Program-made: the position numbers and the translations under genes | Shown here: positions 1-64,000 of the stretch, piece after piece | How positions within the stretch are numbered: the first letter of the stretch is position 1 | Layout: each line of letters opens with the position of its first letter | Origin: Planctomycetota bacterium | GTDB lineage: Bacteria > Planctomycetota > UBA1135 > UBA2386 | Reading direction: 5' to 3' | NCBI GenBank assembly: GCA_965223545.1 | Contig: OZ245006.1 | Location: 6,080,001 to 6,144,000, forward strand | DNA length: 64,000 bases | Notes under the pieces: generated by a model | Told to the model about the DNA's origin: nothing | The model's input: the letters and a program-made list of their open reading frames with translations, nothing else | Databases searched by the model: none

Positions 1-779
1 AGCTCGCAGAACAGCGCTGCCTCGTGCGGGCGCTCGGCCATCGCACGCAGTGCGGCCGCGGCGACCTCGCGCGCCCGCTCGGGGTCCTGCGCGAGATCGG
101 CGAAGGCGGCGTACTTGGTACCCCATGCGAGCCCCGCGTCGCCCTGCAACGCCAGGAGCTCGTCCGCCAAGCCGGCGAGCGCCGGCGCGTCGCCCAGGCG
201 ATGCGCGCGGCTGATCGCCGGCCAGGCATCGCGGTAGCGCCGCGCGAATTCGATGTCGAAGCTGCCGTCCAGCAGGCGTTCCACGATCGGCTCGAGCAGC
301 TCCGGAGTCGGTGCGATCCAGGCGATGCGAGGCGGCGTCGAGGCGTTGTCGATCACGAAGCGGCACGGCAGACCGCGCTCGCGCGCCGCTTCCATGTAAG
401 CGCGCTGTGTCGCACCGTCCCGGTCGGCGCCGAGCGCGAAGCGAGGACCGTCCGCGGCGGCACCGCGCGGCGACACCATCCTCTCCTGCGGGCACTCGAT
501 TCCCACCACGCGCACACCGCGGTCGCGCAGCCGGCCCTCCAGCTCATTGAGCCGTGGTACGGCCGCGCGGCACGGGCGGCACGTGGCCGCGGTGAACTCG
601 AGGATCAGGACGCGCGCCGGCTCCGCCGTGCCAACCTGGACGGCCTCGCCTTGGATCCAGGCGGCGACGTCGAGCGGCGGGGCCGGCGAGCCGATGGTGA
701 GCGGCTGCGCACCGAGCGCCGTCGCGAAGATGCCCACGACGAAGGCGGCCAGGCCGGGATTGTTCAGCGCTCGGTCCAC
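1..779 (-). CDS. Secreted TlpA/redoxin-like thioredoxin-fold protein; 3' end runs off the window
   Basis: Not in the ORF track because there is no stop in the window. Manual translation from GTG at 779 gives VDRALNNPGLAAFVVGIFATALGAQPLTIGSPAPPLDVAAWIQGE...VLILEFTAATCRPCRAAVPRLNEL: a signal-like segment, a GSPAP motif and a CxxC. Confidence 0.75.
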   Translation of the reverse strand, partial: MDRALNNPGLAAFVVGIFATALGAQPLTIGSPAPPLDVAAWIQGEAVQVGTAEPARVLILEFTAATCRPCRAAVPRLNELEGRLRDRGVRVVGIECPQERMVSPRGAAADGPRFALGADRDGATQRAYMEAARERGLPCRFVIDNASTPPRIAWIAPTPELLEPIVERLLDGSFDIEFARRYRDAWPAISRAHRLGDAPALAGLADELLALQGDAGLAWGTKYAAFADLAQDPERAREVAAAALRAMAERPHEAALFCE

Positions 780-840
780 CGCCCTTGTCCTGCAGGTTCG
801 GTCCGCGCTCGGTGCGCGCGCGGATGGCAACGATGTCCGT

Positions 841-3800
841 CTAACGCACACGCAAGTGCCCTACGCGTTCGCGTTCCCGGTCGGTCAGCGGGCCGACGTC
901 GAGCGCCGCGACAGTCTTCTTCAGCGGCGCCGCGGTCAGCGACCACCAGCGCACTGTGCCGTCGCGGCCCGCGCTCACGAGCTGGCCACTCCGCGTGAAC
1001 GCCACGCTGTGGACGCCCGCGTGCTGGAGCTGGACGATCGTCGTTGCCGCATCGACGTCCCAGACCCGGATGTTCCCGTCCGCCGACAGCGTCGCGAGCA
1101 GGGTGCCGTCGAGGGAGAACGCGGCGCCGGTGACGCCGCTCTGGTGGCCGGCCAAGGCGACCGGCGTCTCGCGGTCCGCGCGCAGGTCCCATACGTACGC
1201 GGTCGCCTGCAACGTGCCGACCATCACGCGGCCGTGGTCGTTGGACAACGCCGTGCAGGTGGGCAAGAACTGCAAGGGAGCGCGCCAGGACTCGGCCCAC
1301 TGCGTGCCGTCGAACGACCACAGCCCCAGCTCGCGCTGGAAGGCGAGCGTCACCGCTCTGCCGTCCGCTGCGACGGCCGGGCGGCCTGCCCTCTCGTCGC
1401 AGAACAACGTGAACTCCCCATCACGCCAGAGCTCGACCTGGCCCAGGTTCGCCGTGAGCCAGCTGCCGTCCGCCAGCGGGTACATGGTTCTTCCGAGGGC
1501 GAACGGTAACACGTGCTCTCGGGTGGGGGGGGCTCCCGGCAGCTGCGAGGTGCTCGCCACGGCGACGCGCTTCTTGCTCTCGAAGGCGTAGGCGAACTCA
1601 TCCTCGCTCAGGAAGCGCGCCAGCGGCCTTCCGCGCTCCGAGGCGAGTCCACCGAACTGCCACTGACCGAGGTCGGCGCGCCGCTCTTCCAGTAGCCGGC
1701 CGGCGGCATCGCAGACGAAGACCTTGCGCTGGATGTCGGAGACGACCACCACGCGCTCGCCCAACGGTGAGAGCGCGACCGCGGGATCGCCGAGCCCGAC
1801 GAGGGCGGGGACGCCAGGAAGGGCACGGAGATCCGAGAGCTTGACGACGCCGCGGGTGGAGTAGCACAGGCCACCCTCCGGCGACCAGACCGGGAACTCG
1901 GCGTCGGGCAAGACATCGAGCTCGCGGCCTTCGAGGTCCCACACGTGGGCGACTCTGCCGCGCATTCCACCGACGATCCGCCGGCCGTCGGGAGAGAAGT
2001 GCGAGAAGCCGAACTGCTCGAGGCCGGCCTCCCAGGTGGCCAGCAGCTCGAGCGAGTTGCCGTCGTACATCGCGTGACGGCCTCCCGCGCACTGTACGAG
2101 CAGCAGGGCTCCCGATGGGGCGAACTCCCCGTTCCTCACGCAGTCTCGCTCACTGCGCCAGGGCAAGGTCTGCTGGCCGATCGGCTTGCCATCCAAGTCG
2201 AACATGCGGACCGTCCCGACGCCGTGCATCACCACGAGGCGGTTGTGCGAAGCGATGACGAAGCGTGCGTAGCCGCCCGGGCTCGCGATGCGTCGCTTGC
2301 CGTCCGCGCTCCAGACAGAGCCAGCTGCCGCGAACCGACCGTCCGGCAGAAACTCGGCGTCGAACCACGGCCCCCTCTGTGGCAGCGTCTCGAGGATGCG
2401 GCCGCCGCCGTCGCGCGTCCACAGGCTCACCTTGCGCCGAGATACCACCAGGAAGCGGGGGTCGGCCGGATCCTTCGGGAAACGGATGCTGAAGATCCCC
2501 TGACCATCGGCGGCGGAGAGCTTGGGCAGTACCCGCGGCTGGTCGCCGCTGAGGTCGTACCGGTGCACCCACACGCCCCCCTCGACGGGATTCTCGAACA
2601 ACGGGTCGGGGAACCAGACCCCCTGATCGGCCAGCGCGAGCTCGGAGCTGTCGGCCGAGAACGCGACGACTCGGCGCCGCAGCGCCGCCCAGCCGCGCCA
2701 GCCGGTGTCTTCGAGCGGCAGCGCGGTGAGGCGATCGCCGTCCCGGCGGAACAAGCGCGGCGGCTCGAACACTGCCGCGACCAGCAGGAAGCGACCGTCC
2801 GGCGAGAACTCGACCCGCGTCGTCCGCGGCTCCCTGGCGAGGACGTCGCACTGCCGCAGCCCGAACATGACCTCCTGGACACCGGCGACGATCGCGGGGT
2901 CGTCGTCGAGCTGCAATGCCTCGCGCGCGTACTTGAAAGCGAGTACCGGGTCCTGCTCCGCGACCTGCCGCGCGGCTCCCATCCAGGCCAGCGCGCGGAA
3001 CTCGGTGGCGTTGCGTGCCGCGAGCGCCTCGGAGGTCATGCTCTGGCGCAGGAAGACCAGTGACGCGAGCAAACCGATCAGGGTTGCCGTGAGGATCCCG
3101 GCCGCGGCGCGGTTGCGCTGGCACCAGCGGAGGGAGCGCAGCGCGAGGGTCGGCCGGCGGCTGTGGATCGGCTCGTGGGCGAGGATGCGGCGCAGCTCGT
3201 CGGCGAACTCCTCGGCCGTGGCGAAGCGGTCGCCGGGCCGCTTCTGCAGTGCTTTTTCCAGCAGCACGCAGAGCTCGCCGCTGATCCCGCGGTCGAGGGA
3301 GCGGGGGTCGGTGGGCGGCTCGGCCAGGATCTTGCGGTACAGGTCCTCGCGTGCCGACGAGTCGAACGGACTGTGCAGCGTCAAGCACTCGTAGAGCAAC
3401 ACGCCGAGCGCGTAGACGTCGGCCCGGCGGTCGACCGCGCCGCCCACGACTTGCTCTGGCGCCATGTAGGCAGGTGTGCCGAGCCGCTCGCCGGGGCGCG
3501 TGAGTGACGACACGTCCGCGCCGGCGTCGCGGGCGAGCCCGAAGTCGACCAACACCGGCTCACCGTCGCCGTCGATCAGCACATTGCCGGGCTTGACGTC
3601 GCGCTGGATCAGCCCCGCCAGGTGCGCGGCGTGCAGCGCCCGGGCGAGCTTCTCGACCAAAGCGACCTGGTCGAGCAGGCGGGCCTGGCTGCTGGCGCTC
3701 GCGGTGCTGGACGCGCGCTGCTGCCGGCACTGGTCGATCACGTCGGCCAGGGTCGGTCCGTCGACGAAGCGCATCGCCAGGTAGGGCACGCCGTCGATCT

Positions 3801-4212
3801 CGTCGGCCTCGTAGATGGAGCAGATGTTGGGGTGGTGGAGGCGGCTCGCGGAGAGCACCTCGCGGCCGAACCGCTGTCGCGAGCCAGCGAAGTACAGCTG
3901 CTCGCGGCGGATCACCTTGAGTGCGACCCGGCGGTCGAGCTTCTCGTCGTGCGCTTCGTAGACCACACCCATGCCGCCGCCACCGACCTGGCGCAGCAGG
4001 CGGAAGTGACCGAGGCGTTCGGGGCCGCTGCGGTCCTCGACCGCGGCCGGCGGGTCGACGATGCCGAGCTCGATCAGCTGGGTGAAGCGCCGGCGGATCT
4101 CGGTGGCCTCGCCGGGGTGCGCGTCGCAGAGCTGATCCACCGAGGCGGTCCACGCATCGGGCGGGCGGTCGAGGCAGCCGGCCAGCAGGTTGTCGACGAA
4201 GTCACGCTGCAC
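841..4212 (-). CDS. Hanks-type Ser/Thr kinase with C-terminal WD40 repeats
   Basis: GGGGMGVVY, VALK, QRDVKPGN, DFG and GTPAYMAPE motifs, a hydrophobic segment, then WD repeats (GHQSGVTGAAFS...IRVWD). Start moved from 4401 to the in-frame GTG at 4212 (approximate). Confidence 0.9.
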   Translation of the reverse strand: MQRDFVDNLLAGCLDRPPDAWTASVDQLCDAHPGEATEIRRRFTQLIELGIVDPPAAVEDRSGPERLGHFRLLRQVGGGGMGVVYEAHDEKLDRRVALKVIRREQLYFAGSRQRFGREVLSASRLHHPNICSIYEADEIDGVPYLAMRFVDGPTLADVIDQCRQQRASSTASASSQARLLDQVALVEKLARALHAAHLAGLIQRDVKPGNVLIDGDGEPVLVDFGLARDAGADVSSLTRPGERLGTPAYMAPEQVVGGAVDRRADVYALGVLLYECLTLHSPFDSSAREDLYRKILAEPPTDPRSLDRGISGELCVLLEKALQKRPGDRFATAEEFADELRRILAHEPIHSRRPTLALRSLRWCQRNRAAAGILTATLIGLLASLVFLRQSMTSEALAARNATEFRALAWMGAARQVAEQDPVLAFKYAREALQLDDDPAIVAGVQEVMFGLRQCDVLAREPRTTRVEFSPDGRFLLVAAVFEPPRLFRRDGDRLTALPLEDTGWRGWAALRRRVVAFSADSSELALADQGVWFPDPLFENPVEGGVWVHRYDLSGDQPRVLPKLSAADGQGIFSIRFPKDPADPRFLVVSRRKVSLWTRDGGGRILETLPQRGPWFDAEFLPDGRFAAAGSVWSADGKRRIASPGGYARFVIASHNRLVVMHGVGTVRMFDLDGKPIGQQTLPWRSERDCVRNGEFAPSGALLLVQCAGGRHAMYDGNSLELLATWEAGLEQFGFSHFSPDGRRIVGGMRGRVAHVWDLEGRELDVLPDAEFPVWSPEGGLCYSTRGVVKLSDLRALPGVPALVGLGDPAVALSPLGERVVVVSDIQRKVFVCDAAGRLLEERRADLGQWQFGGLASERGRPLARFLSEDEFAYAFESKKRVAVASTSQLPGAPPTREHVLPFALGRTMYPLADGSWLTANLGQVELWRDGEFTLFCDERAGRPAVAADGRAVTLAFQRELGLWSFDGTQWAESWRAPLQFLPTCTALSNDHGRVMVGTLQATAYVWDLRADRETPVALAGHQSGVTGAAFSLDGTLLATLSADGNIRVWDVDAATTIVQLQHAGVHSVAFTRSGQLVSAGRDGTVRWWSLTAAPLKKTVAALDVGPLTDRERERVGHLRVR

Positions 4213-4425
4213 GACGGCGAGAAGAGTGGGAAGACGGGCACTGCACGGTAGCGCAGGGGCGGATCGCCTGCATGAGTCCGGGCCGCCTGCAGATGGAGTC
4301 GGAGCAGGCCGGCGACCTCGCGAGATTTCTCGGTCATTTCGCAGGTTGTCCGTGGCAGCGGTGCAACTCCGCACCGGAAGCCATGGCGCAGCGCGCCACA
4401 ATCCGGTGCTCTACACTGCGACGCC

Positions 4426-5073
4426 GTGGAGGACATCGCTGGACCCGGACGCGCGCCGCGTCGGCGGGACGACCGCACCGAGCTCATGCTCGACGCCGCC
4501 GCGCGCCGCGAGCCGGGCGCCCTCGACCAGCTGATCGAGGAACACCTGGGCGACATCCGCGCTTTCGTCCGGCTGCAGGTCGACCCCGCGCTGCGCGCTC
4601 GCGAGTCGCAGTCCGACATCGTCCAGTCGGTCTGCCGCGAGGTGCTCGAGCACCTGCCGCAGTTCGAGTTCCGTGGCACCGGCAGCTTCCGCGCCTGGCT
4701 GTTCACCGCCGCGCTGAACAAGGTGCGGCAGAAGGGTGAGTTCCACCGCGCACAGAAGCGCGACGTCGCGCGCGAAGTGCGCGCTGACTCCGCGGTCCAG
4801 GGCGACGCGGTGGGCCCCGGGCTCTACGCGAGCCTTTGTCACGTCGGCCCCAGCCCCAGTGAGCACGCGATCGCGCACGAGCAGGCGGCGCGCATCGAGC
4901 AGGCGATCGATGCGCTCCCCGCCGACTACCGGCAGGCGCTGCTGCTCGCGCGGCTGGTGGGCCTCACACACAAGGAGATCGCCGAGCGCATGGACCGCAC
5001 CGAGGCCTCGGTGCGGAGCCTGATCAGCCGCGCCAGCCTCGGGCTGCTGGCGCGACTCGAAGAACGCGACTGA
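4426..5073 (+). CDS. ECF sigma-70 factor, planctomycete type
   Basis: Region 2 ESQSDIVQSV...FRAWLFTAALNK; region 4 LPADYRQALLL...HKEIAERMDRTEASVRSLISRA. Confidence 0.88.
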   Translation: MEDIAGPGRAPRRRDDRTELMLDAAARREPGALDQLIEEHLGDIRAFVRLQVDPALRARESQSDIVQSVCREVLEHLPQFEFRGTGSFRAWLFTAALNKVRQKGEFHRAQKRDVAREVRADSAVQGDAVGPGLYASLCHVGPSPSEHAIAHEQAARIEQAIDALPADYRQALLLARLVGLTHKEIAERMDRTEASVRSLISRASLGLLARLEERD

Positions 5074-5085
5074 CCGGAGTCGCCG

Positions 5086-7619
5086 TCAGAACACCAGCGC
5101 GTCGCTCGCCGCGAGCAGGCCGGTGCCACACGCTGGCGTGGCGAGCCATACGAACTGGCTACCGAGTCCGCCCGTGAGCGGTACGGCCGGCGGCACCGCC
5201 AGCCGGATCCGCGGCGCCGCGACCGCCAGCTGCACCGCCGACGCGAGCCACAGGTCGATGCCCAGCACGTTGGCGGGCGAGGCGAGCGGTAGGCCGATCA
5301 GCAAGACACCCGGCGTCCCCGGCCACTCGTTGCAGAGCAACTCGAACGCGCCGCCGGAGACGGGCATCGCGCTGATCTGCAGGTCCAGGTCGTCGCAGGC
5401 ACCCGAGCCAGCGCCGAGGCGGGTGACGTTGGTCGGGATCAGGTCCACGACGCTGATGAACGCGTCCGCCGCGCCACCGCCCAGGAACGGCTGGAACGTG
5501 CTCGGCGAGATGGGATGGGCGAGCGAGCCGGTGGCGCCGACCAGCACGGCCCGGCCGTCCGGCCGCACGGCGAGGTCGGTGATGAACGTCGGGCCATCGT
5601 CCAGGTAGCTGGCGTAATGCAGGTCGGCCGTCCCACCTCCCGCGGGGTCGAGACGCGCCACGGCGCCCGCGGGGTCGCCGCCACCCGGATGGACCGGGAT
5701 GGAGGCGCCCGCGGTGGTGGGCAGCCCCGGCTTCGCGATCAGGCTCACCAGGAGCACACCCGAACTCTCCGCCGTGATCGCCATGGACCCGTCGTCATCG
5801 GGCCCACCGAGGAATGTCGAGTAGCGCAGCGAGGCCGCGCCTGCGGCGGTCGGATCCAGCACCGAGACCACGCAGTCCATGCCGCCGCCGCCGTAGGTCG
5901 ACTGGAACGCGCCCGGCGTCGACGGGTACGTCCCGTCGCGGGTGAAGCCCGACACCGCGAGGTCGCCGTCGGGGGTGACCGCGACCTCCTCGACCGCGTC
6001 CTCGGTCTGGCCACCGAGGTAGGTCGAGTACTGCTGGTTGCTCAGCGTCGCGTCGAGCACGCTGACGAACATGTCCTTGCGGCCCGCGACGCTCGTGCTG
6101 AACGCCGTCCCGGTCACCGGGAAGTCGCGAGAGCGCGTGACGCCCGCGACCGCGATCTCGCCGCCCGGCATGACCGCGACGTCGATGAGGTTGGCGTTGA
6201 ACATGGCGATTGCGGCGAGCCAACCCTCGACGGACTGTCCACCGAGGAAGGTCGAGCGCAGCAGCTGGTTGGCCGCCGGGAAGCGCGGGTCGAAACGCAA
6301 CACGAAGGCGTCCAGCTGCCCGCCGCCGAAGGCCGGCTGGAAGGCGCCGGTCGTCGTCGGAAACCCCGGAGACGCCGTGTAGCCCGCGATCGCGAAGCCA
6401 CCCGCGGGGTGCGTCTCGATGGCCGCGGCCCGATCGTGGGCCGTGCTGCCGAGGTAGGTCGCGTAGGTGAGCCCGCCGGTTGCGTCGAGCTGCGTCACGG
6501 TTGCGTCGACCAGGCCGGCGTTGGCCGGCTGGTATGCACTCGCGGTCGTGGGGAAGTCGGTCGAAACGGAGGCGCCGACCACCGTCGTCGACCCGTTGGC
6601 GGTGACTTGCATGTCGAACGCGACGTCGTCGGCGCTGCCGCCCACCACGGTCGACCAACGGAGCTGTTCGCCGGCGCGATCGTCGGGTCGGGGTTCACGC
6701 AGGTGACGAAGAGGTTGTAGCCAAGGGGCAACGGACCCACCGTCCCGGGGAAGTCGATGCTGCTCGTCCACCCGGTAATGTAGGCCAGGTCGTTGTCGTC
6801 CAGGACGACCGCGAACGCGGTATCGTTGCCGGTGCCGCCGAGGTACGACCCGTACTCGATGACCGGGTCCACGACCAACGGCAAGCCGCGGTCGACCCGG
6901 TCGACTTCGACCGCGAAGCGTTGCGCGTCGACGACGGCGAAGCGCGAGGCCACCGGGCGCGGGCCACCATCGGTGACCTCCCAGCTCCGGGGTGCGGTGA
7001 GCGACACCTGTCCGAGTTCGGTGTCGATCAGCAGCCGGCCGTCTGGGGCGACTCGCAGCGCGTTTGCCCCGTCGATCCGTGTCACCACCGACGCCGCCGA
7101 CGCTCCGGGCGCCACGTGGAGGTCGTAGGCCAGTCGGCCGTCGCGGTGCTGCCACACGGCGTCGACACCGGGCGCGACGCCGGGCTGCACGGTCCGGGCG
7201 TAGGAGGGCACGCCCGATGTCCACGCGCTCGGGTCGGACCCGAGGTAGAAATTGAAGAACCCGGCTTGGCGATCCTCGCCTCGCGCCGGAGCGGAGCCCG
7301 CGGCGTTCTCGAAGGTCCAGCGCAGCGCCAGCGCCTCGCGCTCGGCAGAGGGGATGGGGTAGCCGTCACCTCCGTTGCCGGGTTCCGTGGTCGTTGCGCG
7401 GACGAGCACGAGGGTCAGCCCGTCGTCGTGCAGCCAGGCCGTGGTGGTCGGTCCTCGGGCGCGGAAGCGGACCGAGGCCGGCCACTGGCCGTGGTTCGCC
7501 ACGAAGCTCGGGGCGGTGCCACGGTCGACTTGGCGCTGCGACCACGCTGGCGCGGCCAGCGCGACCAACGCGGCCGGGACCAGAGCAAACGAGTGGAACG
7601 GGAGGGTATGGGGCTTCAT
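5086..7619 (-). pseudogene. Secreted SBBP beta-propeller repeat protein, split by a 1-nt frameshift near 6666 (true lesion or sequencing error)
   Basis: N-terminal half (signal peptide, FVANHGQW, LVVDPVIEYGSYLGG) is in ORF 6495..7619; repeated STFLGG/ATYLGS units continue in the frame of ORF 5086..7224. Confidence 0.8.
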
Positions 7620-7713
7620 CCTGGGCCTCTGGGAAAACGGTGACCCCTACAAAGTCGGAGCGCCACCCGGGGCTCGCGGGATTTCCAGCTGGCCGTTGTC
7701 GTTCTCGAAACCG

Positions 7714-9588
7714 TCAAGGTCCCACTCGAGCAGCGGTGGGCGGCGCCGTGACGATCAGCGGCGACGGTGCGTCGGTTGCCTGCGCCGGTGCGCGGCGCCA
7801 CGCACGGGCGGGTTCGAGCAGCCGGAATGCGAGCCATCCCGGCAAGCCGAGCAGTAGCGTGCCGCCGACCCAGGCGCGCCGGCGCGCGGCGGGCATGGCG
7901 AGTGCTCGCGCCCGGCGGTGCGTTCCGATCGCCAGCCACACGCCGATCGCCAGCGGCAGCAGCGCCAGCCACGGGTAGAAGCCGCCGGTGAGCACGACGT
8001 CGAACAAGCCGCCGTAGCGTGACCCGCGGACCCTGGGTGGGAGCGCGCAGCTCAGCGCCCCGAGCAGCGGCGGCCGCAGCGCGGTCGCGGCGAACAGCGG
8101 TGTCGCGCGCAGCCAGTCGCCCGCGCTGCGCAGGCGGTGCTCGTGGCGCAGACTGCTGCCGTCGGGGGCTTCGGCGATCACGGTCGCGCCGAGCGGCGCG
8201 CGGTCCAAGACCCGGACCTTCATTGCGGGCCGGACGTCTGCCTGCGCGGTCGCCACATCGTTTGTCTCTGCCGGTGTGGCCGTGACGCCGCCCTCGATCT
8301 GATGCACGGTGTAGATCCCGCGTTCGCCGCGCACTCGCACGTCCTGAAACCACGCCGTCCCGTTGCGCTCGGTCTCGGGTCCCAAGTAGCGATCGTCCAG
8401 CTCCACCGGCACCAGCTGCGGCGCCGCGTACGGGTGCGGGATGTTGAGCAGCGCCCACAGCCGTCCGTTGCCGCGGTCGCCGATCACGGTCACCGCGTAC
8501 CACGACACCAACCCGTCGAGTGGGCCGACCCAACCGCCGTCCGGTGCGATCGCGGTGATGGCGCCGCGCGAGCGGTCGCGGACGAACACCGACGCTCCGT
8601 CCTCGCCGATCCATCCGTCGAACAGCGAGACGCGTGGCTCGGGTCGGTCGCAGCGGTCGTCGATCGGGTCGCGCGCGTAGGCCATGCCCCAGAACTCGGT
8701 GGGCCACGGCGCGTCCTGCACGGACAGCACGCCGCCGTCTTCGACCTGGCGCCACACCTCGCGCTGCGGTCCGCTGTCGATGCGCGCGGTCGTCACCCGG
8801 CCGTCTTCGGTCAGCACGACGCGCTGCAGGCCGCGCATGGTCCACTGCATCGCGTCTTCCTGCACCTGGTTGACGGCGAAGCTGACCACGCCGACGGCGG
8901 CCGCGGCGAGTGGCAGTCCGGCGAGCGCCAGCGGGCCCGCGGGGAGCGGCCGATCGCGGTCGCCCGCGTGCCGTTGGAGGCGCTGCGCGCCGAGGGTCAT
9001 CCACACCGCGCAGACCAGCATCCCCACGGTGTAGGTGGCGATCCCGGCGCTCTCGAGCGTGATGGTCGCGGTCGCCATCACCAGCGGCGCGAGCACGCCC
9101 AGCGCGAGCAGGCGGAGCAGCCAGTGGGTGGGGAGCGAGCCCGCGAGGTGGCCGGCGGCCGCGGTGGCGAGCGCGACGCTGCCGAGCAGGCCATAGTCGG
9201 CGACGCGCGGCCAGACCACGGCTGCGCTGCCGTCGATCGTCGCCGTGGCCGCGATCCCGGCGATCAACGGCGGCAGCCAGGCCCACGTGGCGACGGTTGC
9301 CGCGATCGCCACCGCGCGGGTCCAAAACAGGCGCGCGGCGGAGATCGGGCGGTGCTGCAGGTAGTCCTCGGTGCCGTAGAGCGATTCGCGCACGGCGGCG
9401 AAGAAGCCGAGCAGCGGGGCGACCAGCCACCACACCCACAGCAGCTCTTGGTAGGCCGAGTGCGCGAGGTTGAGCCAAGCGCGTTGGAAGCTCTGGCCGA
9501 GCAGCACGGTGGTCTGCACGATCAGGCCGGTGGCGGCGAACAGCAGGAGCCAATCGGCGTCCTTGCGCAGGAGTCCACGGGTCAGCAT
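7714..9588 (-). CDS. ABC transporter permease-like multi-pass membrane protein
   Basis: ATG at 9588 overlaps the ATPase stop (ATGA). Many TM segments and a TEDYLQHRPIS motif of ABC-2-like permeases. Confidence 0.7.
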   Translation of the reverse strand: MLTRGLLRKDADWLLLFAATGLIVQTTVLLGQSFQRAWLNLAHSAYQELLWVWWLVAPLLGFFAAVRESLYGTEDYLQHRPISAARLFWTRAVAIAATVATWAWLPPLIAGIAATATIDGSAAVVWPRVADYGLLGSVALATAAAGHLAGSLPTHWLLRLLALGVLAPLVMATATITLESAGIATYTVGMLVCAVWMTLGAQRLQRHAGDRDRPLPAGPLALAGLPLAAAAVGVVSFAVNQVQEDAMQWTMRGLQRVVLTEDGRVTTARIDSGPQREVWRQVEDGGVLSVQDAPWPTEFWGMAYARDPIDDRCDRPEPRVSLFDGWIGEDGASVFVRDRSRGAITAIAPDGGWVGPLDGLVSWYAVTVIGDRGNGRLWALLNIPHPYAAPQLVPVELDDRYLGPETERNGTAWFQDVRVRGERGIYTVHQIEGGVTATPAETNDVATAQADVRPAMKVRVLDRAPLGATVIAEAPDGSSLRHEHRLRSAGDWLRATPLFAATALRPPLLGALSCALPPRVRGSRYGGLFDVVLTGGFYPWLALLPLAIGVWLAIGTHRRARALAMPAARRRAWVGGTLLLGLPGWLAFRLLEPARAWRRAPAQATDAPSPLIVTAPPTAARVGP

Positions 9589-10505
9589 CACGAGTGCTCC
9601 GTCGGCGTGGGAAAGGGCGTGCGGTCCGGCGCGGTGGTCAGGTCGCAGAACAGCTCCTCTAGAGTCGGCGTCGTCCATTCGTCGTCGAGCCGAGCACCGC
9701 CGGCGTTGAGGCGGGCGATCCGCGTCTCGTCCAGGTCTAGCAGCGTCAGCTCGTAGCGGTGCCGCGCGCGGCGGGCGCACAGCACGCCGTTCGCCGGCGG
9801 TGCCTCGCCGTTGCGCGGCGTCCACAGCCGCCGTTGCACGCGCGCCTTCAGTTCGTCCATGGTGGCGTCCACGATCAGCCGCCCGCCGTGCAGGATGCCG
9901 ATGCGGTCCGCGACCCGTTCGACGTCGTGCAGGAAGTGCGAGGAGTACAGGACCGTGCTGCCGCTCTGCGCCAGCAGGTCGATCATCACGTCGAGCACCT
10001 CGCGCCGGGCCACCGCGTCGAGGCCGAGGGCCGGGTCGTCGCAGATCAGCACGCGCGGCCGGCCGGCGAGCGCGACCAGAAGTGCGAGCTGAGCGCGCTG
10101 GCCTCGCGACAGCAGCGCCGTGGGCCGTCGGTCGGGCAGCTCGCAGCGGCGCAGCGCCCGGGCCGCGTAGTCGGCGTCGAAACCGGGTCGGGTCTCGCGC
10201 TCGAACGCCAGCACGTCGCGCACGCGCATCGATGGGTAGAGCCGGTGGTTCTCGCCGACGAAGCCGATGGCGGCGCGGTCGGTGGGGCCGAGCGCGGTAC
10301 TGTCCTTGCCGAGCACCGCGGTCTCGCCCGCGTGGGGGCGCAGGAAGCCCAGCAGGATGCGCAGCGCGGTCGACTTGCCGGAGCCGTTGCGGCCGAGCAG
10401 CGCGTAGATCTGGCCCGGCTCGACCGCGAACGAGAGATCCCGCAGGACCGCGTGCGTGCCGAAGTGGCGGTGCACCGCCGAGAATTTGATCGCCGGATCG
10501 GTCAT
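9588..10505 (-). CDS. ABC transporter ATP-binding protein
   Basis: Walker A GRNGSGKST, signature LSRGQ, Walker B LICDDP, H-loop SSH. Confidence 0.93.
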   Translation of the reverse strand: MTDPAIKFSAVHRHFGTHAVLRDLSFAVEPGQIYALLGRNGSGKSTALRILLGFLRPHAGETAVLGKDSTALGPTDRAAIGFVGENHRLYPSMRVRDVLAFERETRPGFDADYAARALRRCELPDRRPTALLSRGQRAQLALLVALAGRPRVLICDDPALGLDAVARREVLDVMIDLLAQSGSTVLYSSHFLHDVERVADRIGILHGGRLIVDATMDELKARVQRRLWTPRNGEAPPANGVLCARRARHRYELTLLDLDETRIARLNAGGARLDDEWTTPTLEELFCDLTTAPDRTPFPTPTEHS

Positions 10506-10897
10506 GGTGTCGCTCTCTCCTGTCGCTCGTCCAGCTGGTCGAAGGCCGCGTCGACGGCGCGCTGCACGCGGGCGCGACTGAAGCCGAGGTGCTTGGCCTC
10601 GACCACGGCGCGCCGCACCATCGCGTCGAGCCGGCGCTGCCGCTCGCCGTCCTCGAGGGCGCTGGAATGTCCGGTGACGAAGCAGCCGGCACCCTGGCGG
10701 CGCACGATGACGCCGTCGTTCTCCAGCTGGTCGTACGAGCGGATGATGGTGTTGGGGTTGACGGCGAGCTGCCGGGCCAGATCGCGCACCGAGGGCAGCC
10801 TGTCACCGGCGCGCAACTCGCCGCGCACCACGTCGCGTTTAATCTGGAACGCGACCTGCAGGAAGATCGGCTCGCTGGATCCCGGGTCGATGTGCAC
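10502..10897 (-). CDS. GntR family regulator, YtrA subfamily
   Basis: GDRLPSVRDLARQLAVNPNTIIRSYDQLE wHTH with a short C-terminus; first gene of an ABC operon. Confidence 0.92.
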   Translation of the reverse strand: MHIDPGSSEPIFLQVAFQIKRDVVRGELRAGDRLPSVRDLARQLAVNPNTIIRSYDQLENDGVIVRRQGAGCFVTGHSSALEDGERQRRLDAMVRRAVVEAKHLGFSRARVQRAVDAAFDQLDERQERATP

Positions 10898-10923
10898 GGC
10901 GCGTCAACTCGATGAGAACTGTC

Positions 10924-10967
10924 CCAACTGTTCTAGTGAATGTAGAACAGTTGGCGCAGCCCGTCAA
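10924..10967 (-). promoter_or_regulatory. Sigma70 promoter overlapped by a palindromic GntR/YtrA-type operator
   Basis: Minus strand TTGACG (10962-10967), N17, TACATT (10939-10944). Perfect 12-bp inverted repeat CCAACTGTTCTA-N7-TAGAACAGTTGG at 10924-10954. Confidence 0.8.
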
Positions 10968-11036
10968 GCCGCTGCCGGCCGGGGCCGGGAGCCGCCCGGC
11001 CGGTCGCCCACCGCGGGCCTGATCACGCGGCCCTGG

Positions 11037-12560
11037 TCAGTCGCCGAACTGGATGCCCTGCGCCAGCGGCAGCTCGGTGCCCCAGTTGATGGTGTTGGTC
11101 TGGCGGCGCATGTAGGCCTTCCACGAGTCCGAGCCGGACTCGCGGCCGCCGCCGGTGTCCTTCTCGCCGCCGAACGCGCCGCCGATCTCCGCGCCCGAGG
11201 TGCCGATGTTGACGTTGGCAATGCCGCAGTCGGAGCCCACCGGCGACAGGAAGCGCTCGGCGTGCCGCACGTTGAGGGTGAAGATCGCCGAGCTCAGCCC
11301 CTGCGGGACGTCGTTCTGGATCGCGATCGCCTCCTCGACGTCGTCGATCGGCACCAGGTAGAGGACGGGCGCGAAGGTCTCCTCGCGCAGGATCGGCATC
11401 TCGCGGTGGGCGCGGATGATGGTCGGCTCGACCCAATTGCCGCCCGCCAGAGCTCCGGTCATCTCGCGCTCGGTGCCGCCGCACAGCACTTGGCCGCCCT
11501 GTTCGACGGCCTGACCGATGGCCTGCATCATGCTGCCGATCGCGTTGGGGTCGATCAGCGGTCCCATCAGCGTGCCCGCGTCCAGCGGGTCGCCGATCGC
11601 CACCGTGCCGTAGGCGCGGACCAGGCGGTCCTGCAGGTCGTCGATGACGTCGCGGTGGGCGAGCACGCGCCGCGTGCTGGTGCAGCGCTGGCCGGCGGTG
11701 CCGACCGCGCCGAACAGGATCGCCCGCGTGGCCATCTCGAGATCGGCGTCCTCCATCACGATGAGCGCGTTGTTGCCGCCGAGCTCGAGGATGCAGCGGC
11801 CGAGGCGGGCGCCGACGCGGGCGGCGACTTGCTGGCCCATGCGCACCGAGCCCGTCGCGCTGATCACCGGCAGCCGGCGATCGTCCACCAGCGTGGTGCC
11901 CACCGGATCGGTCGGGCCGCACAGCAGGCTGACCAGCGCGCCGAAGCCATCGGGCTCGAGCACCTTGGCGGCCACCTTGGTCATCGCGATCGCGGTCAGC
12001 GGCGCCTTCGGCGATGGCTTCCAGACGTTGGAGTTGCCGCAGACCAAGGAGATCATCGAGTTCCACGCCCAGACCGCCGCCGGGAAGTTGAAGGCGGTGA
12101 TCACGCCGATCGGGCCGATCGGGTGCCAGGTCTCGCGCATCGCGTGCGATGGCCGCTCGGAGGGCATGGTCAGGCCGTACAGCTGGCGCGACAGGCCGAC
12201 CGCGAAGTCGGCGATGTCGATGCACTCCTGCACCTCGCCGAGCCCCTCCTGCAGGATCTTGCCGCTCTCGACCGACACCAGGTGGCCGAGCGCGTCCTTG
12301 TGCTCGCGCATCGCGAGACCGATCTTGCGCACGTACTCGCCGCGCACCGGCGCCGGCACTTCGCGCCAGCGCTTGAAGGCATCGTGCGCCTTGGCGATCG
12401 TCGCCATGTAGTCGGTCATCGCGGCTTCGCGCACGGTGGCGATGGTCTCGCCGGTGGCGGGCGACAGCGACGCGAGGGGCTCGCCGTCGGCGGCGCGCCA
12501 GGTGCCGTCATAGGCGCCGCTGTTCTCTGCTTTCAATCCGAGTTCGCGTAGGAAGTCCAT
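11037..12560 (-). CDS. Aldehyde dehydrogenase, family 7 (antiquitin/piperideine-6-carboxylate dehydrogenase-like)
   Basis: ITAFNFP, LELGGNNA, GTAGQRCT, EETFAP and GAEIGGAFGGEKDTGGGRESGSDSWKAY motifs. Confidence 0.92.
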   Translation of the reverse strand: MDFLRELGLKAENSGAYDGTWRAADGEPLASLSPATGETIATVREAAMTDYMATIAKAHDAFKRWREVPAPVRGEYVRKIGLAMREHKDALGHLVSVESGKILQEGLGEVQECIDIADFAVGLSRQLYGLTMPSERPSHAMRETWHPIGPIGVITAFNFPAAVWAWNSMISLVCGNSNVWKPSPKAPLTAIAMTKVAAKVLEPDGFGALVSLLCGPTDPVGTTLVDDRRLPVISATGSVRMGQQVAARVGARLGRCILELGGNNALIVMEDADLEMATRAILFGAVGTAGQRCTSTRRVLAHRDVIDDLQDRLVRAYGTVAIGDPLDAGTLMGPLIDPNAIGSMMQAIGQAVEQGGQVLCGGTEREMTGALAGGNWVEPTIIRAHREMPILREETFAPVLYLVPIDDVEEAIAIQNDVPQGLSSAIFTLNVRHAERFLSPVGSDCGIANVNIGTSGAEIGGAFGGEKDTGGGRESGSDSWKAYMRRQTNTINWGTELPLAQGIQFGD

Positions 12561-12691
12561 CGTCTATGGCAATCGAGGGGGCTGGCGTTCGAAGAGGTCC
12601 GGGGGGCCGGGGCCCAATGGCCCCCCAACGGTAGGGGAGGCGGGGATCGGGAAAAAGCCGACGCTTGCGCGACCAGCTCCAGCGGCGTCCG

Positions 12692-13165
12692 TCAGGCCGC
12701 ACCGTCGCGCGTGCTCTCGCCGCGCCGCCGCGCCGCCTCGTGCTCGTCGCCCGGCACCCGCTGGCCGCGCAGCGCGGCGCGCAGCTCGGCGACCTCGTCC
12801 TGCAGCAGCGTGACCTGGCGGGCCAGGGCCTTGCTGCGAAACGCCAGCCGGGACAGGCGCAGCGACACCAGCAGCGACACCGCCATCAAGAACACCAGTG
12901 CGCCGAAGAACAGCGCCGAGGTCGGCAGCTTGGCGCCGATCGCGCCGGCAAACCAAGACAGCAGCCGCGGCTGCAGCGCGAGTGCCAGCAGGATGACGCC
13001 GGTGCCGATCCACAGCACCGAGTACTCCTCCCGCAGCTTGCGGCGCCGGACGAGCTCGACGACGACGACCAGCATGGTGACCGCGACGCCGATCGCCATC
13101 ACCTGCTGGTGCGTGGTCAGGGTGCTGCCCGACGCCGTCGCCTGCTGGGCGAGGGTGCCGATCAT
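12692..13165 (-). CDS. DUF2304-family small membrane protein
   Basis: ELVRRRKLREEYSVLW, three TM helices and a C-terminal coiled coil (KALARQVTLL); ATG overlaps the GT2 stop. Confidence 0.8.
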   Translation of the reverse strand: MIGTLAQQATASGSTLTTHQQVMAIGVAVTMLVVVVELVRRRKLREEYSVLWIGTGVILLALALQPRLLSWFAGAIGAKLPTSALFFGALVFLMAVSLLVSLRLSRLAFRSKALARQVTLLQDEVAELRAALRGQRVPGDEHEAARRRGESTRDGAA

Positions 13166-13905
13166 GCCGGGCTCCTGGCGACGGTCGCGCGGCGCTCCGC
13201 GCGGTACGGCGACCGGCGGCGGACGGGGAGCAGGCACAGCGTGAGCACCATCTTGTAGGCGTAGTACGCGGCGCGCCCGCCGCGGTGCATGCTGACGCCC
13301 CCGCTGCGCTCCCGCATCTGCACCGGCGCCTCGCCCAGCCGCAGGCCGGCGCGGGCGACGATGATCAGCACGTCGGCGTCGGGGTAGTCCTCCGGAAAGC
13401 CGTGGTGGGCGAGCTCGCCGACGGCGGCGGCGTTCATCGCCTGAAAGCCGGACGTCGGGTCGGTGATCGTGGTCCGCGTCCACCACGTCACGATGCGGGC
13501 GAACAGGCTGGCGCCGAGCCGCCGCGCAAGGCTGGTCGGTGGTGGATCGCCGCCGAGGTAGCGCGAGCCGACGACCAAGTCGGCGCCGCTGTCCAGGCCG
13601 CGCAGCAGCACGGCGATGTCGCGGGGGTCGTGCTGACCGTCCGCGTCGAGCTGGACCACGCGCTGGTAGGCGCGCTGCTTGGCGTAGATGTAGCCGGTCA
13701 ACAGCGCCGAGCCGTAGCCGAGGTTGATGCCGTGCCGCAGCACTTTGGCGCCGCGCTGCCGCGCTTCCGCGGCGGTGTCGTCACTGCTGGCGTCGTCGAT
13801 GACGACCACGTCGGCATCGACGGGGGCCCTGGCGATGGCGTCGAGCACGGGACCGATCCGGCCGCGCTCGTTATAGGCGGGAATGATGATGAGGATCGGC
13901 GCCAA
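13162..13905 (-). CDS. Glycosyltransferase family 2 (polyprenol-phosphate glycosyltransferase/DPM1-like)
   Basis: IIIPAYNE, IDDASSDDT, DADGQH, VVGSR and DPTSGF motifs. Start set at TTG 13905 (approximate). Confidence 0.88.
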   Translation of the reverse strand: MAPILIIIPAYNERGRIGPVLDAIARAPVDADVVVIDDASSDDTAAEARQRGAKVLRHGINLGYGSALLTGYIYAKQRAYQRVVQLDADGQHDPRDIAVLLRGLDSGADLVVGSRYLGGDPPPTSLARRLGASLFARIVTWWTRTTITDPTSGFQAMNAAAVGELAHHGFPEDYPDADVLIIVARAGLRLGEAPVQMRERSGGVSMHRGGRAAYYAYKMVLTLCLLPVRRRSPYRAERRATVARSPA

Positions 13906-14171
13906 GCGTGGTGGGAAGTTCGGGGGATTGTGGCCGGCGGCTCCGGGGCGCTGGCCATCGGCATTGGAGCAAAGGATCGCGGCGGCGGCGGAGAGCGTCC
14001 AGAAAAAGCTGCCTCCGCTCGGTCGTCCGTAGCGCCCCTCTGCCCTTTTTGCCGGTTGCCGGATAGCGTGGTCGCCCCCCCGCGGTCCCGACGATGCCCG
14101 TTCGGGGGGAGCGGTGGCCGTTTGTGCCAAGCACCGCGCCACTTTCCATCGATCTGCCTATGAGGCCTCGC

Positions 14172-15215
14172 ATGAATGCTGCCCGCCTTTCGTTCCTTTC
14201 GACGTTGACCCTCGCCGCCCTCGGCATGGCGCAAGACCCCTTCGCGCCCGCTGCCGAGATGAAGAAGCTCGAGCCGCTGCTCGGCACCTGGGAGGGCACC
14301 GGCACCGTCGTGCCCGAGCCCGGCATGCCGGAGATGCCGTGGACGTCCAAGCACTCCTATGCCCTGGCACTCAATGGCCACTTCGTCCGCGAGGACGTGG
14401 TGATCGAGTTCGGGCCGATGATGCCCGACCCGCTGCAGATGACCACCTACATCGGCTGGGACCGCGAGAATGGCCGCTACGTCACCTGCTCGGCGACCAA
14501 CATGGGCATGGTCGACGTCAACGAGCTGCACTTGATGGGCAACCAGATGGTGCAGGTCGTCGCCGGCGTGGAGAACGGCGTCCCGACGCTCGACCGCTGG
14601 GTGACGGAGTTGGGCGATGGCGTGCAGACGTTCGAAGCGCTGCGCTGCGTCGGCAGTGGCGAGCCGTTCGTGCACCTCACCGGAGAGGTCAAGCGCACCA
14701 GCGAGCAGCCCAACGACATCGCCTGGGCGGATGCCGCCTTCATGTTGCAGCACGACATCAGCCCGATGCAGCACCTGGAGAAGATGGCGGGCACCTACAA
14801 GGTCGCGGGCAACATGATCCCCGCGCCCGGCGCGCCGCCGATGGACATCTCGGCCACCGAGACCGTGGCGATGTGGTTTGGCGGCACCGTCGCTCACATG
14901 CAGACCGCGGGCGATCCGATCGAGGGGATGCCCGGTACCTACGAGGGGGTCAGCTTCATCGGTTGGAACCCGCACAAGGGCCACTTCACCTCGTTCGGCC
15001 TGTCCAACATGGGAGAGGTGCACGCCGGCAAGGGCTGGTGGAGCGACCAGGGCTACGTCACCAACTTCACCGGCATGATGATGGGGCAACCCGCGGTGAT
15101 GCAGGGCGTGGTGCAGGTCGATGACGCCGGTGCCATCACCGGCGTGGTCATGCACCAGGCCGCGGGTGGTGCCGCGCCGGTGACCGCGTTCCAGGCCGGG
15201 TACACCAAGCAATAG
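14172..15215 (+). CDS. Secreted protein with two tandem DUF1579-like domains
   Basis: Signal peptide, then two similar units (MKKLEPLLGTW...IGWD...NMG and MQHLEKMAGTY...IGWN...NMG). Strong coding-type codon bias. Confidence 0.7.
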   Translation: MNAARLSFLSTLTLAALGMAQDPFAPAAEMKKLEPLLGTWEGTGTVVPEPGMPEMPWTSKHSYALALNGHFVREDVVIEFGPMMPDPLQMTTYIGWDRENGRYVTCSATNMGMVDVNELHLMGNQMVQVVAGVENGVPTLDRWVTELGDGVQTFEALRCVGSGEPFVHLTGEVKRTSEQPNDIAWADAAFMLQHDISPMQHLEKMAGTYKVAGNMIPAPGAPPMDISATETVAMWFGGTVAHMQTAGDPIEGMPGTYEGVSFIGWNPHKGHFTSFGLSNMGEVHAGKGWWSDQGYVTNFTGMMMGQPAVMQGVVQVDDAGAITGVVMHQAAGGAAPVTAFQAGYTKQ

Positions 15216-15240
15216 GGCGCACCAAGCAATAGGGCGCACC
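15203..15240. repeat. 17-bp tandem duplication CACCAAGCAATAGGGCG (2 copies plus CACC)
   Basis: Exact copies at 15203-15219 and 15220-15236, spanning the upstream gene's stop codon. Confidence 0.9.
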
Positions 15241-15258
15241 GAGCAGCTGCCGGGGCGG

Positions 15259-16620
15259 TCAGCCCTGCGGCGGCGGATACGACTGGATCGGCCGCCGCTG
15301 GCAGATCGCCGCGATCCGGCGCTCGGCGTCTTGCTGCACGGCCGGGTCGATGCGGTACTCGCGGTCGGAGTCTTGCGTCGTGCCCGCCAGGATGTCGTGG
15401 ATGATGTCCACGCACTCCACCATGTCCGCCGGCTCCATGTGGCGGATCGCCAAGCCGTTGGTGCCGAGGCGAATGCCCGAGGTCACCGACGGTGGGCGGG
15501 TGTCGTAGGGGATGCGGTTCTTGTTGACGACGATGCCGCAGTCTTCGATCGCCTTCTCCGCGTTCACCCCGGTGATGCCCTTCTGCGCGACGTCGACGAC
15601 GACGATGTGGTTGTCGGTGCCACCGGTGATGACGCGGTAGCCCTTGTCCTGAAACGCCGTGGCCAGGGCGCGGGCCAGATCGACGACGCGCTGGGCCACG
15701 CCGCGAAACTCGGGGCTCTGCACGTAGGCGAGACCGCGCGCCTTGGACGCCACCGCGGACTGGTTGGGCGCGCCCTGGAAGAACGGGAACACCTTCTTGT
15801 CGATCATCTGCCCCAACGTCCACTTGCCGTCCGGCGTCTTCTTGTCGTAGTCGACGCCGCACATGACGAGACCGCCGCGGCCGCCGTACAGCTGTTTGTG
15901 CGTGCAGGTCGTGGTGAAGTGCGCGTGGTCGATCGGGTTGGGGTGCAGGCCGGCGGCGACCAGGCCGGCGATGTGGGTGATGTCGGCGAGCACGAAGGCG
16001 CCGACCTCGTCGGCGATCGCGCGAAACCGCGCCCAGTCGATCTGCCGCGAGTACGCCGTCGTGCCGCAGATGATGAGCTTCGGTTTGTGCTCGCGCGCCA
16101 GCGCCTCCATCCGCTCGTAGTCGATGCGCTCATCGGGGGTGAGGCCGTAGCCGATCGCGCGGAACACCTGTCCCGAGATCGACGCCTTGGAGCCGTGCGT
16201 GAGGTGCCCGCCAGAGTCCAGGTCCATGCCCAGCAGGGTGTCGCCGGGGCTCATGGTGCCGAACATCACCACCTCGTTGGCGGACGTCGCCGACATCACT
16301 TGCACGTTGGCGTAGCGCGCGCCGAATGCGCTCTTGGCGCGCTCGATCGCCAAGGACTCGATCTTGTCGATGTACTTGCAGCCGGCGTGGAAGCGCGCGC
16401 CGGGGTAGCCCTCGGCGGTGACGTTCATCGTCGGCATCGCCTCACAGATCAGGGCCGATGGGTCGGCGATGCTGGACGACGCCACCATGGTGAGCACGTT
16501 GGCTTGCCGGCGGTACTCGTCGTCGAGCAGGCGAAAGAGCTCGGGGTCGGCCTGCCGCAGCTTGTCGACGCCGGTGGCGACGAAGCGCGTCAAATTGTCC
16601 GCGGCGGTGGTGGGGTCCAT
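15259..16620 (-). CDS. Divergent serine hydroxymethyltransferase-family PLP enzyme in the NRPS operon
   Basis: EGYPGARFHAGC, GGHLTHG, TTCTHKQLYGGRGG (PLP Lys), GGTDNH and SGIRLGT motifs. Several residues differ from housekeeping GlyA. Confidence 0.88.
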   Translation of the reverse strand: MDPTTAADNLTRFVATGVDKLRQADPELFRLLDDEYRRQANVLTMVASSSIADPSALICEAMPTMNVTAEGYPGARFHAGCKYIDKIESLAIERAKSAFGARYANVQVMSATSANEVVMFGTMSPGDTLLGMDLDSGGHLTHGSKASISGQVFRAIGYGLTPDERIDYERMEALAREHKPKLIICGTTAYSRQIDWARFRAIADEVGAFVLADITHIAGLVAAGLHPNPIDHAHFTTTCTHKQLYGGRGGLVMCGVDYDKKTPDGKWTLGQMIDKKVFPFFQGAPNQSAVASKARGLAYVQSPEFRGVAQRVVDLARALATAFQDKGYRVITGGTDNHIVVVDVAQKGITGVNAEKAIEDCGIVVNKNRIPYDTRPPSVTSGIRLGTNGLAIRHMEPADMVECVDIIHDILAGTTQDSDREYRIDPAVQQDAERRIAAICQRRPIQSYPPPQG

Positions 16621-16650
16621 CGTGGGGTCACTCCTCAGTGGCTTGGATAT

Positions 16651-19600
16651 TCAGGCGTCGTTGCCGATGCGGCTCTGCACCTCGTCGTCGGACAGCGCTT
16701 CGATCGCGGCGAGCATCTCGCAGATCTCACCGGCGTCGACTCCGGCCTCGCGGCCGCGGTGCTCGATGAGCGTCGACAGCGCCGCCACCGTGCGCGATTC
16801 GAAGATGTCCGGCAAGGCGATTTCGAACGGGAAGATCTCGCCCAGCCGCGCTTGGATCTGCACTGCCAGCAGCGAGTGGCCGCCGAGGTCCAAGAACGCG
16901 TCGTGGATGCCGACGCGGTCGAGGCCGAGCACGTCGGTCCACACACCGGCCACGACTTCCTGCACCGGGGTCTCCGGCGCCGCGTACGGCGACTCCATGT
17001 CGGGGCGCGAGGTGTCGGGTTCCGGCAGTGCCTTGCGGTCGACCTTGCCGTTGGGCGACAGCGGCAGCTGCTCCATCGGCACGTAAATCGCGGGCACCAT
17101 GTAATCGGGCAGCTGGCTGCCGAGCGCCCGCCGCAGGGTCGGGCCGAGCTGGCGCGCCAGCTTGCCCATCATCGGGTTGTTGGCGAAGTCGGCGGCGGTG
17201 GCTGCCGGGTCGACGGCGAGGCCGGCGCCGTCGGCGAACAGCACGTCGGCCGGCGCATCGCCGGCGCGGTGGAACGCGACGTCGAAGCCGCCCTGATCCA
17301 GCTCCGCCGCAAAGCGCACGTCGCACCGGTAGCCGAGCTCGTCGGCGAGCTGCCACATGGCCTCGGGGTCCAGCGCGGGCGGGGTGTTCGCGTCGATGGC
17401 GGCGCGCAGCGCGCCGGCGGTCGGTGGGCAGTCGGCGGCGGCCAGTGCTTGCACGATGCGCACATCGCGCTCGACCCGGGCGTTGCGCACGCCGCGCAGG
17501 ATCAGTAGCTCGGGCGCGTCGCCTTCGAGCTCGGCGCGCAGCGCCGCGACGTCGGTGCGCTCGTCCCAACGGCGCTCGACCGGTGTCGCGGCCGAGGTCT
17601 TCGCGACGTCGCCGATGTGCAGAGTCACGTCGTAGCGGAACTTGTTGAGCTCGTTGTGGAAGTCGCCGCGCTTGAGCTGGATCTGCACGAACCCGATCTC
17701 CGGCAGCTGCGTCTGCAGCCACGCGAAGAAGCGTGGGTCGATGACCAGCTCCTCTTCCTGTCGGATCAGCCGCTGGACCCGGGCGCGCAGCGTGTCGCAG
17801 GTGGCGTCGTCCGCCGCCTGGAACAGCTGCACCGAGCTCTGGTACGCGGTCAGCATCGGCAGACCGCGGACGTCGCCGACGAAGATCACGCCGCCCGGGC
17901 GCACTGCCTTGGCCGAGCCGCGCAGCACGTCCATCAGGTAGTCCATGCTCGGGAAGTCGAGCACGATCGAGTTGAGCACCACCGCGTCGAGACTGTCTTC
18001 GGCGATGCCCTCGAAGTTGTCGGCCCAGCGCCGGTCGAGGTGGACCTGCTCGAGCGCGCGCTGCTGCGCGTGGCGGTGGACGTAGTCGAGGGCCACCGTC
18101 GAGAAGTCGGTGCCCATGTAGTGCGAGCAGTGCGGCGCGATGCGGAACAGCAACAGCCCCATGCCGCAGCCGATCTCCAGCACGCGGTCGGGCGCGCGCG
18201 CCCGGATCCGTTCGACCGTCTGCTCGACCCACACCCGCATCTCGGCTTCCGGGATCGGCTGGTTGGTGTAGGACGAGTCCCAGCTGACGATGTTGAACGT
18301 CGGGTCGTCGCCGCCGTCGACGTTGGCGCTGTAGGCGTGGTCGTACACCGCCTGCCACTGCTCGACCTGCTCGTTGCTGAGCTCGTCGGCATCGCCCTCG
18401 GGACCGCGCCAGTCGGGGTCTTGCACGACGTAGGCGACCAGCCGCTTCTCGCCGGCGGCGTCGGTCTTGGTCACGACCACACCTTCGCGCACCGCCTCGT
18501 GGTCGCGCAGCCGCGCCTCGATCTCACCGAGCTCGATGCGGTAACCGCGGATCTTGACCTGGTTGTCCATCCGGCCGAGCAGCTCGAGGTTGCCGTCGGG
18601 CATCCACCGCGCCAGGTCGCCGGTGCGGTACATCCGCGCGCCCTCGGCCTTGGCGAACGGGTCGGTCAGAAAGCGCTCGGCGGTGAGCTCGGGCCGCTGG
18701 AAGTAGCCCTCGCCGACGCCGATCCCGCCGAGGAACAGTTCGCCCGGCACGCCCACCGGCAGCGGCTGCAAGTGGACGGGGTCGAGCACGTAGGCCAGCT
18801 GGTTGGCCATCGGCTCGCCGTAGGGAATGCTGTGCCACGCCGGGTCGACCGCACCGATCTCGTAGATGGTCGAGTCCATCGAGCACTCGGTGGCTCCGCC
18901 CATGCTGATCACCCGGCACTCGGGCAGCAGGGCGCGCAGCCGGTCCGGTAGGGTCACCGGAATCCAGTCGCCGCCGAGCAGCACCAACCGCAGGCTCTGC
19001 GGCACTTGGTCGGTGTGCACCTCGAGGTGGTCGACCAGCATCTTCAGCATCGCCGGTGCGGTGTGCCAGACCGTGACGCCGCGGGCGCTCATCAGCGCGG
19101 CCCAGTGCGGTGGATCCTGCAGCTTGTCGGGGTCCGGCAGCGCGATGGTGGCGCCGGCCGCCAGGATGCCGAACACGTCGTAGGCGCACATGTCGAACGA
19201 CAGCGACGCCAGGGCGATCAGCGCGTCGCCGGGTCCGACGTGGAAGCGGCGGTTGAAGTCGAGGAAGTTGTTGACCCGGCCGCGGTGGTTGAGGACCACG
19301 CCCTTGGGCGCACCGGTCGAGCCCGAGGTGTAGATGACGTACGCCAGATTGGTGCTGCGCACGCCGGCGTCGGGCGGCGTCGCCGGTTGGTCGGCCGCGG
19401 TGGCCGGGTCGTCGACGAACACCAGGCGGGCGTCGGTCGCCGGCATGGTGTCGGCGAGGTGGCGCTGGGTCAGTACCACGCCGACCTTGGAGTCGTCGAC
19501 CATGTAGGTCAGCCGCTCGCGGGGGTAGGCCGGATCCATCGGCAGGTAGGCGCCGCCGGCCTTGGCGATCGCCAGCAGGCCGACGACCATCTCCAACGAC

Positions 19601-20469
19601 CGCTCCACCGAGATGCCGACCATTTGGTCGAGCTGCACGCCGAGCCCGCGCAGGTGGTGGGCGAGTCGGTTCGCGCGGGCATCCAGCTCGGCGTAGCTCA
19701 GCGTCGCGTCGCGAAACGCGCAGGCGATCGCGTCGGGTTGGGCCGCGACCTGCTGCTCGAACAGACCGTGCAGGGTGGCGTCGCGCGGAAAGTCGATCGC
19801 CTTGTCGTTCCAGCCGTACAGGATCTGCTGGCGCTCGGTGTCGGTGAGCAGGGGGAGCAGGCCGACGGCGGTGTCGGGGGACGCGGCGACGCCGCCGAGC
19901 AGGGTGGCGAGGTGGCCGGCGGTGCGGGCGATGGTGTCGTCGTCGAACCGCTCCGCGTCGTAGTCGAACGCGCAGCCGTGCGCGTCGAACCCGAGGACGA
20001 GCTCGGTCGTCGCCGCCGCGCCCGAGCCATCGGTGTCGGCGCGACACGCGACCTGGAACAAGCACGCGTCGGGCTCGCCGATCGCGCGGGCGATCTGCGC
20101 GAGGGGCAGCGTGTGCTCACGCGCCGCCGCCATTTGCGCGCGCACGTGCGCGACGATCGCGGCGAACGTCGCGTTGCCATCGATCGACAGCCGCAACGGC
20201 ATCGGCCCCGTCGGCTGCAGCACGCCGATCACCAAGTCGGTCTGTCGGGTGACGCGGTGCAGCAGCACGGCGCAGGCGGCGACCTGCGCGGCGGGCTCGT
20301 CGCCGACCACGCCGCGGGCCGAGGCGTCGAGCGGGTGGTGGGCGTGCGCGGCGCGGGGGGGGTGGTCGGCGGCGCGCGTGCGCAGAGTTGGCAGCTCGAG
20401 CGCCGGTGGGCGTTCGCTGAGCGCGTCGCGCCAGTAGGACGGGGCGTCGGGAGCGTTGGCCTGTGACAT
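16651..20469 (-). CDS. NRPS: truncated C remnant - A (interrupted by a methyltransferase) - T
   Basis: YTSGSTGAPKG, YRTGD and QVKIRGYRIELGEIE; inserted MT (VLEIGCGMG, VVLNS); NGKVDR; T domain LGGHSL. Start at ATG 20469. Confidence 0.93.
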   Translation of the reverse strand: MSQANAPDAPSYWRDALSERPPALELPTLRTRAADHPPRAAHAHHPLDASARGVVGDEPAAQVAACAVLLHRVTRQTDLVIGVLQPTGPMPLRLSIDGNATFAAIVAHVRAQMAAAREHTLPLAQIARAIGEPDACLFQVACRADTDGSGAAATTELVLGFDAHGCAFDYDAERFDDDTIARTAGHLATLLGGVAASPDTAVGLLPLLTDTERQQILYGWNDKAIDFPRDATLHGLFEQQVAAQPDAIACAFRDATLSYAELDARANRLAHHLRGLGVQLDQMVGISVERSLEMVVGLLAIAKAGGAYLPMDPAYPRERLTYMVDDSKVGVVLTQRHLADTMPATDARLVFVDDPATAADQPATPPDAGVRSTNLAYVIYTSGSTGAPKGVVLNHRGRVNNFLDFNRRFHVGPGDALIALASLSFDMCAYDVFGILAAGATIALPDPDKLQDPPHWAALMSARGVTVWHTAPAMLKMLVDHLEVHTDQVPQSLRLVLLGGDWIPVTLPDRLRALLPECRVISMGGATECSMDSTIYEIGAVDPAWHSIPYGEPMANQLAYVLDPVHLQPLPVGVPGELFLGGIGVGEGYFQRPELTAERFLTDPFAKAEGARMYRTGDLARWMPDGNLELLGRMDNQVKIRGYRIELGEIEARLRDHEAVREGVVVTKTDAAGEKRLVAYVVQDPDWRGPEGDADELSNEQVEQWQAVYDHAYSANVDGGDDPTFNIVSWDSSYTNQPIPEAEMRVWVEQTVERIRARAPDRVLEIGCGMGLLLFRIAPHCSHYMGTDFSTVALDYVHRHAQQRALEQVHLDRRWADNFEGIAEDSLDAVVLNSIVLDFPSMDYLMDVLRGSAKAVRPGGVIFVGDVRGLPMLTAYQSSVQLFQAADDATCDTLRARVQRLIRQEEELVIDPRFFAWLQTQLPEIGFVQIQLKRGDFHNELNKFRYDVTLHIGDVAKTSAATPVERRWDERTDVAALRAELEGDAPELLILRGVRNARVERDVRIVQALAAADCPPTAGALRAAIDANTPPALDPEAMWQLADELGYRCDVRFAAELDQGGFDVAFHRAGDAPADVLFADGAGLAVDPAATAADFANNPMMGKLARQLGPTLRRALGSQLPDYMVPAIYVPMEQLPLSPNGKVDRKALPEPDTSRPDMESPYAAPETPVQEVVAGVWTDVLGLDRVGIHDAFLDLGGHSLLAVQIQARLGEIFPFEIALPDIFESRTVAALSTLIEHRGREAGVDAGEICEMLAAIEALSDDEVQSRIGNDA

Positions 20470-20833
20470 CGGCGGTTGCGGCCGGCCGCATCCGGAACGG
20501 GCCCGAGCGACCGGGGGAGGAGGGCGAGGTGGAGGGATGACGAGACCGGCTGCGGGACCCGACCCGGGTCTGCTCGATGGTCGCAAATTCACTCTAGCTC
20601 GCGTTTTGGGGGCGTGCAAGGCGAGTGGATCCACACCCTTTCCACGGCCGCGGCCGCCGGGTCGAGGCCTCGACCCGCGGGCGCGCGGCGTTGTATTCTT
20701 CCCCGTTCTCCACAGGCCGGTCGGCAGGGCTGGCAGCGGTGCTCGGGGTCCGACGCACCGCGCGCCGAACTTGCCGCATTTCGCTGTCGCCACCGGCGTT
20801 GCAACGCCCGCCGGACGGGGAGCTCAACGACCC

Positions 20834-21874
20834 ATGCACGACACCTCACCGAAGAAGCCGCTCCCCAGGACGACCCGCCGGCGCGTATCCGGCGGCGGAG
20901 CTGCCGGGGTCCGTCTCGGCCCGCTGGGCCAGGCCGCCATCCCGCAGGTCGTGCGGCCCGCGGTCGACGGCACCGATCTGCTGGCCTGGGCCACCGCCAA
21001 CCTCGACACCCTCGACGGTTGGCTGCTGCAGCACCGCGCGCTGTTGTTCCGCGGGTTCGGCGTGCGCGCGGTCGAGCAGTTCGAGCAGTTCGTGCGCGCG
21101 ACATCCGACGGCAACCTGCTCGAATACCGCGACCGCACCACGCCGCGCACCACCGAGGGCAATCGCATCTACACCGCCACGGTGCACCCGGCCGACCAGC
21201 GCATCAACCCGCACAACGAAGGCACGTATTGGACGCGGTGGCCGCAGAAGCTGTACTTCTGCTGCCTCACCGCGCCGCGCAGCGGCGGCCAGACGCCGAT
21301 CTGCGACGTGCGCCGGGTCTATGAGCGCATCCCCGCCGAGGTGCGCGCGCCGTTCGAGGCCAAGGGCTTCATGCTGGTGCGCAACTACAACGACGGCTTC
21401 GGCCTGCCGTGGCAGGAGGTGTTCCAGACCGAGGACAAGGCGGAGGTCGAGAGCTTCTGCCGCGCCAACGACATCGAGTTCGAGTGGAAGTCCGGTGGCC
21501 GGCTGCGCACGACCCAGGTGCGGCCGTGCGTGCGCACGCATCCGCGCACGAATGAGAAGGTATGGTTCAACCACGCGGTGTTCTACCACTCCACCACGCT
21601 GGACCCGGCGACGCGGGAGGCCCTGGTCGGCGAGTTCGGCGAGAGCGGCCTGCCCTACAGCACTTGCTACGGCGACGGCTCGCCGATTCCGGCCGATGCC
21701 GCCGCCGCGGTGCGCGCCGCCTACGCCGCTGAGACGACGATGTTCTCGTGGCAGCCGGGCGACGTGATGCTGCTCGACAACATGAGCGTCGCGCACGCGC
21801 GCGAGCCCTACGAGGGCGAGCGCATGGTGCTGGTGTCGATGACCGACGCGATGGGCGACGGGGACGCGGCATGA
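20834..21874 (+). CDS. TauD/TfdA-family Fe(II)/2-oxoglutarate dioxygenase, SyrP-like
   Basis: LLFRGF, HNE metal motif, WFNH and WQPGDVMLLDNMSVAHAR. Start ATG 20834; stop overlaps the NRPS start. Confidence 0.9.
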   Translation: MHDTSPKKPLPRTTRRRVSGGGAAGVRLGPLGQAAIPQVVRPAVDGTDLLAWATANLDTLDGWLLQHRALLFRGFGVRAVEQFEQFVRATSDGNLLEYRDRTTPRTTEGNRIYTATVHPADQRINPHNEGTYWTRWPQKLYFCCLTAPRSGGQTPICDVRRVYERIPAEVRAPFEAKGFMLVRNYNDGFGLPWQEVFQTEDKAEVESFCRANDIEFEWKSGGRLRTTQVRPCVRTHPRTNEKVWFNHAVFYHSTTLDPATREALVGEFGESGLPYSTCYGDGSPIPADAAAAVRAAYAAETTMFSWQPGDVMLLDNMSVAHAREPYEGERMVLVSMTDAMGDGDAA

Positions 21875-24800
21875 CCGAGGTGACGCAGGCCAACGCGGTC
21901 GAGGGCTTTCGGCTATCGCCGCAGCAGCGCGATCTCTGGCGCCAGCAGATGGCGGCGGGTGCGGCCGCGTTCGCGGCGAGTGCTGCGGTCGAGATCGAAG
22001 GCGCGATCGACGCGGAGCGGCTGGCGCGCGCGCTGGAGGTGGTGGTCGGCCGTTACGAGATCTTGCGCACCGGCTTCCACAGCGTGGCGGGGGCGAGCCT
22101 GCCGGTGCAGGTGATCGGCGAGGCGGGTGGTGTCTCGGTCGCGGCGGAGCCGGTGACGGCGCCGTGGGCGGACGCAGCGGCTCTGCGGAAACCGCCGTTG
22201 TTGCATATCGCCTTGCAGCCCGCCGGCGATCGCAGCCGCCTGACGCTCACCGTTCCCGCCCTGTGTGCCGACGCGATCGGCTTGCACAACACCGTGGCCG
22301 CCTTGGCGGCGGTCTACTCCGGTGCCGAGGACGGCGACGAGCCGCTGCAGTACGCGGATCTCGCCGAATGGCAGAACGAGCTGCTGGAGGACGCCGACGC
22401 GCGCGCGTTCTCGCTGCGGGTGGCCGACGCCCGCGCGACCCTACCCGGCGTTCGTGCCGGGGCGGCCACCGCGGCGCAGGACGTGCTCCGGCAGGCGTTG
22501 CCGGCGGAGCTCGGCCAGGCGCTCGCCGCTGTGGCCGAACGGCGGCGGACGACGGTCGAGGTGGTCTGTCTGGCGGGCTTCGCCGCGCTGGTGCACCGTT
22601 TGACCGGGCGCGAGCAAGTCTTGCTCGGCGCGCGCGCCGATGGCCGCGCCTACGAGGGCCTCGATCGCGCCATCGGCCTGTTCGCGCGCGACGTCCCGGT
22701 CTCGGTGTTCGTCGATGGCGAGCGACCGTTCGCCGCGGTGGTCGACGATGCCGCCGCGGCGTGGAGCTCGGCGGGCGAGCGCGTCGAGCAGTTCTCGTGG
22801 GAGCGCGTGGAGGATGCCACCGAGGCGCCGTACTTCGCGCTGGCGTTCGCCGCCGAGGATCGCTCGCAGGTGTTCGCGGTTGGCGATGCCCGGTGGACCG
22901 TTGTCGGGACACGCGCGCACACGCAGCACGCCGACGTCCGCGTGCTGGTCGTGCGCGATGTCGATGGCTGGGCGATGGAGCTGCACGGCGACGCGGCGCG
23001 GGTCGATCGTGCCGCGGCGGCGCGCTGGCTCGACCAGCTGATCGCGCTGCTGGCGCACGCCGCGGACGAGGTCGACACCCCGGTCGGCGCGCTTCGCCTG
23101 CTCGATGCAAACGCCGCCGCCGACATGCTGCGCCGCTTCAACGCGGCCACAGCGCCCGTCGATACCGACCGCACCATCCACGCCACGATCGAGGCCGCGG
23201 TCGACCGTGACCCGAACGCGGTGGCCGTGCAGGCCGTCGACGGCGCCCTGACCTATGGCGAGCTCGAGCGCCGGGCCAACCAGGTCGCGCACCTGCTGCG
23301 CGACCTCGGCGTCGGAGTGGACGACCGCGTGGGCCTGTGCCTGGAGCGCTCGGCGTCGATGCTGGTCGGGCTGCTCGGCATCCTCAAGGCGGGCGCGGGC
23401 TACGTGCCGCTCGATCCGGGTTATCCGCGCGACCGGCTGGCGTTCTTGCTGGCCGACAGCGGCGCCCGCGCAGTGGTCACCGACGCCGCGGGTGCCATGG
23501 CGCTGCCGCCGCACGAAGTCGCGACGTTGTGCTTGGATGGGGATGCCGAGCGGCTGGCCGCGGCCAGTGCCGATCGGCCGCAGCCGGTGGCGGCCGCCGA
23601 TCATCTGGCGTACGTGATCTACACCTCGGGCTCGACCGGCACGCCGAAGGGCGTCGAGATCACGCATCGCACGCTGCTGCACTCGACCCTGGCGCGCGAG
23701 GCGGTCTACCCCGAGGCGCCCGGGCGCTATCTGTTGGTGTCGAGCTACGCCTTCGACAGCTCGGTCGCCGGTTTGTTCTGGACCGCGGTCAGCGGCGGGG
23801 CGCTGGTGCTGCCGGGCCAGGGGCTGGAGCGCGACCTGCGCGCGCTGCGCCAGCTGATCGATACCCACGCGGTGACCCACACCCTGATGCTGCCGTCGCT
23901 GTACACGACCTTGCTGCGGGAGACCGGCGGTGAGGGCATGCGGTCGTTGCGCTGCGTGATCGTCGCCGGTGAGGCGTGCTCGCGCGACACCGTCGATCTG
24001 CACCACGAGCTGCTGCCGGATGCGGGCTTGTGGAACGAGTACGGGCCCACCGAGGGCACGGTGTGGGCGACCGTCCACCATTGCGTGGCGGCCGACGAGG
24101 CCGCCCGCGTGCCGATCGGCGTGCCGATCCGCAACGTCCAGGCCTACGTGCTCGACGCGGCCGGTGGGCCGCTGCCGGTGGGTGTGCCGGGCGAGCTCTA
24201 CATCGGCGGTGACGGTCTGGCGCGCGGCTACCTCGGGCGGCCGGAGCTGACCGCCGAGCGGTTCGTGCGCAACCACCTGGCGGAGACGCCGGGCGATCGG
24301 CTGTACCGAACCGGTGACCTGGTTTGCCGCCGTGACGACGGCGCGCTCGACTTCCTCGGCCGCGTCGACCACCAGGTCAAGGTGCGTGGCTATCGCATCG
24401 AGCTCGAAGAGGTCGAGGCCGCCCTGGTCGAGCTCGACGGCATCGCCGAGGCCGCAGTGGCGGCACCGACGGCGGACGACGGCGCCGCGCGCCTGGTCGG
24501 CTACGTCGTGCCGGCCGCCGGCAGCACGCCGTCCACCGCGGCGATCGCCGATGCGCTGCGGGCGGCGCTGCCCGACTACATGGTGCCCGCGCAGTGGGTC
24601 GTTCTCGACGCGCTGCCGCTCAACCCCAACGGCAAGGTCGATCGCGCCGCCTTGCCCGAGCCCGCCGACGGTGCTGTCGACCGGCCCACTTACGCCGCGC
24701 CGCAGGGGGCGGTGGAGACGGTGCTCGCCGAGCTCTGGGCGGACGTCTTGCAAGTGGAGTCGGTCGGGCGCGAGGACAATTTCTTCCAGCTCGGCGGCCA

Positions 24801-25032
24801 CTCGCTGTTGGTGACCCAGCTGGTGTTCCGCGTGCGCGATACGCTGGGCGTGGAGATGCCGCTGCGCTTGGCGTTCGAGGCGCCCACGCTGGCGGCGCTC
24901 GGCGAAGCGCTGCTGGCCGATCCCGACCGCCGCGCCCGTGCAGAGAAGGCGGCCGCCCTGATCGAGCAGCTGTCGGCCATGTCGGAAGACGAGGTCGATG
25001 CCATGCTCGAGAGCGAGGATCGGCCGGACTGA
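21871..25032 (+). CDS. NRPS: degenerate C (interface-like) - A - T
   Basis: N-terminal EGFRLSPQQ; C-domain motif degraded to PALCADA; A core motifs YTSGSTGTPKG, EYGPTE, YRTGD; T domain LGGHSL. Confidence 0.93.
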   Translation: MTEVTQANAVEGFRLSPQQRDLWRQQMAAGAAAFAASAAVEIEGAIDAERLARALEVVVGRYEILRTGFHSVAGASLPVQVIGEAGGVSVAAEPVTAPWADAAALRKPPLLHIALQPAGDRSRLTLTVPALCADAIGLHNTVAALAAVYSGAEDGDEPLQYADLAEWQNELLEDADARAFSLRVADARATLPGVRAGAATAAQDVLRQALPAELGQALAAVAERRRTTVEVVCLAGFAALVHRLTGREQVLLGARADGRAYEGLDRAIGLFARDVPVSVFVDGERPFAAVVDDAAAAWSSAGERVEQFSWERVEDATEAPYFALAFAAEDRSQVFAVGDARWTVVGTRAHTQHADVRVLVVRDVDGWAMELHGDAARVDRAAAARWLDQLIALLAHAADEVDTPVGALRLLDANAAADMLRRFNAATAPVDTDRTIHATIEAAVDRDPNAVAVQAVDGALTYGELERRANQVAHLLRDLGVGVDDRVGLCLERSASMLVGLLGILKAGAGYVPLDPGYPRDRLAFLLADSGARAVVTDAAGAMALPPHEVATLCLDGDAERLAAASADRPQPVAAADHLAYVIYTSGSTGTPKGVEITHRTLLHSTLAREAVYPEAPGRYLLVSSYAFDSSVAGLFWTAVSGGALVLPGQGLERDLRALRQLIDTHAVTHTLMLPSLYTTLLRETGGEGMRSLRCVIVAGEACSRDTVDLHHELLPDAGLWNEYGPTEGTVWATVHHCVAADEAARVPIGVPIRNVQAYVLDAAGGPLPVGVPGELYIGGDGLARGYLGRPELTAERFVRNHLAETPGDRLYRTGDLVCRRDDGALDFLGRVDHQVKVRGYRIELEEVEAALVELDGIAEAAVAAPTADDGAARLVGYVVPAAGSTPSTAAIADALRAALPDYMVPAQWVVLDALPLNPNGKVDRAALPEPADGAVDRPTYAAPQGAVETVLAELWADVLQVESVGREDNFFQLGGHSLLVTQLVFRVRDTLGVEMPLRLAFEAPTLAALGEALLADPDRRARAEKAAALIEQLSAMSEDEVDAMLESEDRPD

Positions 25033-25052
25033 GGCGTCCGCGCAGAGGCACG

Positions 25053-25856
25053 ATGAATCCGTTCTTCTTCGGCAGCTCCGAGCGGCAGCTGTTCGGCGTT
25101 CACCACCCACCAGAACGCGGCGGTGTGCGCGACAGCGCGGTGCTGATTTGCCCGCCGTTCGGCGCCGAGCACATCGCGGCCCACCGCGCGCTGCAGCAGC
25201 TCGCCGCTCGGCTGGCGCGGGGTGGCTTCCACGTGCTGCGCTTCGACTACTCGTGCACCGGCGATTCCGCGGGTGACGGCGAGGAGGCGCGCTTCGACGA
25301 TTGGGTCGCCGACGTCGGCACCGCGGCGCAAGAGCTGCGGGACACGAGCGGTGCGTCCAAGCTCAGCGTCGTCGGTCTGCGGCTGGGGGCGACCAGCGCG
25401 GCGGTGGCAGCGGCTGCCGGCGGGCTGGGTCCGCTGCACGCCTGCGTGCTGTGGGAGCCCATCGTCGATGGGGACGCCTATCTGCAGTGGTTGGCCGAGC
25501 GGCAGGCCGACTGGGTGCGGCGCACCTACCCCAAGCCCAAGCCGCAGACGCTCCAATGGCGGGTGCCCGAAGTGCTCGGCTTTCCACTGCCGGTGGCGCT
25601 GCAGGACGCGCTGCGCGCGCAGCGCCTGACCGATTTGGCCGCCTCGCCCGCACCGCGCGTGTTGTTGGTGACCAACGAGGGCACGGCGGCGGCCGAGCCG
25701 CTGCGCGCCGCGCTCGATGGCTCGGGCGCGGCGGTCGAATTGCGCGATGTTGCCGCCGAGCCGTGCTGGGTCGGCCACGCCGGTGGCACGATCGCGCTGG
25801 TGCCGGTCGAGGTCCAGCAGTCGATCGCTGCCTGGCTCGGGGAGGCGCACGGGTGA
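25053..25856 (+). CDS. Alpha/beta hydrolase-fold protein with a GLRLG elbow (no nucleophile)
   Basis: LICPPFG, LRFDYSCTGDSAG, VGLRLGA and LWEPIVDG motifs; resembles the exosortase-associated hydrolase-2 type. Confidence 0.82.
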   Translation: MNPFFFGSSERQLFGVHHPPERGGVRDSAVLICPPFGAEHIAAHRALQQLAARLARGGFHVLRFDYSCTGDSAGDGEEARFDDWVADVGTAAQELRDTSGASKLSVVGLRLGATSAAVAAAAGGLGPLHACVLWEPIVDGDAYLQWLAERQADWVRRTYPKPKPQTLQWRVPEVLGFPLPVALQDALRAQRLTDLAASPAPRVLLVTNEGTAAAEPLRAALDGSGAAVELRDVAAEPCWVGHAGGTIALVPVEVQQSIAAWLGEAHG

Positions 25857-26755
25857 GGGAGGCCGTCGTTCGCTTCGGTGCGCAGAAGTCGCTGGTCGGT
25901 GTGGTCACCGATCCGGAAAACGGCACCGCCACCGGCGGGCTCGGTTGCGTGTTCTTGAACGCTGGCTTCACGCCGCGCATCGGGCCGCAGCGGCTGTCGG
26001 TTCTGCTCGCCCGTCGGCTGGCGGCGATCGGCATTCCCGCTCTGCGGTTCGACTTCTCCGGCATCGGCGACAGTCCGAGTCGGCAGGACAACATGTCGTT
26101 TGCCGACAGCACGGTGTCGGAGACCCAAGAAGCGATGAGTCTGCTCGCCGCCACGCGCGGGGTGCAGCACTTCGTCTTGATCGGTGTCTGTTGGGGCGCC
26201 GACAACGCGCTGCGCGTCAGTCAGGTCGACGAACGCGTCGTCGGGGTCGGCGCAGTCGACTTCTACGCGCTGTTCTCGATGCGGTATCTGGTGCGTACCC
26301 ACCGCGGCCGGTTGGCGGATCCGCGCAGCTGGTGGCGGTTGTTGCGCGGCGCCAGTCCGGCGATCGGCCGCGCGCTCGGTGGCCTGCTCGAACTGGCCAA
26401 GCAGCGGCGCGCGGCGCGTGGCGACACCTCGGGGGACCTGCTGCCCGTCAAAGCGCCGGCGACCGTCGTCGCCGAGCTGCGCGCGGGCATCGAACGCGGG
26501 GTCGAGATGTGCTTCGTGTATGCGCGCGGGGCTCCGAGCTACGATCAATACGTGATGAACTTCGCCGCGCCGATGCGCGATCTGGAGGGGCCGGGCCGAC
26601 TGCGCATCGAGCTGTTCGATGACGCGGACCACGTGTTCACTCTGCTGAGCAACCAAGGCGCGTTGATGGACGCGCTCGTGGAATGGACCCGGCAGCTGGC
26701 GGCGCGCCGCGCCGCCGCGGGCGGCCCGACGGTGTCGGAGTCGTTGACTCACTGA
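25853..26755 (+). CDS. Alpha/beta hydrolase with a Cys nucleophile (GVCWG); putative aminoacyl transferase
   Basis: FLNAG, LRFDFSGIGDS, IGVCWGAD and DADHVFT motifs; GTG overlaps the previous stop. Confidence 0.82.
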   Translation: MREAVVRFGAQKSLVGVVTDPENGTATGGLGCVFLNAGFTPRIGPQRLSVLLARRLAAIGIPALRFDFSGIGDSPSRQDNMSFADSTVSETQEAMSLLAATRGVQHFVLIGVCWGADNALRVSQVDERVVGVGAVDFYALFSMRYLVRTHRGRLADPRSWWRLLRGASPAIGRALGGLLELAKQRRAARGDTSGDLLPVKAPATVVAELRAGIERGVEMCFVYARGAPSYDQYVMNFAAPMRDLEGPGRLRIELFDDADHVFTLLSNQGALMDALVEWTRQLAARRAAAGGPTVSESLTH

Positions 26756-26766
26756 GGCGGAGGGCA

Positions 26767-29325
26767 GTGCGCTTGAGCTCGTTGATCGAGTCGCGGTCGA
26801 GTGACACGGCGCCGCTTTCGTTCGCGCAGCGGCGGATCTGGTTCCTGTCGCAGATCGAGGATGCGGCCCCGGCCTACAACATGCCCGTGCAGTTGCGCGT
26901 GCGGGGCTCGTTGGACACAGCAGCGCTCGACACTGCGCTGGCCGGCGTCGTGCGGCGCCACCGGGTTTTGCGCAGCCGGATCGTGCGCGATGGCGAGCAG
27001 CTCCTGCAGGTCACCCAGCCGCCGCTGTCGAGCGTGCTGCAGGTCGTCGACCTGCGCGGTGCGCGGGATCCGGAGCAGGAGGTGCGCGCGATCGCCCGGG
27101 CCGAGGCCGGTCAGGTGTTCGATCTCGAGGCGGGTTCGTCGCATCGCTTCGTGCTGGCGCGCGTCGCCGACGAAGACTGGGTGTTGCTGCTGACGTTGTC
27201 GCACCTGGTCGCCGACGGCTGGTCGGTCGGCGTCCTCTTGCACGAGGTCTCGGTGGGCTATGCCGCGGCGCGGCGGGGGGTGGCCGCCGAGCTACCGGAG
27301 CTGGCGCTCCAGTACGGCGAGTTCGCCGCCTGGCAGCGCGACCACCTCGGTCGCGTGACGTTGCAAGAGGAGTTGGACTACTGGCGGCGACAGCTGGCGG
27401 ATCTGCCGGTGCTGCGTTTGCCGAGCGACCACCCCCGCCCCGAGCGGCAGACCTTCGTCGGCCGACAGCTGCGTTTTCGGATCGATGCGGAGCTGGCGGG
27501 GGCAGTGCGACGGCTGGCGGGCGAGTGCCGGGCGACGTTCGGCATGACGCTGCTGGCCGCCTTCCAAGCGTTGCTGTCGCGGTGGAGTGGCCAGCTGGAC
27601 TTCGCGGTGGGAACGCCGGTGGCCAACCGCCAGCCGCCGGAGACCGAGCCGCTGATCGGGCTGTTCTTGAACAACCTCGTGCTGCGCGCCGACCTGCGGG
27701 GCGAGCCGTCGTTTGCGGAAGTCGTGCGGCGTACCGCGGCGACCATGGTGGTTGCCATGGAGCACCAGCAGCTGCCGTTCGAAGAGCTCGTCGCGGCGCT
27801 GCGGCCCCCGCGCGACTTGGGCCGGAGTCCGCTGTTCGACGTGATGTTCAACTTCCTGAGCGAACCGCACGTCGACGCTCAGCTGGCGGGGGTCGCGGTG
27901 GAGGAGTTCGGCTTCGAGGGATTCACTGCCAAGTTGGACCTGACCCTGGGGCTGCGCCCGCGCGAGGACGGCATCGAGGGGGTGGTCGAGTACAACAGCG
28001 ACCTGTTCGACGAGGCCACCGTCGAGGCCATGCGCGACGAGTACTTGGCTGTGCTGCGCGCGGTGACCGCCGACCCGGAGATTGCGTTGGCACGGCTCCC
28101 GGTGCGCGGCGTGGCGGCAGCCTTGCCGACTCCCGCGCCGGCCGAGGTGGCGGCTCCGGCTCCTCCGCGCGGCCCGATCCAGCGCTTCTTGGCCAAGCTC
28201 TGGTGCGAGGTGTTGGAGCTCGACGAGGTGTCGGTGCACGACAACTTCTTCGACCTCGGCGGCCACTCGCTGCTGGCGATGCGCGTCGCGGTCCGCATCG
28301 AGGAGCGGTTGGGCGTTCGCGTGCAGCCGATGGAGCTCCTGGTCAACACCCTCGAGCAAATGGCGCGCCGGTGTTCGGTGCCCGCATCCGCCCCGGCGTC
28401 TGCGCAACCGACCGTGGCTGTCGAGGCGGCTCCGGTCGCCGTCGCCGCGGCCACCGGGGCGGCGATGGTCGATGGCGAGATCCGCGAGACGGCGGTGTCG
28501 TTCGGTCCCGCTGGCAGCGTCGTCGGGGTGCTCGCCGAGCCGGCCGACGAGGAGCTGCGCCGGGGGGTCGGAGTCACCCTGCTCAACGCCGGCGCCACGC
28601 CGAGGCTCGGGCCGCAGCGATTGTCGGTCAAGATCGCGCGCCGCTTGGCGCGGCTGGGCTATTGCTCGCTGCGCTTCGACTACAGCGGCATCGGCGACAG
28701 CCCGAGCCAGCGCGACGGTCTCTCCTACCAGGAGCGCGGCGTGCAGGAAGTGCGCCAGGCGTTCGACTTCCTCGCCGAGGCGCGCGGCGTGCCCGCGTTC
28801 GTGCCGATGGGGATGTGTTGGGGGGCCGACAACTCGATGCGCACGGCGCTCGCCGACCCGCGCGTCGCGGGCGCGCTGCTGTTCGATTTCTACGCCCGCC
28901 CCTCAGCGCGCTACTTGACGCGCCTCTACGCCCGAAGGCTGCTTTCACCGCACAGCTGGCGCAACTTCGTCGGCGGCAAGAGCTCGGTGCTGCGCTACCT
29001 GGTCGAAGCCGTGCAGCACCGCACCCGAGGCGACCGCGTCGACGTCGAGGACCCGTTCGCCGTCCCCGAGCCGACCGAGGCCGACTTCGCCACTCTGGTC
29101 GAGCGCGGCGTGCGGCTGTGTCTCGTCTACGCCAACGGCGCTCCATCGTACGACCACTACCGCTACCGGTTCCGCCCGTGGCTGGAACGCCATCCACAAT
29201 CGATCCAAGTGCGGCTGCTACCCAACGCCGACCACCTGGTCACCCTGCTCGCCAACCAGGACGCCTTCGTCGAGATCATCGCCACCTGGATGCAAGACCA
29301 AGCCGCCGCCGACCCACGCTTCTGA
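26767..29325 (+). CDS. A-less NRPS module: C - T - Cys-type alpha/beta hydrolase
   Basis: PLSFAQRRIWFL, SHLVADGWS, T domain FFDLGGHSL, then a GMCWGAD...NADHLVT hydrolase. RBS GGAGG before GTG 26767. Confidence 0.9.
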   Translation: MRLSSLIESRSSDTAPLSFAQRRIWFLSQIEDAAPAYNMPVQLRVRGSLDTAALDTALAGVVRRHRVLRSRIVRDGEQLLQVTQPPLSSVLQVVDLRGARDPEQEVRAIARAEAGQVFDLEAGSSHRFVLARVADEDWVLLLTLSHLVADGWSVGVLLHEVSVGYAAARRGVAAELPELALQYGEFAAWQRDHLGRVTLQEELDYWRRQLADLPVLRLPSDHPRPERQTFVGRQLRFRIDAELAGAVRRLAGECRATFGMTLLAAFQALLSRWSGQLDFAVGTPVANRQPPETEPLIGLFLNNLVLRADLRGEPSFAEVVRRTAATMVVAMEHQQLPFEELVAALRPPRDLGRSPLFDVMFNFLSEPHVDAQLAGVAVEEFGFEGFTAKLDLTLGLRPREDGIEGVVEYNSDLFDEATVEAMRDEYLAVLRAVTADPEIALARLPVRGVAAALPTPAPAEVAAPAPPRGPIQRFLAKLWCEVLELDEVSVHDNFFDLGGHSLLAMRVAVRIEERLGVRVQPMELLVNTLEQMARRCSVPASAPASAQPTVAVEAAPVAVAAATGAAMVDGEIRETAVSFGPAGSVVGVLAEPADEELRRGVGVTLLNAGATPRLGPQRLSVKIARRLARLGYCSLRFDYSGIGDSPSQRDGLSYQERGVQEVRQAFDFLAEARGVPAFVPMGMCWGADNSMRTALADPRVAGALLFDFYARPSARYLTRLYARRLLSPHSWRNFVGGKSSVLRYLVEAVQHRTRGDRVDVEDPFAVPEPTEADFATLVERGVRLCLVYANGAPSYDHYRYRFRPWLERHPQSIQVRLLPNADHLVTLLANQDAFVEIIATWMQDQAAADPRF

Positions 29326-29326
29326 A

Positions 29327-29400
29327 GTACGGAGTCCGGCTCGATTTTCTCGCTTGGCGGCGGTAGCCGCCAAGCGAGAAAATCGAGCCGGACTCCGTAC
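29327..29400. repeat. Perfect 35-bp inverted repeat with a 4-nt loop between convergent genes
   Basis: 29327-29361 is the exact reverse complement of 29366-29400; loop GGTA. Confidence 0.92.
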
Positions 29401-29403
29401 GTG

Positions 29404-32352
29404 TCACGGCCATGTTCGGATCGCGTCGACTGCGACGAACGCGCCCGGGGTCGGGTCCCGGTCGTAGACGCGGAGCTCGGCGATGCGTCCGCGCCATGGG
29501 CGGATGTCGCAGATCTCGGTGTGCATGCCGCCGCCGCCCAGGCCGCTCGCGCGCCAGACGGTTTCGCCGCCGCAGATCAGCTCGATTCCGCAGCGCTTGC
29601 GGTCCGCGTTGCCGGCGATCCGGACGCTCAGCACCGACCCGGCGAGCCGCAGCGGGGGTGAGCGCAGGGTGCCGACGCGCGGCCGCCCTTTGGGGTCGGC
29701 ACTGCTGAGCACGAACTCGCCTTGGTGGCCTCGAATTCCGGCGGGGTCGTTGGCGTCGACGCGCACGCGTCGAACGGCGCCATTGCCGTGCCAGGCGGAC
29801 AGAGCGGTGTCTTCGAAGGTGAGCGCCGCGGCGGCTCCGCGGGTGACGCTCGCCTCGACCGCCATCGGGCGCGGTTGGGCTGCGGGCATTGCCCGCAGCC
29901 AAGCAGCGCAGCGTGTCGCCTTGAGCTCCGCGCCGAGCTGCTCGTAGAACGCCAGCAACGCCGCGCCGGTTTGTCGGTCGGGCTCGGCGAAGAAGCGGCG
30001 CAACAAGCGGATCTCGAGTGTCCAGTCGCGGGCGGCGACCGCGGACCGCAGCCGATCGAGGTCGGTGTGCAGCGCCGCCAGGAGACTGTTGTCGGCGTGC
30101 GTCGCCCACACCGCCGCCAAGTAGGCTTGGTCCAGCTCGCCGCCGGCTTCGAGCGTGTGGGCGGCTCGTCGGAGCGCGTCGGCCAGGCGAGGATCGCGTG
30201 TGACGGCGGAGCCGCCGCGCCGCACGAGCTGTCGAACATCGTTCTGCATCGAACGCAGCGTGGGGTGCCGGGCCTCCGGCAGGGCGCTCGGGTAGGCGAT
30301 CGCGGCACTGCGCGGTGCCCTCGACGGCGCGGCGCGTGTCGTGATCCAGTGCCAGGAGTCGCCGTCCGTGCAGAGGCCCAGCTCGAGATCGACGCTGGCA
30401 AAGTCAGCCGATCGGGGCAGCCCGGCTCGGTCCGCTTCCAGCTCGAGATCGACCCGGTACGGCTCGCCCGGCAGCCAGTGTCGCGCGAACCACAGCGCCT
30501 TCGCCGCGCTCTCGATGCCTTGCCGTTCCGGCCGCCGGCTCAGCTTCGCCTGCAGCAAGATGGGGCCGCTCTGCCCGGTCCGCGTCGTCAGCCAGACGGT
30601 GACCCCGAGCGCATGCGGCGCGCCTCCCGTGCGCACCGTGCTGCCCACGACGTCGACCGAGTCGGTGAGCGCGATGCGCTGCAGGCGGTCGATGTCCGGA
30701 AAGTAGTCGACGAACGCCCCTCGGTGGATGCCGCGAGTCCGCGGCGCGCCGACGTCGTGGCGATGCGCGTAGCCGAGGTGCCACTCGGGCGACGCGCGCA
30801 GGCCGCGCCAGGTCTGCCCGTAGACGTTCAAGAACAGCGGCCAAGCGGGCTGCTCGTGGAACACGTGCCGATAGCGGTGGCGGTCGCGAACGCCGGAGTC
30901 CAGTCGGTGCGAGGGGGCGTAGTGGGCGAGCACCGGATCGCGGAGCCCGAGCAGGTCCAGCCCCCGAAGCTGGGCGGAAGAGGCCAATGACGGCGCGCCG
31001 AAGTCGGTCGTCGCCAGCCTGGCCACCGGAACTCCGAGGGAGTCCCGCAGCCGCTCGGTGGCTTCGACCTGGGCGAGCACGGGGCAGTAGTGGCACGGGG
31101 TCCGGTGGTCTTGACGGGCGGCGCTGCGATCGAGCACGACGTGGTCGAGGATCACCAACGCGCTCAACAGCACCGACGCGACCGCCGCGCGTGGTCGACC
31201 TGGGGTCCAGCGTTCGGTCGTGGCGGCGAGGGCCCCGACCCCCAGGGCTGCCAGCACGCCGATCGCGACCGCCGCAGGTGTGAACAACCGCCCTCCCATG
31301 GCCCGGTCACCGCCGGCCCAGACCGGAAACGCGAGGCCGACGGCGAGCACGGCCGCAAGGGCGCAACGCGGGTACCATCCGGCCGGTGGCTCCGCGCCTC
31401 CGAACCGATCGGCGCGCCACCGCCACAGCGGGACCGACCCGAGCCCGATCGCGGCGAGCACCACCATCCCAACATCGAGGTCCTGGCGCCAGAACCGCAG
31501 CAGGTAGGTGAGGCCGTCGTCGAGAGTCGTCGATTGCTTGGCCCAGTAGGTGTTGGTCACCCACGTTCCGAAATAGAGGCCGCGCGCGAGATGCAGCAGG
31601 CCCACGCCGAGGGCGAACACGCCGGCGTCGCGGAGCAGTCGTCCGCGGTCGCGAAGCGTAGCGCCGCGGGAGTCGAGCAGTCGGAGCCCGCCGAGCGCCA
31701 GTCCATAGGCGACGCCCTCCGGTCGGGTCGCCGCGACGGCGACTGCGAGCGTCGCGGCGAGGGGGAATCGGCGGGGGCGCGCCCGCTCGCGGAGGTCGGC
31801 GAGCAGCATCGCACCGAGCAGGCAGGCGAGCAGGCCGTTCTCCAGCCCGGCGGGCATCCACCGCGTGAACGCGGTCAGCGAACACGCGATCGCGGCCGGC
31901 ACCAGGTCGTGGGCGCGCACGTCGCGGCAGGCACGCCCCTCGGTCACCTGGACCAGCCGCCCCGCGAGCACCAACGCCACCCCGCCCAGGCCGACGCCGA
32001 GGGTCTTGGCGGCCAGAATCGGCTCGACGCCGACCGCGTATGCCAAAGCCAGCAGTAGCACCCAGAGCGGATTGGAGAACCCCTCGACCCGCGGGCCGCC
32101 GACGTTGGCGACCAGGCCGTGGCCGTCCACCATGTGCACAGCGTAGGCCGCGCTGATCGCGGCCTCGTCGATCGTGTAGTGCCACGAGTGGTGCAATGCC
32201 GCGCCGTACAACACGGCAGTGCCCAGCGCGACGAACACCAGACGTGCCCCGTCCGTGATCGTCGCGGGGGAGCCGGGTTCCGCCGTTCTCGCCGCGCCGG
32301 GGCGAGCAGTCAGTGTCTTGGGCAAAGGGATCACGACGCTCCGGCGCGACAT
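29404..32352 (-). CDS. Large integral membrane protein; GT-C/PMT-like N-terminus plus extracytoplasmic domains
   Basis: IDEAAIS...VEGFSNPLW, GLEN, TRPEG and NTYWAK motifs with about 10 hydrophobic segments. Start approximate. Confidence 0.68.
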   Translation of the reverse strand: MSRRSVVIPLPKTLTARPGAARTAEPGSPATITDGARLVFVALGTAVLYGAALHHSWHYTIDEAAISAAYAVHMVDGHGLVANVGGPRVEGFSNPLWVLLLALAYAVGVEPILAAKTLGVGLGGVALVLAGRLVQVTEGRACRDVRAHDLVPAAIACSLTAFTRWMPAGLENGLLACLLGAMLLADLRERARPRRFPLAATLAVAVAATRPEGVAYGLALGGLRLLDSRGATLRDRGRLLRDAGVFALGVGLLHLARGLYFGTWVTNTYWAKQSTTLDDGLTYLLRFWRQDLDVGMVVLAAIGLGSVPLWRWRADRFGGAEPPAGWYPRCALAAVLAVGLAFPVWAGGDRAMGGRLFTPAAVAIGVLAALGVGALAATTERWTPGRPRAAVASVLLSALVILDHVVLDRSAARQDHRTPCHYCPVLAQVEATERLRDSLGVPVARLATTDFGAPSLASSAQLRGLDLLGLRDPVLAHYAPSHRLDSGVRDRHRYRHVFHEQPAWPLFLNVYGQTWRGLRASPEWHLGYAHRHDVGAPRTRGIHRGAFVDYFPDIDRLQRIALTDSVDVVGSTVRTGGAPHALGVTVWLTTRTGQSGPILLQAKLSRRPERQGIESAAKALWFARHWLPGEPYRVDLELEADRAGLPRSADFASVDLELGLCTDGDSWHWITTRAAPSRAPRSAAIAYPSALPEARHPTLRSMQNDVRQLVRRGGSAVTRDPRLADALRRAAHTLEAGGELDQAYLAAVWATHADNSLLAALHTDLDRLRSAVAARDWTLEIRLLRRFFAEPDRQTGAALLAFYEQLGAELKATRCAAWLRAMPAAQPRPMAVEASVTRGAAAALTFEDTALSAWHGNGAVRRVRVDANDPAGIRGHQGEFVLSSADPKGRPRVGTLRSPPLRLAGSVLSVRIAGNADRKRCGIELICGGETVWRASGLGGGGMHTEICDIRPWRGRIAELRVYDRDPTPGAFVAVDAIRTWP

Positions 32353-32560
32353 CGGCCTGCGGAGGCCCGACCAACACGTCATTCGCGCGTTGGGGAGGAC
32401 GTCGCGCCTGGCCTGTCGTTACGCGGCCGGCGCGAATCTCGTAGAGGCGGGAGCATGGTGAGTCGCGGCGAGCGCGTCGGCGGTCGGCTCGGCCCGTTCT
32501 TGACGGGCTTGCAACGAGGCCGGGTTCCGGTTGTGCTGCGCCGTCCCGTTGGCAACCACG

Positions 32561-33463
32561 ATGAGCAACAACCCAGTGCAGTGGCGCGGCGTGATGCCGG
32601 CCATCACCACCCCCTTCGATGCCGAGGACCGCATCGATCACGATGCCGTGGGGCAGCACGTGCGCTGGCTGGTCGAGAACGGCTGCACCGGCATCGTTCC
32701 GTGCGGCTCACTGGGAGAAGGCGCGACTCTGTCCGCCGACGAGAAGATCGCCTTGGTCGAGACCTGCGTCGCCGCGGTCGGAGATCAGGTGCCGGTGATC
32801 CTCGGCGCCGCGTCGGCGAGCACCGCGGCCGCCCGCGCGCTGTGTCGCCGCGCGGTCGACGCCGGCGCCCGGGGTCTGATGCTGCTGCCGCCGTACGTGC
32901 ACAAGGGCAGCGATGCCGAGCTCGAGGCGCACTTCGAGGCGCTGCTGGATGCCACGGACGCGCCGTGCATGCTGTACAACAACCCGATCGCCTACGGCTT
33001 CGACGTGCGGCCGGAACGGATCGAGGTGCTGGCCGGGCGCTATGACACGCTGCAGGCGGTCAAGGAGTCGAGCGGCGACGTGCGGAGGGTCACCGCGGTG
33101 CGCGCGCTGTGTGGTGATCGGCTGGCGCTGTTCGCGGGTCTCGACGACATGATCGTCGAAGCCGTCGCGATGGGGGCGCAGGGCTGGATCGCCGGCTTGG
33201 TGAACGCGCTGCCCGCGGAATCGGTGCGCTTGTTCGAGCTCGCGCGTGCTGGGCGAGCGGACGAGGCGTTTGCGCTCTACCGGTGGTTCCTACCGCTGCT
33301 GCGGCTCGACACCGTGCCGGAGTTCGTGCAGTGGATCAAGCTGGTGCAGGCGGAGGTCGGGCACGGGACGGAGCGCGTGCGCGCGCCGCGCCAGCCGATT
33401 GCTGGCGCCGAGCGCGAGTCGGGGCTCGCGATGATCCGCGCGCAGTTGGCGATGTCGCGTTGA
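32561..33463 (+). CDS. Dihydrodipicolinate synthase family protein (hydroxyproline-pathway deaminase-like)
   Basis: GVMPAITTPF, GSLGEG, LYNNP, VKESSGD (Schiff-base Lys) and GWIAGLVNA motifs. Confidence 0.88.
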   Translation: MSNNPVQWRGVMPAITTPFDAEDRIDHDAVGQHVRWLVENGCTGIVPCGSLGEGATLSADEKIALVETCVAAVGDQVPVILGAASASTAAARALCRRAVDAGARGLMLLPPYVHKGSDAELEAHFEALLDATDAPCMLYNNPIAYGFDVRPERIEVLAGRYDTLQAVKESSGDVRRVTAVRALCGDRLALFAGLDDMIVEAVAMGAQGWIAGLVNALPAESVRLFELARAGRADEAFALYRWFLPLLRLDTVPEFVQWIKLVQAEVGHGTERVRAPRQPIAGAERESGLAMIRAQLAMSR

Positions 33464-33467
33464 GGCG

Positions 33468-33746
33468 TCAGGCGGGGTAGCAGAGCTCGTACGTTGTGTT
33501 GTCCGGTCGCTGCCAGACCTCGCAGCGACAGGCCATCCACTGCCCATTGATCTCGCAGTCCTTGTAGATGATCTCGATCAGCTGATCGCCCTCCGAGTCC
33601 TCGGTCCACGTCGCGCTGCTGGTATCGCGGTTGACGAACTTCAAGAGGTCGGCCAGCAGCGTGACCATCTTCTGGCGGTTGCGGATCGGCGGATTCAGTA
33701 GCCGGATCCGCAGGAGGTTCTCTTCGCGTCGAACGTTGTCAGTCAT
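33468..33746 (-). CDS. Small hypothetical protein, 92 aa, Cys-containing C-terminus
   Basis: AAGGAGA RBS before ATG; balanced composition unlike shadow ORFs; co-oriented with the upstream kinase operon. Confidence 0.6.
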   Translation of the reverse strand: MTDNVRREENLLRIRLLNPPIRNRQKMVTLLADLLKFVNRDTSSATWTEDSEGDQLIEIIYKDCEINGQWMACRCEVWQRPDNTTYELCYPA

Positions 33747-33890
33747 GGGTTCTCCTTGCGAGGCGCGTGCGCGGTCGGAGTCCGGCGTACCGAGGGCGGG
33801 AGCCCGGACGCCGCCGCGGAGGGCGCGAACTAACCCCTCAAACGAGCGGTGCCGCGAACTCGGACGCGAGAAAGCGAAGAAACCTCGCGG

Positions 33891-36266
33891 CTATTGCCAG
33901 GCGCGCTCCGCGGATTTGCCGCAGCGAATTCCGCCGACGTTCTGACTGATGGCCAACGATGCGATGCGGTTGGCGGAATGTGCTGTGGGGCCGAATCTGC
34001 CGCCCGCTGAGCCTCCGCGAGCGACGCGAAACCCATCGATTGTTCTAGTCCCGCCGCGATGTGCTTGCGGCGCGTAGTCACGTGGTACGCGCCAGCGGTC
34101 GAGGGTCCACTCGGTGACGTTGCCTGCCATGTGCAGGACGCCCAGCCAACTGGAGTCCCTGCCGAAGGCCTGGTGCACGGGCACCAATGGGCGTTCCGAC
34201 CTGTCGGATCGATTGCCTGGACCCCCGGGGCCGACGTTGGCGTAGCTGAGATCGAACGTGTTCCCCCATGGGTAGAGCCGCGATTCCTGCCCGCGCGCAG
34301 CGACTTCCCACTCGATCTCAGTGAGTAGGCGTTTGCCGGCCCATTCGGCGTAGTCCACGGCATCCTGCCAGGAAACGCCGCAGACGGGCAGGTAGTCCGC
34401 TCCCGCGGGGAACGCGTCTCCGTTCCAACCGGCCGGTGGGACCCGGTTGGTGGCACGCACGAACTCCTGGTACTCCACGTTGCTGACTTCGTAGGTGTCG
34501 ATCCAGAACGGCGCCACGGTGACCTCGCGCGGCATCAGTGTGAGTGTGCGGGCTCCGGTGCGCTCGAGGCCGATGCGGTAGGTCCCCCCGGAGACCAAGC
34601 GCATGTCCTTGTAGGCGGTGGCGTTCGGGGTGATGTGCCCTTCGATCGAGACGAACGGCTGGTCGGCAGTCAGGTCGGTCGCGATCTCCGCAAAGCCGAA
34701 CCCAGGCCGCTCGACCACGACGAGGTAGTCACCGGGAGGGGCGACCGCGCGCAGCTCGCCGGATTCTGGCACCTCGTCGAGAAGCCCCGCGTTGACCAGA
34801 TCGCCGTCTTCGGTCTGTTTCCGCAGCCAGACGCGATCGCCCGGCGCGGAGTGCACATGCAGCCACGCACCACCTGAGGCCCGCGACAGCGCCGCGTGCA
34901 GCTCGGGCGTCGACTTGATGTCGATGGCCTGCGCCAACAGGATGCCGGCGCGCATCGGCTCCCCGCGATCGAGCAGCTCCAGCCCGTCGGCGCTCAGCTG
35001 ATGCCACCTCTCTTCGCGCGCGCTGTAGTGCATGTAAGCCCAGCTGGACAGCGCCAGTGCCAGCACGGCGCCGATCCCGAAGCCGATCGCGTGCCGGCGC
35101 GCGAGTTCGAGCCACTGGCCCCAGGCCGTCGGCAGGGTCGCGATGATCGGTGCATGCCGCAGGAAGCGCCGCAGCTCCTCGGCGAGTTCGCCGGCGTGGC
35201 GGTAGCGCTTCTTCGGGTCGGCGGCGATGGCGCGGCGGACGATGGCCCGCAGCGCCGGCGGGAGCTGTGGCACGACCCCGACCGGATCCGGCGCCGGGTA
35301 CCGCTGGATGTGCTGCAGGATGGCGTCTGCCGAGGATCCGGGATGCGGCAGCTGCAGGGTCAGCAGCTCGAACAGGGTCACTCCGAGCGAGTAGACGTCG
35401 GAGCGGGCGTTGGCGGGACCGCCCCGCAACAGCTCGGGGCTCATGTAGTGCAGCGTGCCGAGGCGATCGCCGGTCTGCGTCGTGCGCGTGCCTTCGGGAT
35501 CCGTGGCGAGGCCGAAGTCGCACAGGAACGGCGTGCCGCGATGGTCGAGCAAGATGTTCTGCGGCTTGATGTCGCGGTGGAACACCTTGTTGAGGTTGAG
35601 GAAGTGCACCGCATCCGCGACTTCCGAGATCACCCGCGCCACGGAGGCGAAGTAACCCCGCGTCGCCGGCGTCGCCCACGGAACGTCGTCCTCGGGATGG
35701 TCGTCACCGCCAGGCGCGGCCATTGCTTGGTCGATCAGTGCACGGACGCTGAGGTCGTCGCCCACGCGCCCGTGCTCTGCGCGGATCTTGCCCAGGAGCT
35801 GCCCCGCGCTGATCCCGTCGATGTACTGCATGGCGATGAACGCACAGCTGTCGACCTCGCCGGTCTCGTACACCGTCGTCATGTTCGGGTGGCGCAGGCG
35901 CGCGGCCACGTTCGCCTCGCGGTGGAACATCCGCACGCGGCTCGGCGACAGGGCGTCGGCGCCGCCCAGCAGCTTCAGCGCCACCGTGCGACCGGACCGG
36001 TTGTGCTGCGCCAAGAACACGCTGCCCATGCCACCACGGCCGATCTTGCGGAGCAGACGGTAGTCTCCGATCTCGCGACGAGTGGGCACCCGCTCGTCGC
36101 GCGCGGCCAACTGCCAAAGCATGTCCGCAGTGGCGAACTGCTCGATCAGCTCTTGGCTGTGCTCCGGGTGGGCAAGCAGGTAGCCCTCGACGTCCGCGGC
36201 CTCACCCTGTAGCCGGCGGCCGACGTAGTCGCTGACGACGTGGTCGACGGTCGCTTCGTTCGGCAT
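33891..36266 (-). CDS. Ser/Thr kinase - TM - formylglycine-generating enzyme (SUMF1)-like domain
   Basis: GRGGMGSV, HRDIKPQN, DFG and YMSPE; then YEVSN, RLLTEIEWEVAARG, YPWG, MAGNVTEW, RGGS. RBS GAAGGAG before ATG 36266. Confidence 0.9.
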   Translation of the reverse strand: MPNEATVDHVVSDYVGRRLQGEAADVEGYLLAHPEHSQELIEQFATADMLWQLAARDERVPTRREIGDYRLLRKIGRGGMGSVFLAQHNRSGRTVALKLLGGADALSPSRVRMFHREANVAARLRHPNMTTVYETGEVDSCAFIAMQYIDGISAGQLLGKIRAEHGRVGDDLSVRALIDQAMAAPGGDDHPEDDVPWATPATRGYFASVARVISEVADAVHFLNLNKVFHRDIKPQNILLDHRGTPFLCDFGLATDPEGTRTTQTGDRLGTLHYMSPELLRGGPANARSDVYSLGVTLFELLTLQLPHPGSSADAILQHIQRYPAPDPVGVVPQLPPALRAIVRRAIAADPKKRYRHAGELAEELRRFLRHAPIIATLPTAWGQWLELARRHAIGFGIGAVLALALSSWAYMHYSAREERWHQLSADGLELLDRGEPMRAGILLAQAIDIKSTPELHAALSRASGGAWLHVHSAPGDRVWLRKQTEDGDLVNAGLLDEVPESGELRAVAPPGDYLVVVERPGFGFAEIATDLTADQPFVSIEGHITPNATAYKDMRLVSGGTYRIGLERTGARTLTLMPREVTVAPFWIDTYEVSNVEYQEFVRATNRVPPAGWNGDAFPAGADYLPVCGVSWQDAVDYAEWAGKRLLTEIEWEVAARGQESRLYPWGNTFDLSYANVGPGGPGNRSDRSERPLVPVHQAFGRDSSWLGVLHMAGNVTEWTLDRWRVPRDYAPQAHRGGTRTIDGFRVARGGSAGGRFGPTAHSANRIASLAISQNVGGIRCGKSAERAWQ

Positions 36267-36933
36267 GATGGATCTCCTTCGGATCCGGAGGTGGGAGTTC
36301 GATGTTGTCTCGGATGTCCGGCTCGAGCCGGAGCTTGTCACCGGCCTTCTTCAGCGCGCGTCGCAACCGGGCTCGGGCGGCACCATCGCTGATGCCCAGC
36401 CGTACTGCGATCTCAGCGGGCGTCAGGTGTTCGACGAACGTGAGCACCAGCAGTGTGCGGTACTTCGGGTCGAGGCTGCCGAGCACACGGTCGAGGGTGG
36501 CGTCTCGCTGTTGTTCGCGGTAGGCAGTCGAAGCTCCGCGTTGCTCGGCGACGATCAAGTCGCGTTGCTGTGCGGCGCGGCTGCCACTGCCGGCGGTGGT
36601 CTCGAGGGAGAGCAGCACTCCGGGCCGCGAGGCGCTCTTGAAGTGCTGTCGGAACAGGTCGTTCACGCGGCTCTGGGCGACCTTGCGCAACCACGCCGTG
36701 AACGCGGGCGTTGCCCGGAAGTCCATCTGCTCGACGCAGCGGTAGGCAGTGAGCCACACCTGCTGCACCACGTCCTCGACCTCGACGACCTGGCTCAGGG
36801 GCGGCTGGAGGTGGTGGGTGACCTCGGCGGTCACGGTTTCGCCAAATTCCTGCACCAGCTCCTCGAACCGCTCGAGATCGCCGGCGCGGACCGCCGCGAG
36901 AATCGCTACCAGGGCGTCGGACATGGGGAACAC
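36202..36933 (-). CDS. ECF sigma-70 factor upstream of the kinase
   Basis: EDVVQQVW...FTAWLRKVA (region 2); LTPAEIAVRLGISDGAARARLRRA (region 4). Confidence 0.85.
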   Translation of the reverse strand: MFPMSDALVAILAAVRAGDLERFEELVQEFGETVTAEVTHHLQPPLSQVVEVEDVVQQVWLTAYRCVEQMDFRATPAFTAWLRKVAQSRVNDLFRQHFKSASRPGVLLSLETTAGSGSRAAQQRDLIVAEQRGASTAYREQQRDATLDRVLGSLDPKYRTLLVLTFVEHLTPAEIAVRLGISDGAARARLRRALKKAGDKLRLEPDIRDNIELPPPDPKEIHHAERSDRRPRRQRLRRPPATG

Positions 36934-37120
36934 TCTCCGAAACGGGAGGGCGCGCGCAGGCGCGCGCGGATTCCGGACTTTCTGTCTACAAGATTACAGG
37001 CGATCGGGCCTCGGCGCTGATTGCGCAGGAGAGTAAACACAAAGGCCTCGACCCCGGGCTGGCCGATACCAGGCGTGCAGACCCTTACGCCCCACCCTGC
37101 TGCCGATCTCCTCGCCTGCT

Positions 37121-38692
37121 GTGTCTCCAACTCGGCGTTGCCGTGGCCTGTTGCTGATCGTCGCGCTCACCATCGGTGTGTACGCGCCCTCGGTCGGCAA
37201 CGGCTTTGCCATGGACGACGCCGCCGCCGCGGCGGCGGTCGACGCGGACGGCGTCCCGCGTCCCTTTGTCGGCACGCTGCAACCGCTCGGCGACTACTTC
37301 AACGCCAACTACCACGCCGGGACCGGCCACCAGACCGCGCTGTATCGGCCGGTGACGATCCTCAGCTACGCCGCCGTCAACGCCCTGCGGCGCGGCGCCG
37401 TCGATCCCCGGCTCGAGGCCGTCCCGCACCACGCCGTCAACGTCCTGCTGCACGCGTTGGCCACGCTCTTGGTGTTTGCGTTGGTGGCGGGCTTGCGGGT
37501 GAGTGGCGGTGCTGCGCTGGCGGCGGCAGCGGTGTTCGGTCTGCACGCGATCCACAGCGAGGTGGTGGCGGGCGTGGTCGGCCGCGCCGAGCTGCTCGGC
37601 TTCACAGGGGGCGCCCTCGCCTGCCTCGTCCTGGCGCGCGCCGCGCGCGCGGGGCGGGCCGCTGCGGTGGCGTGGTCGGGCTTGGGCGCGATCGCCGCGT
37701 TCATGGCGTTCGGCGCCAAGGAGAACGCGCTCGCTTGGGCGGCGGTTGCGCCGGTCTATGTCGCCTGCGTCCACCGGCGCGCGCTCGCCGGCGTGCGATC
37801 GGCCGCCGTGCTCGCGGTGCCGGCGGTCATCTATCTCTACCTCCGCGCGCGCATGATCGCGGCCCTGCCGGATGGTCCGCTGCCGATCGAGTACGTCGCC
37901 AACCCTCTCTGGCACGCCGACGCGCTTCAGCGCTGCTGCGGCGCGGTGGCGCTGTGGGCGTACGGTCTACTGAAGGTGCTGCTGCCGGTTGCCCTCTACG
38001 CCGACTACGGCCCCGCCGCGACTGCGCTGCCGTCGAGCGTAGCGGACGCGCGCGCCGTCGGTGCGGCCGTCCTGCTGCTGCTCACGGTGGTCGGGGCCGC
38101 CTGGGCAGCGCGGCGTCACCCGCTGCTTTGCCTGGCCGCCGTGGTCTTCTTCGGCTTCAGCGCGGTGATCTCCAACGTCCCCTTCGCCATCGGCACGCTG
38201 TTCGGCGAGCGCCTGTACTACAGCCCCAGCCTGGGCGCGGCGCTGCTGGCAGCGGGCGTGTGGCAAGCGTGGCGCTGGCGCCGCGGCGTGCTCGTGCTCT
38301 TGCTCGGAGCGTGGCTGGGGTGGAACGCGCAGCTGATCTGGGCGCGCAACCCGGTCTGGGCCAACGACGCGGCGTTGTTCCTGCACGAAGCGGAGCACAA
38401 CCCCGACTGCGTGCGCGTGCTGGTGTGCGCTGCCGGCGTGCACATCGAGCGCGGCGACCTGGCCCTCGCCGAGGGGTGCCTGCGGCGGGCGACCGAGATC
38501 GAGCCCAACTACGCGGTGGCGCAGAACAGCCTGGCGTTCGTGTTGCTCAACCGCGGTGATCTCACCGGCGCGGAGATCGCGCTCGATGCAGCCGCCGCAG
38601 CGCGCTACCGCAGCCCGGGAGTCGACGTGCTGATCGCCCACAACCACGCGGCGTTGCAGCGTGCGCGGGGGGCGGCGGCGACGCCGCGCTGA
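37121..38692 (+). CDS. TMTC/DUF1736-like membrane protein with a TPR tail (putative O-mannosyltransferase-like)
   Basis: MDD, YRPVT, HAVNVLLH, HAIHSEVVAGVVGRAELL, KE, GERLYY and RNPVW motifs, then TPR-like helices. Confidence 0.8.
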   Translation: MSPTRRCRGLLLIVALTIGVYAPSVGNGFAMDDAAAAAAVDADGVPRPFVGTLQPLGDYFNANYHAGTGHQTALYRPVTILSYAAVNALRRGAVDPRLEAVPHHAVNVLLHALATLLVFALVAGLRVSGGAALAAAAVFGLHAIHSEVVAGVVGRAELLGFTGGALACLVLARAARAGRAAAVAWSGLGAIAAFMAFGAKENALAWAAVAPVYVACVHRRALAGVRSAAVLAVPAVIYLYLRARMIAALPDGPLPIEYVANPLWHADALQRCCGAVALWAYGLLKVLLPVALYADYGPAATALPSSVADARAVGAAVLLLLTVVGAAWAARRHPLLCLAAVVFFGFSAVISNVPFAIGTLFGERLYYSPSLGAALLAAGVWQAWRWRRGVLVLLLGAWLGWNAQLIWARNPVWANDAALFLHEAEHNPDCVRVLVCAAGVHIERGDLALAEGCLRRATEIEPNYAVAQNSLAFVLLNRGDLTGAEIALDAAAAARYRSPGVDVLIAHNHAALQRARGAAATPR

Positions 38693-38743
38693 TCGCGAAT
38701 CCTGCGGGTGTGGTCCGTCGCTCGCCCGTAGGATGATGGGTCC

Positions 38744-39124
38744 ATGCTAGTTCTCATCGCGCAGACGGCGATTCCCTCCGAGTTCTACAGAATCACCCAC
38801 CTCGTCGGGCTGATGCTGCTGTTCATGGGGTTGGGTGCAATGTACCTCGGAACCAAGGGCGACGGCGGCCGACGCTCGGCGATGGGGTTCGCTCTGCACG
38901 GCCTCGGTGTCGTGGCAATGTTGGTTGCGGGCTTCGGTCTGTTGCCGAGCAAGGGAGTCAGCTGGCCGTGGCCGGGATGGGTGTGGATCAAAGTATCAGT
39001 TTGGTTGGTCTTGGCGTTGCTGCCGTTGTTGGTCAAGCGCAAGCTGCTACCGGTGGGATTGGTTTGGGTGGTGGCGCTCGGCCTCGGCGGGGTGGCCGCT
39101 TGGGCGGTGACCTACCTGGCCTAG
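38744..39124 (+). CDS. Small four-TM membrane protein
   Basis: Four hydrophobic helices with YRITHL, HGLG and WPGWVWIK. Confidence 0.65.
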   Translation: MLVLIAQTAIPSEFYRITHLVGLMLLFMGLGAMYLGTKGDGGRRSAMGFALHGLGVVAMLVAGFGLLPSKGVSWPWPGWVWIKVSVWLVLALLPLLVKRKLLPVGLVWVVALGLGGVAAWAVTYLA

Positions 39125-39134
39125 GGGCGACCCA

Positions 39135-40292
39135 ATGGGCGCGGGCGCGCGCACGATCCTGCATGCCGACATGGACGCGTTCTACGCGTCCATCGAGCAG
39201 CGCGATCACCCGGCGCTGCGCGGCCGGCCGGTGATCGTCGGCGGCAGCGGCCGCCGCGGCGTGGTGGCCACCGCCAGCTACGAGGCCCGTCGCTTCGGCG
39301 TGCACTCGGCGATGCCGGGTGCCATCGCCCGCCGGAAGTGTCCGGACGGTGTGTTCGTGCGCCCCCGCATGGAGCACTACGCCGCGGTCGCGGCGCAGGT
39401 CCGCGCCGTGTTCGAGCGCTATACGCCGGTGGTGGAGCCGCTGTCCCTGGACGAGGCGTTTCTCGACGTCACCGAGAGCCGCGCGCTGTACGGCGACGGC
39501 CGCCAGATCGCGCACTCGATCATCGCCGGTGTGCGCGCCGCGACCGCGCTGACGGTGTCGGTGGGAGTGGCGGCCACCAAGTTCGTCGCCAAGGTGGCCT
39601 CGGATCTCGACAAGCCGGGCGGTCTGGTGGTAGTGCCTGCCGGCACCGAAGCGGAGTTCTTGGCACCGCTGCCGGTCGCGCGGCTGTGGGGGGCGGGGCC
39701 GGTGACGCAGCGCGCGATGGCCAAGGCCGGTCTGCACCGCATCGGCGACCTGCAAGAGCTCGACCTCGAGCGGCTGACGGCGCTGTTCGGCAACGCCGGC
39801 GGCGTCCATTACCACGCGCTCAGCCGGGGTGTCGACCCGCGCCGCGTGGAGCCGTCGCGCGAGGCACGCTCGGTGAGCAGCGAGACCACCTTCGAGCACG
39901 ACATCCACGACCTCGAGGAATGCCACCGCGTGCTGCTGCGGCTGAGCGAGGACGTCGGCCGCCGGCTGCGCAAGAGCGGGTTGCGCGGCGGAGTGGTTCG
40001 CATCAAAGTGCGCTACCCGCCGTTCGAGACCCATACGCGGCAGTGCAAGCTGCCCGCCCCGGTGGACGACGACGCCTCGATCTACGCCGCGGCGGTGGCG
40101 CTGTTCGCCCGGGCGCGACCCAACCCGCGGCCCGTGCGTTTGCTCGGTGTGGGGGTAGCCGCGCTGTTCGACCGCGGCGAGCCCGTGCAGCGCGGGTTGT
40201 TCGAGGCGCGCGACCGCCGAGTCGACGGCGCCGTCGACGCCATCCGCGATCGGTTCGGTGATGGCGCGATCCGCCGCGGCGGCGCGGACTGA
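39135..40292 (+). CDS. dinB: DNA polymerase IV
   Basis: ILHADMDAFYASIEQ, ASYEARRFGVHSAM, SLDEAFLD and AKVASDLDKP motifs. Confidence 0.95.
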   Translation: MGAGARTILHADMDAFYASIEQRDHPALRGRPVIVGGSGRRGVVATASYEARRFGVHSAMPGAIARRKCPDGVFVRPRMEHYAAVAAQVRAVFERYTPVVEPLSLDEAFLDVTESRALYGDGRQIAHSIIAGVRAATALTVSVGVAATKFVAKVASDLDKPGGLVVVPAGTEAEFLAPLPVARLWGAGPVTQRAMAKAGLHRIGDLQELDLERLTALFGNAGGVHYHALSRGVDPRRVEPSREARSVSSETTFEHDIHDLEECHRVLLRLSEDVGRRLRKSGLRGGVVRIKVRYPPFETHTRQCKLPAPVDDDASIYAAAVALFARARPNPRPVRLLGVGVAALFDRGEPVQRGLFEARDRRVDGAVDAIRDRFGDGAIRRGGAD

Positions 40293-40305
40293 GCCGCGGC
40301 GCGCT

Positions 40306-41064
40306 TCAGCGCTGGCCGCGTTCTTCGGCGAGGATCTGCGGGATCGCCTCGCGCAACGCTGCTGCGCGCTCCATCGAGTCGGGGTGCGTGCTCATCCACG
40401 CTGGTTGGTTGCTGGGAAACGCGGCGTTCATCCGCTCCCACAATTTGGGCGCCTCGTACGGGTCGTAGCCGGCGCGGATCAGGTAGCGCAGGCCGATGAT
40501 GTCGGCCTCGCTCTCGTGGCCACGGCCGTACGGCAGCACCAGTCCGTACTGTGCGCCCGCGCCGATCGCCTGCAGGATGCCGGCCCGGCTCGACTCGCTG
40601 ACGCCGCCCCAGGCGCCGATCGCCGCCTCGGCGATCGCCATCGCCGCGTTGAGACCGAGCCCCTGGGTCATGCGCTTGTTGCCGTGCTCGAGGGTGGCGT
40701 GCGCCACCTCGTGGCCCATCACCGCGGCCAGCCCGTCCTCGGTCTGCGTGATCGGCAGGATGCCGGTGTAGATCGCGATCTTGCCGCCCGGCAGGCAGAA
40801 CGCGTTGGGCACCTTCGGAGCGTCCAGCAGCTTGAACTCCCACTCGTACTCCTTGCCGCTGGCCTGAGCGATGCGGTGGCCGACGCGGCGCACCATCTCG
40901 GCTTGAGGGCCGCTTCTGATCTCGGGGTACTCGGACGTCGCCTGCACGTACGACTCGGCACCGAGCTGGTTCATCATGCCTTCGGGGATCAGCGCGAGGC
41001 CGCACGATGGCATGCAGATGGCGAGCAGCGCCGGAAACAGGGGGCGGCAAGGATTGAGTCTCAC
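40306..41064 (-). CDS. M48-family zinc metallopeptidase, probable lipoprotein
   Basis: NAFCLPGGKI, GHEVAH, ESEAD and STHP motifs. Start approximate (GTG 41064). Confidence 0.88.
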   Translation of the reverse strand: MRLNPCRPLFPALLAICMPSCGLALIPEGMMNQLGAESYVQATSEYPEIRSGPQAEMVRRVGHRIAQASGKEYEWEFKLLDAPKVPNAFCLPGGKIAIYTGILPITQTEDGLAAVMGHEVAHATLEHGNKRMTQGLGLNAAMAIAEAAIGAWGGVSESSRAGILQAIGAGAQYGLVLPYGRGHESEADIIGLRYLIRAGYDPYEAPKLWERMNAAFPSNQPAWMSTHPDSMERAAALREAIPQILAEERGQR

Positions 41065-41197
41065 GCCACCGAATGTACCCACATCGACGGGCTTTTCCGC
41101 CCCCGGGCTCGGGTGCGGCGCTGGGTGGAGCGGTGGGCCGGACCGCCGGGACCGGCGTGCTCTTGTCTGCCGCCCGGCGCTGGCCGATGCTGGTCGC

Positions 41198-42397
41198 ATG
41201 CAGCGCGATATCGTGATTCTCGGCGGCGCCCGCACCCCCATGGCGGAGTACTCCGGTACTCCGGGGTTCGGGCTGTTCAAGGACTTGTCGGCCCTCGAGC
41301 TCGGTGGCATCGCCACCGCCGCCGCGCTGGAGCGCAGCGGCGTGGCGGCCGACCAGGTCGAGCAGGTGTTCTTCGGCAATGCCCTGCAGACGAGCAACGA
41401 CGCCATCTACGGCGCGCGTCACGTCGGGCTGAAGGCTGGCCTGCCGATCGAGGTGCCCGCCCTGACCGTCAATCGTCTGTGTGGTTCGGGGATCCAGTCG
41501 TCGGTGTCGGCCGCGCACGCGATGTTGGCGGGTGAGGCCGAAGTGTGCGTCGCGGGTGGTATGGAGAACATGAGCCAGGCGCCGCACGTCCTGCACGGTG
41601 CGCGCGAGGGGTTCCGGTTCGGCACCCAGCCGAAGCTCGAAGATCTGTTGTTCGCCGCCCTGCTGGATCCCTACTGCGGGTTCTTCATGGCGCAGACGGC
41701 GGAGAATGTGGCCAAGAAGTACGAGATCACGCGCGAGGCGCAGGACGAGTACGCGCTGCGCAGCCACCAGCTGGGTGCCGCGGCGGTGCAGGCGGGCAAG
41801 TTTGCCGCCGAGATCGTGCCGGTGACCGTGCAGCGAGGGCGCAAGGAGGTCGTTGTCGATCGCGACGATCACATCAAGCCCGAGACCACTCTCGAAGGAC
41901 TCGCCAAGCTGCGGCCGGCGTTCGGCAAGGAGGGTACGGTCACCGCCGGCAACGCCTCGGGCATCGTCGACGGCGCCGCCGCGTTGGTGTTGAGCACTGC
42001 CGAGAAGGCCGCCGCGATGGGGTGGCAGCCGCAGGCCAAGATTCGCTCGTGGGCGGTGGCCGGGGTGCCGCCGGAGATCATGGGCATCGGGCCGGTGCCG
42101 GCGATCCGCAAGGCGCTGGACGCCGCCAAGCTGCAGCTCGGCGACCTCGACGTGATCGAGATCAACGAGGCGTTCTCGGCCCAGTACCTCGGGTGTGAGC
42201 GCGACCTCGGCCTCGACCGCGACAAGGTCAACGTCAACGGCGGCGCGATCGCGCTCGGTCATCCCTTGGGGGCGACCGGTGCGCGGTTGCTGCTGACGCT
42301 CGTGCGCGAGCTGCGCGATCGCGATGCGCAGTTCGGCTGTGCCAGTGCCTGCATCGGCGGGGGCCAGGGCATCGCCATGATCTTGGAGCGCGTCTGA
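41198..42397 (+). CDS. Thiolase (acetyl-CoA C-acyltransferase)
   Basis: NRLCGSG, NEAF, GHPLGATG and CIGGGQG motifs. Confidence 0.93.
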   Translation: MQRDIVILGGARTPMAEYSGTPGFGLFKDLSALELGGIATAAALERSGVAADQVEQVFFGNALQTSNDAIYGARHVGLKAGLPIEVPALTVNRLCGSGIQSSVSAAHAMLAGEAEVCVAGGMENMSQAPHVLHGAREGFRFGTQPKLEDLLFAALLDPYCGFFMAQTAENVAKKYEITREAQDEYALRSHQLGAAAVQAGKFAAEIVPVTVQRGRKEVVVDRDDHIKPETTLEGLAKLRPAFGKEGTVTAGNASGIVDGAAALVLSTAEKAAAMGWQPQAKIRSWAVAGVPPEIMGIGPVPAIRKALDAAKLQLGDLDVIEINEAFSAQYLGCERDLGLDRDKVNVNGGAIALGHPLGATGARLLLTLVRELRDRDAQFGCASACIGGGQGIAMILERV

Positions 42398-42416
42398 CGC
42401 CATTGGAGAAACGCTG

Positions 42417-44387
42417 ATGACCACCAAGCGCACGGCGGCCGCGATCCGCGGCCGCATCCTCTATCTGACCGAGGACCAGGCCAAGCTCGAGGCGCAGCTG
42501 TACGACGGCGCGCGGCTGGCGCACGATCCCGACGAGAAGCTGATCGACAACATCTCGACCGACGAGCTCACTCCCGGTTGGGTGTGCTACTACTACGACG
42601 AGACTCTGGCGCGCTACTGCCTGGTCGGGCTGCGCGGCGGGGTGGTCAAGAAGGACGCGATCCGGGACGGCGACTTCGGCGTCATCGTCAGCGGCATCTC
42701 CAAGGGCTGCGGCAGCAGTCGGGAGACCGCGCCCTTCTCCGAGCTCAAGGCCGGCGTGCAGCTGGTGATCGCCAAGAGCATCGAGAAGATCTACGGGCAG
42801 AACTGTCAGAACATCGGGCTTCTGACGTCGACCGACTTCGGTTTGATCGAGCGCATCGAGCGCGGCGAAGAGATCCCGATCGCCGAGTTCACCAAGGGGC
42901 TGGATCCGATCGCCACGGCGATCGTCGAGCACGGTGGCTTGTTCGCCTACAACAAGGCGAGATTGGCTGGCGACGTGGCGCCGCCGCACGTCGATACCGC
43001 GCCGCGTCCGATGACGCTGTGCGAGAAGATCATCGCGCGGCGCGCGATCGCCGATGCCGCGACCGGCGCGGAGGGCATTGCCGCGGTCAAGCCCGGGGAC
43101 GCGTTGTTCGTGCGCACCGACGTGCGCTTCAGCCACGAGTACGTGACGCCGATGGCGGAGTCGCTGTTTCGCATGGGGCTTGGTGACGAGGCTCGCATTC
43201 AGGACCCGGACTCGGTCTTCGCCTTCCGCGATCACCTGACCTTCCTCGATCGGGTGATGCCGCAGGCGCACATCGACATGGGGCTCAAGGAGCAAGCGCA
43301 AAGCTTGGCCACCGTGCAAGAGCGGTTCGTCAACAGCCAAGGCGTCAAGCTCTACGGTGAGGTGACGCGCAACGGTGCGCAGGCGGGGTCGGTCGGCATC
43401 TGCCACAACATCGTCATCGAAGACCTCGCCCTGCCGGGGCAGATCGTGCTCGGCACCGATTCGCACACCTGCATGGCGGGTGCGTTGGGCTGCTTCGCCT
43501 TCGGCGTTGGCTCCACCGACATGGCGAACGCTTGGTTCACCAAGGATGTGCGCGTGCGGGTGCCGCAGTCGGTGCGCGTCGAGCTCACCGGCGCGCTGCG
43601 CGACGGCGTCGCCGCCAAGGACGTGATGCTCCACTTGCTGAGCGATGAGTTCTTCAAGTCGGGCGCCGGCATCGGCGTCGTGCTCGAGTTCGGCGGTCGC
43701 GGTGCGCGCGCGCTGTCGCTCGACGAGCGGGCGACGTTGACCAACATGGCGGTCGAGGCCGGCAGCTTCACCGGCATCCTCGAGGCCGACGAAGTGGTGG
43801 TCGACTATCTGCAGCAGCAGCGCGGCGCCGACCCCGAGACCGTGCGCGCCGGCATCGTGCGCGCAGACGAGGGCGCGGAATACTGCAAGCGCTTCGACAT
43901 CGATCTGAGTGCGATCGAACCGATGGTCGCAACGCCAGGGGATCCGCGCAACGGCGTGCCGCTGCGCACGCTGGGCGAGCGCGTCGCAATCGACATCGCC
44001 TACGGCGGGTCGTGCACCGGTGGCAAGAAGGCGGACATGGACATGTATGCCTCGGTCGTGCGCCGCGCTCTGGATCGCAGCCGCGCGATTCCCGATGGCG
44101 TCCGCTGCTACATCCAGTTCGGCAGCCAGAAGATCCGCGATCACGCCGAGACGCACGGCTACATCCCCCTGTTCGAGGGTGCTGGCATCGAGCTGATCGA
44201 GCCGAGCTGCGGCGCCTGCATCAAGGCCGGCCCCGGCGTCTCCGACAAGCCCGAGCAGGTGACGGTCTCGGCGATCAACCGCAACTTCCCCGGCCGATCA
44301 GGGCCGGGCAAGGTGTACTTGGCGAGTCCGTTGGTGGTCGCCGCGTCGGCGTTCCTGGGCTACGTCGGCGGTCCCGAGGAGCTCTGA
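42417..44387 (+). CDS. Aconitase-family dehydratase: LeuD-like swivel domain fused N-terminally to a LeuC-like domain
   Basis: DNISTDE and GCGSSRE (swivel); then TLCEKI, GICH, GTDSHT, GGSCT, CGACI and NRNFPGRSG. Confidence 0.88.
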   Translation: MTTKRTAAAIRGRILYLTEDQAKLEAQLYDGARLAHDPDEKLIDNISTDELTPGWVCYYYDETLARYCLVGLRGGVVKKDAIRDGDFGVIVSGISKGCGSSRETAPFSELKAGVQLVIAKSIEKIYGQNCQNIGLLTSTDFGLIERIERGEEIPIAEFTKGLDPIATAIVEHGGLFAYNKARLAGDVAPPHVDTAPRPMTLCEKIIARRAIADAATGAEGIAAVKPGDALFVRTDVRFSHEYVTPMAESLFRMGLGDEARIQDPDSVFAFRDHLTFLDRVMPQAHIDMGLKEQAQSLATVQERFVNSQGVKLYGEVTRNGAQAGSVGICHNIVIEDLALPGQIVLGTDSHTCMAGALGCFAFGVGSTDMANAWFTKDVRVRVPQSVRVELTGALRDGVAAKDVMLHLLSDEFFKSGAGIGVVLEFGGRGARALSLDERATLTNMAVEAGSFTGILEADEVVVDYLQQQRGADPETVRAGIVRADEGAEYCKRFDIDLSAIEPMVATPGDPRNGVPLRTLGERVAIDIAYGGSCTGGKKADMDMYASVVRRALDRSRAIPDGVRCYIQFGSQKIRDHAETHGYIPLFEGAGIELIEPSCGACIKAGPGVSDKPEQVTVSAINRNFPGRSGPGKVYLASPLVVAASAFLGYVGGPEEL

Positions 44388-44409
44388 GCAGGAGCGTCCG
44401 CGCGGTCCT

Positions 44410-46859
44410 ATGATGGGCCGCATGGTGTTGAGTGCGTTGCCGCCGTCTGGCCGCGGCCGAGCCGGATCACTGGGGCAGGCGCTGCTGCTCGCCTCGATCG
44501 TTGGTTCCGCACCGGGACAAGAGAGTGCGCAGCAGCCCGCGACCGTGTCGTTGGTGGGGACCGTTGTCGACGAAGGCGGTGAACCCGTCGCTGGCGCCCA
44601 GGTGCGGCACGGACTTCGCCGAGAGTTTCGCACCGGCGTGGCGTTGCCGGCGGTGGTGGCGACCACCGACGCGAAGGGGCATTTTGTGGCGACCGTGCCG
44701 GCGGGGCCCGACGATCAGATGTCGCGCGTGCTGATTGCGGCCGAGGGCCGCGCCTCGTGGAGCCTGGAGCTGCTCCCGTCTCTGACGATGAGGCGGCAAG
44801 GGCATTCGCTGGATCTTCCCTCTGTGGTGTTGCCCCCCGGCTTCCGCCTCGCGGGGCGCGTACGCAATTCCGATGGGGAACCGGTCGCGGGCGCGCGGGT
44901 GATTGCGCGCGACCTGCTCGCCGGGCATGGCCTCCAGGGCTGTTGGTCTGTGGCGCGCACCGAGGGCGATGGGACGTTCGTGCTTGAGGGGGCGTGCGCC
45001 GATCGCATGGAGATCACCGTCGACGCCGCGGGCTTCTATCGTTGGGCGCGGCGGCCGATGGGAATCGGCGATCCGCTGGATCTGACGCTGTCCCGTGGTG
45101 GTGTCGTTCGCGGAACGCTGCGCGGTCGTGACGGCGAGCCGGTCGCAGGCCGAGTGGTGGTCCGTTACGAGGTCACCGGCTCCCTCCGCATGCCGCAGGA
45201 GATCGAAGTCCCTGCGAGCGGTGAGTTCGCGTTCAACGTCCAATACCCGTGCCGCTTTCGCGCCGTCGGGCTGCCGGAAGCCGGCGGTGAAGTCGCTGGA
45301 CCGATCTTGGACGGGCCCGTCCCGGAGCTGGGTTGCGGCTCGGCGCGGATGACGACTCGAGGCTCGCAGTGCAGGTCGTTGACGGCGACACCGGCGGGCT
45401 TCTGTCCTCGGCGCGGGCCATCGCCGGTTGGGGCCGGTGGGTCAGCGGTGAAACGCTCGACTGGATGTTCGACTCGCACGCGGTCCGCGGCGAGGCAGGG
45501 GTGGTGTTCGTCACCGGGCCCTCGGGTGGTGAGGGCGCGACGGGCGCGATTCTCGCCGGCGCGGATGGCTACGCGAGCAAGCTGGTAGAGGGAGTTGCTT
45601 GGCCGCAGGGCGATGCGCCGATCCGCATCGAGCTTGCGCGGGGCTCGGTGCTGCGCGGCGCCGTGCGGGACGTGGGCGGAGGAGGTGTCGCCGGTGTGCT
45701 GGTGACTCTGGCCTTGGGTGATTCGATGACCGGTTTGCCACGCGGCTGGCAACTGACCGGGTCGGTCGGCGAGTTCCAGTTTGATGGGTTGGCAGAGGGG
45801 GCGTACAAGCTGTACGCCGGCGCACCGTTCGCTGGTGTGGGCGGGATGCGCACGGTGGCACTGGGCGCGGGCGAGGAGCGCACCGAGGATATCGAGCTTC
45901 CGACCTTGGGAGAACTCGCCTGCACGATCCGAGGCCTGGGTGGCCTTCGGGGGGCTTCGGTGCTGGCTCAGCTCGACCTCCGGCAGCCGGTTGGACCGGC
46001 GTCGATGATGATGGCGAGCTTGGCCCGCTGGCTGAGTGAGTTCCCAGTCGGCGTCGACGGTCAGTTCGTAATGCCATTGCACCAGGAAGGTCGCTACCGG
46101 ATGAATCTGATGTTCGGTGCGGCGCCGCGCACGGGTGCTCCGCCGAGCATCCTGCTGGGAACCGTCACCACCGACGCGGAGCGATCCCCGGTGGTCTTCG
46201 ACGGTGCCCGCCTGGGTCGCGTGCACGGACGCGTCACGATCGAGGGGGCTGCGGTGCCGAGCGCCCGTTTGGTCGCACAGGCTCGTGCCGCGATCCAAGA
46301 GAGACCCGGCGATGGCACTCGCCCGGAAGGCGAGCTGCGATGGGCTGCGATCGAACCCGATGGTTCTTTCGAGCTCGAACTCGCACCCGGGCGGTTCCTG
46401 CTCGATCTGGTCGATGTCGGCACCGGTGTCATCCTGGGGTCGAGCCGGGTGATCAAGGTCCACTCCGGGCAACGCACCGAGGTCGAGCTCGAAGCCGCAG
46501 TGACGGAGCTGCACGTGAATCTCGTCCCGCCCGAAGGCGGTCGCCTCATCGCCGATCGGTTGGATGTCCAAACCGAGCGGCAGAAAGCGATCCTCGAGGC
46601 CCTGCGTTATCGCTCCCCCTTCGGCACCGCCTACGGCAGCCCCGGAGTCGACCTCGCCGACGGCGCCCCCCGACATCGAATCTACGTCCCCCCCGGACCC
46701 GTCCGCCTCCGACTCCAACCCGGCTCCTCCTCCCTCGGCGCCGGAGCCTACACAACGACGCTGCCCACCAATCTCGGCAGCATCGACCTCATCGCCCTCC
46801 CCGACTCACGCCAAACGATCGAGATCCAAGCACAGCCGCCACCAAAACTCGACGGCTGA
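44410..46859 (+). pseudogene. Secreted carboxypeptidase-regulatory-like repeat protein, frameshifted near 45331
   Basis: Repeated G-x-V-x-D/N-x-x-G-E-P-V-A-G-A units in ORF 44410..45588 continue in ORF 45333..46859 after a frame change. Confidence 0.65.
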
Positions 46860-46867
46860 CCCATCGC

Positions 46868-47087
46868 GCTCCCTCGGCCTCTGGATCGAGAGCTGGCGGG
46901 GCCGCCCGCAGCTCCATCACCATCAGCGCCGGTCCAAGACGAGGCACAGGGTGCGACCGACGCCGATGGTGACGGAGCTGCGGGCGGCGGTCCCGGTTCG
47001 TGGTGCGTGGATGTGCGGCCTGGATTGAAGGTCGCTGAATCAAGAGAGCGGGTTTCGTCCCGGAGTGGTGCGCACTCGCCTCAGCTC
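46868..47087 (+). repeat. 220-bp direct repeat, copy 1; contains a 34-bp-stem hairpin at 46901-46988
   Basis: Matches 49256-49475 at a constant offset of 2388 with about 4 substitutions. Confidence 0.92.
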
Positions 47088-47147
47088 CGTCACCGTCGGC
47101 GGCGGTCGCACCCCGTGCCTCGTCTTGGACCGCTGTCGTCGGTGATG
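47075..47147 (+). repeat. Inverted, diverged copy of the hairpin, interrupted by the intron; remainder at 49182-49194
   Basis: The 20-nt loop is the reverse complement of the copy-1 loop (1 mismatch). The right arm is completed by GTGGTGAGGCGAG after the intron. Confidence 0.85.
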
Positions 47148-49181
47148 TTGCGCCTGGCATGGGCGCAGAGTTGAAGATGAAAGTTCTTTATGGATCCGTA
47201 CTGGAGGAAACCATGAGTCGAAGGCAGCTGCACGAGGCAGAAAGGGGAGCCGTGTGCCGTCCGAGAGGGCGGTGCGCGGTGTTGATCCGGGATGCCAGGA
47301 CAGGACGGACACCGTGCCGTGCTGTTCCCGCGAGGTCGTGTGGGATGGAAGCCCTAGACGCAGCGCAGCACCGAGCGAAAGCGAAGTTCCGTAAGGCTCT
47401 CGAGGTCTGGGTCAGCGTGCCATCCAACGTGACGCCCGATATCCAGTCGCGACCTCGGAGTACTGGAACCGGCGGCGGCGCGAAACTCTGCGTTCTTACC
47501 CAGGGAGATCTCTGTGTGTCCGCTTCGAGCGGTAGGTGGGGAGGAGGCAACGACGACCCACCAAGGCATGCAGAGAAGTCGGATCACCCCGTAGTAGTGA
47601 TGAAGCCGGGTAATGCCGGTGGAGCGAAGGGGGTGACAGGATGAGAAAGCCGAAACCACGGCAACTGCAGTTCGCTTTCGCCGAGAGCCCGCAAGGGGAC
47701 GGCGTGGCCGGAAGGGCAGACGAATCTGCCACGAAGTCCACGTCGGTGCCTACGACGGATTGCAGCCATCGATCGGAATCGGCTCCACCGCCAGCGGACG
47801 GCTACTGCCATCTGCTGGAGCTGGTCGCGGAGCAGGGCAACCTGCGAAGCGCACTGGCACATGTCGTAAGCAAGAAGGGCGCCCCGGGCGTCGACGGACA
47901 GACGGTGTCAGAGGTTAAGCGTCATGCGAAACACCTGCTCCCGAAACTCCGCGATGCTCTGCTCATGGAGACCTACGCGCCCGGCGATATTCGTCGGGTG
48001 TGGATCCCGAAGCCCAGTGGTGGGCAGCGGGGTCTCGGGATTCCAACCGTGATCGACCGCTGGGTCCAACAGGCCGTGCGCCAGATTCTGGAGCCGATCT
48101 ACGACCCGACGTTCCACGACAGCAGCCACGGCTTCCGGCCGAGGCGGGGAGCCCACACAGCGATCGCCGAAGCAGCGGGTTACGTGAAGCAGGGTCGGCG
48201 GTACACGGTGGACATCGATTTGGAGAAGTTCTTCGACCGTGTCCATCACCAACGCCTCCTGGACCGGCTGGCTCAGAAGGTGAAGGACCGTCGGGTGCTG
48301 CGGATCATCCGCCTGATGCTGAAAGCGAACGTAGTTCTTCCAGATGGCACCCGCGTCGTCACGGAAGAAGGAACGCCCCAGGGCGGCCCGCTATCACCTC
48401 TGCTGTCCAACATCGTCCTGGACGAATTGGACTGGGAGTTGGAACGACGCGGGTTGCGTTTTGTGCGCTACGCCGACGACTGCAATATCTACGTCGGTAG
48501 CGAGCGCTCAGGACACCGGGTCATGGCTTCGATTCGCAGGTTCATCGAACGTCGCGTGCGACTGAAAGTGAACGAAGCGAAGAGTTCCGTCGACCTGGCC
48601 CATCGCCGGCACTTCCTCGGGTTTCGCGTAGGCGCAACTCGAAAGGGCTGGCTGACGGTGCAGTTGTCCCGTCGCACTCTGGATCGCATCGACGCCCGAA
48701 TCCGTGAGCTTACGCCGCGGTCCTGGGGTGGTCGGATGTCCTGGTGCATCGAACGACTGAACCGTTACCTCCGTGGTTGGATCGGCTACTTCCAGCTGAT
48801 CACGAAGGCCGCGTGGCGGACCTTGCGGAATCTCGATGGCCATATTCGACGACGCCTGCGGGCGATCATCATTCGGCAGAAGAAGAGACCGCGATACCTC
48901 TTCCGAGACCTTGTCGCCCGTGGGTGCAGCTGGCAGTCGGCTGCACGCACCGCGTTTGGCCGGCGTGGCACGTGGTGGCAGAGCAACTCGGGAGCGATCA
49001 AACGCGCTTATCCCAATCAGTGGTTTGCTGAGCGGCTGGTGTCGCTCTCCAAGCTCTGGGACGAGCGCCGCTACGACTGGCGGCCCCCTTTGGGGGATAC
49101 CGTCCTGAAGAGCCGGATGTGTGACCCACAAGTCCGGTTCTGTGAGAGCTGCGGGGGGGCAACCCCCCGCGGCTACTCGGC
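47148..49181 (+). mobile_element. Group II intron (En-less, class C-like)
   Basis: 5' end TTGCGCCTGGCATGGGCG; RT ORF; domain V GAGCCGGATGTGTGACCCACAAGTCCGGTTC (49110-49140); domain VI with a bulged A at 49175. Removal restores the host hairpin. Confidence 0.9.
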
Positions 49182-49188
49182 GTGGTGA
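47641..49188 (+). CDS. ltrA: Group II intron reverse transcriptase/maturase
   Basis: GAPGVDG, IPKPSGGQRGLGIP, HGFRP, DLEKFFD, GTPQGGPLSP, RYADD, FLGF and LRGWIGYF (domain X). No HNH domain. Confidence 0.95.
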   Translation: MRKPKPRQLQFAFAESPQGDGVAGRADESATKSTSVPTTDCSHRSESAPPPADGYCHLLELVAEQGNLRSALAHVVSKKGAPGVDGQTVSEVKRHAKHLLPKLRDALLMETYAPGDIRRVWIPKPSGGQRGLGIPTVIDRWVQQAVRQILEPIYDPTFHDSSHGFRPRRGAHTAIAEAAGYVKQGRRYTVDIDLEKFFDRVHHQRLLDRLAQKVKDRRVLRIIRLMLKANVVLPDGTRVVTEEGTPQGGPLSPLLSNIVLDELDWELERRGLRFVRYADDCNIYVGSERSGHRVMASIRRFIERRVRLKVNEAKSSVDLAHRRHFLGFRVGATRKGWLTVQLSRRTLDRIDARIRELTPRSWGGRMSWCIERLNRYLRGWIGYFQLITKAAWRTLRNLDGHIRRRLRAIIIRQKKRPRYLFRDLVARGCSWQSAARTAFGRRGTWWQSNSGAIKRAYPNQWFAERLVSLSKLWDERRYDWRPPLGDTVLKSRMCDPQVRFCESCGGATPRGYSAW

Positions 49189-49255
49189 GGCGAGCCTTCA
49201 GCTCTGGAGCTGGAGGTTGGTGGGAGCCGTTGAGCCCGGGGGATGCGTAGGGCGT

Positions 49256-49475
49256 GCTCCCTCGGCCTCTGGATCGAGAGCTAGCGGGGCCGCCCGCAGC
49301 TCCATCACCATCAGCGCCGGTCCAAGACGAGGCACAGGGTGCGACCGACGCCGATGGTGACGGAGCTGCGGGCGGCGGTCCCGGTTCGTGGTGCGTGGAT
49401 GTGCGGCCTGGAGTGAAGATCGCTGAATCAAGAGAGCGGGTTTCGTCACGGAGTGGTGCGCACTCGCCTCAGCTC
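49256..49475 (+). repeat. 220-bp direct repeat, copy 2, with hairpin
   Basis: Near-identical to 46868-47087. Confidence 0.92.
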
Positions 49476-49587
49476 TGGAGTCGAGATTGTTGGGAGCAGG
49501 GTAGCGTGCGATTCGCCGGCCGCTTTCGCAGATTCCTTGTCGGATTCTTGCATGTTGACTCCCTCTTTAGTAAGGTCGCTAATTCAA

Positions 49588-50286
49588 ATGACGAGCAAGG
49601 CAGTTCGATCCCGGCGCGGTGGACGGCGCCGTGGGGTGGTGCAGGGTGAGCTGCCGTTTCGGCAGTGGGGTGGGGCTCGGGAGGGGGCTGGGCGGCCAAA
49701 GGTGAGTGATGAGACGGTGCCGCACTTGGCGCGGGGGGCGTTGGTGGCGCGGTATCCGTTGCACTTGACGGTGCGGTTGTGTCGGGGGTTGCCGGGCTTA
49801 CGGAATGCGCGGACGTACTGGATGTTGGTGGAGCGGATCCGGGCGGGGTGTGGGCGGTTCGGGTTTCGGTTGGTGGAGTTCTCGGTGCAGCGCGATCACT
49901 TGCACCTTCTGGTCGAGGCGAAGGACCGGGAGGCGTTGACGCGGGGGATGACCGGGCTGTTGGTGCGGATGGCGCGGGGGTTGAACAAGCTGTGGGGGCG
50001 CTCGGGGCGGGTGTTTGCCGAGCGGTTTCACGAGCGGGTGCTGCGCTCGCCGACGGAGGTGCGGCGGGCGTTGGTGTATGTGCTGCAGAATGCTTGGCAC
50101 CACCGGCAGCGGCCGCGGCAGCTGATCGACGTCTACTCGTCGGGGCCCTGGTTCGACGGGTGGCGCGAGGGGGTGGAGCTGTCGGAGCCGGTGGCGCGGC
50201 CGACGGTGCGGGCGCGGACTTGGCTGCTGAAGGGCGGGTGGCGGCGGTCGCGGGGGCGGTTGGACTTCCGCGAGCGGCCGGCGTAG
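49588..50286 (+). CDS. Y1/HUH transposase (IS200/RAYT-like TnpA)
   Basis: LHLTVR, FSVQRDHLHLLVEA (HUH), VFAERFH and VYVLQN (catalytic Tyr). No adjacent tnpB. Confidence 0.82.
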   Translation: MTSKAVRSRRGGRRRGVVQGELPFRQWGGAREGAGRPKVSDETVPHLARGALVARYPLHLTVRLCRGLPGLRNARTYWMLVERIRAGCGRFGFRLVEFSVQRDHLHLLVEAKDREALTRGMTGLLVRMARGLNKLWGRSGRVFAERFHERVLRSPTEVRRALVYVLQNAWHHRQRPRQLIDVYSSGPWFDGWREGVELSEPVARPTVRARTWLLKGGWRRSRGRLDFRERPA

Positions 50287-50427
50287 CAGCGGAGTTGAGG
50301 CCACCCCTGCGAAGGGATTCTGTGGGGCGCAAATGGGAGTGGGCCGGAGAATCCTGCGAGGTCGTTGAACCGGTTTGTTGCGTTGCGGGCAGGAGTTGGT
50401 GGGGTGCCGATGAGAAAGGGGTAGGGC

Positions 50428-52767
50428 GTGATGCAGAACGACGAGCGGCGGGATTGGTTGCGGCAGCTGGCGGTGACACTGGCGCGGGGCGCGAGCGATG
50501 AAGTTGGCCAGCGGGTTTGGTTGACCGCTCTCGAGCAGGGGCGGTCCGGGGTGGCGCGGCCCGCGGCCTGGTGGCGCGGGGTGGCGCGCAATCATGCGCG
50601 CCGGGTCCGGCGGGAGCGGTTGCGTCGCAGCGCGCGCGAGCGCGCCGCGGCGGTCGCTGCGAGCAGTCCGTCGGCGCTGGCGGTGGTCGAACGCGACGAG
50701 GTCGCCGGTCGGTTGGCGGCGGCCGTGCGTTCGCTGGATGAGCCGTATCGCGTCGTCGTTGAGGCGCGCTTCTTCGAGGGGCTGGCTCCGCGGAGCATCG
50801 CCGCGCGGCTCGGGGTGCCGGTGGAGACCGTGCGCACCCGGCTCAAGCGAGCGCTGGCGCAGCTGCGCGCTCGGCTCGATCGCGCTCCCGGTGGCCGTGA
50901 GGCTTGGCTTGCCGCGGTGGCGTGGTCGGCACGCCGTAGCAGGGTCGCCGGGTCGGCGCGTCTGGTGGCAGCCTCCACGGTGGCGGGTGGCGCGGCGCTG
51001 GCGTACTTGGCCGGTGTGGTGGCGGCGCCGGAGCCGCAGTGGGGCCCGGCGGCGGTGGAGAAGGCGGCCGAGGCGCAGGTGGCGGCGCCCATGAATGCCG
51101 CCACTGCCGATCGCGAGCCAGTCTCGGTCCGCGCGCGGCGTCGCGCCGTCACGGCGCACGCTGCAGGTGTGTTCGACGCGGGCGCCGGCACCGGGACGCA
51201 CGTCACAGCGACCACCGTTCTCGAGCACGCGGCCGCGGTGGCGACGGCCGCGGTCATGCGCGACCTCGCGGTCGCCCAGCGAGCCGTCGTCGCGCGGACG
51301 GCGATCGACGAAGACGGTGATCGGATTGGCGAGTTTGCCTACCTCGCCGAGCTGCTCGGCGGAGGTCGCGTGGCGGACGGCCGCCGGCCGGCATTGCGGC
51401 ACGCACTTGGGCCGGTGCGCGAGGGCGTCAGCATCTACGGCGACTACTGCGTCCGCGTTTGGCTGCCGGGTGTCGATGCGCGGCCACTTGCCGAGGCCGC
51501 GGAGGGCGGGGTTGGCTACGAGGCGCCGGTGCCCGACCTTGCCGAGCAATGGTGGTGCGCCTATGCCTGGCCGCGCAGCCCGAAGATCGGCGGCGCGGTC
51601 CTGTTCATCAACCAAGACGGGCAGCTGTTGGCGACGCCGAACGCCAACCGGCGCTACGCCGGTCTCGGACGGGGGCCGCGGCCCGAGGCTGCCTATGCCT
51701 GGGGTGCGCGTGGCATCGACCGTGGCACCGCAGTGCGGGCAATCGACGGGCGCAGCGTCGACGGTGAGCGGTGGTTGCCGGTGCACGTGGGGCAGCGAGA
51801 CTTGGTGCTGCACGTGCGCAGAGCCGATGGTGCGGTCGCCGGTGATGTGCGGGTCACTGTGGCGCCACCGCAGGCGGCACGGGTGTTCGGCGACGCGGAG
51901 GTGGCGCGCCTGCGCGCGCACCGGGACGACATCGCCGCCTTGGCGCAGAGTGGTTGCCGGCTGCCGTTGGCGTCCGGCGTGACCGGCGTCGACGGCAGCG
52001 TGCGGTTGCGTGGTGCCCCGGTGGTCGACGCCGTGATCGTCTTGACCACGCGTCTGGGCGGCGTCGTTCCGGCGCGAATCGAGATGAAGGATGGCGCGCT
52101 CATCGCGCACCTCGCCGCCGACGTGGCGGACGTCGCGGCCGCGCGTCGCGATGCAAACGAGGCCGCGGCGATCGCCACGCTGCGCAACTTGGCTTCCGCG
52201 CAGGCGCAGTGCCGCGCATCGGGGGCATTGGACACCGACGGCGACGGCAAAGGGGAGTTCGGCTACCTGGCGGAGATGGCGGGGAGTGCGCAGCGCCACG
52301 GGCGCGGTGGAGTTCTGCTGCAGCGGATCTCGCCGCCGTTCTTGTCGGCCGGCTTCGCTGCCTTCGATCCCGAGCAACCCGCCGCGATCGGCGTGCAGCG
52401 CAGCGGCTATTGCTTTGCGGTTTTCTTGCCCGATGCGTTCGGCCTGCCGCTCGCCGAGGCGAGTGCCGGCGGCTGTGGCGGGGTGGTTCCTGATGCCGCC
52501 GCCGGCGCGCGGTGGTGGTGTGCCTATGCCTGGCCGGTCTCGCTGGACCGCAGCGGCGGCCGCACGTTCTTCATCGATCAGGAAGGCGACGTGCTCGCCG
52601 CCGACAACGCGCGCACGCGGTACAGCGGTTGGCTGCGTCCACCGGCGCCCGATGCGGCCCGCGCCGCCGATGGCGACGGGCGGCTCTCGTCGCCTTCGGC
52701 GGTGCAGGCGGCGGCAGGGGCGGAGGCACCCGGTCGCGACCGCCAGCTTTGGCGGCCGGCCTTCTAG
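50428..52767 (+). CDS. ECF sigma factor fused via a TM segment to two repeated pilin/DUF2950-like domains
   Basis: Region 4 SIAARLGVPVETVRTRLKRA; hydrophobic segment; two copies of D.DGD..GEF.YLAE...WWCAYAWP...F.I.Q.G. Confidence 0.72.
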   Translation: MMQNDERRDWLRQLAVTLARGASDEVGQRVWLTALEQGRSGVARPAAWWRGVARNHARRVRRERLRRSARERAAAVAASSPSALAVVERDEVAGRLAAAVRSLDEPYRVVVEARFFEGLAPRSIAARLGVPVETVRTRLKRALAQLRARLDRAPGGREAWLAAVAWSARRSRVAGSARLVAASTVAGGAALAYLAGVVAAPEPQWGPAAVEKAAEAQVAAPMNAATADREPVSVRARRRAVTAHAAGVFDAGAGTGTHVTATTVLEHAAAVATAAVMRDLAVAQRAVVARTAIDEDGDRIGEFAYLAELLGGGRVADGRRPALRHALGPVREGVSIYGDYCVRVWLPGVDARPLAEAAEGGVGYEAPVPDLAEQWWCAYAWPRSPKIGGAVLFINQDGQLLATPNANRRYAGLGRGPRPEAAYAWGARGIDRGTAVRAIDGRSVDGERWLPVHVGQRDLVLHVRRADGAVAGDVRVTVAPPQAARVFGDAEVARLRAHRDDIAALAQSGCRLPLASGVTGVDGSVRLRGAPVVDAVIVLTTRLGGVVPARIEMKDGALIAHLAADVADVAAARRDANEAAAIATLRNLASAQAQCRASGALDTDGDGKGEFGYLAEMAGSAQRHGRGGVLLQRISPPFLSAGFAAFDPEQPAAIGVQRSGYCFAVFLPDAFGLPLAEASAGGCGGVVPDAAAGARWWCAYAWPVSLDRSGGRTFFIDQEGDVLAADNARTRYSGWLRPPAPDAARAADGDGRLSSPSAVQAAAGAEAPGRDRQLWRPAF

Positions 52768-52854
52768 CCCCGCTCCGCTCTGCCAGCGGCCGCTCCGCTG
52801 AGAAAATCCATCGGGCGGGGGGACAACGATGGCGTCCCGGGTCCAATAGGGGCG

Positions 52855-54237
52855 ATGCAGCGCTCGATCGCCTGGTTGCTCCCCCTGTGCGGTGGGGGCA
52901 TCGCCGCCGCGGCCGGTGGCCAAGTCGACTGGCTTCGCGCCGCGCCGCCGATGGAGCCGTCGGCGCGCTGTTGTACGGAGATGACGTTCGATGCCGCCCG
53001 AGGGAGGGCGGTGATCTTCGGTGGCTTCGATCCGCTGCGCGGCTTCTTGGCGGAGACGTGGGAATGGGATGGGAGTGCTTGGACATTGCCGTCCACGGCG
53101 GGGCCTTCGGCGCGCGATTCCCATGGCCTTGTCTACGACGCCGCGTTGGGGGCGACCGTTCTGTTCGGTGGCGGCCGCGACGGCGCGCCGTTCGGCGACA
53201 CCTGGACCTGGGACGGCAGCACGTGGCGGCAGCTGGGTGGCGTCGGCCCGCCCGGGCGCCGAGCGTTTGCCATGGCATACGATTCGAGCCGGGGCGAGGT
53301 CGTTCTGTTCGGTGGAGCGGCGAGTGGCTTGCTCGGCGATACCTGGGTGCTGCGGAGTGGGCAGTGGATGGCGCGCGCGCCGTCCGGCGCTCCGTCGCCG
53401 CGGGCTGGCTGCGTCATGGCCTACGACGCTTGGCGCGATCGCGTCGTGCTGTTTGGCGGTGGCCGGGTCTTGTCGCGCTCCTATCTGGGTGACACGTGGG
53501 AATGGGACGGCACCGATTGGACCCAGCGATCGCCGGCGAACGCACCGTCTCCGCGCGGCCGCCACGCGATGGCTTGGGATGCGGCCCGCGGCCGCGTCGT
53601 GCTGTTCGGCGGTGAGGACGATTCTGTGCGCTACGCCGACGTTTGGGAGTGGGACGGAACGGACTGGCAGCAGCGCGTTCCTTCGCGATCGCCGCCGGCG
53701 CGCCGCACGCACGCGGTGGCCTACGACAGCTGGCGCGAGCAGGTGGTCATGTTCGGCGGTGTGTCGTCAGCCGGTTTCTTCGGCGACACGTGGGTGTATG
53801 CGCCGTTGACGCCGGCGCAGCACCAGACGTTTGGCACTGGCTGCGTGGGCAGCGCCGGGGTCGTGTCTCTTGTTCCGGACCCGAGGGCGCGCCCGTGGAT
53901 TGGCGATACGTTCCGGGTGCGGGTCGCGGGGGCGCCCGTGAGCGGTCTCTCGGTGATGTCCATCGGCAGCTCGACCACGAGCTGGCGTGGCCTCGTGCTG
54001 CCCGCCGACCTGGGCGCGCTGTTGGGCATGCGGAGTTGCACGCTCTACACCGGCCTCGACCTCGTCCTACCGTTGGTCCGAAGCCAAGGCGTGCCGACGC
54101 TTGCGGTTGCGGTTCCGAACGCCGCCGGCTTGGTCGGGGCGCAGCTGCACAATCAGGCCTTCACCGCGGATCCCGCGGCGAATCCTGCGGGCGTGACCGC
54201 CTCGGACGGAGGCACCGCGCGGATCGGCGCGCGTTGA
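52855..54237 (+). CDS. Secreted kelch-repeat protein
   Basis: About six repeats of MAYD..RGRVVLFGG...DTWEWDG after a signal peptide. Confidence 0.85.
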   Translation: MQRSIAWLLPLCGGGIAAAAGGQVDWLRAAPPMEPSARCCTEMTFDAARGRAVIFGGFDPLRGFLAETWEWDGSAWTLPSTAGPSARDSHGLVYDAALGATVLFGGGRDGAPFGDTWTWDGSTWRQLGGVGPPGRRAFAMAYDSSRGEVVLFGGAASGLLGDTWVLRSGQWMARAPSGAPSPRAGCVMAYDAWRDRVVLFGGGRVLSRSYLGDTWEWDGTDWTQRSPANAPSPRGRHAMAWDAARGRVVLFGGEDDSVRYADVWEWDGTDWQQRVPSRSPPARRTHAVAYDSWREQVVMFGGVSSAGFFGDTWVYAPLTPAQHQTFGTGCVGSAGVVSLVPDPRARPWIGDTFRVRVAGAPVSGLSVMSIGSSTTSWRGLVLPADLGALLGMRSCTLYTGLDLVLPLVRSQGVPTLAVAVPNAAGLVGAQLHNQAFTADPAANPAGVTASDGGTARIGAR

Positions 54238-54252
54238 CGCCGCCGCGTGCGC

Positions 54253-55431
54253 TCACTTGCCTGGAACGAACGGTTGCCAGCTGTACGGCAGCCTGAAGGC
54301 GCGGTAGATCGCCGGGCCGACCCTGCCATTGGCGACACCGATGGCAGCCTCGAACGGCGACATGTACTCCCACACGATGACGCCGTTGGAGTCGATCTCG
54401 AACAGGCGTCCGCGCACGGCCGAGTTGATCAACGTGTTGCCGTTGGGCAGGCGGCGCGCGTTGCCCATCACGGCGGAGTAGAACAACATGCTGAAGCGCC
54501 CGCTGTTGGCGGCGTCGTACGCCCACGCGGTTTGCTTGAGGTTGGCGTCGATCTCGATCACCCGGGAGAACGACGGCGAGAACGGCGTGTTCATCGGGAA
54601 GCCGCCGCCGGCTCCGTTGTCGAAGACCAGGATGCGGCCGGCGCCTGGCAGGTCGGGTGGCAGCATCAGCGGGGCGTGCTGGCCGAATGTCTGGTTGTTG
54701 TCGGGGCCGATCTTCCACACCACCACGCCGGTCTGCTTGTCGACGATGAAGATGATGTTGGTGTTGCGATGGCTGAGCAGCAGATTGCCCCGCCGGAGGG
54801 CGGGATCGGAGTGCTGGTTTGCGGGAAGCTCGGACACCGAGTTGGTGTGGGCCCAGTCGCCGCCGAGGCTCGCGATCAGCTGTTGTGACTGCGCGGAGAA
54901 GCCGAACTCCGCGAAGTGCGCCGACGTGTACCAGGTCCACACGGTCTGCCCGGCAGGATCGACCTCGAGCAGGAAGTCGTCCGCGATGGGCTGGGGCGAG
55001 ATTGCGGGCACGGTGGTGCGGACCGCGCAAAGGAGCATCGTGTTTCCGTTGCGCAGTCGCCGCACATCGTGGTGCTGAAAGCCCAACGACGCCGGCAGCG
55101 TGTACGACCAGACCACGTCCCCGCTCCAATCCAGCTCGAAGATGCGCTGGGAGCCGCGTTGCGACGGCGTCTTCGACGCCGCGAGGATGTGGCCGTTGCG
55201 CAGCGGACTCGCGGTGACCAACATCTCGCCGGCGATCGGGCTGCGCCACCGGTTGATCACTCGACCGAACATGTCGATCAGCATGATCTCGCCGGTCGGG
55301 GCCTCGAACATCGTGAACCCGTCGTCGGTCCGAGACTGGTCCCAGATGGTGGTTCCGGTCGGATAGACGGACTGGGCCGCGGCCGACAGGGTCAGCAGCG
55401 CACCGGCGATCGTGATGCGGTTTCCAAGCAT
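54253..55431 (-). CDS. Aryl-sulfate sulfotransferase (ASST)-like secreted protein
   Basis: QHHD, DWAHTNSV, GQHAP, FDNG and RLPNGNTLI motifs; signal peptide. Confidence 0.8.
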   Translation of the reverse strand: MLGNRITIAGALLTLSAAAQSVYPTGTTIWDQSRTDDGFTMFEAPTGEIMLIDMFGRVINRWRSPIAGEMLVTASPLRNGHILAASKTPSQRGSQRIFELDWSGDVVWSYTLPASLGFQHHDVRRLRNGNTMLLCAVRTTVPAISPQPIADDFLLEVDPAGQTVWTWYTSAHFAEFGFSAQSQQLIASLGGDWAHTNSVSELPANQHSDPALRRGNLLLSHRNTNIIFIVDKQTGVVVWKIGPDNNQTFGQHAPLMLPPDLPGAGRILVFDNGAGGGFPMNTPFSPSFSRVIEIDANLKQTAWAYDAANSGRFSMLFYSAVMGNARRLPNGNTLINSAVRGRLFEIDSNGVIVWEYMSPFEAAIGVANGRVGPAIYRAFRLPYSWQPFVPGK

Positions 55432-55532
55432 GGCGAGGTGGGCAGGCGAGGTGGGCTGGCCGTGGCTTCACGGTAGCGTGGTCGGTGCGGCCGTGCAGCC
55501 GGGGGGAGGCGGCAAATCGCCGCGCCTCGCTT

Positions 55533-56837
55533 TCACCCGCCGCGCACCAGCCGGAGGCGGTGTGGATCGGCCCATGGCTGCGGCAACACCGGAAACCGCC
55601 GCGGCATCCCCAAATGCCCTGACAGGGCACTCCAGAGGACCGCGCGGTAGTCCACGGTCGACGGCAGCGCGTCGAGGGCGAGCTCCGCGTCGCCGAGGTC
55701 CGGTCCGTGCTGGCCCGCGACCACCCGTCCGCCCGCGGCCAGCACCACGCCGCCATCGCCGTGGTCGGTGCCGCCGGCGGCGTTCGGTTGGATCTTGCGC
55801 CCGAACTCCGAGGTGACGATCACCAGTACCCGCTGCCACAGACCGATCGCGCGCAGGTCGTCGGCAAACGCGGTGAGCGCGGCGTCGAACTCGGCCAGGC
55901 GCGCGGCGTGCCGGCCGGCGGTCGTGCCCTGGCCCGAGTGCGTGTCGAACCCGCTCATCGAAGTCAGCACGACGCGCGTCGTCGGACTCGCGGCCAGCAG
56001 CACGGCCGCGTCCGCCAGCGACTTGCCGATCTCGGTGCCGGGGTATGCCGCCGCGTTGCCGGGGTACTGGGCCAGCGCGGCCTGGACGCGTGGCAGCATG
56101 CTCCACGCGGTGCGCACCCGTTGCCGCGCCGCCCCGGCCAGCGGTGGGCCCGGTCGGTTCAACATTGTCTGCACGGTCTGCAGGCGGTGCTCGTGGTTCG
56201 CCCAGTAGCCGGGATCGACGTAGAGGGCGTAGTTGGCCAGCCGCGAGGCCTGCACCAGCGGCGTTCGACCACCCATGAAGGCGACGCTGCGGCCGTTGCC
56301 GATGCGCACGGCGCCGAGCGGGTGTGCCGCATAGTTGTCGGCGTAGCGCGCGATCCACCCGCTGCGGGCGACGCCGGGCACCTGGCCGGGACCGGCGATC
56401 GCCCGGTGCCAGGCATCCTGGCTGAGGAAGTGGCTGAAGGTGGCGTTCGGCACGCCGACCTTGTGCACGAACGCGAGCTCCCCTCGGTTCCACAACCTAT
56501 GCAGACCGGGCAGCGCCGGGTGGAGTCCGTAGCGGCGGGTCGGTGCCGGCCCTCCCGTCAGCGGCAAGCAGGCGCTGGCGGGCAACGCCAGCGTGCCGCG
56601 CCGGCTCGCGTAGCTCGGCAGTTGCAGTGGCACTACGGTGTTGAGCGCGTCGTTGCCGCCCCCGAGCTCGATCACCACGAGCGTGGTGGCCGCGGGTCGC
56701 TCGGCGCGCGCAATGGCGCGCGGCGCCACCGCGGAGAGCGCAGTGGCGCCACCGAGGGCGGCGCCGCCGCGCAACAGCTGGCGCCGGGTGAGTCGCGCCG
56801 CCGGGGTGGCCGTGCGAGATGCATCAGAGGTCTTCAT
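55533..56837 (-). CDS. DUF1501-family protein with a Tat signal
   Basis: TRRQLL, GGNDALN, SHF, GFDTH, SEFGR and GTDHG motifs. Confidence 0.88.
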   Translation of the reverse strand: MKTSDASRTATPAARLTRRQLLRGGAALGGATALSAVAPRAIARAERPAATTLVVIELGGGNDALNTVVPLQLPSYASRRGTLALPASACLPLTGGPAPTRRYGLHPALPGLHRLWNRGELAFVHKVGVPNATFSHFLSQDAWHRAIAGPGQVPGVARSGWIARYADNYAAHPLGAVRIGNGRSVAFMGGRTPLVQASRLANYALYVDPGYWANHEHRLQTVQTMLNRPGPPLAGAARQRVRTAWSMLPRVQAALAQYPGNAAAYPGTEIGKSLADAAVLLAASPTTRVVLTSMSGFDTHSGQGTTAGRHAARLAEFDAALTAFADDLRAIGLWQRVLVIVTSEFGRKIQPNAAGGTDHGDGGVVLAAGGRVVAGQHGPDLGDAELALDALPSTVDYRAVLWSALSGHLGMPRRFPVLPQPWADPHRLRLVRGG

Positions 56838-58348
56838 CGCAGTAGGAAGGTGGGGTGTTGGCCGAGGATGTAGACCAGCCCGCGCAGGCGCTCCTCGAGG
56901 TGCAGCGTGCTCCCTGGGTTGAACGGGCTCGGCACGACCTCACCGGTCGTCTGCCGCTCGGTGTCCAGATAGGTCACGCAGTCGGCGTGCTCGGCCGGCA
57001 TCAGCTCGACCCGCAGTCGCCAAGTCAGGTGGTCGACCACTTCTTGCGAGGTCGCCGTCGGCGAGGGCAGCAACGACGCCAACTCGTAGCCGTAGCCGGC
57101 CTGGTGCGTGCGTGCCGAGATCAGGTCGCGCAGCAGGTTGATCGAGGCGATCACCGTGTGCGAGGCGAGCCAGGCCCCGCCGACCGGCCACCCCTCGATG
57201 CTCGGGCATTGCGTCGGTGACTGCCCGGCGAGGCGCAGCCCGGTGCGCAGGTCATCCATGGCCATGCGCATGCCGGTGGCGCGCTGCGCACCCATGATCC
57301 ACTCGAGCGGCCCGCGCACGGTGCTGTGCCGCGCCGTCGCGCTGTAGAACGCCTGCGACAGGAACAAGGTGCGCAGCACTGGCCGCAGCTCGAAGCCCGA
57401 CGCGCGCATCAGCGCGGCGAGCTCGTCGACGAGCGCGGTCGGTGGGTTGGGCCAGCAGAAATGCTCGAGCAACTTGGTACTGATCCACTCGGCCGCCGGA
57501 CGGCGCGCCAGGGTGATGTCGATGACCTCGTCGAAGTCGTCCTCGAGGGCGGTGCCCGGGATGGTGACTCCGAAGATGACCTTGTCGCCCTCATCCTTCC
57601 GCTTGGGCTCGAACACCACGTACGGCACCCCGGTCACGCGGTTGATCCGGTAGTCGTAGCCGGTGAATGCGCGCGCGGCTTCGTCGATGTCGGCCTCGGA
57701 GTAGCCGCCGTTGGCGCCCAGTGAGTAGAGCTCCCAGAACTCCCGGGCGAAGTTCTCGTTCGGCGCTTGCCACCGGTTGCTGATCCCGTCGAGCACCAGC
57801 AGGGTGACCCAGTCGCGCGCCATGTCGAGCAGCAGATCGCGGACGTTGCCGAAGGCGTGCCGCCGCAGCAAGTCGACGTGCGGCAGCATCCAGGACAGCG
57901 CCGAGGGAGCCACTGCATCCTGGGACATCCCGAAGTGATCCTCCCAAAACAGGGCGAGGATCTCCTGGGTCGGGTTGGGGTTGTCCTCGATCAGCCGCAG
58001 GCGCCAGTCGACCAGCTCCGACCAGACCGGCTGTTGTGGATTGTTGATCAGCGCACGGGCGCGCTGCTCGAAGGGTTGGCTGCCGATCGGCGCGTGCCGC
58101 AGGATGCGGTCGACGAACGCGGGCACGCCGTCGCGCTGCAACTCCTCGTACTCGGCAGGGGTGACGGCGAACCGCGTGCGCACCAAGAGATGACGCAAGT
58201 CGTCGTCAGTGAACGACGTCTGTGGGGCGAGCGTCGGTTGAGTCGTGCTCGCGGACAGATGAGGTGGGAGGGGAACCGCAGTGCGATCGCAGCTGGCCAA
58301 AGCCCAAGCTGCTCCGAGCAGAGCGCCGATGGGAGCGAGGTAACGCAT
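56834..58348 (-). CDS. DUF1800-family lipoprotein
   Basis: LASC lipobox, LFWEDHF, PNENFAREFWELYSLG and ARAFTG; paired with DUF1501. Confidence 0.88.
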   Translation of the reverse strand: MRYLAPIGALLGAAWALASCDRTAVPLPPHLSASTTQPTLAPQTSFTDDDLRHLLVRTRFAVTPAEYEELQRDGVPAFVDRILRHAPIGSQPFEQRARALINNPQQPVWSELVDWRLRLIEDNPNPTQEILALFWEDHFGMSQDAVAPSALSWMLPHVDLLRRHAFGNVRDLLLDMARDWVTLLVLDGISNRWQAPNENFAREFWELYSLGANGGYSEADIDEAARAFTGYDYRINRVTGVPYVVFEPKRKDEGDKVIFGVTIPGTALEDDFDEVIDITLARRPAAEWISTKLLEHFCWPNPPTALVDELAALMRASGFELRPVLRTLFLSQAFYSATARHSTVRGPLEWIMGAQRATGMRMAMDDLRTGLRLAGQSPTQCPSIEGWPVGGAWLASHTVIASINLLRDLISARTHQAGYGYELASLLPSPTATSQEVVDHLTWRLRVELMPAEHADCVTYLDTERQTTGEVVPSPFNPGSTLHLEERLRGLVYILGQHPTFLLR

Positions 58349-58465
58349 GGGAAGCGCGGGGCAGCACTTCTCCGACCGATGGCGCGGTCTCGCTGTTAGC
58401 CGCGCGCTCGCTTTCCGCGCGACTTCTCGTGTGCGCAACTTTGCACACGCACGGTCGCGCGCGCT

Positions 58466-60178
58466 CTACAGCACCGAGTGTTCTCGGTCGACGGTCAGCG
58501 CGATGCGGAAGCCGATGTCGGCGGCGGTGTGTGTCGCGGGCGCGTAGTGCCGCTTGGAGATGCGGCAGCTCCAGGACGGTGCGCGCCACGAGCCGCCGCG
58601 CAGCACGCGCTCGGCACTGCCCTCGCGCTGTATCGGGTCGTTCTCCGCGCCGTTGCGGTAGGCGTCGCGCACGTACACGTCCTCGCACCACTCCCAGACG
58701 TTGCCGGCCATGTCCTGCAGGCCCCAGCGGTTGCGCGGCGCGTTGCCCGGCGCGCTGGTGGTGCGACCGGCGGGACGCAGGCGGGCGAAGTTCGCGGTGT
58801 CCCGGCCGAAGTTCTCGATCGGAAAGATGCCCGACCAGCCGGCGCGCGCCGCGTACTCCCACTCGGCCTCGCTCGGTAGGCGGGCCCCCAGCTTGGCCGC
58901 AAACGCCCGGGCATCGAGCCAGCGCACGCGATCGACGGGCAGCTCGGGCCGGCGGTGATGACTCGGATTGGTGGGCATCACGGCGCGCCACTGGGCCTGC
59001 GTGATCGGCGTCGTCGACAGATAGAAGGGGCGGGTGATGTGGATCTCGCGGATCGGCTGCTCGTCGAGTTCGCCGACGACCGAACCGCGCAGGAAGCGGC
59101 CCGCCGGGATCAGGCGCAGCTCGACGCCGCTGTTGGCGTGGATGAGGATCGTCGCGAGCCCATTTCGGATCGAAGCGTCCGGCGCGATGCGATAGCCGCG
59201 CGGCAGCCAGTAGCGTGGTTCGGCCGCGACGCGCGGGCGCGGGGTCGGCCTCGCCGGACTACCGCGGCGGCGCGCCGTGCTGCTCGAGGTGCGCTGCGGC
59301 ACCGGAGCGACCACTGCGCCGCGCGGCGCGCTACGGCGAATGCGCGCGATCAAGCTCTTTGGCGGCGCGTCGGGCGCCAGCGCGGCGAGCGATTCCAGCA
59401 GCGCGCGGCCGTCGCGCGGCCGGCGGCCCGGGTCGGCGGCGACGCAGCGGGCGGTCAGCTGCAGGACGCGTGGATCGACGTCCTCTTCGCGAAGCTGGGA
59501 GAGCTCGGCCCGCATGCTGGAAGGGCGTGGCCCGGCGCCGGGTCGCCGGCCGGTCAACATCTGCAGCAGGAGTCGGCCCAGCGCAAACACGTCGACGGTG
59601 CTGCCTGCTTCGGGAGCGCGGCCGAAGCGAGCGGGCGGCGCGTAGAGCGCGGCGGGACCGGTCGCGGGCCGCGCCCTGCCGGGTGCACCGAAGTCGTTGA
59701 GCAACACGCCGCCGCGGCGGTGCAGCAGCAGGTTGCCCGGTTCGAGGTTGCGGTGCACCACGCCCTTGGCGTGCGCGGCGAACAGTCCCGCCGCCGCCTG
59801 TCGCGCGATCCACAGCGCCTCCGCGGTGCGCAGACCACCGGGGGCGGTGCGCAGCAGACGGTCGAGGTCGATGCCGGGGACGAACGCGGTGACGAGATAA
59901 TGAAGGTCGCCGCGGCGGCCGACCTCGTGCACGCGGATCACGTTGGGATGTTCGATGCGCGCCGCGTGGCGCGCGCCGCCGACGAAGCGTGCGACGGCGG
60001 CCGCATCCCGAATCAGCTCGGGATGCAGCACCTTGACGGCCACTTGGAGGTCGAGGTCGCGGAGATGACCTCGATAGACCGTGCCCAGGGCGCCGCGCGC
60101 CACGGGCGCGCCCCAGGTGATGCGCCGTGCGGCGCGATGATGGCTGGACGGCGAACTCACGTTTGGTGCAGTGGTCAA
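58466..60178 (-). CDS. Degenerate kinase domain fused to an FGE/SUMF1-like domain
   Basis: VAVK, HRNLEPGN and NDFG; then RLPSEAEWEYAARAG, DMAGNVWEW, RGGSW and GFR. Confidence 0.82.
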   Translation of the reverse strand: MTTAPNVSSPSSHHRAARRITWGAPVARGALGTVYRGHLRDLDLQVAVKVLHPELIRDAAAVARFVGGARHAARIEHPNVIRVHEVGRRGDLHYLVTAFVPGIDLDRLLRTAPGGLRTAEALWIARQAAAGLFAAHAKGVVHRNLEPGNLLLHRRGGVLLNDFGAPGRARPATGPAALYAPPARFGRAPEAGSTVDVFALGRLLLQMLTGRRPGAGPRPSSMRAELSQLREEDVDPRVLQLTARCVAADPGRRPRDGRALLESLAALAPDAPPKSLIARIRRSAPRGAVVAPVPQRTSSSTARRRGSPARPTPRPRVAAEPRYWLPRGYRIAPDASIRNGLATILIHANSGVELRLIPAGRFLRGSVVGELDEQPIREIHITRPFYLSTTPITQAQWRAVMPTNPSHHRRPELPVDRVRWLDARAFAAKLGARLPSEAEWEYAARAGWSGIFPIENFGRDTANFARLRPAGRTTSAPGNAPRNRWGLQDMAGNVWEWCEDVYVRDAYRNGAENDPIQREGSAERVLRGGSWRAPSWSCRISKRHYAPATHTAADIGFRIALTVDREHSVL

Positions 60179-60452
60179 GGCAGGGCGTCGAGCGAAAGGT
60201 GTTCACTCGAGTCTAGTACGCCCCCGCGCACCGGGGCTTCTCACTGCGATACGGAGTTGGGCGCCACGCGGCCTCGATTCGAGACGCCGGCGCCATGGGC
60301 GCGTGCGGCGCGCCACCGGCAAAAGAGCGGAACCTGCCGGCCCGCGGGGTCGACAGGATCAACCGCCACGCGCCGGCCGGTCCCGCGAGAGGGCAGGCAC
60401 GTTGGTCAAGACGCGGGAGCCGGCGCGGTCATGACATCAAGCACCCGGCAAT

Positions 60453-60878
60453 TCACCCGGGGTGCGGCGCGGCCTCGATGGCCTCCAGCTCTGGCAGCGC
60501 GGACCACGGCGGCGTGCACGCCGAGAGCTGGCAGAGCTTCTCCCAGGCTTCACGGTGGATCGCCGCGACCCCTCTTTGGCTCAGGTAGGCCGGTGGGGCT
60601 TGGTGGATCTCGTCGTCGGTGGCAGGGGCGGGCTCGAGGAGCAGTAGCCGGTCGCCGGTGCGGCGCAGACGTGCCCACCCGTCGGTGGCACAGCCCGGGG
60701 TCCCGCAGCACGTGCAGAGCAGGAGCTGCACCGGGTCCACGGTGAAATCCACGAGCGCCAGGGCGTTGATCAGACACACTTCACCGGCGTGCACGGCGCG
60801 ATCGCGGTACGGTCCCATGCCGGCAGCGCGAAAGTCGTGCGCGATCGGCCGGACCTCGAGTGCGGCGATACTCCACAT
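60453..60878 (-). CDS. Hypothetical protein with a CTCCGTPGC motif
   Basis: Co-oriented ORF starting 20 nt after the upstream gene; Cys cluster may bind metal. Confidence 0.5.
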   Translation of the reverse strand: MWSIAALEVRPIAHDFRAAGMGPYRDRAVHAGEVCLINALALVDFTVDPVQLLLCTCCGTPGCATDGWARLRRTGDRLLLLEPAPATDDEIHQAPPAYLSQRGVAAIHREAWEKLCQLSACTPPWSALPELEAIEAAPHPG

Positions 60879-60898
60879 CCCTTGGCTCTGTCGGCTGC

Positions 60899-62272
60899 TC
60901 AGCCCTCGCCGCCGAAGCAGTAGAGCGCGTTATCCGAGCGCAGGAACAGGTCGCGGCCGGACAGCGCGGGCGAGGCGTTGCACTGGCCATCGTCTTCGAG
61001 CCGGTTGTGGGCGAGCAGCTCGAATTCGCCGTCCGCGCTGTAGACGAACGTGCCCCGCTTGCGGCTGACGACGTAGATCCGGTCGGCGGCCATGACGGGG
61101 GAGGCGTACACGCTGCTGGTCCGGCCCTCGAGCCTCTCTTCCAGCAGCTGTTGGCCGTCGTTGGCGTCCAGGCAGGCGGCCATGCCGTTGGTGCGCACCA
61201 GCAGGAGCTTGCCGTCGTGCAAGATCGGGGAGGGGATCCCGAGGTTTTCGCCGCGCCACACGACGCGGGGGTCGGCGGCGGCTTCGGTACCCTCGTCCGG
61301 CTGTTCGCCGTCGGCCTGGGCCGGCGGTGGGGCTTCCGGCGCCGTGATGTGCAGCGCGGTGCTCTTGCCGTCGCCGCCGAAGGTGAAGACGGTCTCCCCA
61401 TCCGTGACCGGGGTCGGCGACATTCCGCCGCGGGTGCCGGTCTCCACCGACCAGCGCAGTGCGCCGGTGCTCGGCTCGAGGCCCCACACTTCACCGCCGA
61501 GGGTGATGATCAAGGTCTCGTCGTCATCGGTGCCGACCACCACCGGCGAAATCGCGCAGCCCTCCAGGTTGGAGGAGCCGCGGCTCCACCGCAGGCTGCC
61601 GTCGGCGCGGTCGAAGGCGCGGATCGAGTGGCTCTCCTCCGAGCAGTTGACGATCACCAGGTCGCGATGGAGCAGTGGGCTCGAAGCCGCGCCCCAGTGC
61701 AGCTCCAGGGTCTGTCCTTCGCGCACCACGCTGTTGGTCGCGGGCTCGGCGTCGGCATCGCGCTCGCCGGCTGGAGCGGTCCAGCGGACCTCGCCGTCCT
61801 CGAGCGCCAGGCAGGCGACGCCGGCCGGGCCCAGGTAGACGAAGACCGACTCGCCGTCACTCGCCGGCGTGGGGGTCGAGAACCCGTGCTCGTTGATCTG
61901 GACGGCGCGCGGCTCTCGCTGCAGTGCCCCGGCGAACTCGGCGGACCACAGCGGCGCGCCGTCGTCGCGGCCGAAGCAGAGCACGTGCAGCTGCAGGTCT
62001 TCGCGGCGCCCGCCGTCGTCGAGGTGGGCACCGAACCCCGTGTAGCAGGTGACGATGACGCGATCGCCCACGACGATCGGCGACGACGAGCCCGGCCCGG
62101 GCAGATCGGCCTTCCAGCGGAGGTTCTCGCTGTCGCTCCACGTCAGGGGCGGATCACACTCGGTGGCCACACCGTTGCGTAGCGGGCCGCGAAACCCCGG
62201 CCAATCCTGCGCGACCAGAAGTGATGGTGCGAGCAATCCAGCAAGGAAGGCCGGGATAGTAGTTTTTGGCAT
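60899..62272 (-). CDS. Secreted PQQ-like/BamB-type beta-propeller protein
   Basis: Signal peptide, DWPGFRGP, GSSSPIV, ASSP and YASPV repeats. Confidence 0.87.
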   Translation of the reverse strand: MPKTTIPAFLAGLLAPSLLVAQDWPGFRGPLRNGVATECDPPLTWSDSENLRWKADLPGPGSSSPIVVGDRVIVTCYTGFGAHLDDGGRREDLQLHVLCFGRDDGAPLWSAEFAGALQREPRAVQINEHGFSTPTPASDGESVFVYLGPAGVACLALEDGEVRWTAPAGERDADAEPATNSVVREGQTLELHWGAASSPLLHRDLVIVNCSEESHSIRAFDRADGSLRWSRGSSNLEGCAISPVVVGTDDDETLIITLGGEVWGLEPSTGALRWSVETGTRGGMSPTPVTDGETVFTFGGDGKSTALHITAPEAPPPAQADGEQPDEGTEAAADPRVVWRGENLGIPSPILHDGKLLLVRTNGMAACLDANDGQQLLEERLEGRTSSVYASPVMAADRIYVVSRKRGTFVYSADGEFELLAHNRLEDDGQCNASPALSGRDLFLRSDNALYCFGGEG

Positions 62273-62545
62273 ATCGAGCGTGCGGGAATCGGGAGCGACA
62301 GCCCTGCTACGGCCGGCGACCCCGTGGCGCCAACAGTGCTGTGGTCTTTTTGTCCGAGCACACCGCGGCGGAGCCGGGTCCGCCACCGGTCAAGCCGAAT
62401 GTCACCAAGTCGCAGAATGCGACAGTCGCGCTCGCGTCGGGGGTTTGTGACCAGCAACACGTGCAGGACTGCTCTTGCGCCTCGTCTTTCGAGCCGCCAT
62501 CGTCGACAACAACTGGTGGAGCACACTCGGAAGGAAGGCACACTG

Positions 62546-63721
62546 GTGCGGGTAGGTTTGGTTGGGACCGGGTTCATCGCCCGGGGGATCGCGCGCACGC
62601 TGGAGCGCGCCGGCGATCTGCGCCTAGGCGCGGTGCTGACCCGGCGGCGGCCGGCAGACGTGCGGGGCTTCCCGGACGGCGCGGTCACCGGCGCGGTCGA
62701 CGAGCTGCTGGCGCGGAGCGATGTCGTGGTCGAGGCGTCGGGTGATGCGGTGCACGCGACCGACGTGCTGGTCTCGGTGGTGGACGCGGGGTTGCCCATC
62801 GTGACCATGGACTCGGAGCTGCAAGTGACGACCGGGTCCTGGTTCGCCAGCCGGGGCTACATCACCGAGGCCGACGGCGACCAGCCCGGATGTCTCGCCC
62901 GGCTGCACGGCGAAGCCGTGTCGATGGGATTCACGCCCCGCGCCTACGTCAATCTCAAGGGCTTCCTCAACCTCGATCCCGAGCCCGAGGAGATGTTCTA
63001 CTGGGCGCGCCGGCAGCAGCTGCGCGTGGAGCAGGTGGTGTCGTTCACCGACGGCTCCAAACTGCAGGTCGAGCAGGCCTTGGTGGCGAACGGGCTCGGC
63101 GCGGAAATCGCCGCCGAGGGATTGATCGGGGCGACGGTCGCCGATCTGCACGACACCGAGTTCTTGGCCGAGCACGGCGTCGAGCTGGGCGGTGCGGTGT
63201 CCGACTTCGTGCTGGCCAAGGGGGCTCCGCCGGGCGTGATGATCCTCGCCGAGCACGCCGATGCCGCCGCGCTGGGCGACTACGGGCCGACGGCCCGGAT
63301 CCGGACCGTGCAGGGCAACTTCTTCGTGTTGGTGCGGCCCTACCACCTGTGCCACCTCGAGGTGGTGCGCACGCTGCGCGACGTGGCGGCCGGCGCGCCG
63401 CCGCTGCTCAACAACTCGGCTTCGCCGCGCATCGGCGTGGCCGCGGTCGCCAAGCGCGACCTCGCCGGCGGCACCCGGCTGGAGCGCGGCATCGGCAGCT
63501 TCGAGCTGCGCGGCACCGCGGTGCGGCTGATCGAGCGGCCCGATGCGCTGCCGCTGTGCCTCGCCGCCGGCGCGCACTTGCGGCGCGACGTCGAGGCCGG
63601 TTCGCTGCTGTCGTTCGACGACGTCGACCCGGCGCCGAGCCGCGCACTGGAGCTCTACTGTGGACTGCGCGATCGCGCTTGTGCGGAGGCCGAGAGCTCG
63701 CTGGTGGGGAAGACCGCGTGA
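62546..63721 (+). CDS. NAD(P)-dependent oxidoreductase (homoserine dehydrogenase-like) with a C-terminal SAF domain
   Basis: VGLVGTGFIA, ADGDQPG, FTDGSK, RPYHLCHLE and AKRDL..G motifs; RBS AAGGAAGG. Confidence 0.83.
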   Translation: MRVGLVGTGFIARGIARTLERAGDLRLGAVLTRRRPADVRGFPDGAVTGAVDELLARSDVVVEASGDAVHATDVLVSVVDAGLPIVTMDSELQVTTGSWFASRGYITEADGDQPGCLARLHGEAVSMGFTPRAYVNLKGFLNLDPEPEEMFYWARRQQLRVEQVVSFTDGSKLQVEQALVANGLGAEIAAEGLIGATVADLHDTEFLAEHGVELGGAVSDFVLAKGAPPGVMILAEHADAAALGDYGPTARIRTVQGNFFVLVRPYHLCHLEVVRTLRDVAAGAPPLLNNSASPRIGVAAVAKRDLAGGTRLERGIGSFELRGTAVRLIERPDALPLCLAAGAHLRRDVEAGSLLSFDDVDPAPSRALELYCGLRDRACAEAESSLVGKTA

Positions 63722-64000
63722 CCCGGCTGTTGGTGCTCGTCCAGAGTGGCGACGCCGTCGTGCAATGGACGGTGGACGGCCTGGCGATGCACCGGCGGCT
63801 GTTGCGCAAGGAGCTCGGCGTCGAGCTCGAGCTCGTCGAGATCGAGGGGTTGGATGCGATCGAGGCGGCGATCGACGCGCATCATGCGGACGCCGTGGTG
63901 GCGACGAGCTCGTGGCGGCTTCCGGCGGAGGACACCATCGCCTGCTTCCGCGCCCTCTACGAGCGGCCCAAGCGGCCGTGGCTCGTGTACTACGACACCT
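63718..64000 (+). CDS. Hypothetical protein, N-terminal part only
   Basis: GTG overlaps the previous stop (GTGA); frame open to the window end (VTRLLVLVQSGD...PWLVYYDT). Confidence 0.6.
   Translation, partial: MTRLLVLVQSGDAVVQWTVDGLAMHRRLLRKELGVELELVEIEGLDAIEAAIDAHHADAVVATSSWRLPAEDTIACFRALYERPKRPWLVYYDT

Follow-up and report, generated by a model that had tools for sequence, protein, structure and literature searches.

The proteins discussed here have their best family matches in TIGR03100 (hydr1_PEP) and TIGR03101 (hydr2_PEP), the exosortase A system-associated hydrolases 1 and 2, which occur as a tandem pair as they do at our locus. One family member is in the Burkholderia exopolysaccharide cluster Bcam1330-41 (PMC3584217). 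In the literature we found no functional test of TIGR03100 or TIGR03101, and no characterised member of the H2-H1 pair described below.

SyrC, CmaE and CysB are alpha/beta hydrolases with a Cys at the nucleophile elbow, the elbow motif of SyrC and CmaE being GxCxG, and H1 and H1' of our locus likewise have GxCxG and a His. The gregatin enzyme GrgF also has a Cys nucleophile. GrgF and DcsB (named as a thioesterase in its PDB title) are trans-acting chain-release enzymes, and GrgF joins two polyketide chains in trans (PMC8902786). LgnA of legonmycin, a type II thioesterase, transfers Thr from one carrier to another (PMC8748450), which shows that an alpha/beta hydrolase is capable of transfer between T domains. 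In the cystobactamid system a standalone module tailored by a hydroxylase is found with a module that has no A domain (PMC7966384), as in the window, by which we mean the whole 64,000-nucleotide stretch analysed. Finally, the benzobactin, JBIR-34 and ashimide cassettes have SHMTs (PbzB, FmoH and AsmD) with a TAEG..R(F/Y)H motif that is also present here, and cassettes of this type combine a condensation enzyme that stands free with a T domain that has no A domain of its own and borrows one (PMC10098953).

The gene cluster

The features of the cluster are given in Table 1. The SHMT-like enzyme, of which there is a close copy in 26 of the 339 genomes of the class, is likely from its sequence to make an alpha-tertiary serine analogue (alpha-methylserine or 2-hydroxymethylserine). 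Its top SHMT match, 7qcw, we had taken to be PbzB; the paper gives 7QWZ, and 7qcw was therefore set aside. In relatives the A domain with code DMYHLGMMD also adjoins an SHMT gene.

The TauD-family enzyme, which adjoins the His module in several relatives, is likely to be a His beta-hydroxylase. An interface (I) domain is a C-like domain lacking the His, with the A domain of the beta-hydroxylated residue next to it and a hydroxylase nearby. Interface domains are mentioned in PMC12230676, and the C-like domain of NRPS2, with the motif PALCADA and no catalytic His, may be of this type. It falls in a clade of 14 domains from His or Asp modules with a support of 97 (the C-domain tree and the H1 tree used below are quick trees with SH-aLRT as the only branch support). 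The A code DSALIAEVW is assigned to His or beta-OH-His (PMC12283262).

No thioesterase domain was found anywhere in the cluster and there is no A domain between the C and T domains of the last gene. No exosortase was found among the 40 window proteins scanned.

Table 1. Features of the cluster, with positions counted from the start of the window
Feature	Position	Strand	Remarks
SHMT-like enzyme	15259..16620	-	Pfam SHMT; TAEG..RFH motif of PbzB/AsmD/FmoH type in translation
NRPS1: truncated C, A (code DMYHLGMMD), methyltransferase, T1 without T* signature	16651..20469	-	
TauD-family Fe/2-oxoglutarate hydroxylase	20834..21874	+	ATGA overlap with NRPS2
NRPS2: C-like domain, A (DSALIAEVW), T2 without T* signature	21871..25032	+	
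H2	25053..25856	+	267 aa; GLRLG; Arg110 at elbow; alpha/beta-hydrolase-fold pseudo-enzyme
H1	25853..26755	+	300 aa; free Cys hydrolase/acyltransferase; GVCWG; Cys113, Asp136, His260; GTGA overlap with H2
C3-T3*-H1' gene	26767..29325	+	852 aa; GTG start preceded by RBS-like GGAGG; SHLVADG in C3, catalytic His present; docking and A domains absent
Short C-to-T linker	28105..28164	+	Post-C motif joined to A-end LPxP-like motif
T3 helix II-IV with T* signature	28243..28377	+	PMELL..TLEQ replaces usual LFE.PT type
H1'	28480..29325	+	Fused hydrolase domain; GMCWG; domain Cys113, Asp136, His252

The hydrolases

The first-pass annotation had described a GLRLG protein, a free GVCWG hydrolase and a GMCWG paralog fused after the last T domain, and all of these motifs are present. 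H1 and H1' are 44% identical over 284 columns and have in common the motifs NAG.TPR.GPQRLSV, RFD.SGIGDSPS and ADH. The Cys falls at a nucleophile elbow and is accompanied by a conserved His. In an alignment of 146 rows the Cys is present in 145 and the His in all 146, and the Cys is at a strand-helix elbow in the structure model of H1' (pLDDT 93, pTM 0.89). The nucleophile, His and acid positions of H1 and H1' agree in the model with the canonical topology, the acid residue itself being variable (Asp in 85 rows, Asn in 32 and Glu in 23).

H2, the only true copy in the genome, had been recognised as deviating at the nucleophile, and it also lacks the conserved late (catalytic) His. Its Arg is kept in 86 of 86 rows of the H2 alignment and varies among the 39 distant fusions. 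The model of a natural H2-H1 fusion (pTM 0.85) has a disordered linker between the two halves.

Relatedness to the exosortase-associated hydrolases, which the first-pass annotation had suggested, is upheld by the profiles: H2 matches TIGR03101 with an E-value of 4e-30 (score 105.1, below the curated cut-off of 202.75), and H1 and H1' match TIGR03100 with E-values of 2e-22 and 4e-21 (scores 80 and 75.5, below the cut-off of 168.45). Such E-values mean that the matches are not due to chance. All 83 of 83 H1 rows match TIGR03100, the homology is full-length and the order of hydrolase 2 and hydrolase 1 in tandem is the same. None of the three proteins matches the Pfam Thioesterase family (PF00975), the family being Hydrolase_4-like, and they lie after the last carrier, in the position of a thioesterase. 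No hit named SyrC or CmaE came up in sequence searches with the hydrolases.

In fold the hydrolases are closest to feruloyl-esterase-like proteins, to DcsB (Z 23.7, rmsd 3.4 over 223 aligned residues) and to GrgF (Z 23.4, rmsd 3.6, likewise over 223), the last also being a profile match (E 1e-6). The Z scores of DcsB and GrgF equal those of plain esterases, and a common fold is no proof of function. No close homolog of solved structure was found for the hydrolases, and the ESM Atlas gave unnamed Hydrolase_4 clusters plus two hydrolase-2 clusters and nothing more.

Distribution of the pair and the T* carriers

The H2-H1 pair is widespread behind NRPS/PKS ends that have no thioesterase. The uncultured bacteria concerned include Planctomycetota, Gemmatimonadota and Acidobacteriota, among others. 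At 50% identity there are 459 clusters that match H1 with an E-value of 1e-30 or better. Where there is room upstream, H2 immediately precedes H1 at 75 of 80 loci from genomes and at 60 of 65 from metagenomes. The end of a T domain is found no more than 450 nt ahead of H2 at 54 of 68 loci with room and at 28 of 46, respectively; there is no T domain at all in 18 of 114. The 357 retrieved proteins include 43 H2-H1 fusions, 8 T-H2 fusions and 2 T-H1 fusions, the last two being that of the window and that of G009, a genome with an orthologous cluster. G009 also carries an H1 on its own, with neither H2 nor an NRPS close by, and downstream of locus L103 (GICWG) there is no fused gene. GT4 and flippase genes are near many relatives.

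The carriers immediately preceding the pair have in common a signature in helix III, which we name T*. T3 has a T* score of 79.8 bits, and ordinary carriers have 54 at most. In cross-validation a carrier classifier was positive for 52 of 55 carriers preceding H2 as against 12 of 79 others, and it gave +16 for T3, -19 for T1 and -21 for T2, with a like pattern in G009. Among clusters fetched later 4 of 44 carriers were positive, all four directly before H2-H1. The signature is missing from 2 of the 8 carriers in T-H2 fusions. H1 is present in 27 of the 339 class genomes and absent from 312. With 20 candidates scored per genome, T* was found in at least 20 genomes, all among the 27 with H1, of which 7 gave no T*, and in none of the 312 without H1. 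However, these genomes are kin, and since T*, H2 and H1 are linked in most cases, the co-occurrence may in part reflect a cassette inherited as a block. T* is an end-of-line type of carrier not previously remarked on, and the signature is new here.

In the genome of the window T* is found in 3 of 16 carriers: T3 and the carriers of two orphan TubC-C-A(Gly)-T* modules at other places in the chromosome, one of them at G000:C1:3060292-3063915. These modules have no thioesterase and are 53% and 46% identical to the last module of G009. The single H2 and free H1 are likely to serve the two orphan modules as well. Other parts of the pathway are also scattered. Residues 1 and 2 are joined in relatives by a C domain that is encoded here by a standalone gene 850 kb away (G000:C1:6948543-6950348); it belongs to a cassette-specific clade that is represented in both this genome and G009, and a sulfotransferase homolog of the pathway is at 1.54 Mb.

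A proposed mechanism of release

We consider it probable that H2 and H1 form a heterodimer that docks on T* and off-loads the chain through an acyl-S-Cys intermediate, also in trans, thereby doing the work of a thioesterase. What we observe directly is the order of the genes, the residues, the co-occurrence and the T* signature; the steps that follow are inferred. The SHMT-like enzyme would supply the alpha-tertiary serine analogue, to be loaded and methylated on T1 by NRPS1. NRPS2 would load His on T2, where the TauD enzyme would beta-hydroxylate it at the non-catalytic C-like domain. The two residues would be joined by the standalone C, and Gly would be added on T3* by the ancestral form of the last module. 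The His-activated Cys113 of H1' in cis, or that of free H1 in trans, would then attack the T* thioester, with H2 providing a carrier-docking surface through its Arg. The acyl-enzyme would be resolved by an acceptor amine or hydroxyl, which we hold to be slightly the likelier outcome, or by water, which is nearly as plausible. The cluster contains no evident gene for an acceptor.

Tentatively, and with more doubt than conviction, we suggest that T*, the Arg pseudo-enzyme and the Cys enzyme might make up a general and undescribed NRPS/PKS termination system. T* would be an address label, and a trans-acting heterodimeric transacylase, shared by scattered assembly lines within one genome, would pass completed chains on to an acceptor, for instance a glycan of the cell surface. 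At our locus it might even reload an A-less T* by T*-to-T* transfer.

The last gene and alternative readings

In G009 the last gene is intact, as TubC-C-A(Gly)-T-H1', and the missing A domain thus looks like a lineage-specific deletion. When compared with 10 C-A-T modules of the same genome and with the G009 gene, the C-to-T linker reads as the scar of an in-frame deletion of the A domain. The TubC_N docking domain is also gone, so that T3* must be charged in trans if it is not idle. The C-T junction is present in short-read contigs from two runs of the source sample with no differences, so that an error of the long reads is excluded; it is not bridged by any independent sample. An apparent A-containing allele, in a contig of run X6 that diverges just before T3, was rejected as a chimeric joint, since it joins at GATC and its loose end maps near 1,655,313 of G000:C1.

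One reading, which concerns the last gene only and is compatible with off-loading by H2-H1, is that the dipeptide is now passed on to one of the intact orphan modules, where it is unloaded, C3-T3 being a relic. It fits with the loss of docking and A domains as two separate events, with a pathway already dispersed, and with the longer end branch of H1' in the window (0.72 in the quick H1 tree, as against 0.52 for H1' of G009 and 0.35-0.40 for free H1). However the frame is open over 852 codons with no stop or frameshift, the C3 His, T3 Ser and H1' Cys and His are all intact, and T3 is 66% identical to T3 of G009, comparable to the 64% for T2. We take this reading seriously while not quite preferring it.

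Also compatible with off-loading, but rather improbable, is that H2-H1 carries Gly from an orphan A(Gly)-T* to the A-less T3*, after which H1' releases the tripeptide. Cys acyl transfer is reversible, so the pair could in this way rescue a deleted A domain. The donor and acceptor carriers are both T*, the lost module has its Gly-coded paralogs in the orphan modules, two Cys copies are retained, and the fused gene has an open frame with a GC3 of 0.90-0.96. Against this, the docking domain was lost as well, A-domain borrowing has a precedent in PbzA-T3 (PMC10098953), and G009 has both Cys copies with no need for rescue.

The first-pass annotation had favoured SyrC-like logic. Worked out for this cluster, the free pair would move beta-OH-His from T2 to the A-less T3, C3 would join the T1 residue and H1' would release the product. 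The anatomy is like that of CysH/CysJ/CysB/CysK-M3 (PMC7966384), with a standalone A-T, a 2-oxoglutarate hydroxylase, a Cys hydrolase and a module with no working A domain as common parts, and C3, with its catalytic residues intact, is the only catalytic C in the cluster. However none of 160 related loci has an A-less C-T module (a count of A-less, not A-dead, modules), G009 has the same trio together with A(Gly), both genomes have the standalone C of the cassette clade, and T2 is not a T* carrier. C3 as a substitute for that standalone C was also considered and rejected, as C3 groups in the tree with lineage-specific LCL modules. The shuttle is thus weakly supported, and as the main function very unlikely. 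Transfer to an acceptor other than water stays plausible, and neither pick-up from T2 nor the loading of an A-less module is supported as the main role.

We give as little credence to editing (type II-like) thioesterases that merely clear stalled carriers, which would suit the trans action and esterase-like fold but not the separate thioesterase directly after H2-H1 in five related clusters (G250, G248, G162, G121 and G164), nor a signature restricted to terminal carriers, which an editor would not need, nor the fusion of H1' at the release position.

Relation to known systems

If off-loading by H2-H1 is correct, the T* signature predicts which T domain is served, and so links orphan modules to a distant release enzyme; T* against an ordinary T domain offers a direct assay, and the signature is a first functional lead for TIGR03100 and TIGR03101. 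If the acceptor is not water, then product predictions for H2-H1 clusters are wrong.

With regard to systems already described, SyrC, CmaE and CysB are single proteins whereas the window has an Arg/Cys pair, and the H2-H1 family is found in a context of terminal release, without A-less modules. GrgF and DcsB differ in being fungal, with 13-15% identity, polyketide substrates and no Arg partner, and LgnA belongs to PF00975. The benzobactin-type cassettes have another scaffold, and the H2-H1 pair is not reported in the available part of their description (PMC10098953). The closest relatives are still the TIGR03100 and TIGR03101 hydrolases. The window proteins reach only about half of the cut-offs (80 against 168 and 105 against 203), and they are found at the end of an NRPS with one copy fused to a carrier.

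The hydrolase trio and its gene cluster

The three hydrolase units described in the first-pass annotation are present where it placed them: H2, with Arg at the nucleophile elbow, H1, a free Cys hydrolase, and H1', fused behind the C3-T3 domains of the last gene. H1 and H1' are 44% identical and H2 is a distant paralog of both. The suggested relation to TIGR03100/TIGR03101 stands in that the trio matches both families, but the scores are under the cut-offs. Close homologs carry the label Planctomycetota, the source genome comprises 2 contigs totalling 8.1 Mb, and the C-T junction of the last gene is supported by short-read contigs from the source sample only. The trio is a real feature of known but uncharacterised families, and no earlier description was found in the literature searched, most subscription journals being outside its coverage.

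Features of the trio region (window coordinates)
Feature	Position	Description
H2	25053-25856	elbow GLRLG
H1	25853-26755	elbow GVCWG
C-T-H1' gene	26767-29325	elbow GMCWG
NRPS1		transcribed divergently relative to the trio's operon; domains: partial C, A, methyltransferase and T1
Hairpin	29326-29402	perfect, 77 bases, directly after the last stop codon; alignments of at least 60 bases at 13 genome places
Membrane protein (predicted)	29404-32382 (-)	992 aa
Group II intron reverse transcriptase	47641-49188	adjoins IS200-like transposase fragment

With NRPS1 lies an SHMT-like gene, also divergent, whose TAEG..RFH motif fits the PbzB/AsmD/FmoH type as given in PMC10098953. The first operon gene, TauD, is coupled to NRPS2; the A domain of NRPS2 has the code DSALIAEVW, described in PMC12283262 as a His code accepting beta-hydroxylation. 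Because the NRPS2 C-like domain lacks the catalytic His, C3 is the sole catalytic C within the cluster. In a tree, the NRPS2 domain falls among like domains from His and Asp modules (14 rows, support 97), as would be expected of an interface domain.

The 992-aa membrane protein has no match in Pfam or NCBIfam, and its N-terminal part is reminiscent of GT-C glycosyltransferases. No counterpart is in view beside the orthologous cluster of the relative G009, where that contig ends.

H2 and H1 as a unit

H2 is immediately 5' of H1 in 75/80 genome loci and in 60 of the 65 metagenome loci with room (15 were too short). A carrier ends at most 450 nt before H2 in 54/68 and 28/46 loci with room, and 18 loci have no carrier at all. 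The 357 proteins fetched from searches scoring 8000 candidates each include 43 H2-H1, 8 T-H2 and 2 T-H1 fusions. The predicted fold of a natural H2-H1 fusion (pTM 0.85) gives a hint that the two may pack together.

The H2 elbow Arg is present in 86/86 rows, and no late His is conserved in H2. H1 has the elbow Cys in 145/146 and His in 146/146, the acid position being Asp in 85, Asn in 32 and Glu in 23 of the 146. The predicted H1' model (pLDDT 93) has Cys at the elbow and His following strand 8; its fold neighbours, with tied Z, include DcsB and GrgF alongside feruloyl-esterase-like proteins. Ser replaces the elbow Cys in a few H1 proteins (GISSG, GLSSG; L155, L168, L039 and others). In G009 a third H1 (GLCWG, L018:12340-14127) stands alone, with neither H2 nor NRPS nearby.

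A carrier signature before the pair

Carriers immediately before H2 are of the P.EL..xTLxQLA type (T*) instead of the usual helix-III pattern, a signature new in this analysis. In cross-validation (dereplicated at 85%, G009 locus left out) profiles recognised 52/55 pre-H2 carriers and set apart 67/79 others; others with the signature are mostly terminal, facing a pair or slightly more distant from one. T3 scores +16, T1 -19 and T2 -21, and the G009 carriers show the same pattern. In later-fetched clusters the signature occurs in 4/44 carrier rows, each directly before H2-H1; one positive overlaps with a locus used in training, and the 44 rows include some duplicates and two mis-cut entries.

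A second profile (48 columns, from 38 pre-pair carriers selected by motif, close Planctomycetota loci left out) gave scores of at least 67 or at most 54 bits in five genomes, with a gap between. Over 339 class genomes it found T* in 20, all within the 27 that are H1-positive, and in 0/312 H1-negative genomes, a co-occurrence inflated by linkage and kinship; 7/27 H1-positive genomes are without T*. The informative part is the orphan T* modules. Two TE-less TubC-C-A(Gly)-T* modules of the source genome, at C1:3060292 and C1:2526824, lie away from any H gene, and this genome has only one true H2; G009 also has two orphan T* modules, on contigs other than that of its solo H1. The trio is of interest mainly because the signature makes its function directly testable.

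One orphan T* module is flanked by two C-A(Gly)-T-KS modules, each 2667 aa long (L020-L021; G000:C1:3046554-3054554 and 3067334-3075334). The two stem from a recent duplication, and GT4 and GDSL-esterase genes lie close by.

Probable loss of the A domain and the proposed aminoacyl shuttle

The first-pass annotation proposed a SyrC/CmaE-like transfer of aminoacyl groups between T domains, loading an A-less module. That C3 is the only catalytic C at first spoke for this, by analogy with the CysH/CysJ/CysB/CysK system (PMC7966384). As the main function it is not supported, on three counts. First, the subfamily occurs in 2/91 family genomes, the source and G009, and in G009, with identical gene order, the last gene keeps its A domain (TubC-C-A(Gly)-T-H1'). 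The two fused H1' are sisters (support 98) within a GxCWG clade of 16 rows (support 99), in a quick tree of 59 rows picked by the analyst. In the window's C-to-T linker a post-C motif runs into an A-end motif, and the last gene lacks a docking domain as well, so the A-less state is best read, in this sample of two, as a probable deletion. Second, a screen for A-less C-T modules found C directly followed by T in 0/160 related loci; these were the top 80 of 276 and the top 80 of at least 559, taken without dereplication, and many are incomplete.

Third, the first peptide bond has a likely catalyst without a shuttle, because source genome and G009 both carry a standalone C of the SHMT-cassette clade. 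SHMT cassettes were fetched from 13 of 25 available relatives, and a standalone C adjoins SHMT in 10/13; nine of these domains form one clade (support 100) including that of the source genome (C1:6948543-6950348), to which the G009 copy is 63% identical.

The conserved cassette (L229-L248) comprises A-MT-T, PbzB-type SHMT, standalone C, TauD, His module and sulfotransferase, and defines an undescribed peptide family (G250, G248, G162, G146, G147, G178, G121, G231, G249, G252, G296, G134, G174). Cassettes without H2-H1 often adjoin MBOAT, hexapeptide-repeat acyltransferase and sugar transferases. Elsewhere, G009 NRPS2 is split near the A-domain end by an apparent frameshift, error or real (L016:10569-13846), and the source genome has a further A-less C-T-TE protein adjoining a PLP decarboxylase (L250:9787-12366).

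Proposed function

The ancestral product would be a tripeptide of methylated alpha-tertiary-serine, beta-OH-His and Gly; of 30 terminal A codes that could be read ahead of the pair, 20 are of the Gly type. T3* is quite possibly idle in the source genome, or may be loaded directly through a borrowed A domain. Its loading by H1 from an orphan Gly-T*, the only surviving form of the shuttle, is improbable.

We suggest that H2-H1 docks on T*, that the H1 Cys accepts the chain as a thioester, and that acceptor or water would resolve the acyl-enzyme. The pair would work like a trans-acting release enzyme from outside the thioesterase family. The trio's cluster holds no evident acceptor gene, but passage of the chain to an acceptor other than water is suggested by the Cys nucleophile, by five clusters that have a thioesterase of their own next to the pair, and by glycosyltransferase genes in 43/162 loci (a raw count, uncorrected for background). 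These glycosyltransferase neighbours are in line with the context of Bcam1334, which according to PMC3584217 belongs to an exopolysaccharide cluster.

What the first reader, a model, noticed from the sequence alone, without database searches (positions are those of the whole stretch)
47075..49194. Group II intron inserted inside the stem of a REP-like hairpin beside a RAYT-like transposase
Seen: excising 47148-49181 joins ...GGTGATG|GTGGTGAGGCGAG and rebuilds a 33-bp-stem, 20-nt-loop hairpin of the same family as two intact neighbours (46901-46988 and its copy near 49289-49376). A loop CATC at 47421-47424 inside the intron is complementary to the last exon bases GATG (candidate EBS1/IBS1). Known: class IIC introns use a short IBS1 plus a DNA stem-loop (terminators, attC sites). 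Inference: this lineage may home into hairpins dispersed by a Y1 transposase, exploiting a self-renewing target. The intact hairpins carry an equivalent GGTGATG|G site on the minus strand.
Basis: partly seen in the sequence, partly recalled or inferred. Interest (0 to 1): 0.8.

Follow-up and report, generated by a model that had tools for sequence, protein, structure and literature searches.

The report
Intron that homes into repeat hairpins
A self-splicing mobile intron has recently copied itself 14 times in this bacterium, almost always into one arm of a DNA hairpin that other mobile elements carry, and its relatives also tend to land in repeated hairpins rather than after gene terminators.

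Summary
Observation confirmed. The 2,034-nt intron (47148-49181) splits a 33-position stem with a 20-nt loop.

The genome holds 14 copies, 99.4-100% identical:
- 11 lie in hairpin arrays upstream of a 12-copy Y1 transposase gene.
- 2 lie in the same hairpin family inside an ISL3 end.
- 1 is ectopic, in a sulfatase gene.

All 13 hairpin insertions are in the 3' arm, on one strand, after GRTG.

The RT is class C but belongs to a distinct clade (SH-like 99) with an AGC rather than CGC catalytic triad. Its 5' exons mostly lack terminator T-tracts. EBS1 co-varies with the exon across 20 introns (73 of 80 pairs; 0 of 20,000 shuffles). Relatives in four other genomes also sit in multicopy palindromes, one beside a true RAYT; one further genome is a counterexample.

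Corrections: the Y1 gene is not a canonical RAYT, the hairpins are not free REPs, and 'self-renewing target' is not shown, because the Y1 copies spread before the intron did.

Verdict: a new variant of hairpin-targeting group IIC introns.

The parts
47148..49181 (+). Group II intron, class C IEP, AGC-triad clade; one of 14 genomic copies
47075..47147 (+). Target hairpin (type A): 5' arm 47075-47107, loop 47108-47127, upper 3' arm 47128-47147
49182..49194 (+). Lower 3' arm of the target hairpin (3' exon); 49182 = IBS3 (G)
47144..47147 (+). IBS1 (GATG); paired in the empty hairpin with one G·T wobble
47205..47209 (+). AGGAA motif of the IIC epsilon' region
   Evidence: sequence; feature described in PMC1702495
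47421..47424 (+). EBS1 (CATC) in the d3 loop
47450..47450 (+). Probable EBS3 (C), last unpaired base of the coordination loop; pairs with +1 G in 12 of 14 sites
   Evidence: inferred by eye; not formally tested
47581..47583 (+). J2/3 linker GGA, matching the AGC triad
47641..49188 (+). RT/maturase ORF, no endonuclease domain; +1 C variant (488 aa in 12 of 14 copies)
49110..49140 (+). Domain V, 31 nt, AGC triad, short distal stem
49175..49175 (+). Bulged branch-point A of domain VI
46901..46988 (-). Empty type B hairpin of the same family, usable site on the minus strand
49289..49376 (-). Second empty type B hairpin
46865..47087 (+). Array repeat unit, copy 1 (223 nt)
49253..49475 (+). Array repeat unit, copy 2 (98% identical)
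49548..49576 (+). Conserved TTGCRY-17 nt-TAAGGY promoter-like motif just upstream of all 13 Y1 copies; the sigma-70 consensus scan did not score it
49588..50286 (+). Y1 (HUH) transposase-like gene, 232 aa; 12 full copies plus 1 partial in the genome

Best explanation
This is a recently active, endonuclease-less class C intron from a side-lineage that retrohomes into palindromic repeat DNA instead of after terminators. The excised RNA-maturase complex meets the hairpin when it is single-stranded, probably at the replication fork (inferred). It recognises the stem by shape (inferred from IIC precedent). It pairs EBS1 CAUC with a GRTG in the hairpin's 3' arm, 14-20 nt from the loop, and EBS3 with the next G, opening the lower stem. 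It then reverse-splices and is copied by its RT. Sites and EBS1/IBS1 pairing are shown from sequence; the steps are inferred. In this genome the commonest such hairpin is the upstream structure of a multicopy Y1 element, also found in an ISL3 end. The intron has filled half of these pre-existing hairpins by independent homing.
For: 13 of 14 copies are in the 3' arm of one hairpin family, although only 70 of 98,621 GRTG|R motifs on C1 lie there. There are six site classes in three hairpin types. 13 of 26 hairpins are occupied, and the empty ones give the pre-insertion state. Introns are 99.4-100% identical and Y1 copies 92.3-97.7%, so insertions postdate Y1 spread. EBS1/IBS1 positions -1 to -3 pair in 20 of 20 introns with 17 different EBS1s; 73 of 80 pairs against a permutation mean of 39. 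T-run of 3 or more before the site: 5 of 33 clade sites versus 63 of 76 CGC-triad sites. G282: 3 of 3 copies lie just 3' of GTAG-footed hairpins, two of them in a 67-match family, with a RAYT above cut-off beside one array. G015: 3 of 3 intron 3' ends run into a 42-match repeat. G437: 2 of 3 run into a 31-match repeat. For both, empty copies place the site in a 3' arm. G448: 6 of 10 sites with a 5' flank carry a palindrome with 167 matches versus 75 for the control.
Against: One copy here is in a sulfatase gene with no clear hairpin. In G392 the one 5' exon tested is single-copy, and the L034, L041 and L125 sites are in or beside coding or IS sequence. After shuffling 3' exons, 'inside the stem' is only a modest clade-wide trend (mean pairing 0.49 vs 0.34; 5 of 29 sites in the top rank). 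Lagging-template preference is weak (9 of 13 vs 4 of 13 hairpins, one-sided p = 0.058). The T-run comparison is not controlled for host GC or for multicopy sites. The tree is FastTree only and lacks a IIC-attC reference. There is no splicing or homing data.
Confidence: 0.75

Rival explanations
1. An ordinary IIC intron in a GC-rich genome: it takes any strong stem with a nearby GRTG, and the Y1 arrays are simply the best stems on offer. There is no lineage-level specialisation.
For: IIC introns are described as inserting after terminators 'or other inverted repeats' (PMC1702495). There is one ectopic site here. G448 uses several unrelated palindromes. G392 has a single-copy site.
Against: The clade is separable by RT, triad and J2/3. 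CGC-triad introns from GC-rich hosts in the same data still follow T-tracts. 13 of 14 sites are in one family.
Confidence: 0.3
2. Sequence-specific homing: the maturase reads the primary sequence of this repeat (loop and arm); hairpin structure is incidental, as for RmInt2 in ISRm17 inverted repeats.
For: All 13 sites share an arm-and-loop sequence and one strand. At register 20 only the used strand offers GATG|G.
Against: Three registers (14, 17, 20 nt), two loop lengths and three arm variants are used. Relatives use unrelated palindromes with changed EBS1.
Confidence: 0.15
3. One reading: the intron rides a target that the Y1 transposase keeps multiplying, by co-transposition or continual renewal.
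For: The hairpin accompanies Y1 genes in three genera. Arrays are locally tandem-amplified. The two ISL3-borne copies share intron haplotype and site, consistent with one ride on an IS.
Against: No two Y1 copies exceed 97.7% identity, while the introns are at least 99.4% identical. Registers and orientations differ between arrays. No PF01797 match was found in G448 or G015, which hold the clade.
Confidence: 0.15

Closest known systems
Group IIC / bacterial class C introns (GsI-IIC, B.h.I1, O.i.I1)
   Same: RT-maturase without endonuclease (best PDB match GsI-IIC RT, 403 bits). 3-4 bp IBS1, short DV, AGGAA motif, stem-loop at the target, multicopy spread. Two members of the same clade are listed as class C in the Miura 2022 supplement.
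   Different: AGC triad with RGA J2/3 instead of CGC with AGC. No U-tract. In this genome IBS1 lies inside a 33-bp stem. EBS1 is highly variable across the clade.
IIC-attC introns (S.ma.I2 lineage)
   Same: One-strand insertion 'directly after or into' an imperfect DNA stem-loop that belongs to another mobile system (PMC7923331).
   Different: The target is not attC, and the site is GRTG|R, not TTGT/T. Relationship by tree was not tested.
RmInt2 (class D) in ISRm17 inverted repeats
   Same: An intron colonises both orientations of a repeat carried by an IS (PMC5894124).
   Different: Class D with long EBS pairings; the target is a terminal IR of a DDE IS, not a hairpin arm.
REP-targeting insertion sequences (IS621, IS1397, ISPpu9/10)
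   Same: Mobile elements specialised on repeated palindromes. The same table lists a P. putida group II intron at REPs in 2 of 9 copies (PMC1525189).
   Different: Those are DNA transposases. Here it is a retroelement at 13 of 14 copies.
TnpA-REP / RAYT and IS200 Y1 transposases
   Same: HUH-Y1 core with neighbouring hairpin arrays in alternating orientation.
   Different: Below the RAYT cut-off; motifs DHLH / FAERFH / YVLQNA fit none of the subclasses tabulated in PMC6006769; high copy number; fixed right boundary at the stop codon, ragged left array.

Membership tests
Group IIC / class C intron | IEP groups with class C and has no endonuclease domain | tested here: met
   clade relatives listed as C in PMC8919778 supplement
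Group IIC / class C intron | Short (3-4 bp) EBS1-IBS1 pairing | tested here: met
   positions -1 to -3 pair in 20 of 20 introns, -4 in 13 of 20
Group IIC / class C intron | No EBS2-IBS2 | tested here: inconclusive
   No candidate seen in the fold; not tested by covariation
Group IIC / class C intron | Shortened DV distal stem and AGGAA epsilon' motif | tested here: met
   features from PMC1702495
Group IIC / class C intron | CGC catalytic triad | tested here: not met
   AGC at 49111-49113; J2/3 is RGA in 16 of 21 scored clade introns, and AGC in 70 of 94 scored CGC introns
Group IIC / class C intron | Stem-loop at the 5' exon | tested here: met
   13 of 14 copies
Group IIC / class C intron | Insertion after a rho-independent terminator (U-tract) | tested here: not met
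   No T-tract at any of 14 sites; no plus-strand terminator in 46700-50500
IIC-attC lineage | TTGT/T site in an attC bottom strand | tested here: not met
   Sites are GRTG|R in Y1 and ISL3 hairpins
IIC-attC lineage | Monophyly with S.ma.I2-type IEPs | not tested
   No identified attC intron was retrieved
RAYT / REPtron | HUH-Y1 domain | tested here: met
   PF01797 25.8 bits, cut-off 23
RAYT / REPtron | NF047646 cut-off; WQ and Y---NP motifs | tested here: not met
   35.3 bits against 80; motifs compared with the table
RAYT / REPtron | Low copy number of the gene | tested here: not met
   12 full copies at 92-98%; up to 47 matches in relatives
RAYT / REPtron | GTAG/GTGG foot 0-2 nt 5' of the hairpin | tested here: not met
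   Feet of the window hairpins on both strands
RAYT / REPtron | Repeats dispersed genome-wide away from the gene | tested here: not met
   23 of 26 intact hairpins in Y1 arrays, 3 in ISL3 ends
RAYT / REPtron | Transposase cleaves its cognate hairpin | not testable with these tools
   Needs a biochemical assay

The most novel reading that the evidence does not exclude
An unrecognised sister lineage of class C introns, marked by an AGC triad and RGA J2/3, is specialised on the palindromes of other mobile DNA (REPs, REPIN-like arrays, IS end hairpins). It re-tunes a 4-nt EBS1 to each host's repeat, invades the stem arm by strand displacement, and by splitting those hairpins acts as a parasite and brake on Y1 elements.
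Probability: 0.45. Interest if true: 0.75.

Novelty: new variant of a known kind. Interest (0 to 1): 0.6.

Why it matters
IIC introns are usually described as terminator-targeting, with attC introns as the one special lineage. A third mode, aimed at repeated palindromes and with 17 natural EBS1 variants, gives a ready series for asking how much of IIC target choice is hairpin shape and how much is sequence. It also shows one retroelement colonising the hairpins of a Y1 element and an ISL3. The co-change of triad and J2/3 is a natural test of the catalytic triplex, which was solved in CGC introns (recalled). The host Y1 family, multicopy and fitting no tabulated subclass, is worth describing in its own right.

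Tried and rejected
- Co-transposition with the Y1 element as the main route of spread: rejected by the identity contrast. It remains possible for the two ISL3 copies.
- Calling the gene a RAYT and the hairpins REPs: rejected.
- 'All clade members insert inside a stem': the raw count (21 of 29 vs 11 of 62) largely fell away under a shuffle control.
- The clade as one of Miura's U1/U2/g6 groups: the two members looked up are listed as C.
- A maximum-likelihood tree of 175 rows did not finish. FastTree was used on subsets: 91 of 179 rows and 83 rows.
- Plasmid searches gave no identifiable IIC-attC reference. The phage search gave only distant RTs (best row listed 46.5%).
- Sequencing runs: no RNA holder listed. 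The one RNA run laid gave 0 reads, which is no test. DNA contigs showed the intron and Y1 pieces but no empty-site joint and no spanning piece.
- Y1 genes near clade introns: this Y1 family was found by tblastn beside no clade intron outside G000. Among 52 neighbouring ORFs scanned, one was Y1.
- Look-ups of earlier findings by place and by sequence returned nothing.

Full report
1. Observation. The intron runs 47148-49181. It has an Rfam D1-D4-3 match, an RT/maturase above the TIGR04416 cut-off, and folded DV and DVI with a bulged A at 49175. Removing it rebuilds a hairpin of 33 arm positions (27 Watson-Crick, 3 G·T, 3 mismatched) with a 20-nt loop. Two intact family members flank it in the opposite orientation. 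Six intron-free matches to the rejoined site exist elsewhere in the genome.

2. Genome census. There are 14 full copies at 99.4-100% identity. After removing them, 26 intact family hairpins remain, plus one degenerate: 13 type A, 10 type B and 3 type C. Of these, 7, 4 and 2 carry an intron (three weak BLAST rows without a hairpin were left out). Types A and B form arrays upstream of a Y1 gene with 12 full copies and one partial. Eight of the ten Y1 loci with a complete hairpin hold at least one intron; the three without one hold none. Type C lies in the left end of an ISL3 (Pfam), present in three near-identical copies. The fourteenth intron is antisense in a sulfatase gene.

3. Site rule. The last exon bases are GATG (9) or GGTG (5), and the next base is G (12) or A (2). 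Hairpin sites lie 20 (8), 17 (4) or 14 (1) nt from the loop, always in the 3' arm and always on the same strand of the family. Only 70 of 98,621 GRTG|R motifs on C1 lie in those arms. The other strand offers 39 such motifs and none is used. It folds 2.7-8.5 kcal/mol worse in all 26 hairpins, but it also lacks the GATG|G at register 20, so folding and site quality cannot be separated here. GC skew puts the origin near 4.0 Mb. Hairpins oriented as lagging-strand template are occupied 9 of 13 times against 4 of 13 (p = 0.058 one-sided): suggestive only.

4. Timing. Y1 copies are 92.3-97.7% identical, with mostly synonymous differences. The introns are far younger, so they reached the arrays by separate homing events after the Y1 element had spread. 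The two ISL3 insertions share site and intron haplotype and may be one event carried by the IS. A target renewed on the intron's timescale is not shown.

5. Lineage. Relatives from genomes, metagenomes and plasmids place the RT in a clade of 32 rows with SH-like support 99. It branches from the same open fork as the CGC-triad class C groups (FastTree, 83 rows, a subset; no attC reference). The members whose DV could be read have an AGC triad. The J2/3 linker changes with it: RGA in 16 of 21 scored clade introns, AGC in 70 of 94 scored CGC introns (22 and 142 loci examined). Toor 2006 gives CGC as a IIC hallmark. Two clade members are listed simply as class C in the Miura 2022 supplement.

6. 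EBS1. A motif locator gave one candidate in 22 of 26 rows, and an alignment of 15 confirmed the position. I designed the locator after seeing some sequences. Two near-duplicate rows were dropped, and for G392 I used the better-matching of its two sites (the other mismatches at -1). In the remaining 20 introns, with 17 distinct EBS1s, positions -1 to -3 pair in all and -4 in 13; no permutation of 20,000 came close.

7. Targets of relatives. T-runs precede 5 of 33 clade sites and 63 of 76 CGC sites (multicopy sites included, host GC not matched).
- G282: two copies lie 3 nt after a GTAG-footed hairpin with 67 matches, one of them in an array beside a RAYT above cut-off; the third follows a different GTAG hairpin.
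- G015 and G437: only intron 3' ends are assembled. 3 of 3 and 2 of 3 run into repeats with 42 and 31 matches, and empty copies put the site in a 3' arm.
- G448: 11 copies use several palindromic repeats; 6 of 10 with a 5' flank carry one motif. No Y1 match was found there or in G015.
- Against: the G392 site tested is unique, some sites are in or beside coding or IS sequence, G180 was not tested, and in-stem insertion across the clade is only a modest trend once controlled.

8. The host element. The Y1 protein passes Pfam but not the RAYT model and matches no subclass signature tabulated by Quentin 2018. Similarity between copies ends at the stop codon; the upstream array is ragged and locally repeated. 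Homologues were found in 21 of 61 genomes searched, often multicopy. The same hairpin family lies upstream of homologues in G017 and G011, while many other homologue loci lack it. It behaves like an IS with an upstream hairpin, not a domesticated RAYT. That the transposase acts on the hairpin is inferred, not shown.

9. Mechanism. Shown: boundaries, copy number, site rule, strand, EBS1/IBS1 covariation, order of events. Inferred: single-stranded target at the fork, shape recognition of the upper stem, opening of the lower stem, priming by a nascent strand, and any effect on Y1 mobility. With no U-tract before the site, read-through from the upstream gene could transcribe the intron, unlike terminator-bound IIC introns; this is untested.

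10. Literature. What I saw of each paper:
- Passages: PMC7923331, PMC4424553, PMC5894124, PMC1702495, PMC4748821, PMC12584367, PMC3733652, PMC1525189.
- Passages plus named sections: PMC6006769 (section 12 and the first part of 15) and PMC3001079 (section 14).
- First two of four parts: PMC3552965.
- Abstract and outline: PMC4615759.
- Passages plus supplement rows: PMC8919778.
Nine searches found no description of an AGC-triad class C lineage or of one specialised on REP-like hairpins. The nearest are the attC lineage, RmInt2, and a 2-of-9 P. putida entry. Subscription papers and the intron database were not available and may cover this.

11. Verdict. Real, and wider than first read: a new variant of hairpin-targeting IIC introns. 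Interest 0.6.

Noticed in passing
L288 (G040:C1:608500-615000): A non-class-C group II intron sits in the repeat upstream of a homologous Y1 gene, at a site present empty in other G040 copies: a second intron lineage using this Y1 family's upstream region. L015 (G047) also holds both an RT and a Y1 homologue.
   Followed up: partly
window 46865-49500 and the other Y1 arrays: Array units occur with or without their hairpin, and the deletions appear to run between AGCT words flanking each hairpin: precise gain or loss, perhaps by the Y1 enzyme or by slippage (seen by eye).
   Followed up: no
L299 (G000:C1:2606600-2608700): An ISL3 left end carries the same hairpin family as the Y1 arrays (about 75% over 118 nt), implying exchange between unrelated IS types.
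   Followed up: partly
window 49079-49084: An extra C in 2 of 14 intron copies extends the RT ORF through DV and DVI; real variant or homopolymer error.
   Followed up: partly
window 44410-46859: The upstream carboxypeptidase-regulatory-domain gene appears split over two overlapping frames (44410-45588 and 45333-46859).
   Followed up: no
L316 and L310 (G015): A long GC-rich repeat occurs as inverted pairs about 600 nt apart, at least 40 copies, with no Y1 match found in that genome; mobiliser unknown.
   Followed up: partly
G448:C6:15723-16587 and C8:379133-383850: Tandem 80-nt palindrome arrays; one carries two intron copies in neighbouring units.
   Followed up: partly
L254, L255: Rhizobiales and Novosphingobium plasmid members of the clade have IBS1 = GTAG; one lies just upstream of an IS21.
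   Followed up: no
G000:C1:1729907 and 3914571: Two further, unrelated Y1 matches and one distant RT (C1:4530834) in the genome.
   Followed up: no
G000:C1:6350460-6357067: Three intron copies within one Y1 array, two on one strand and one on the other.
   Followed up: yes
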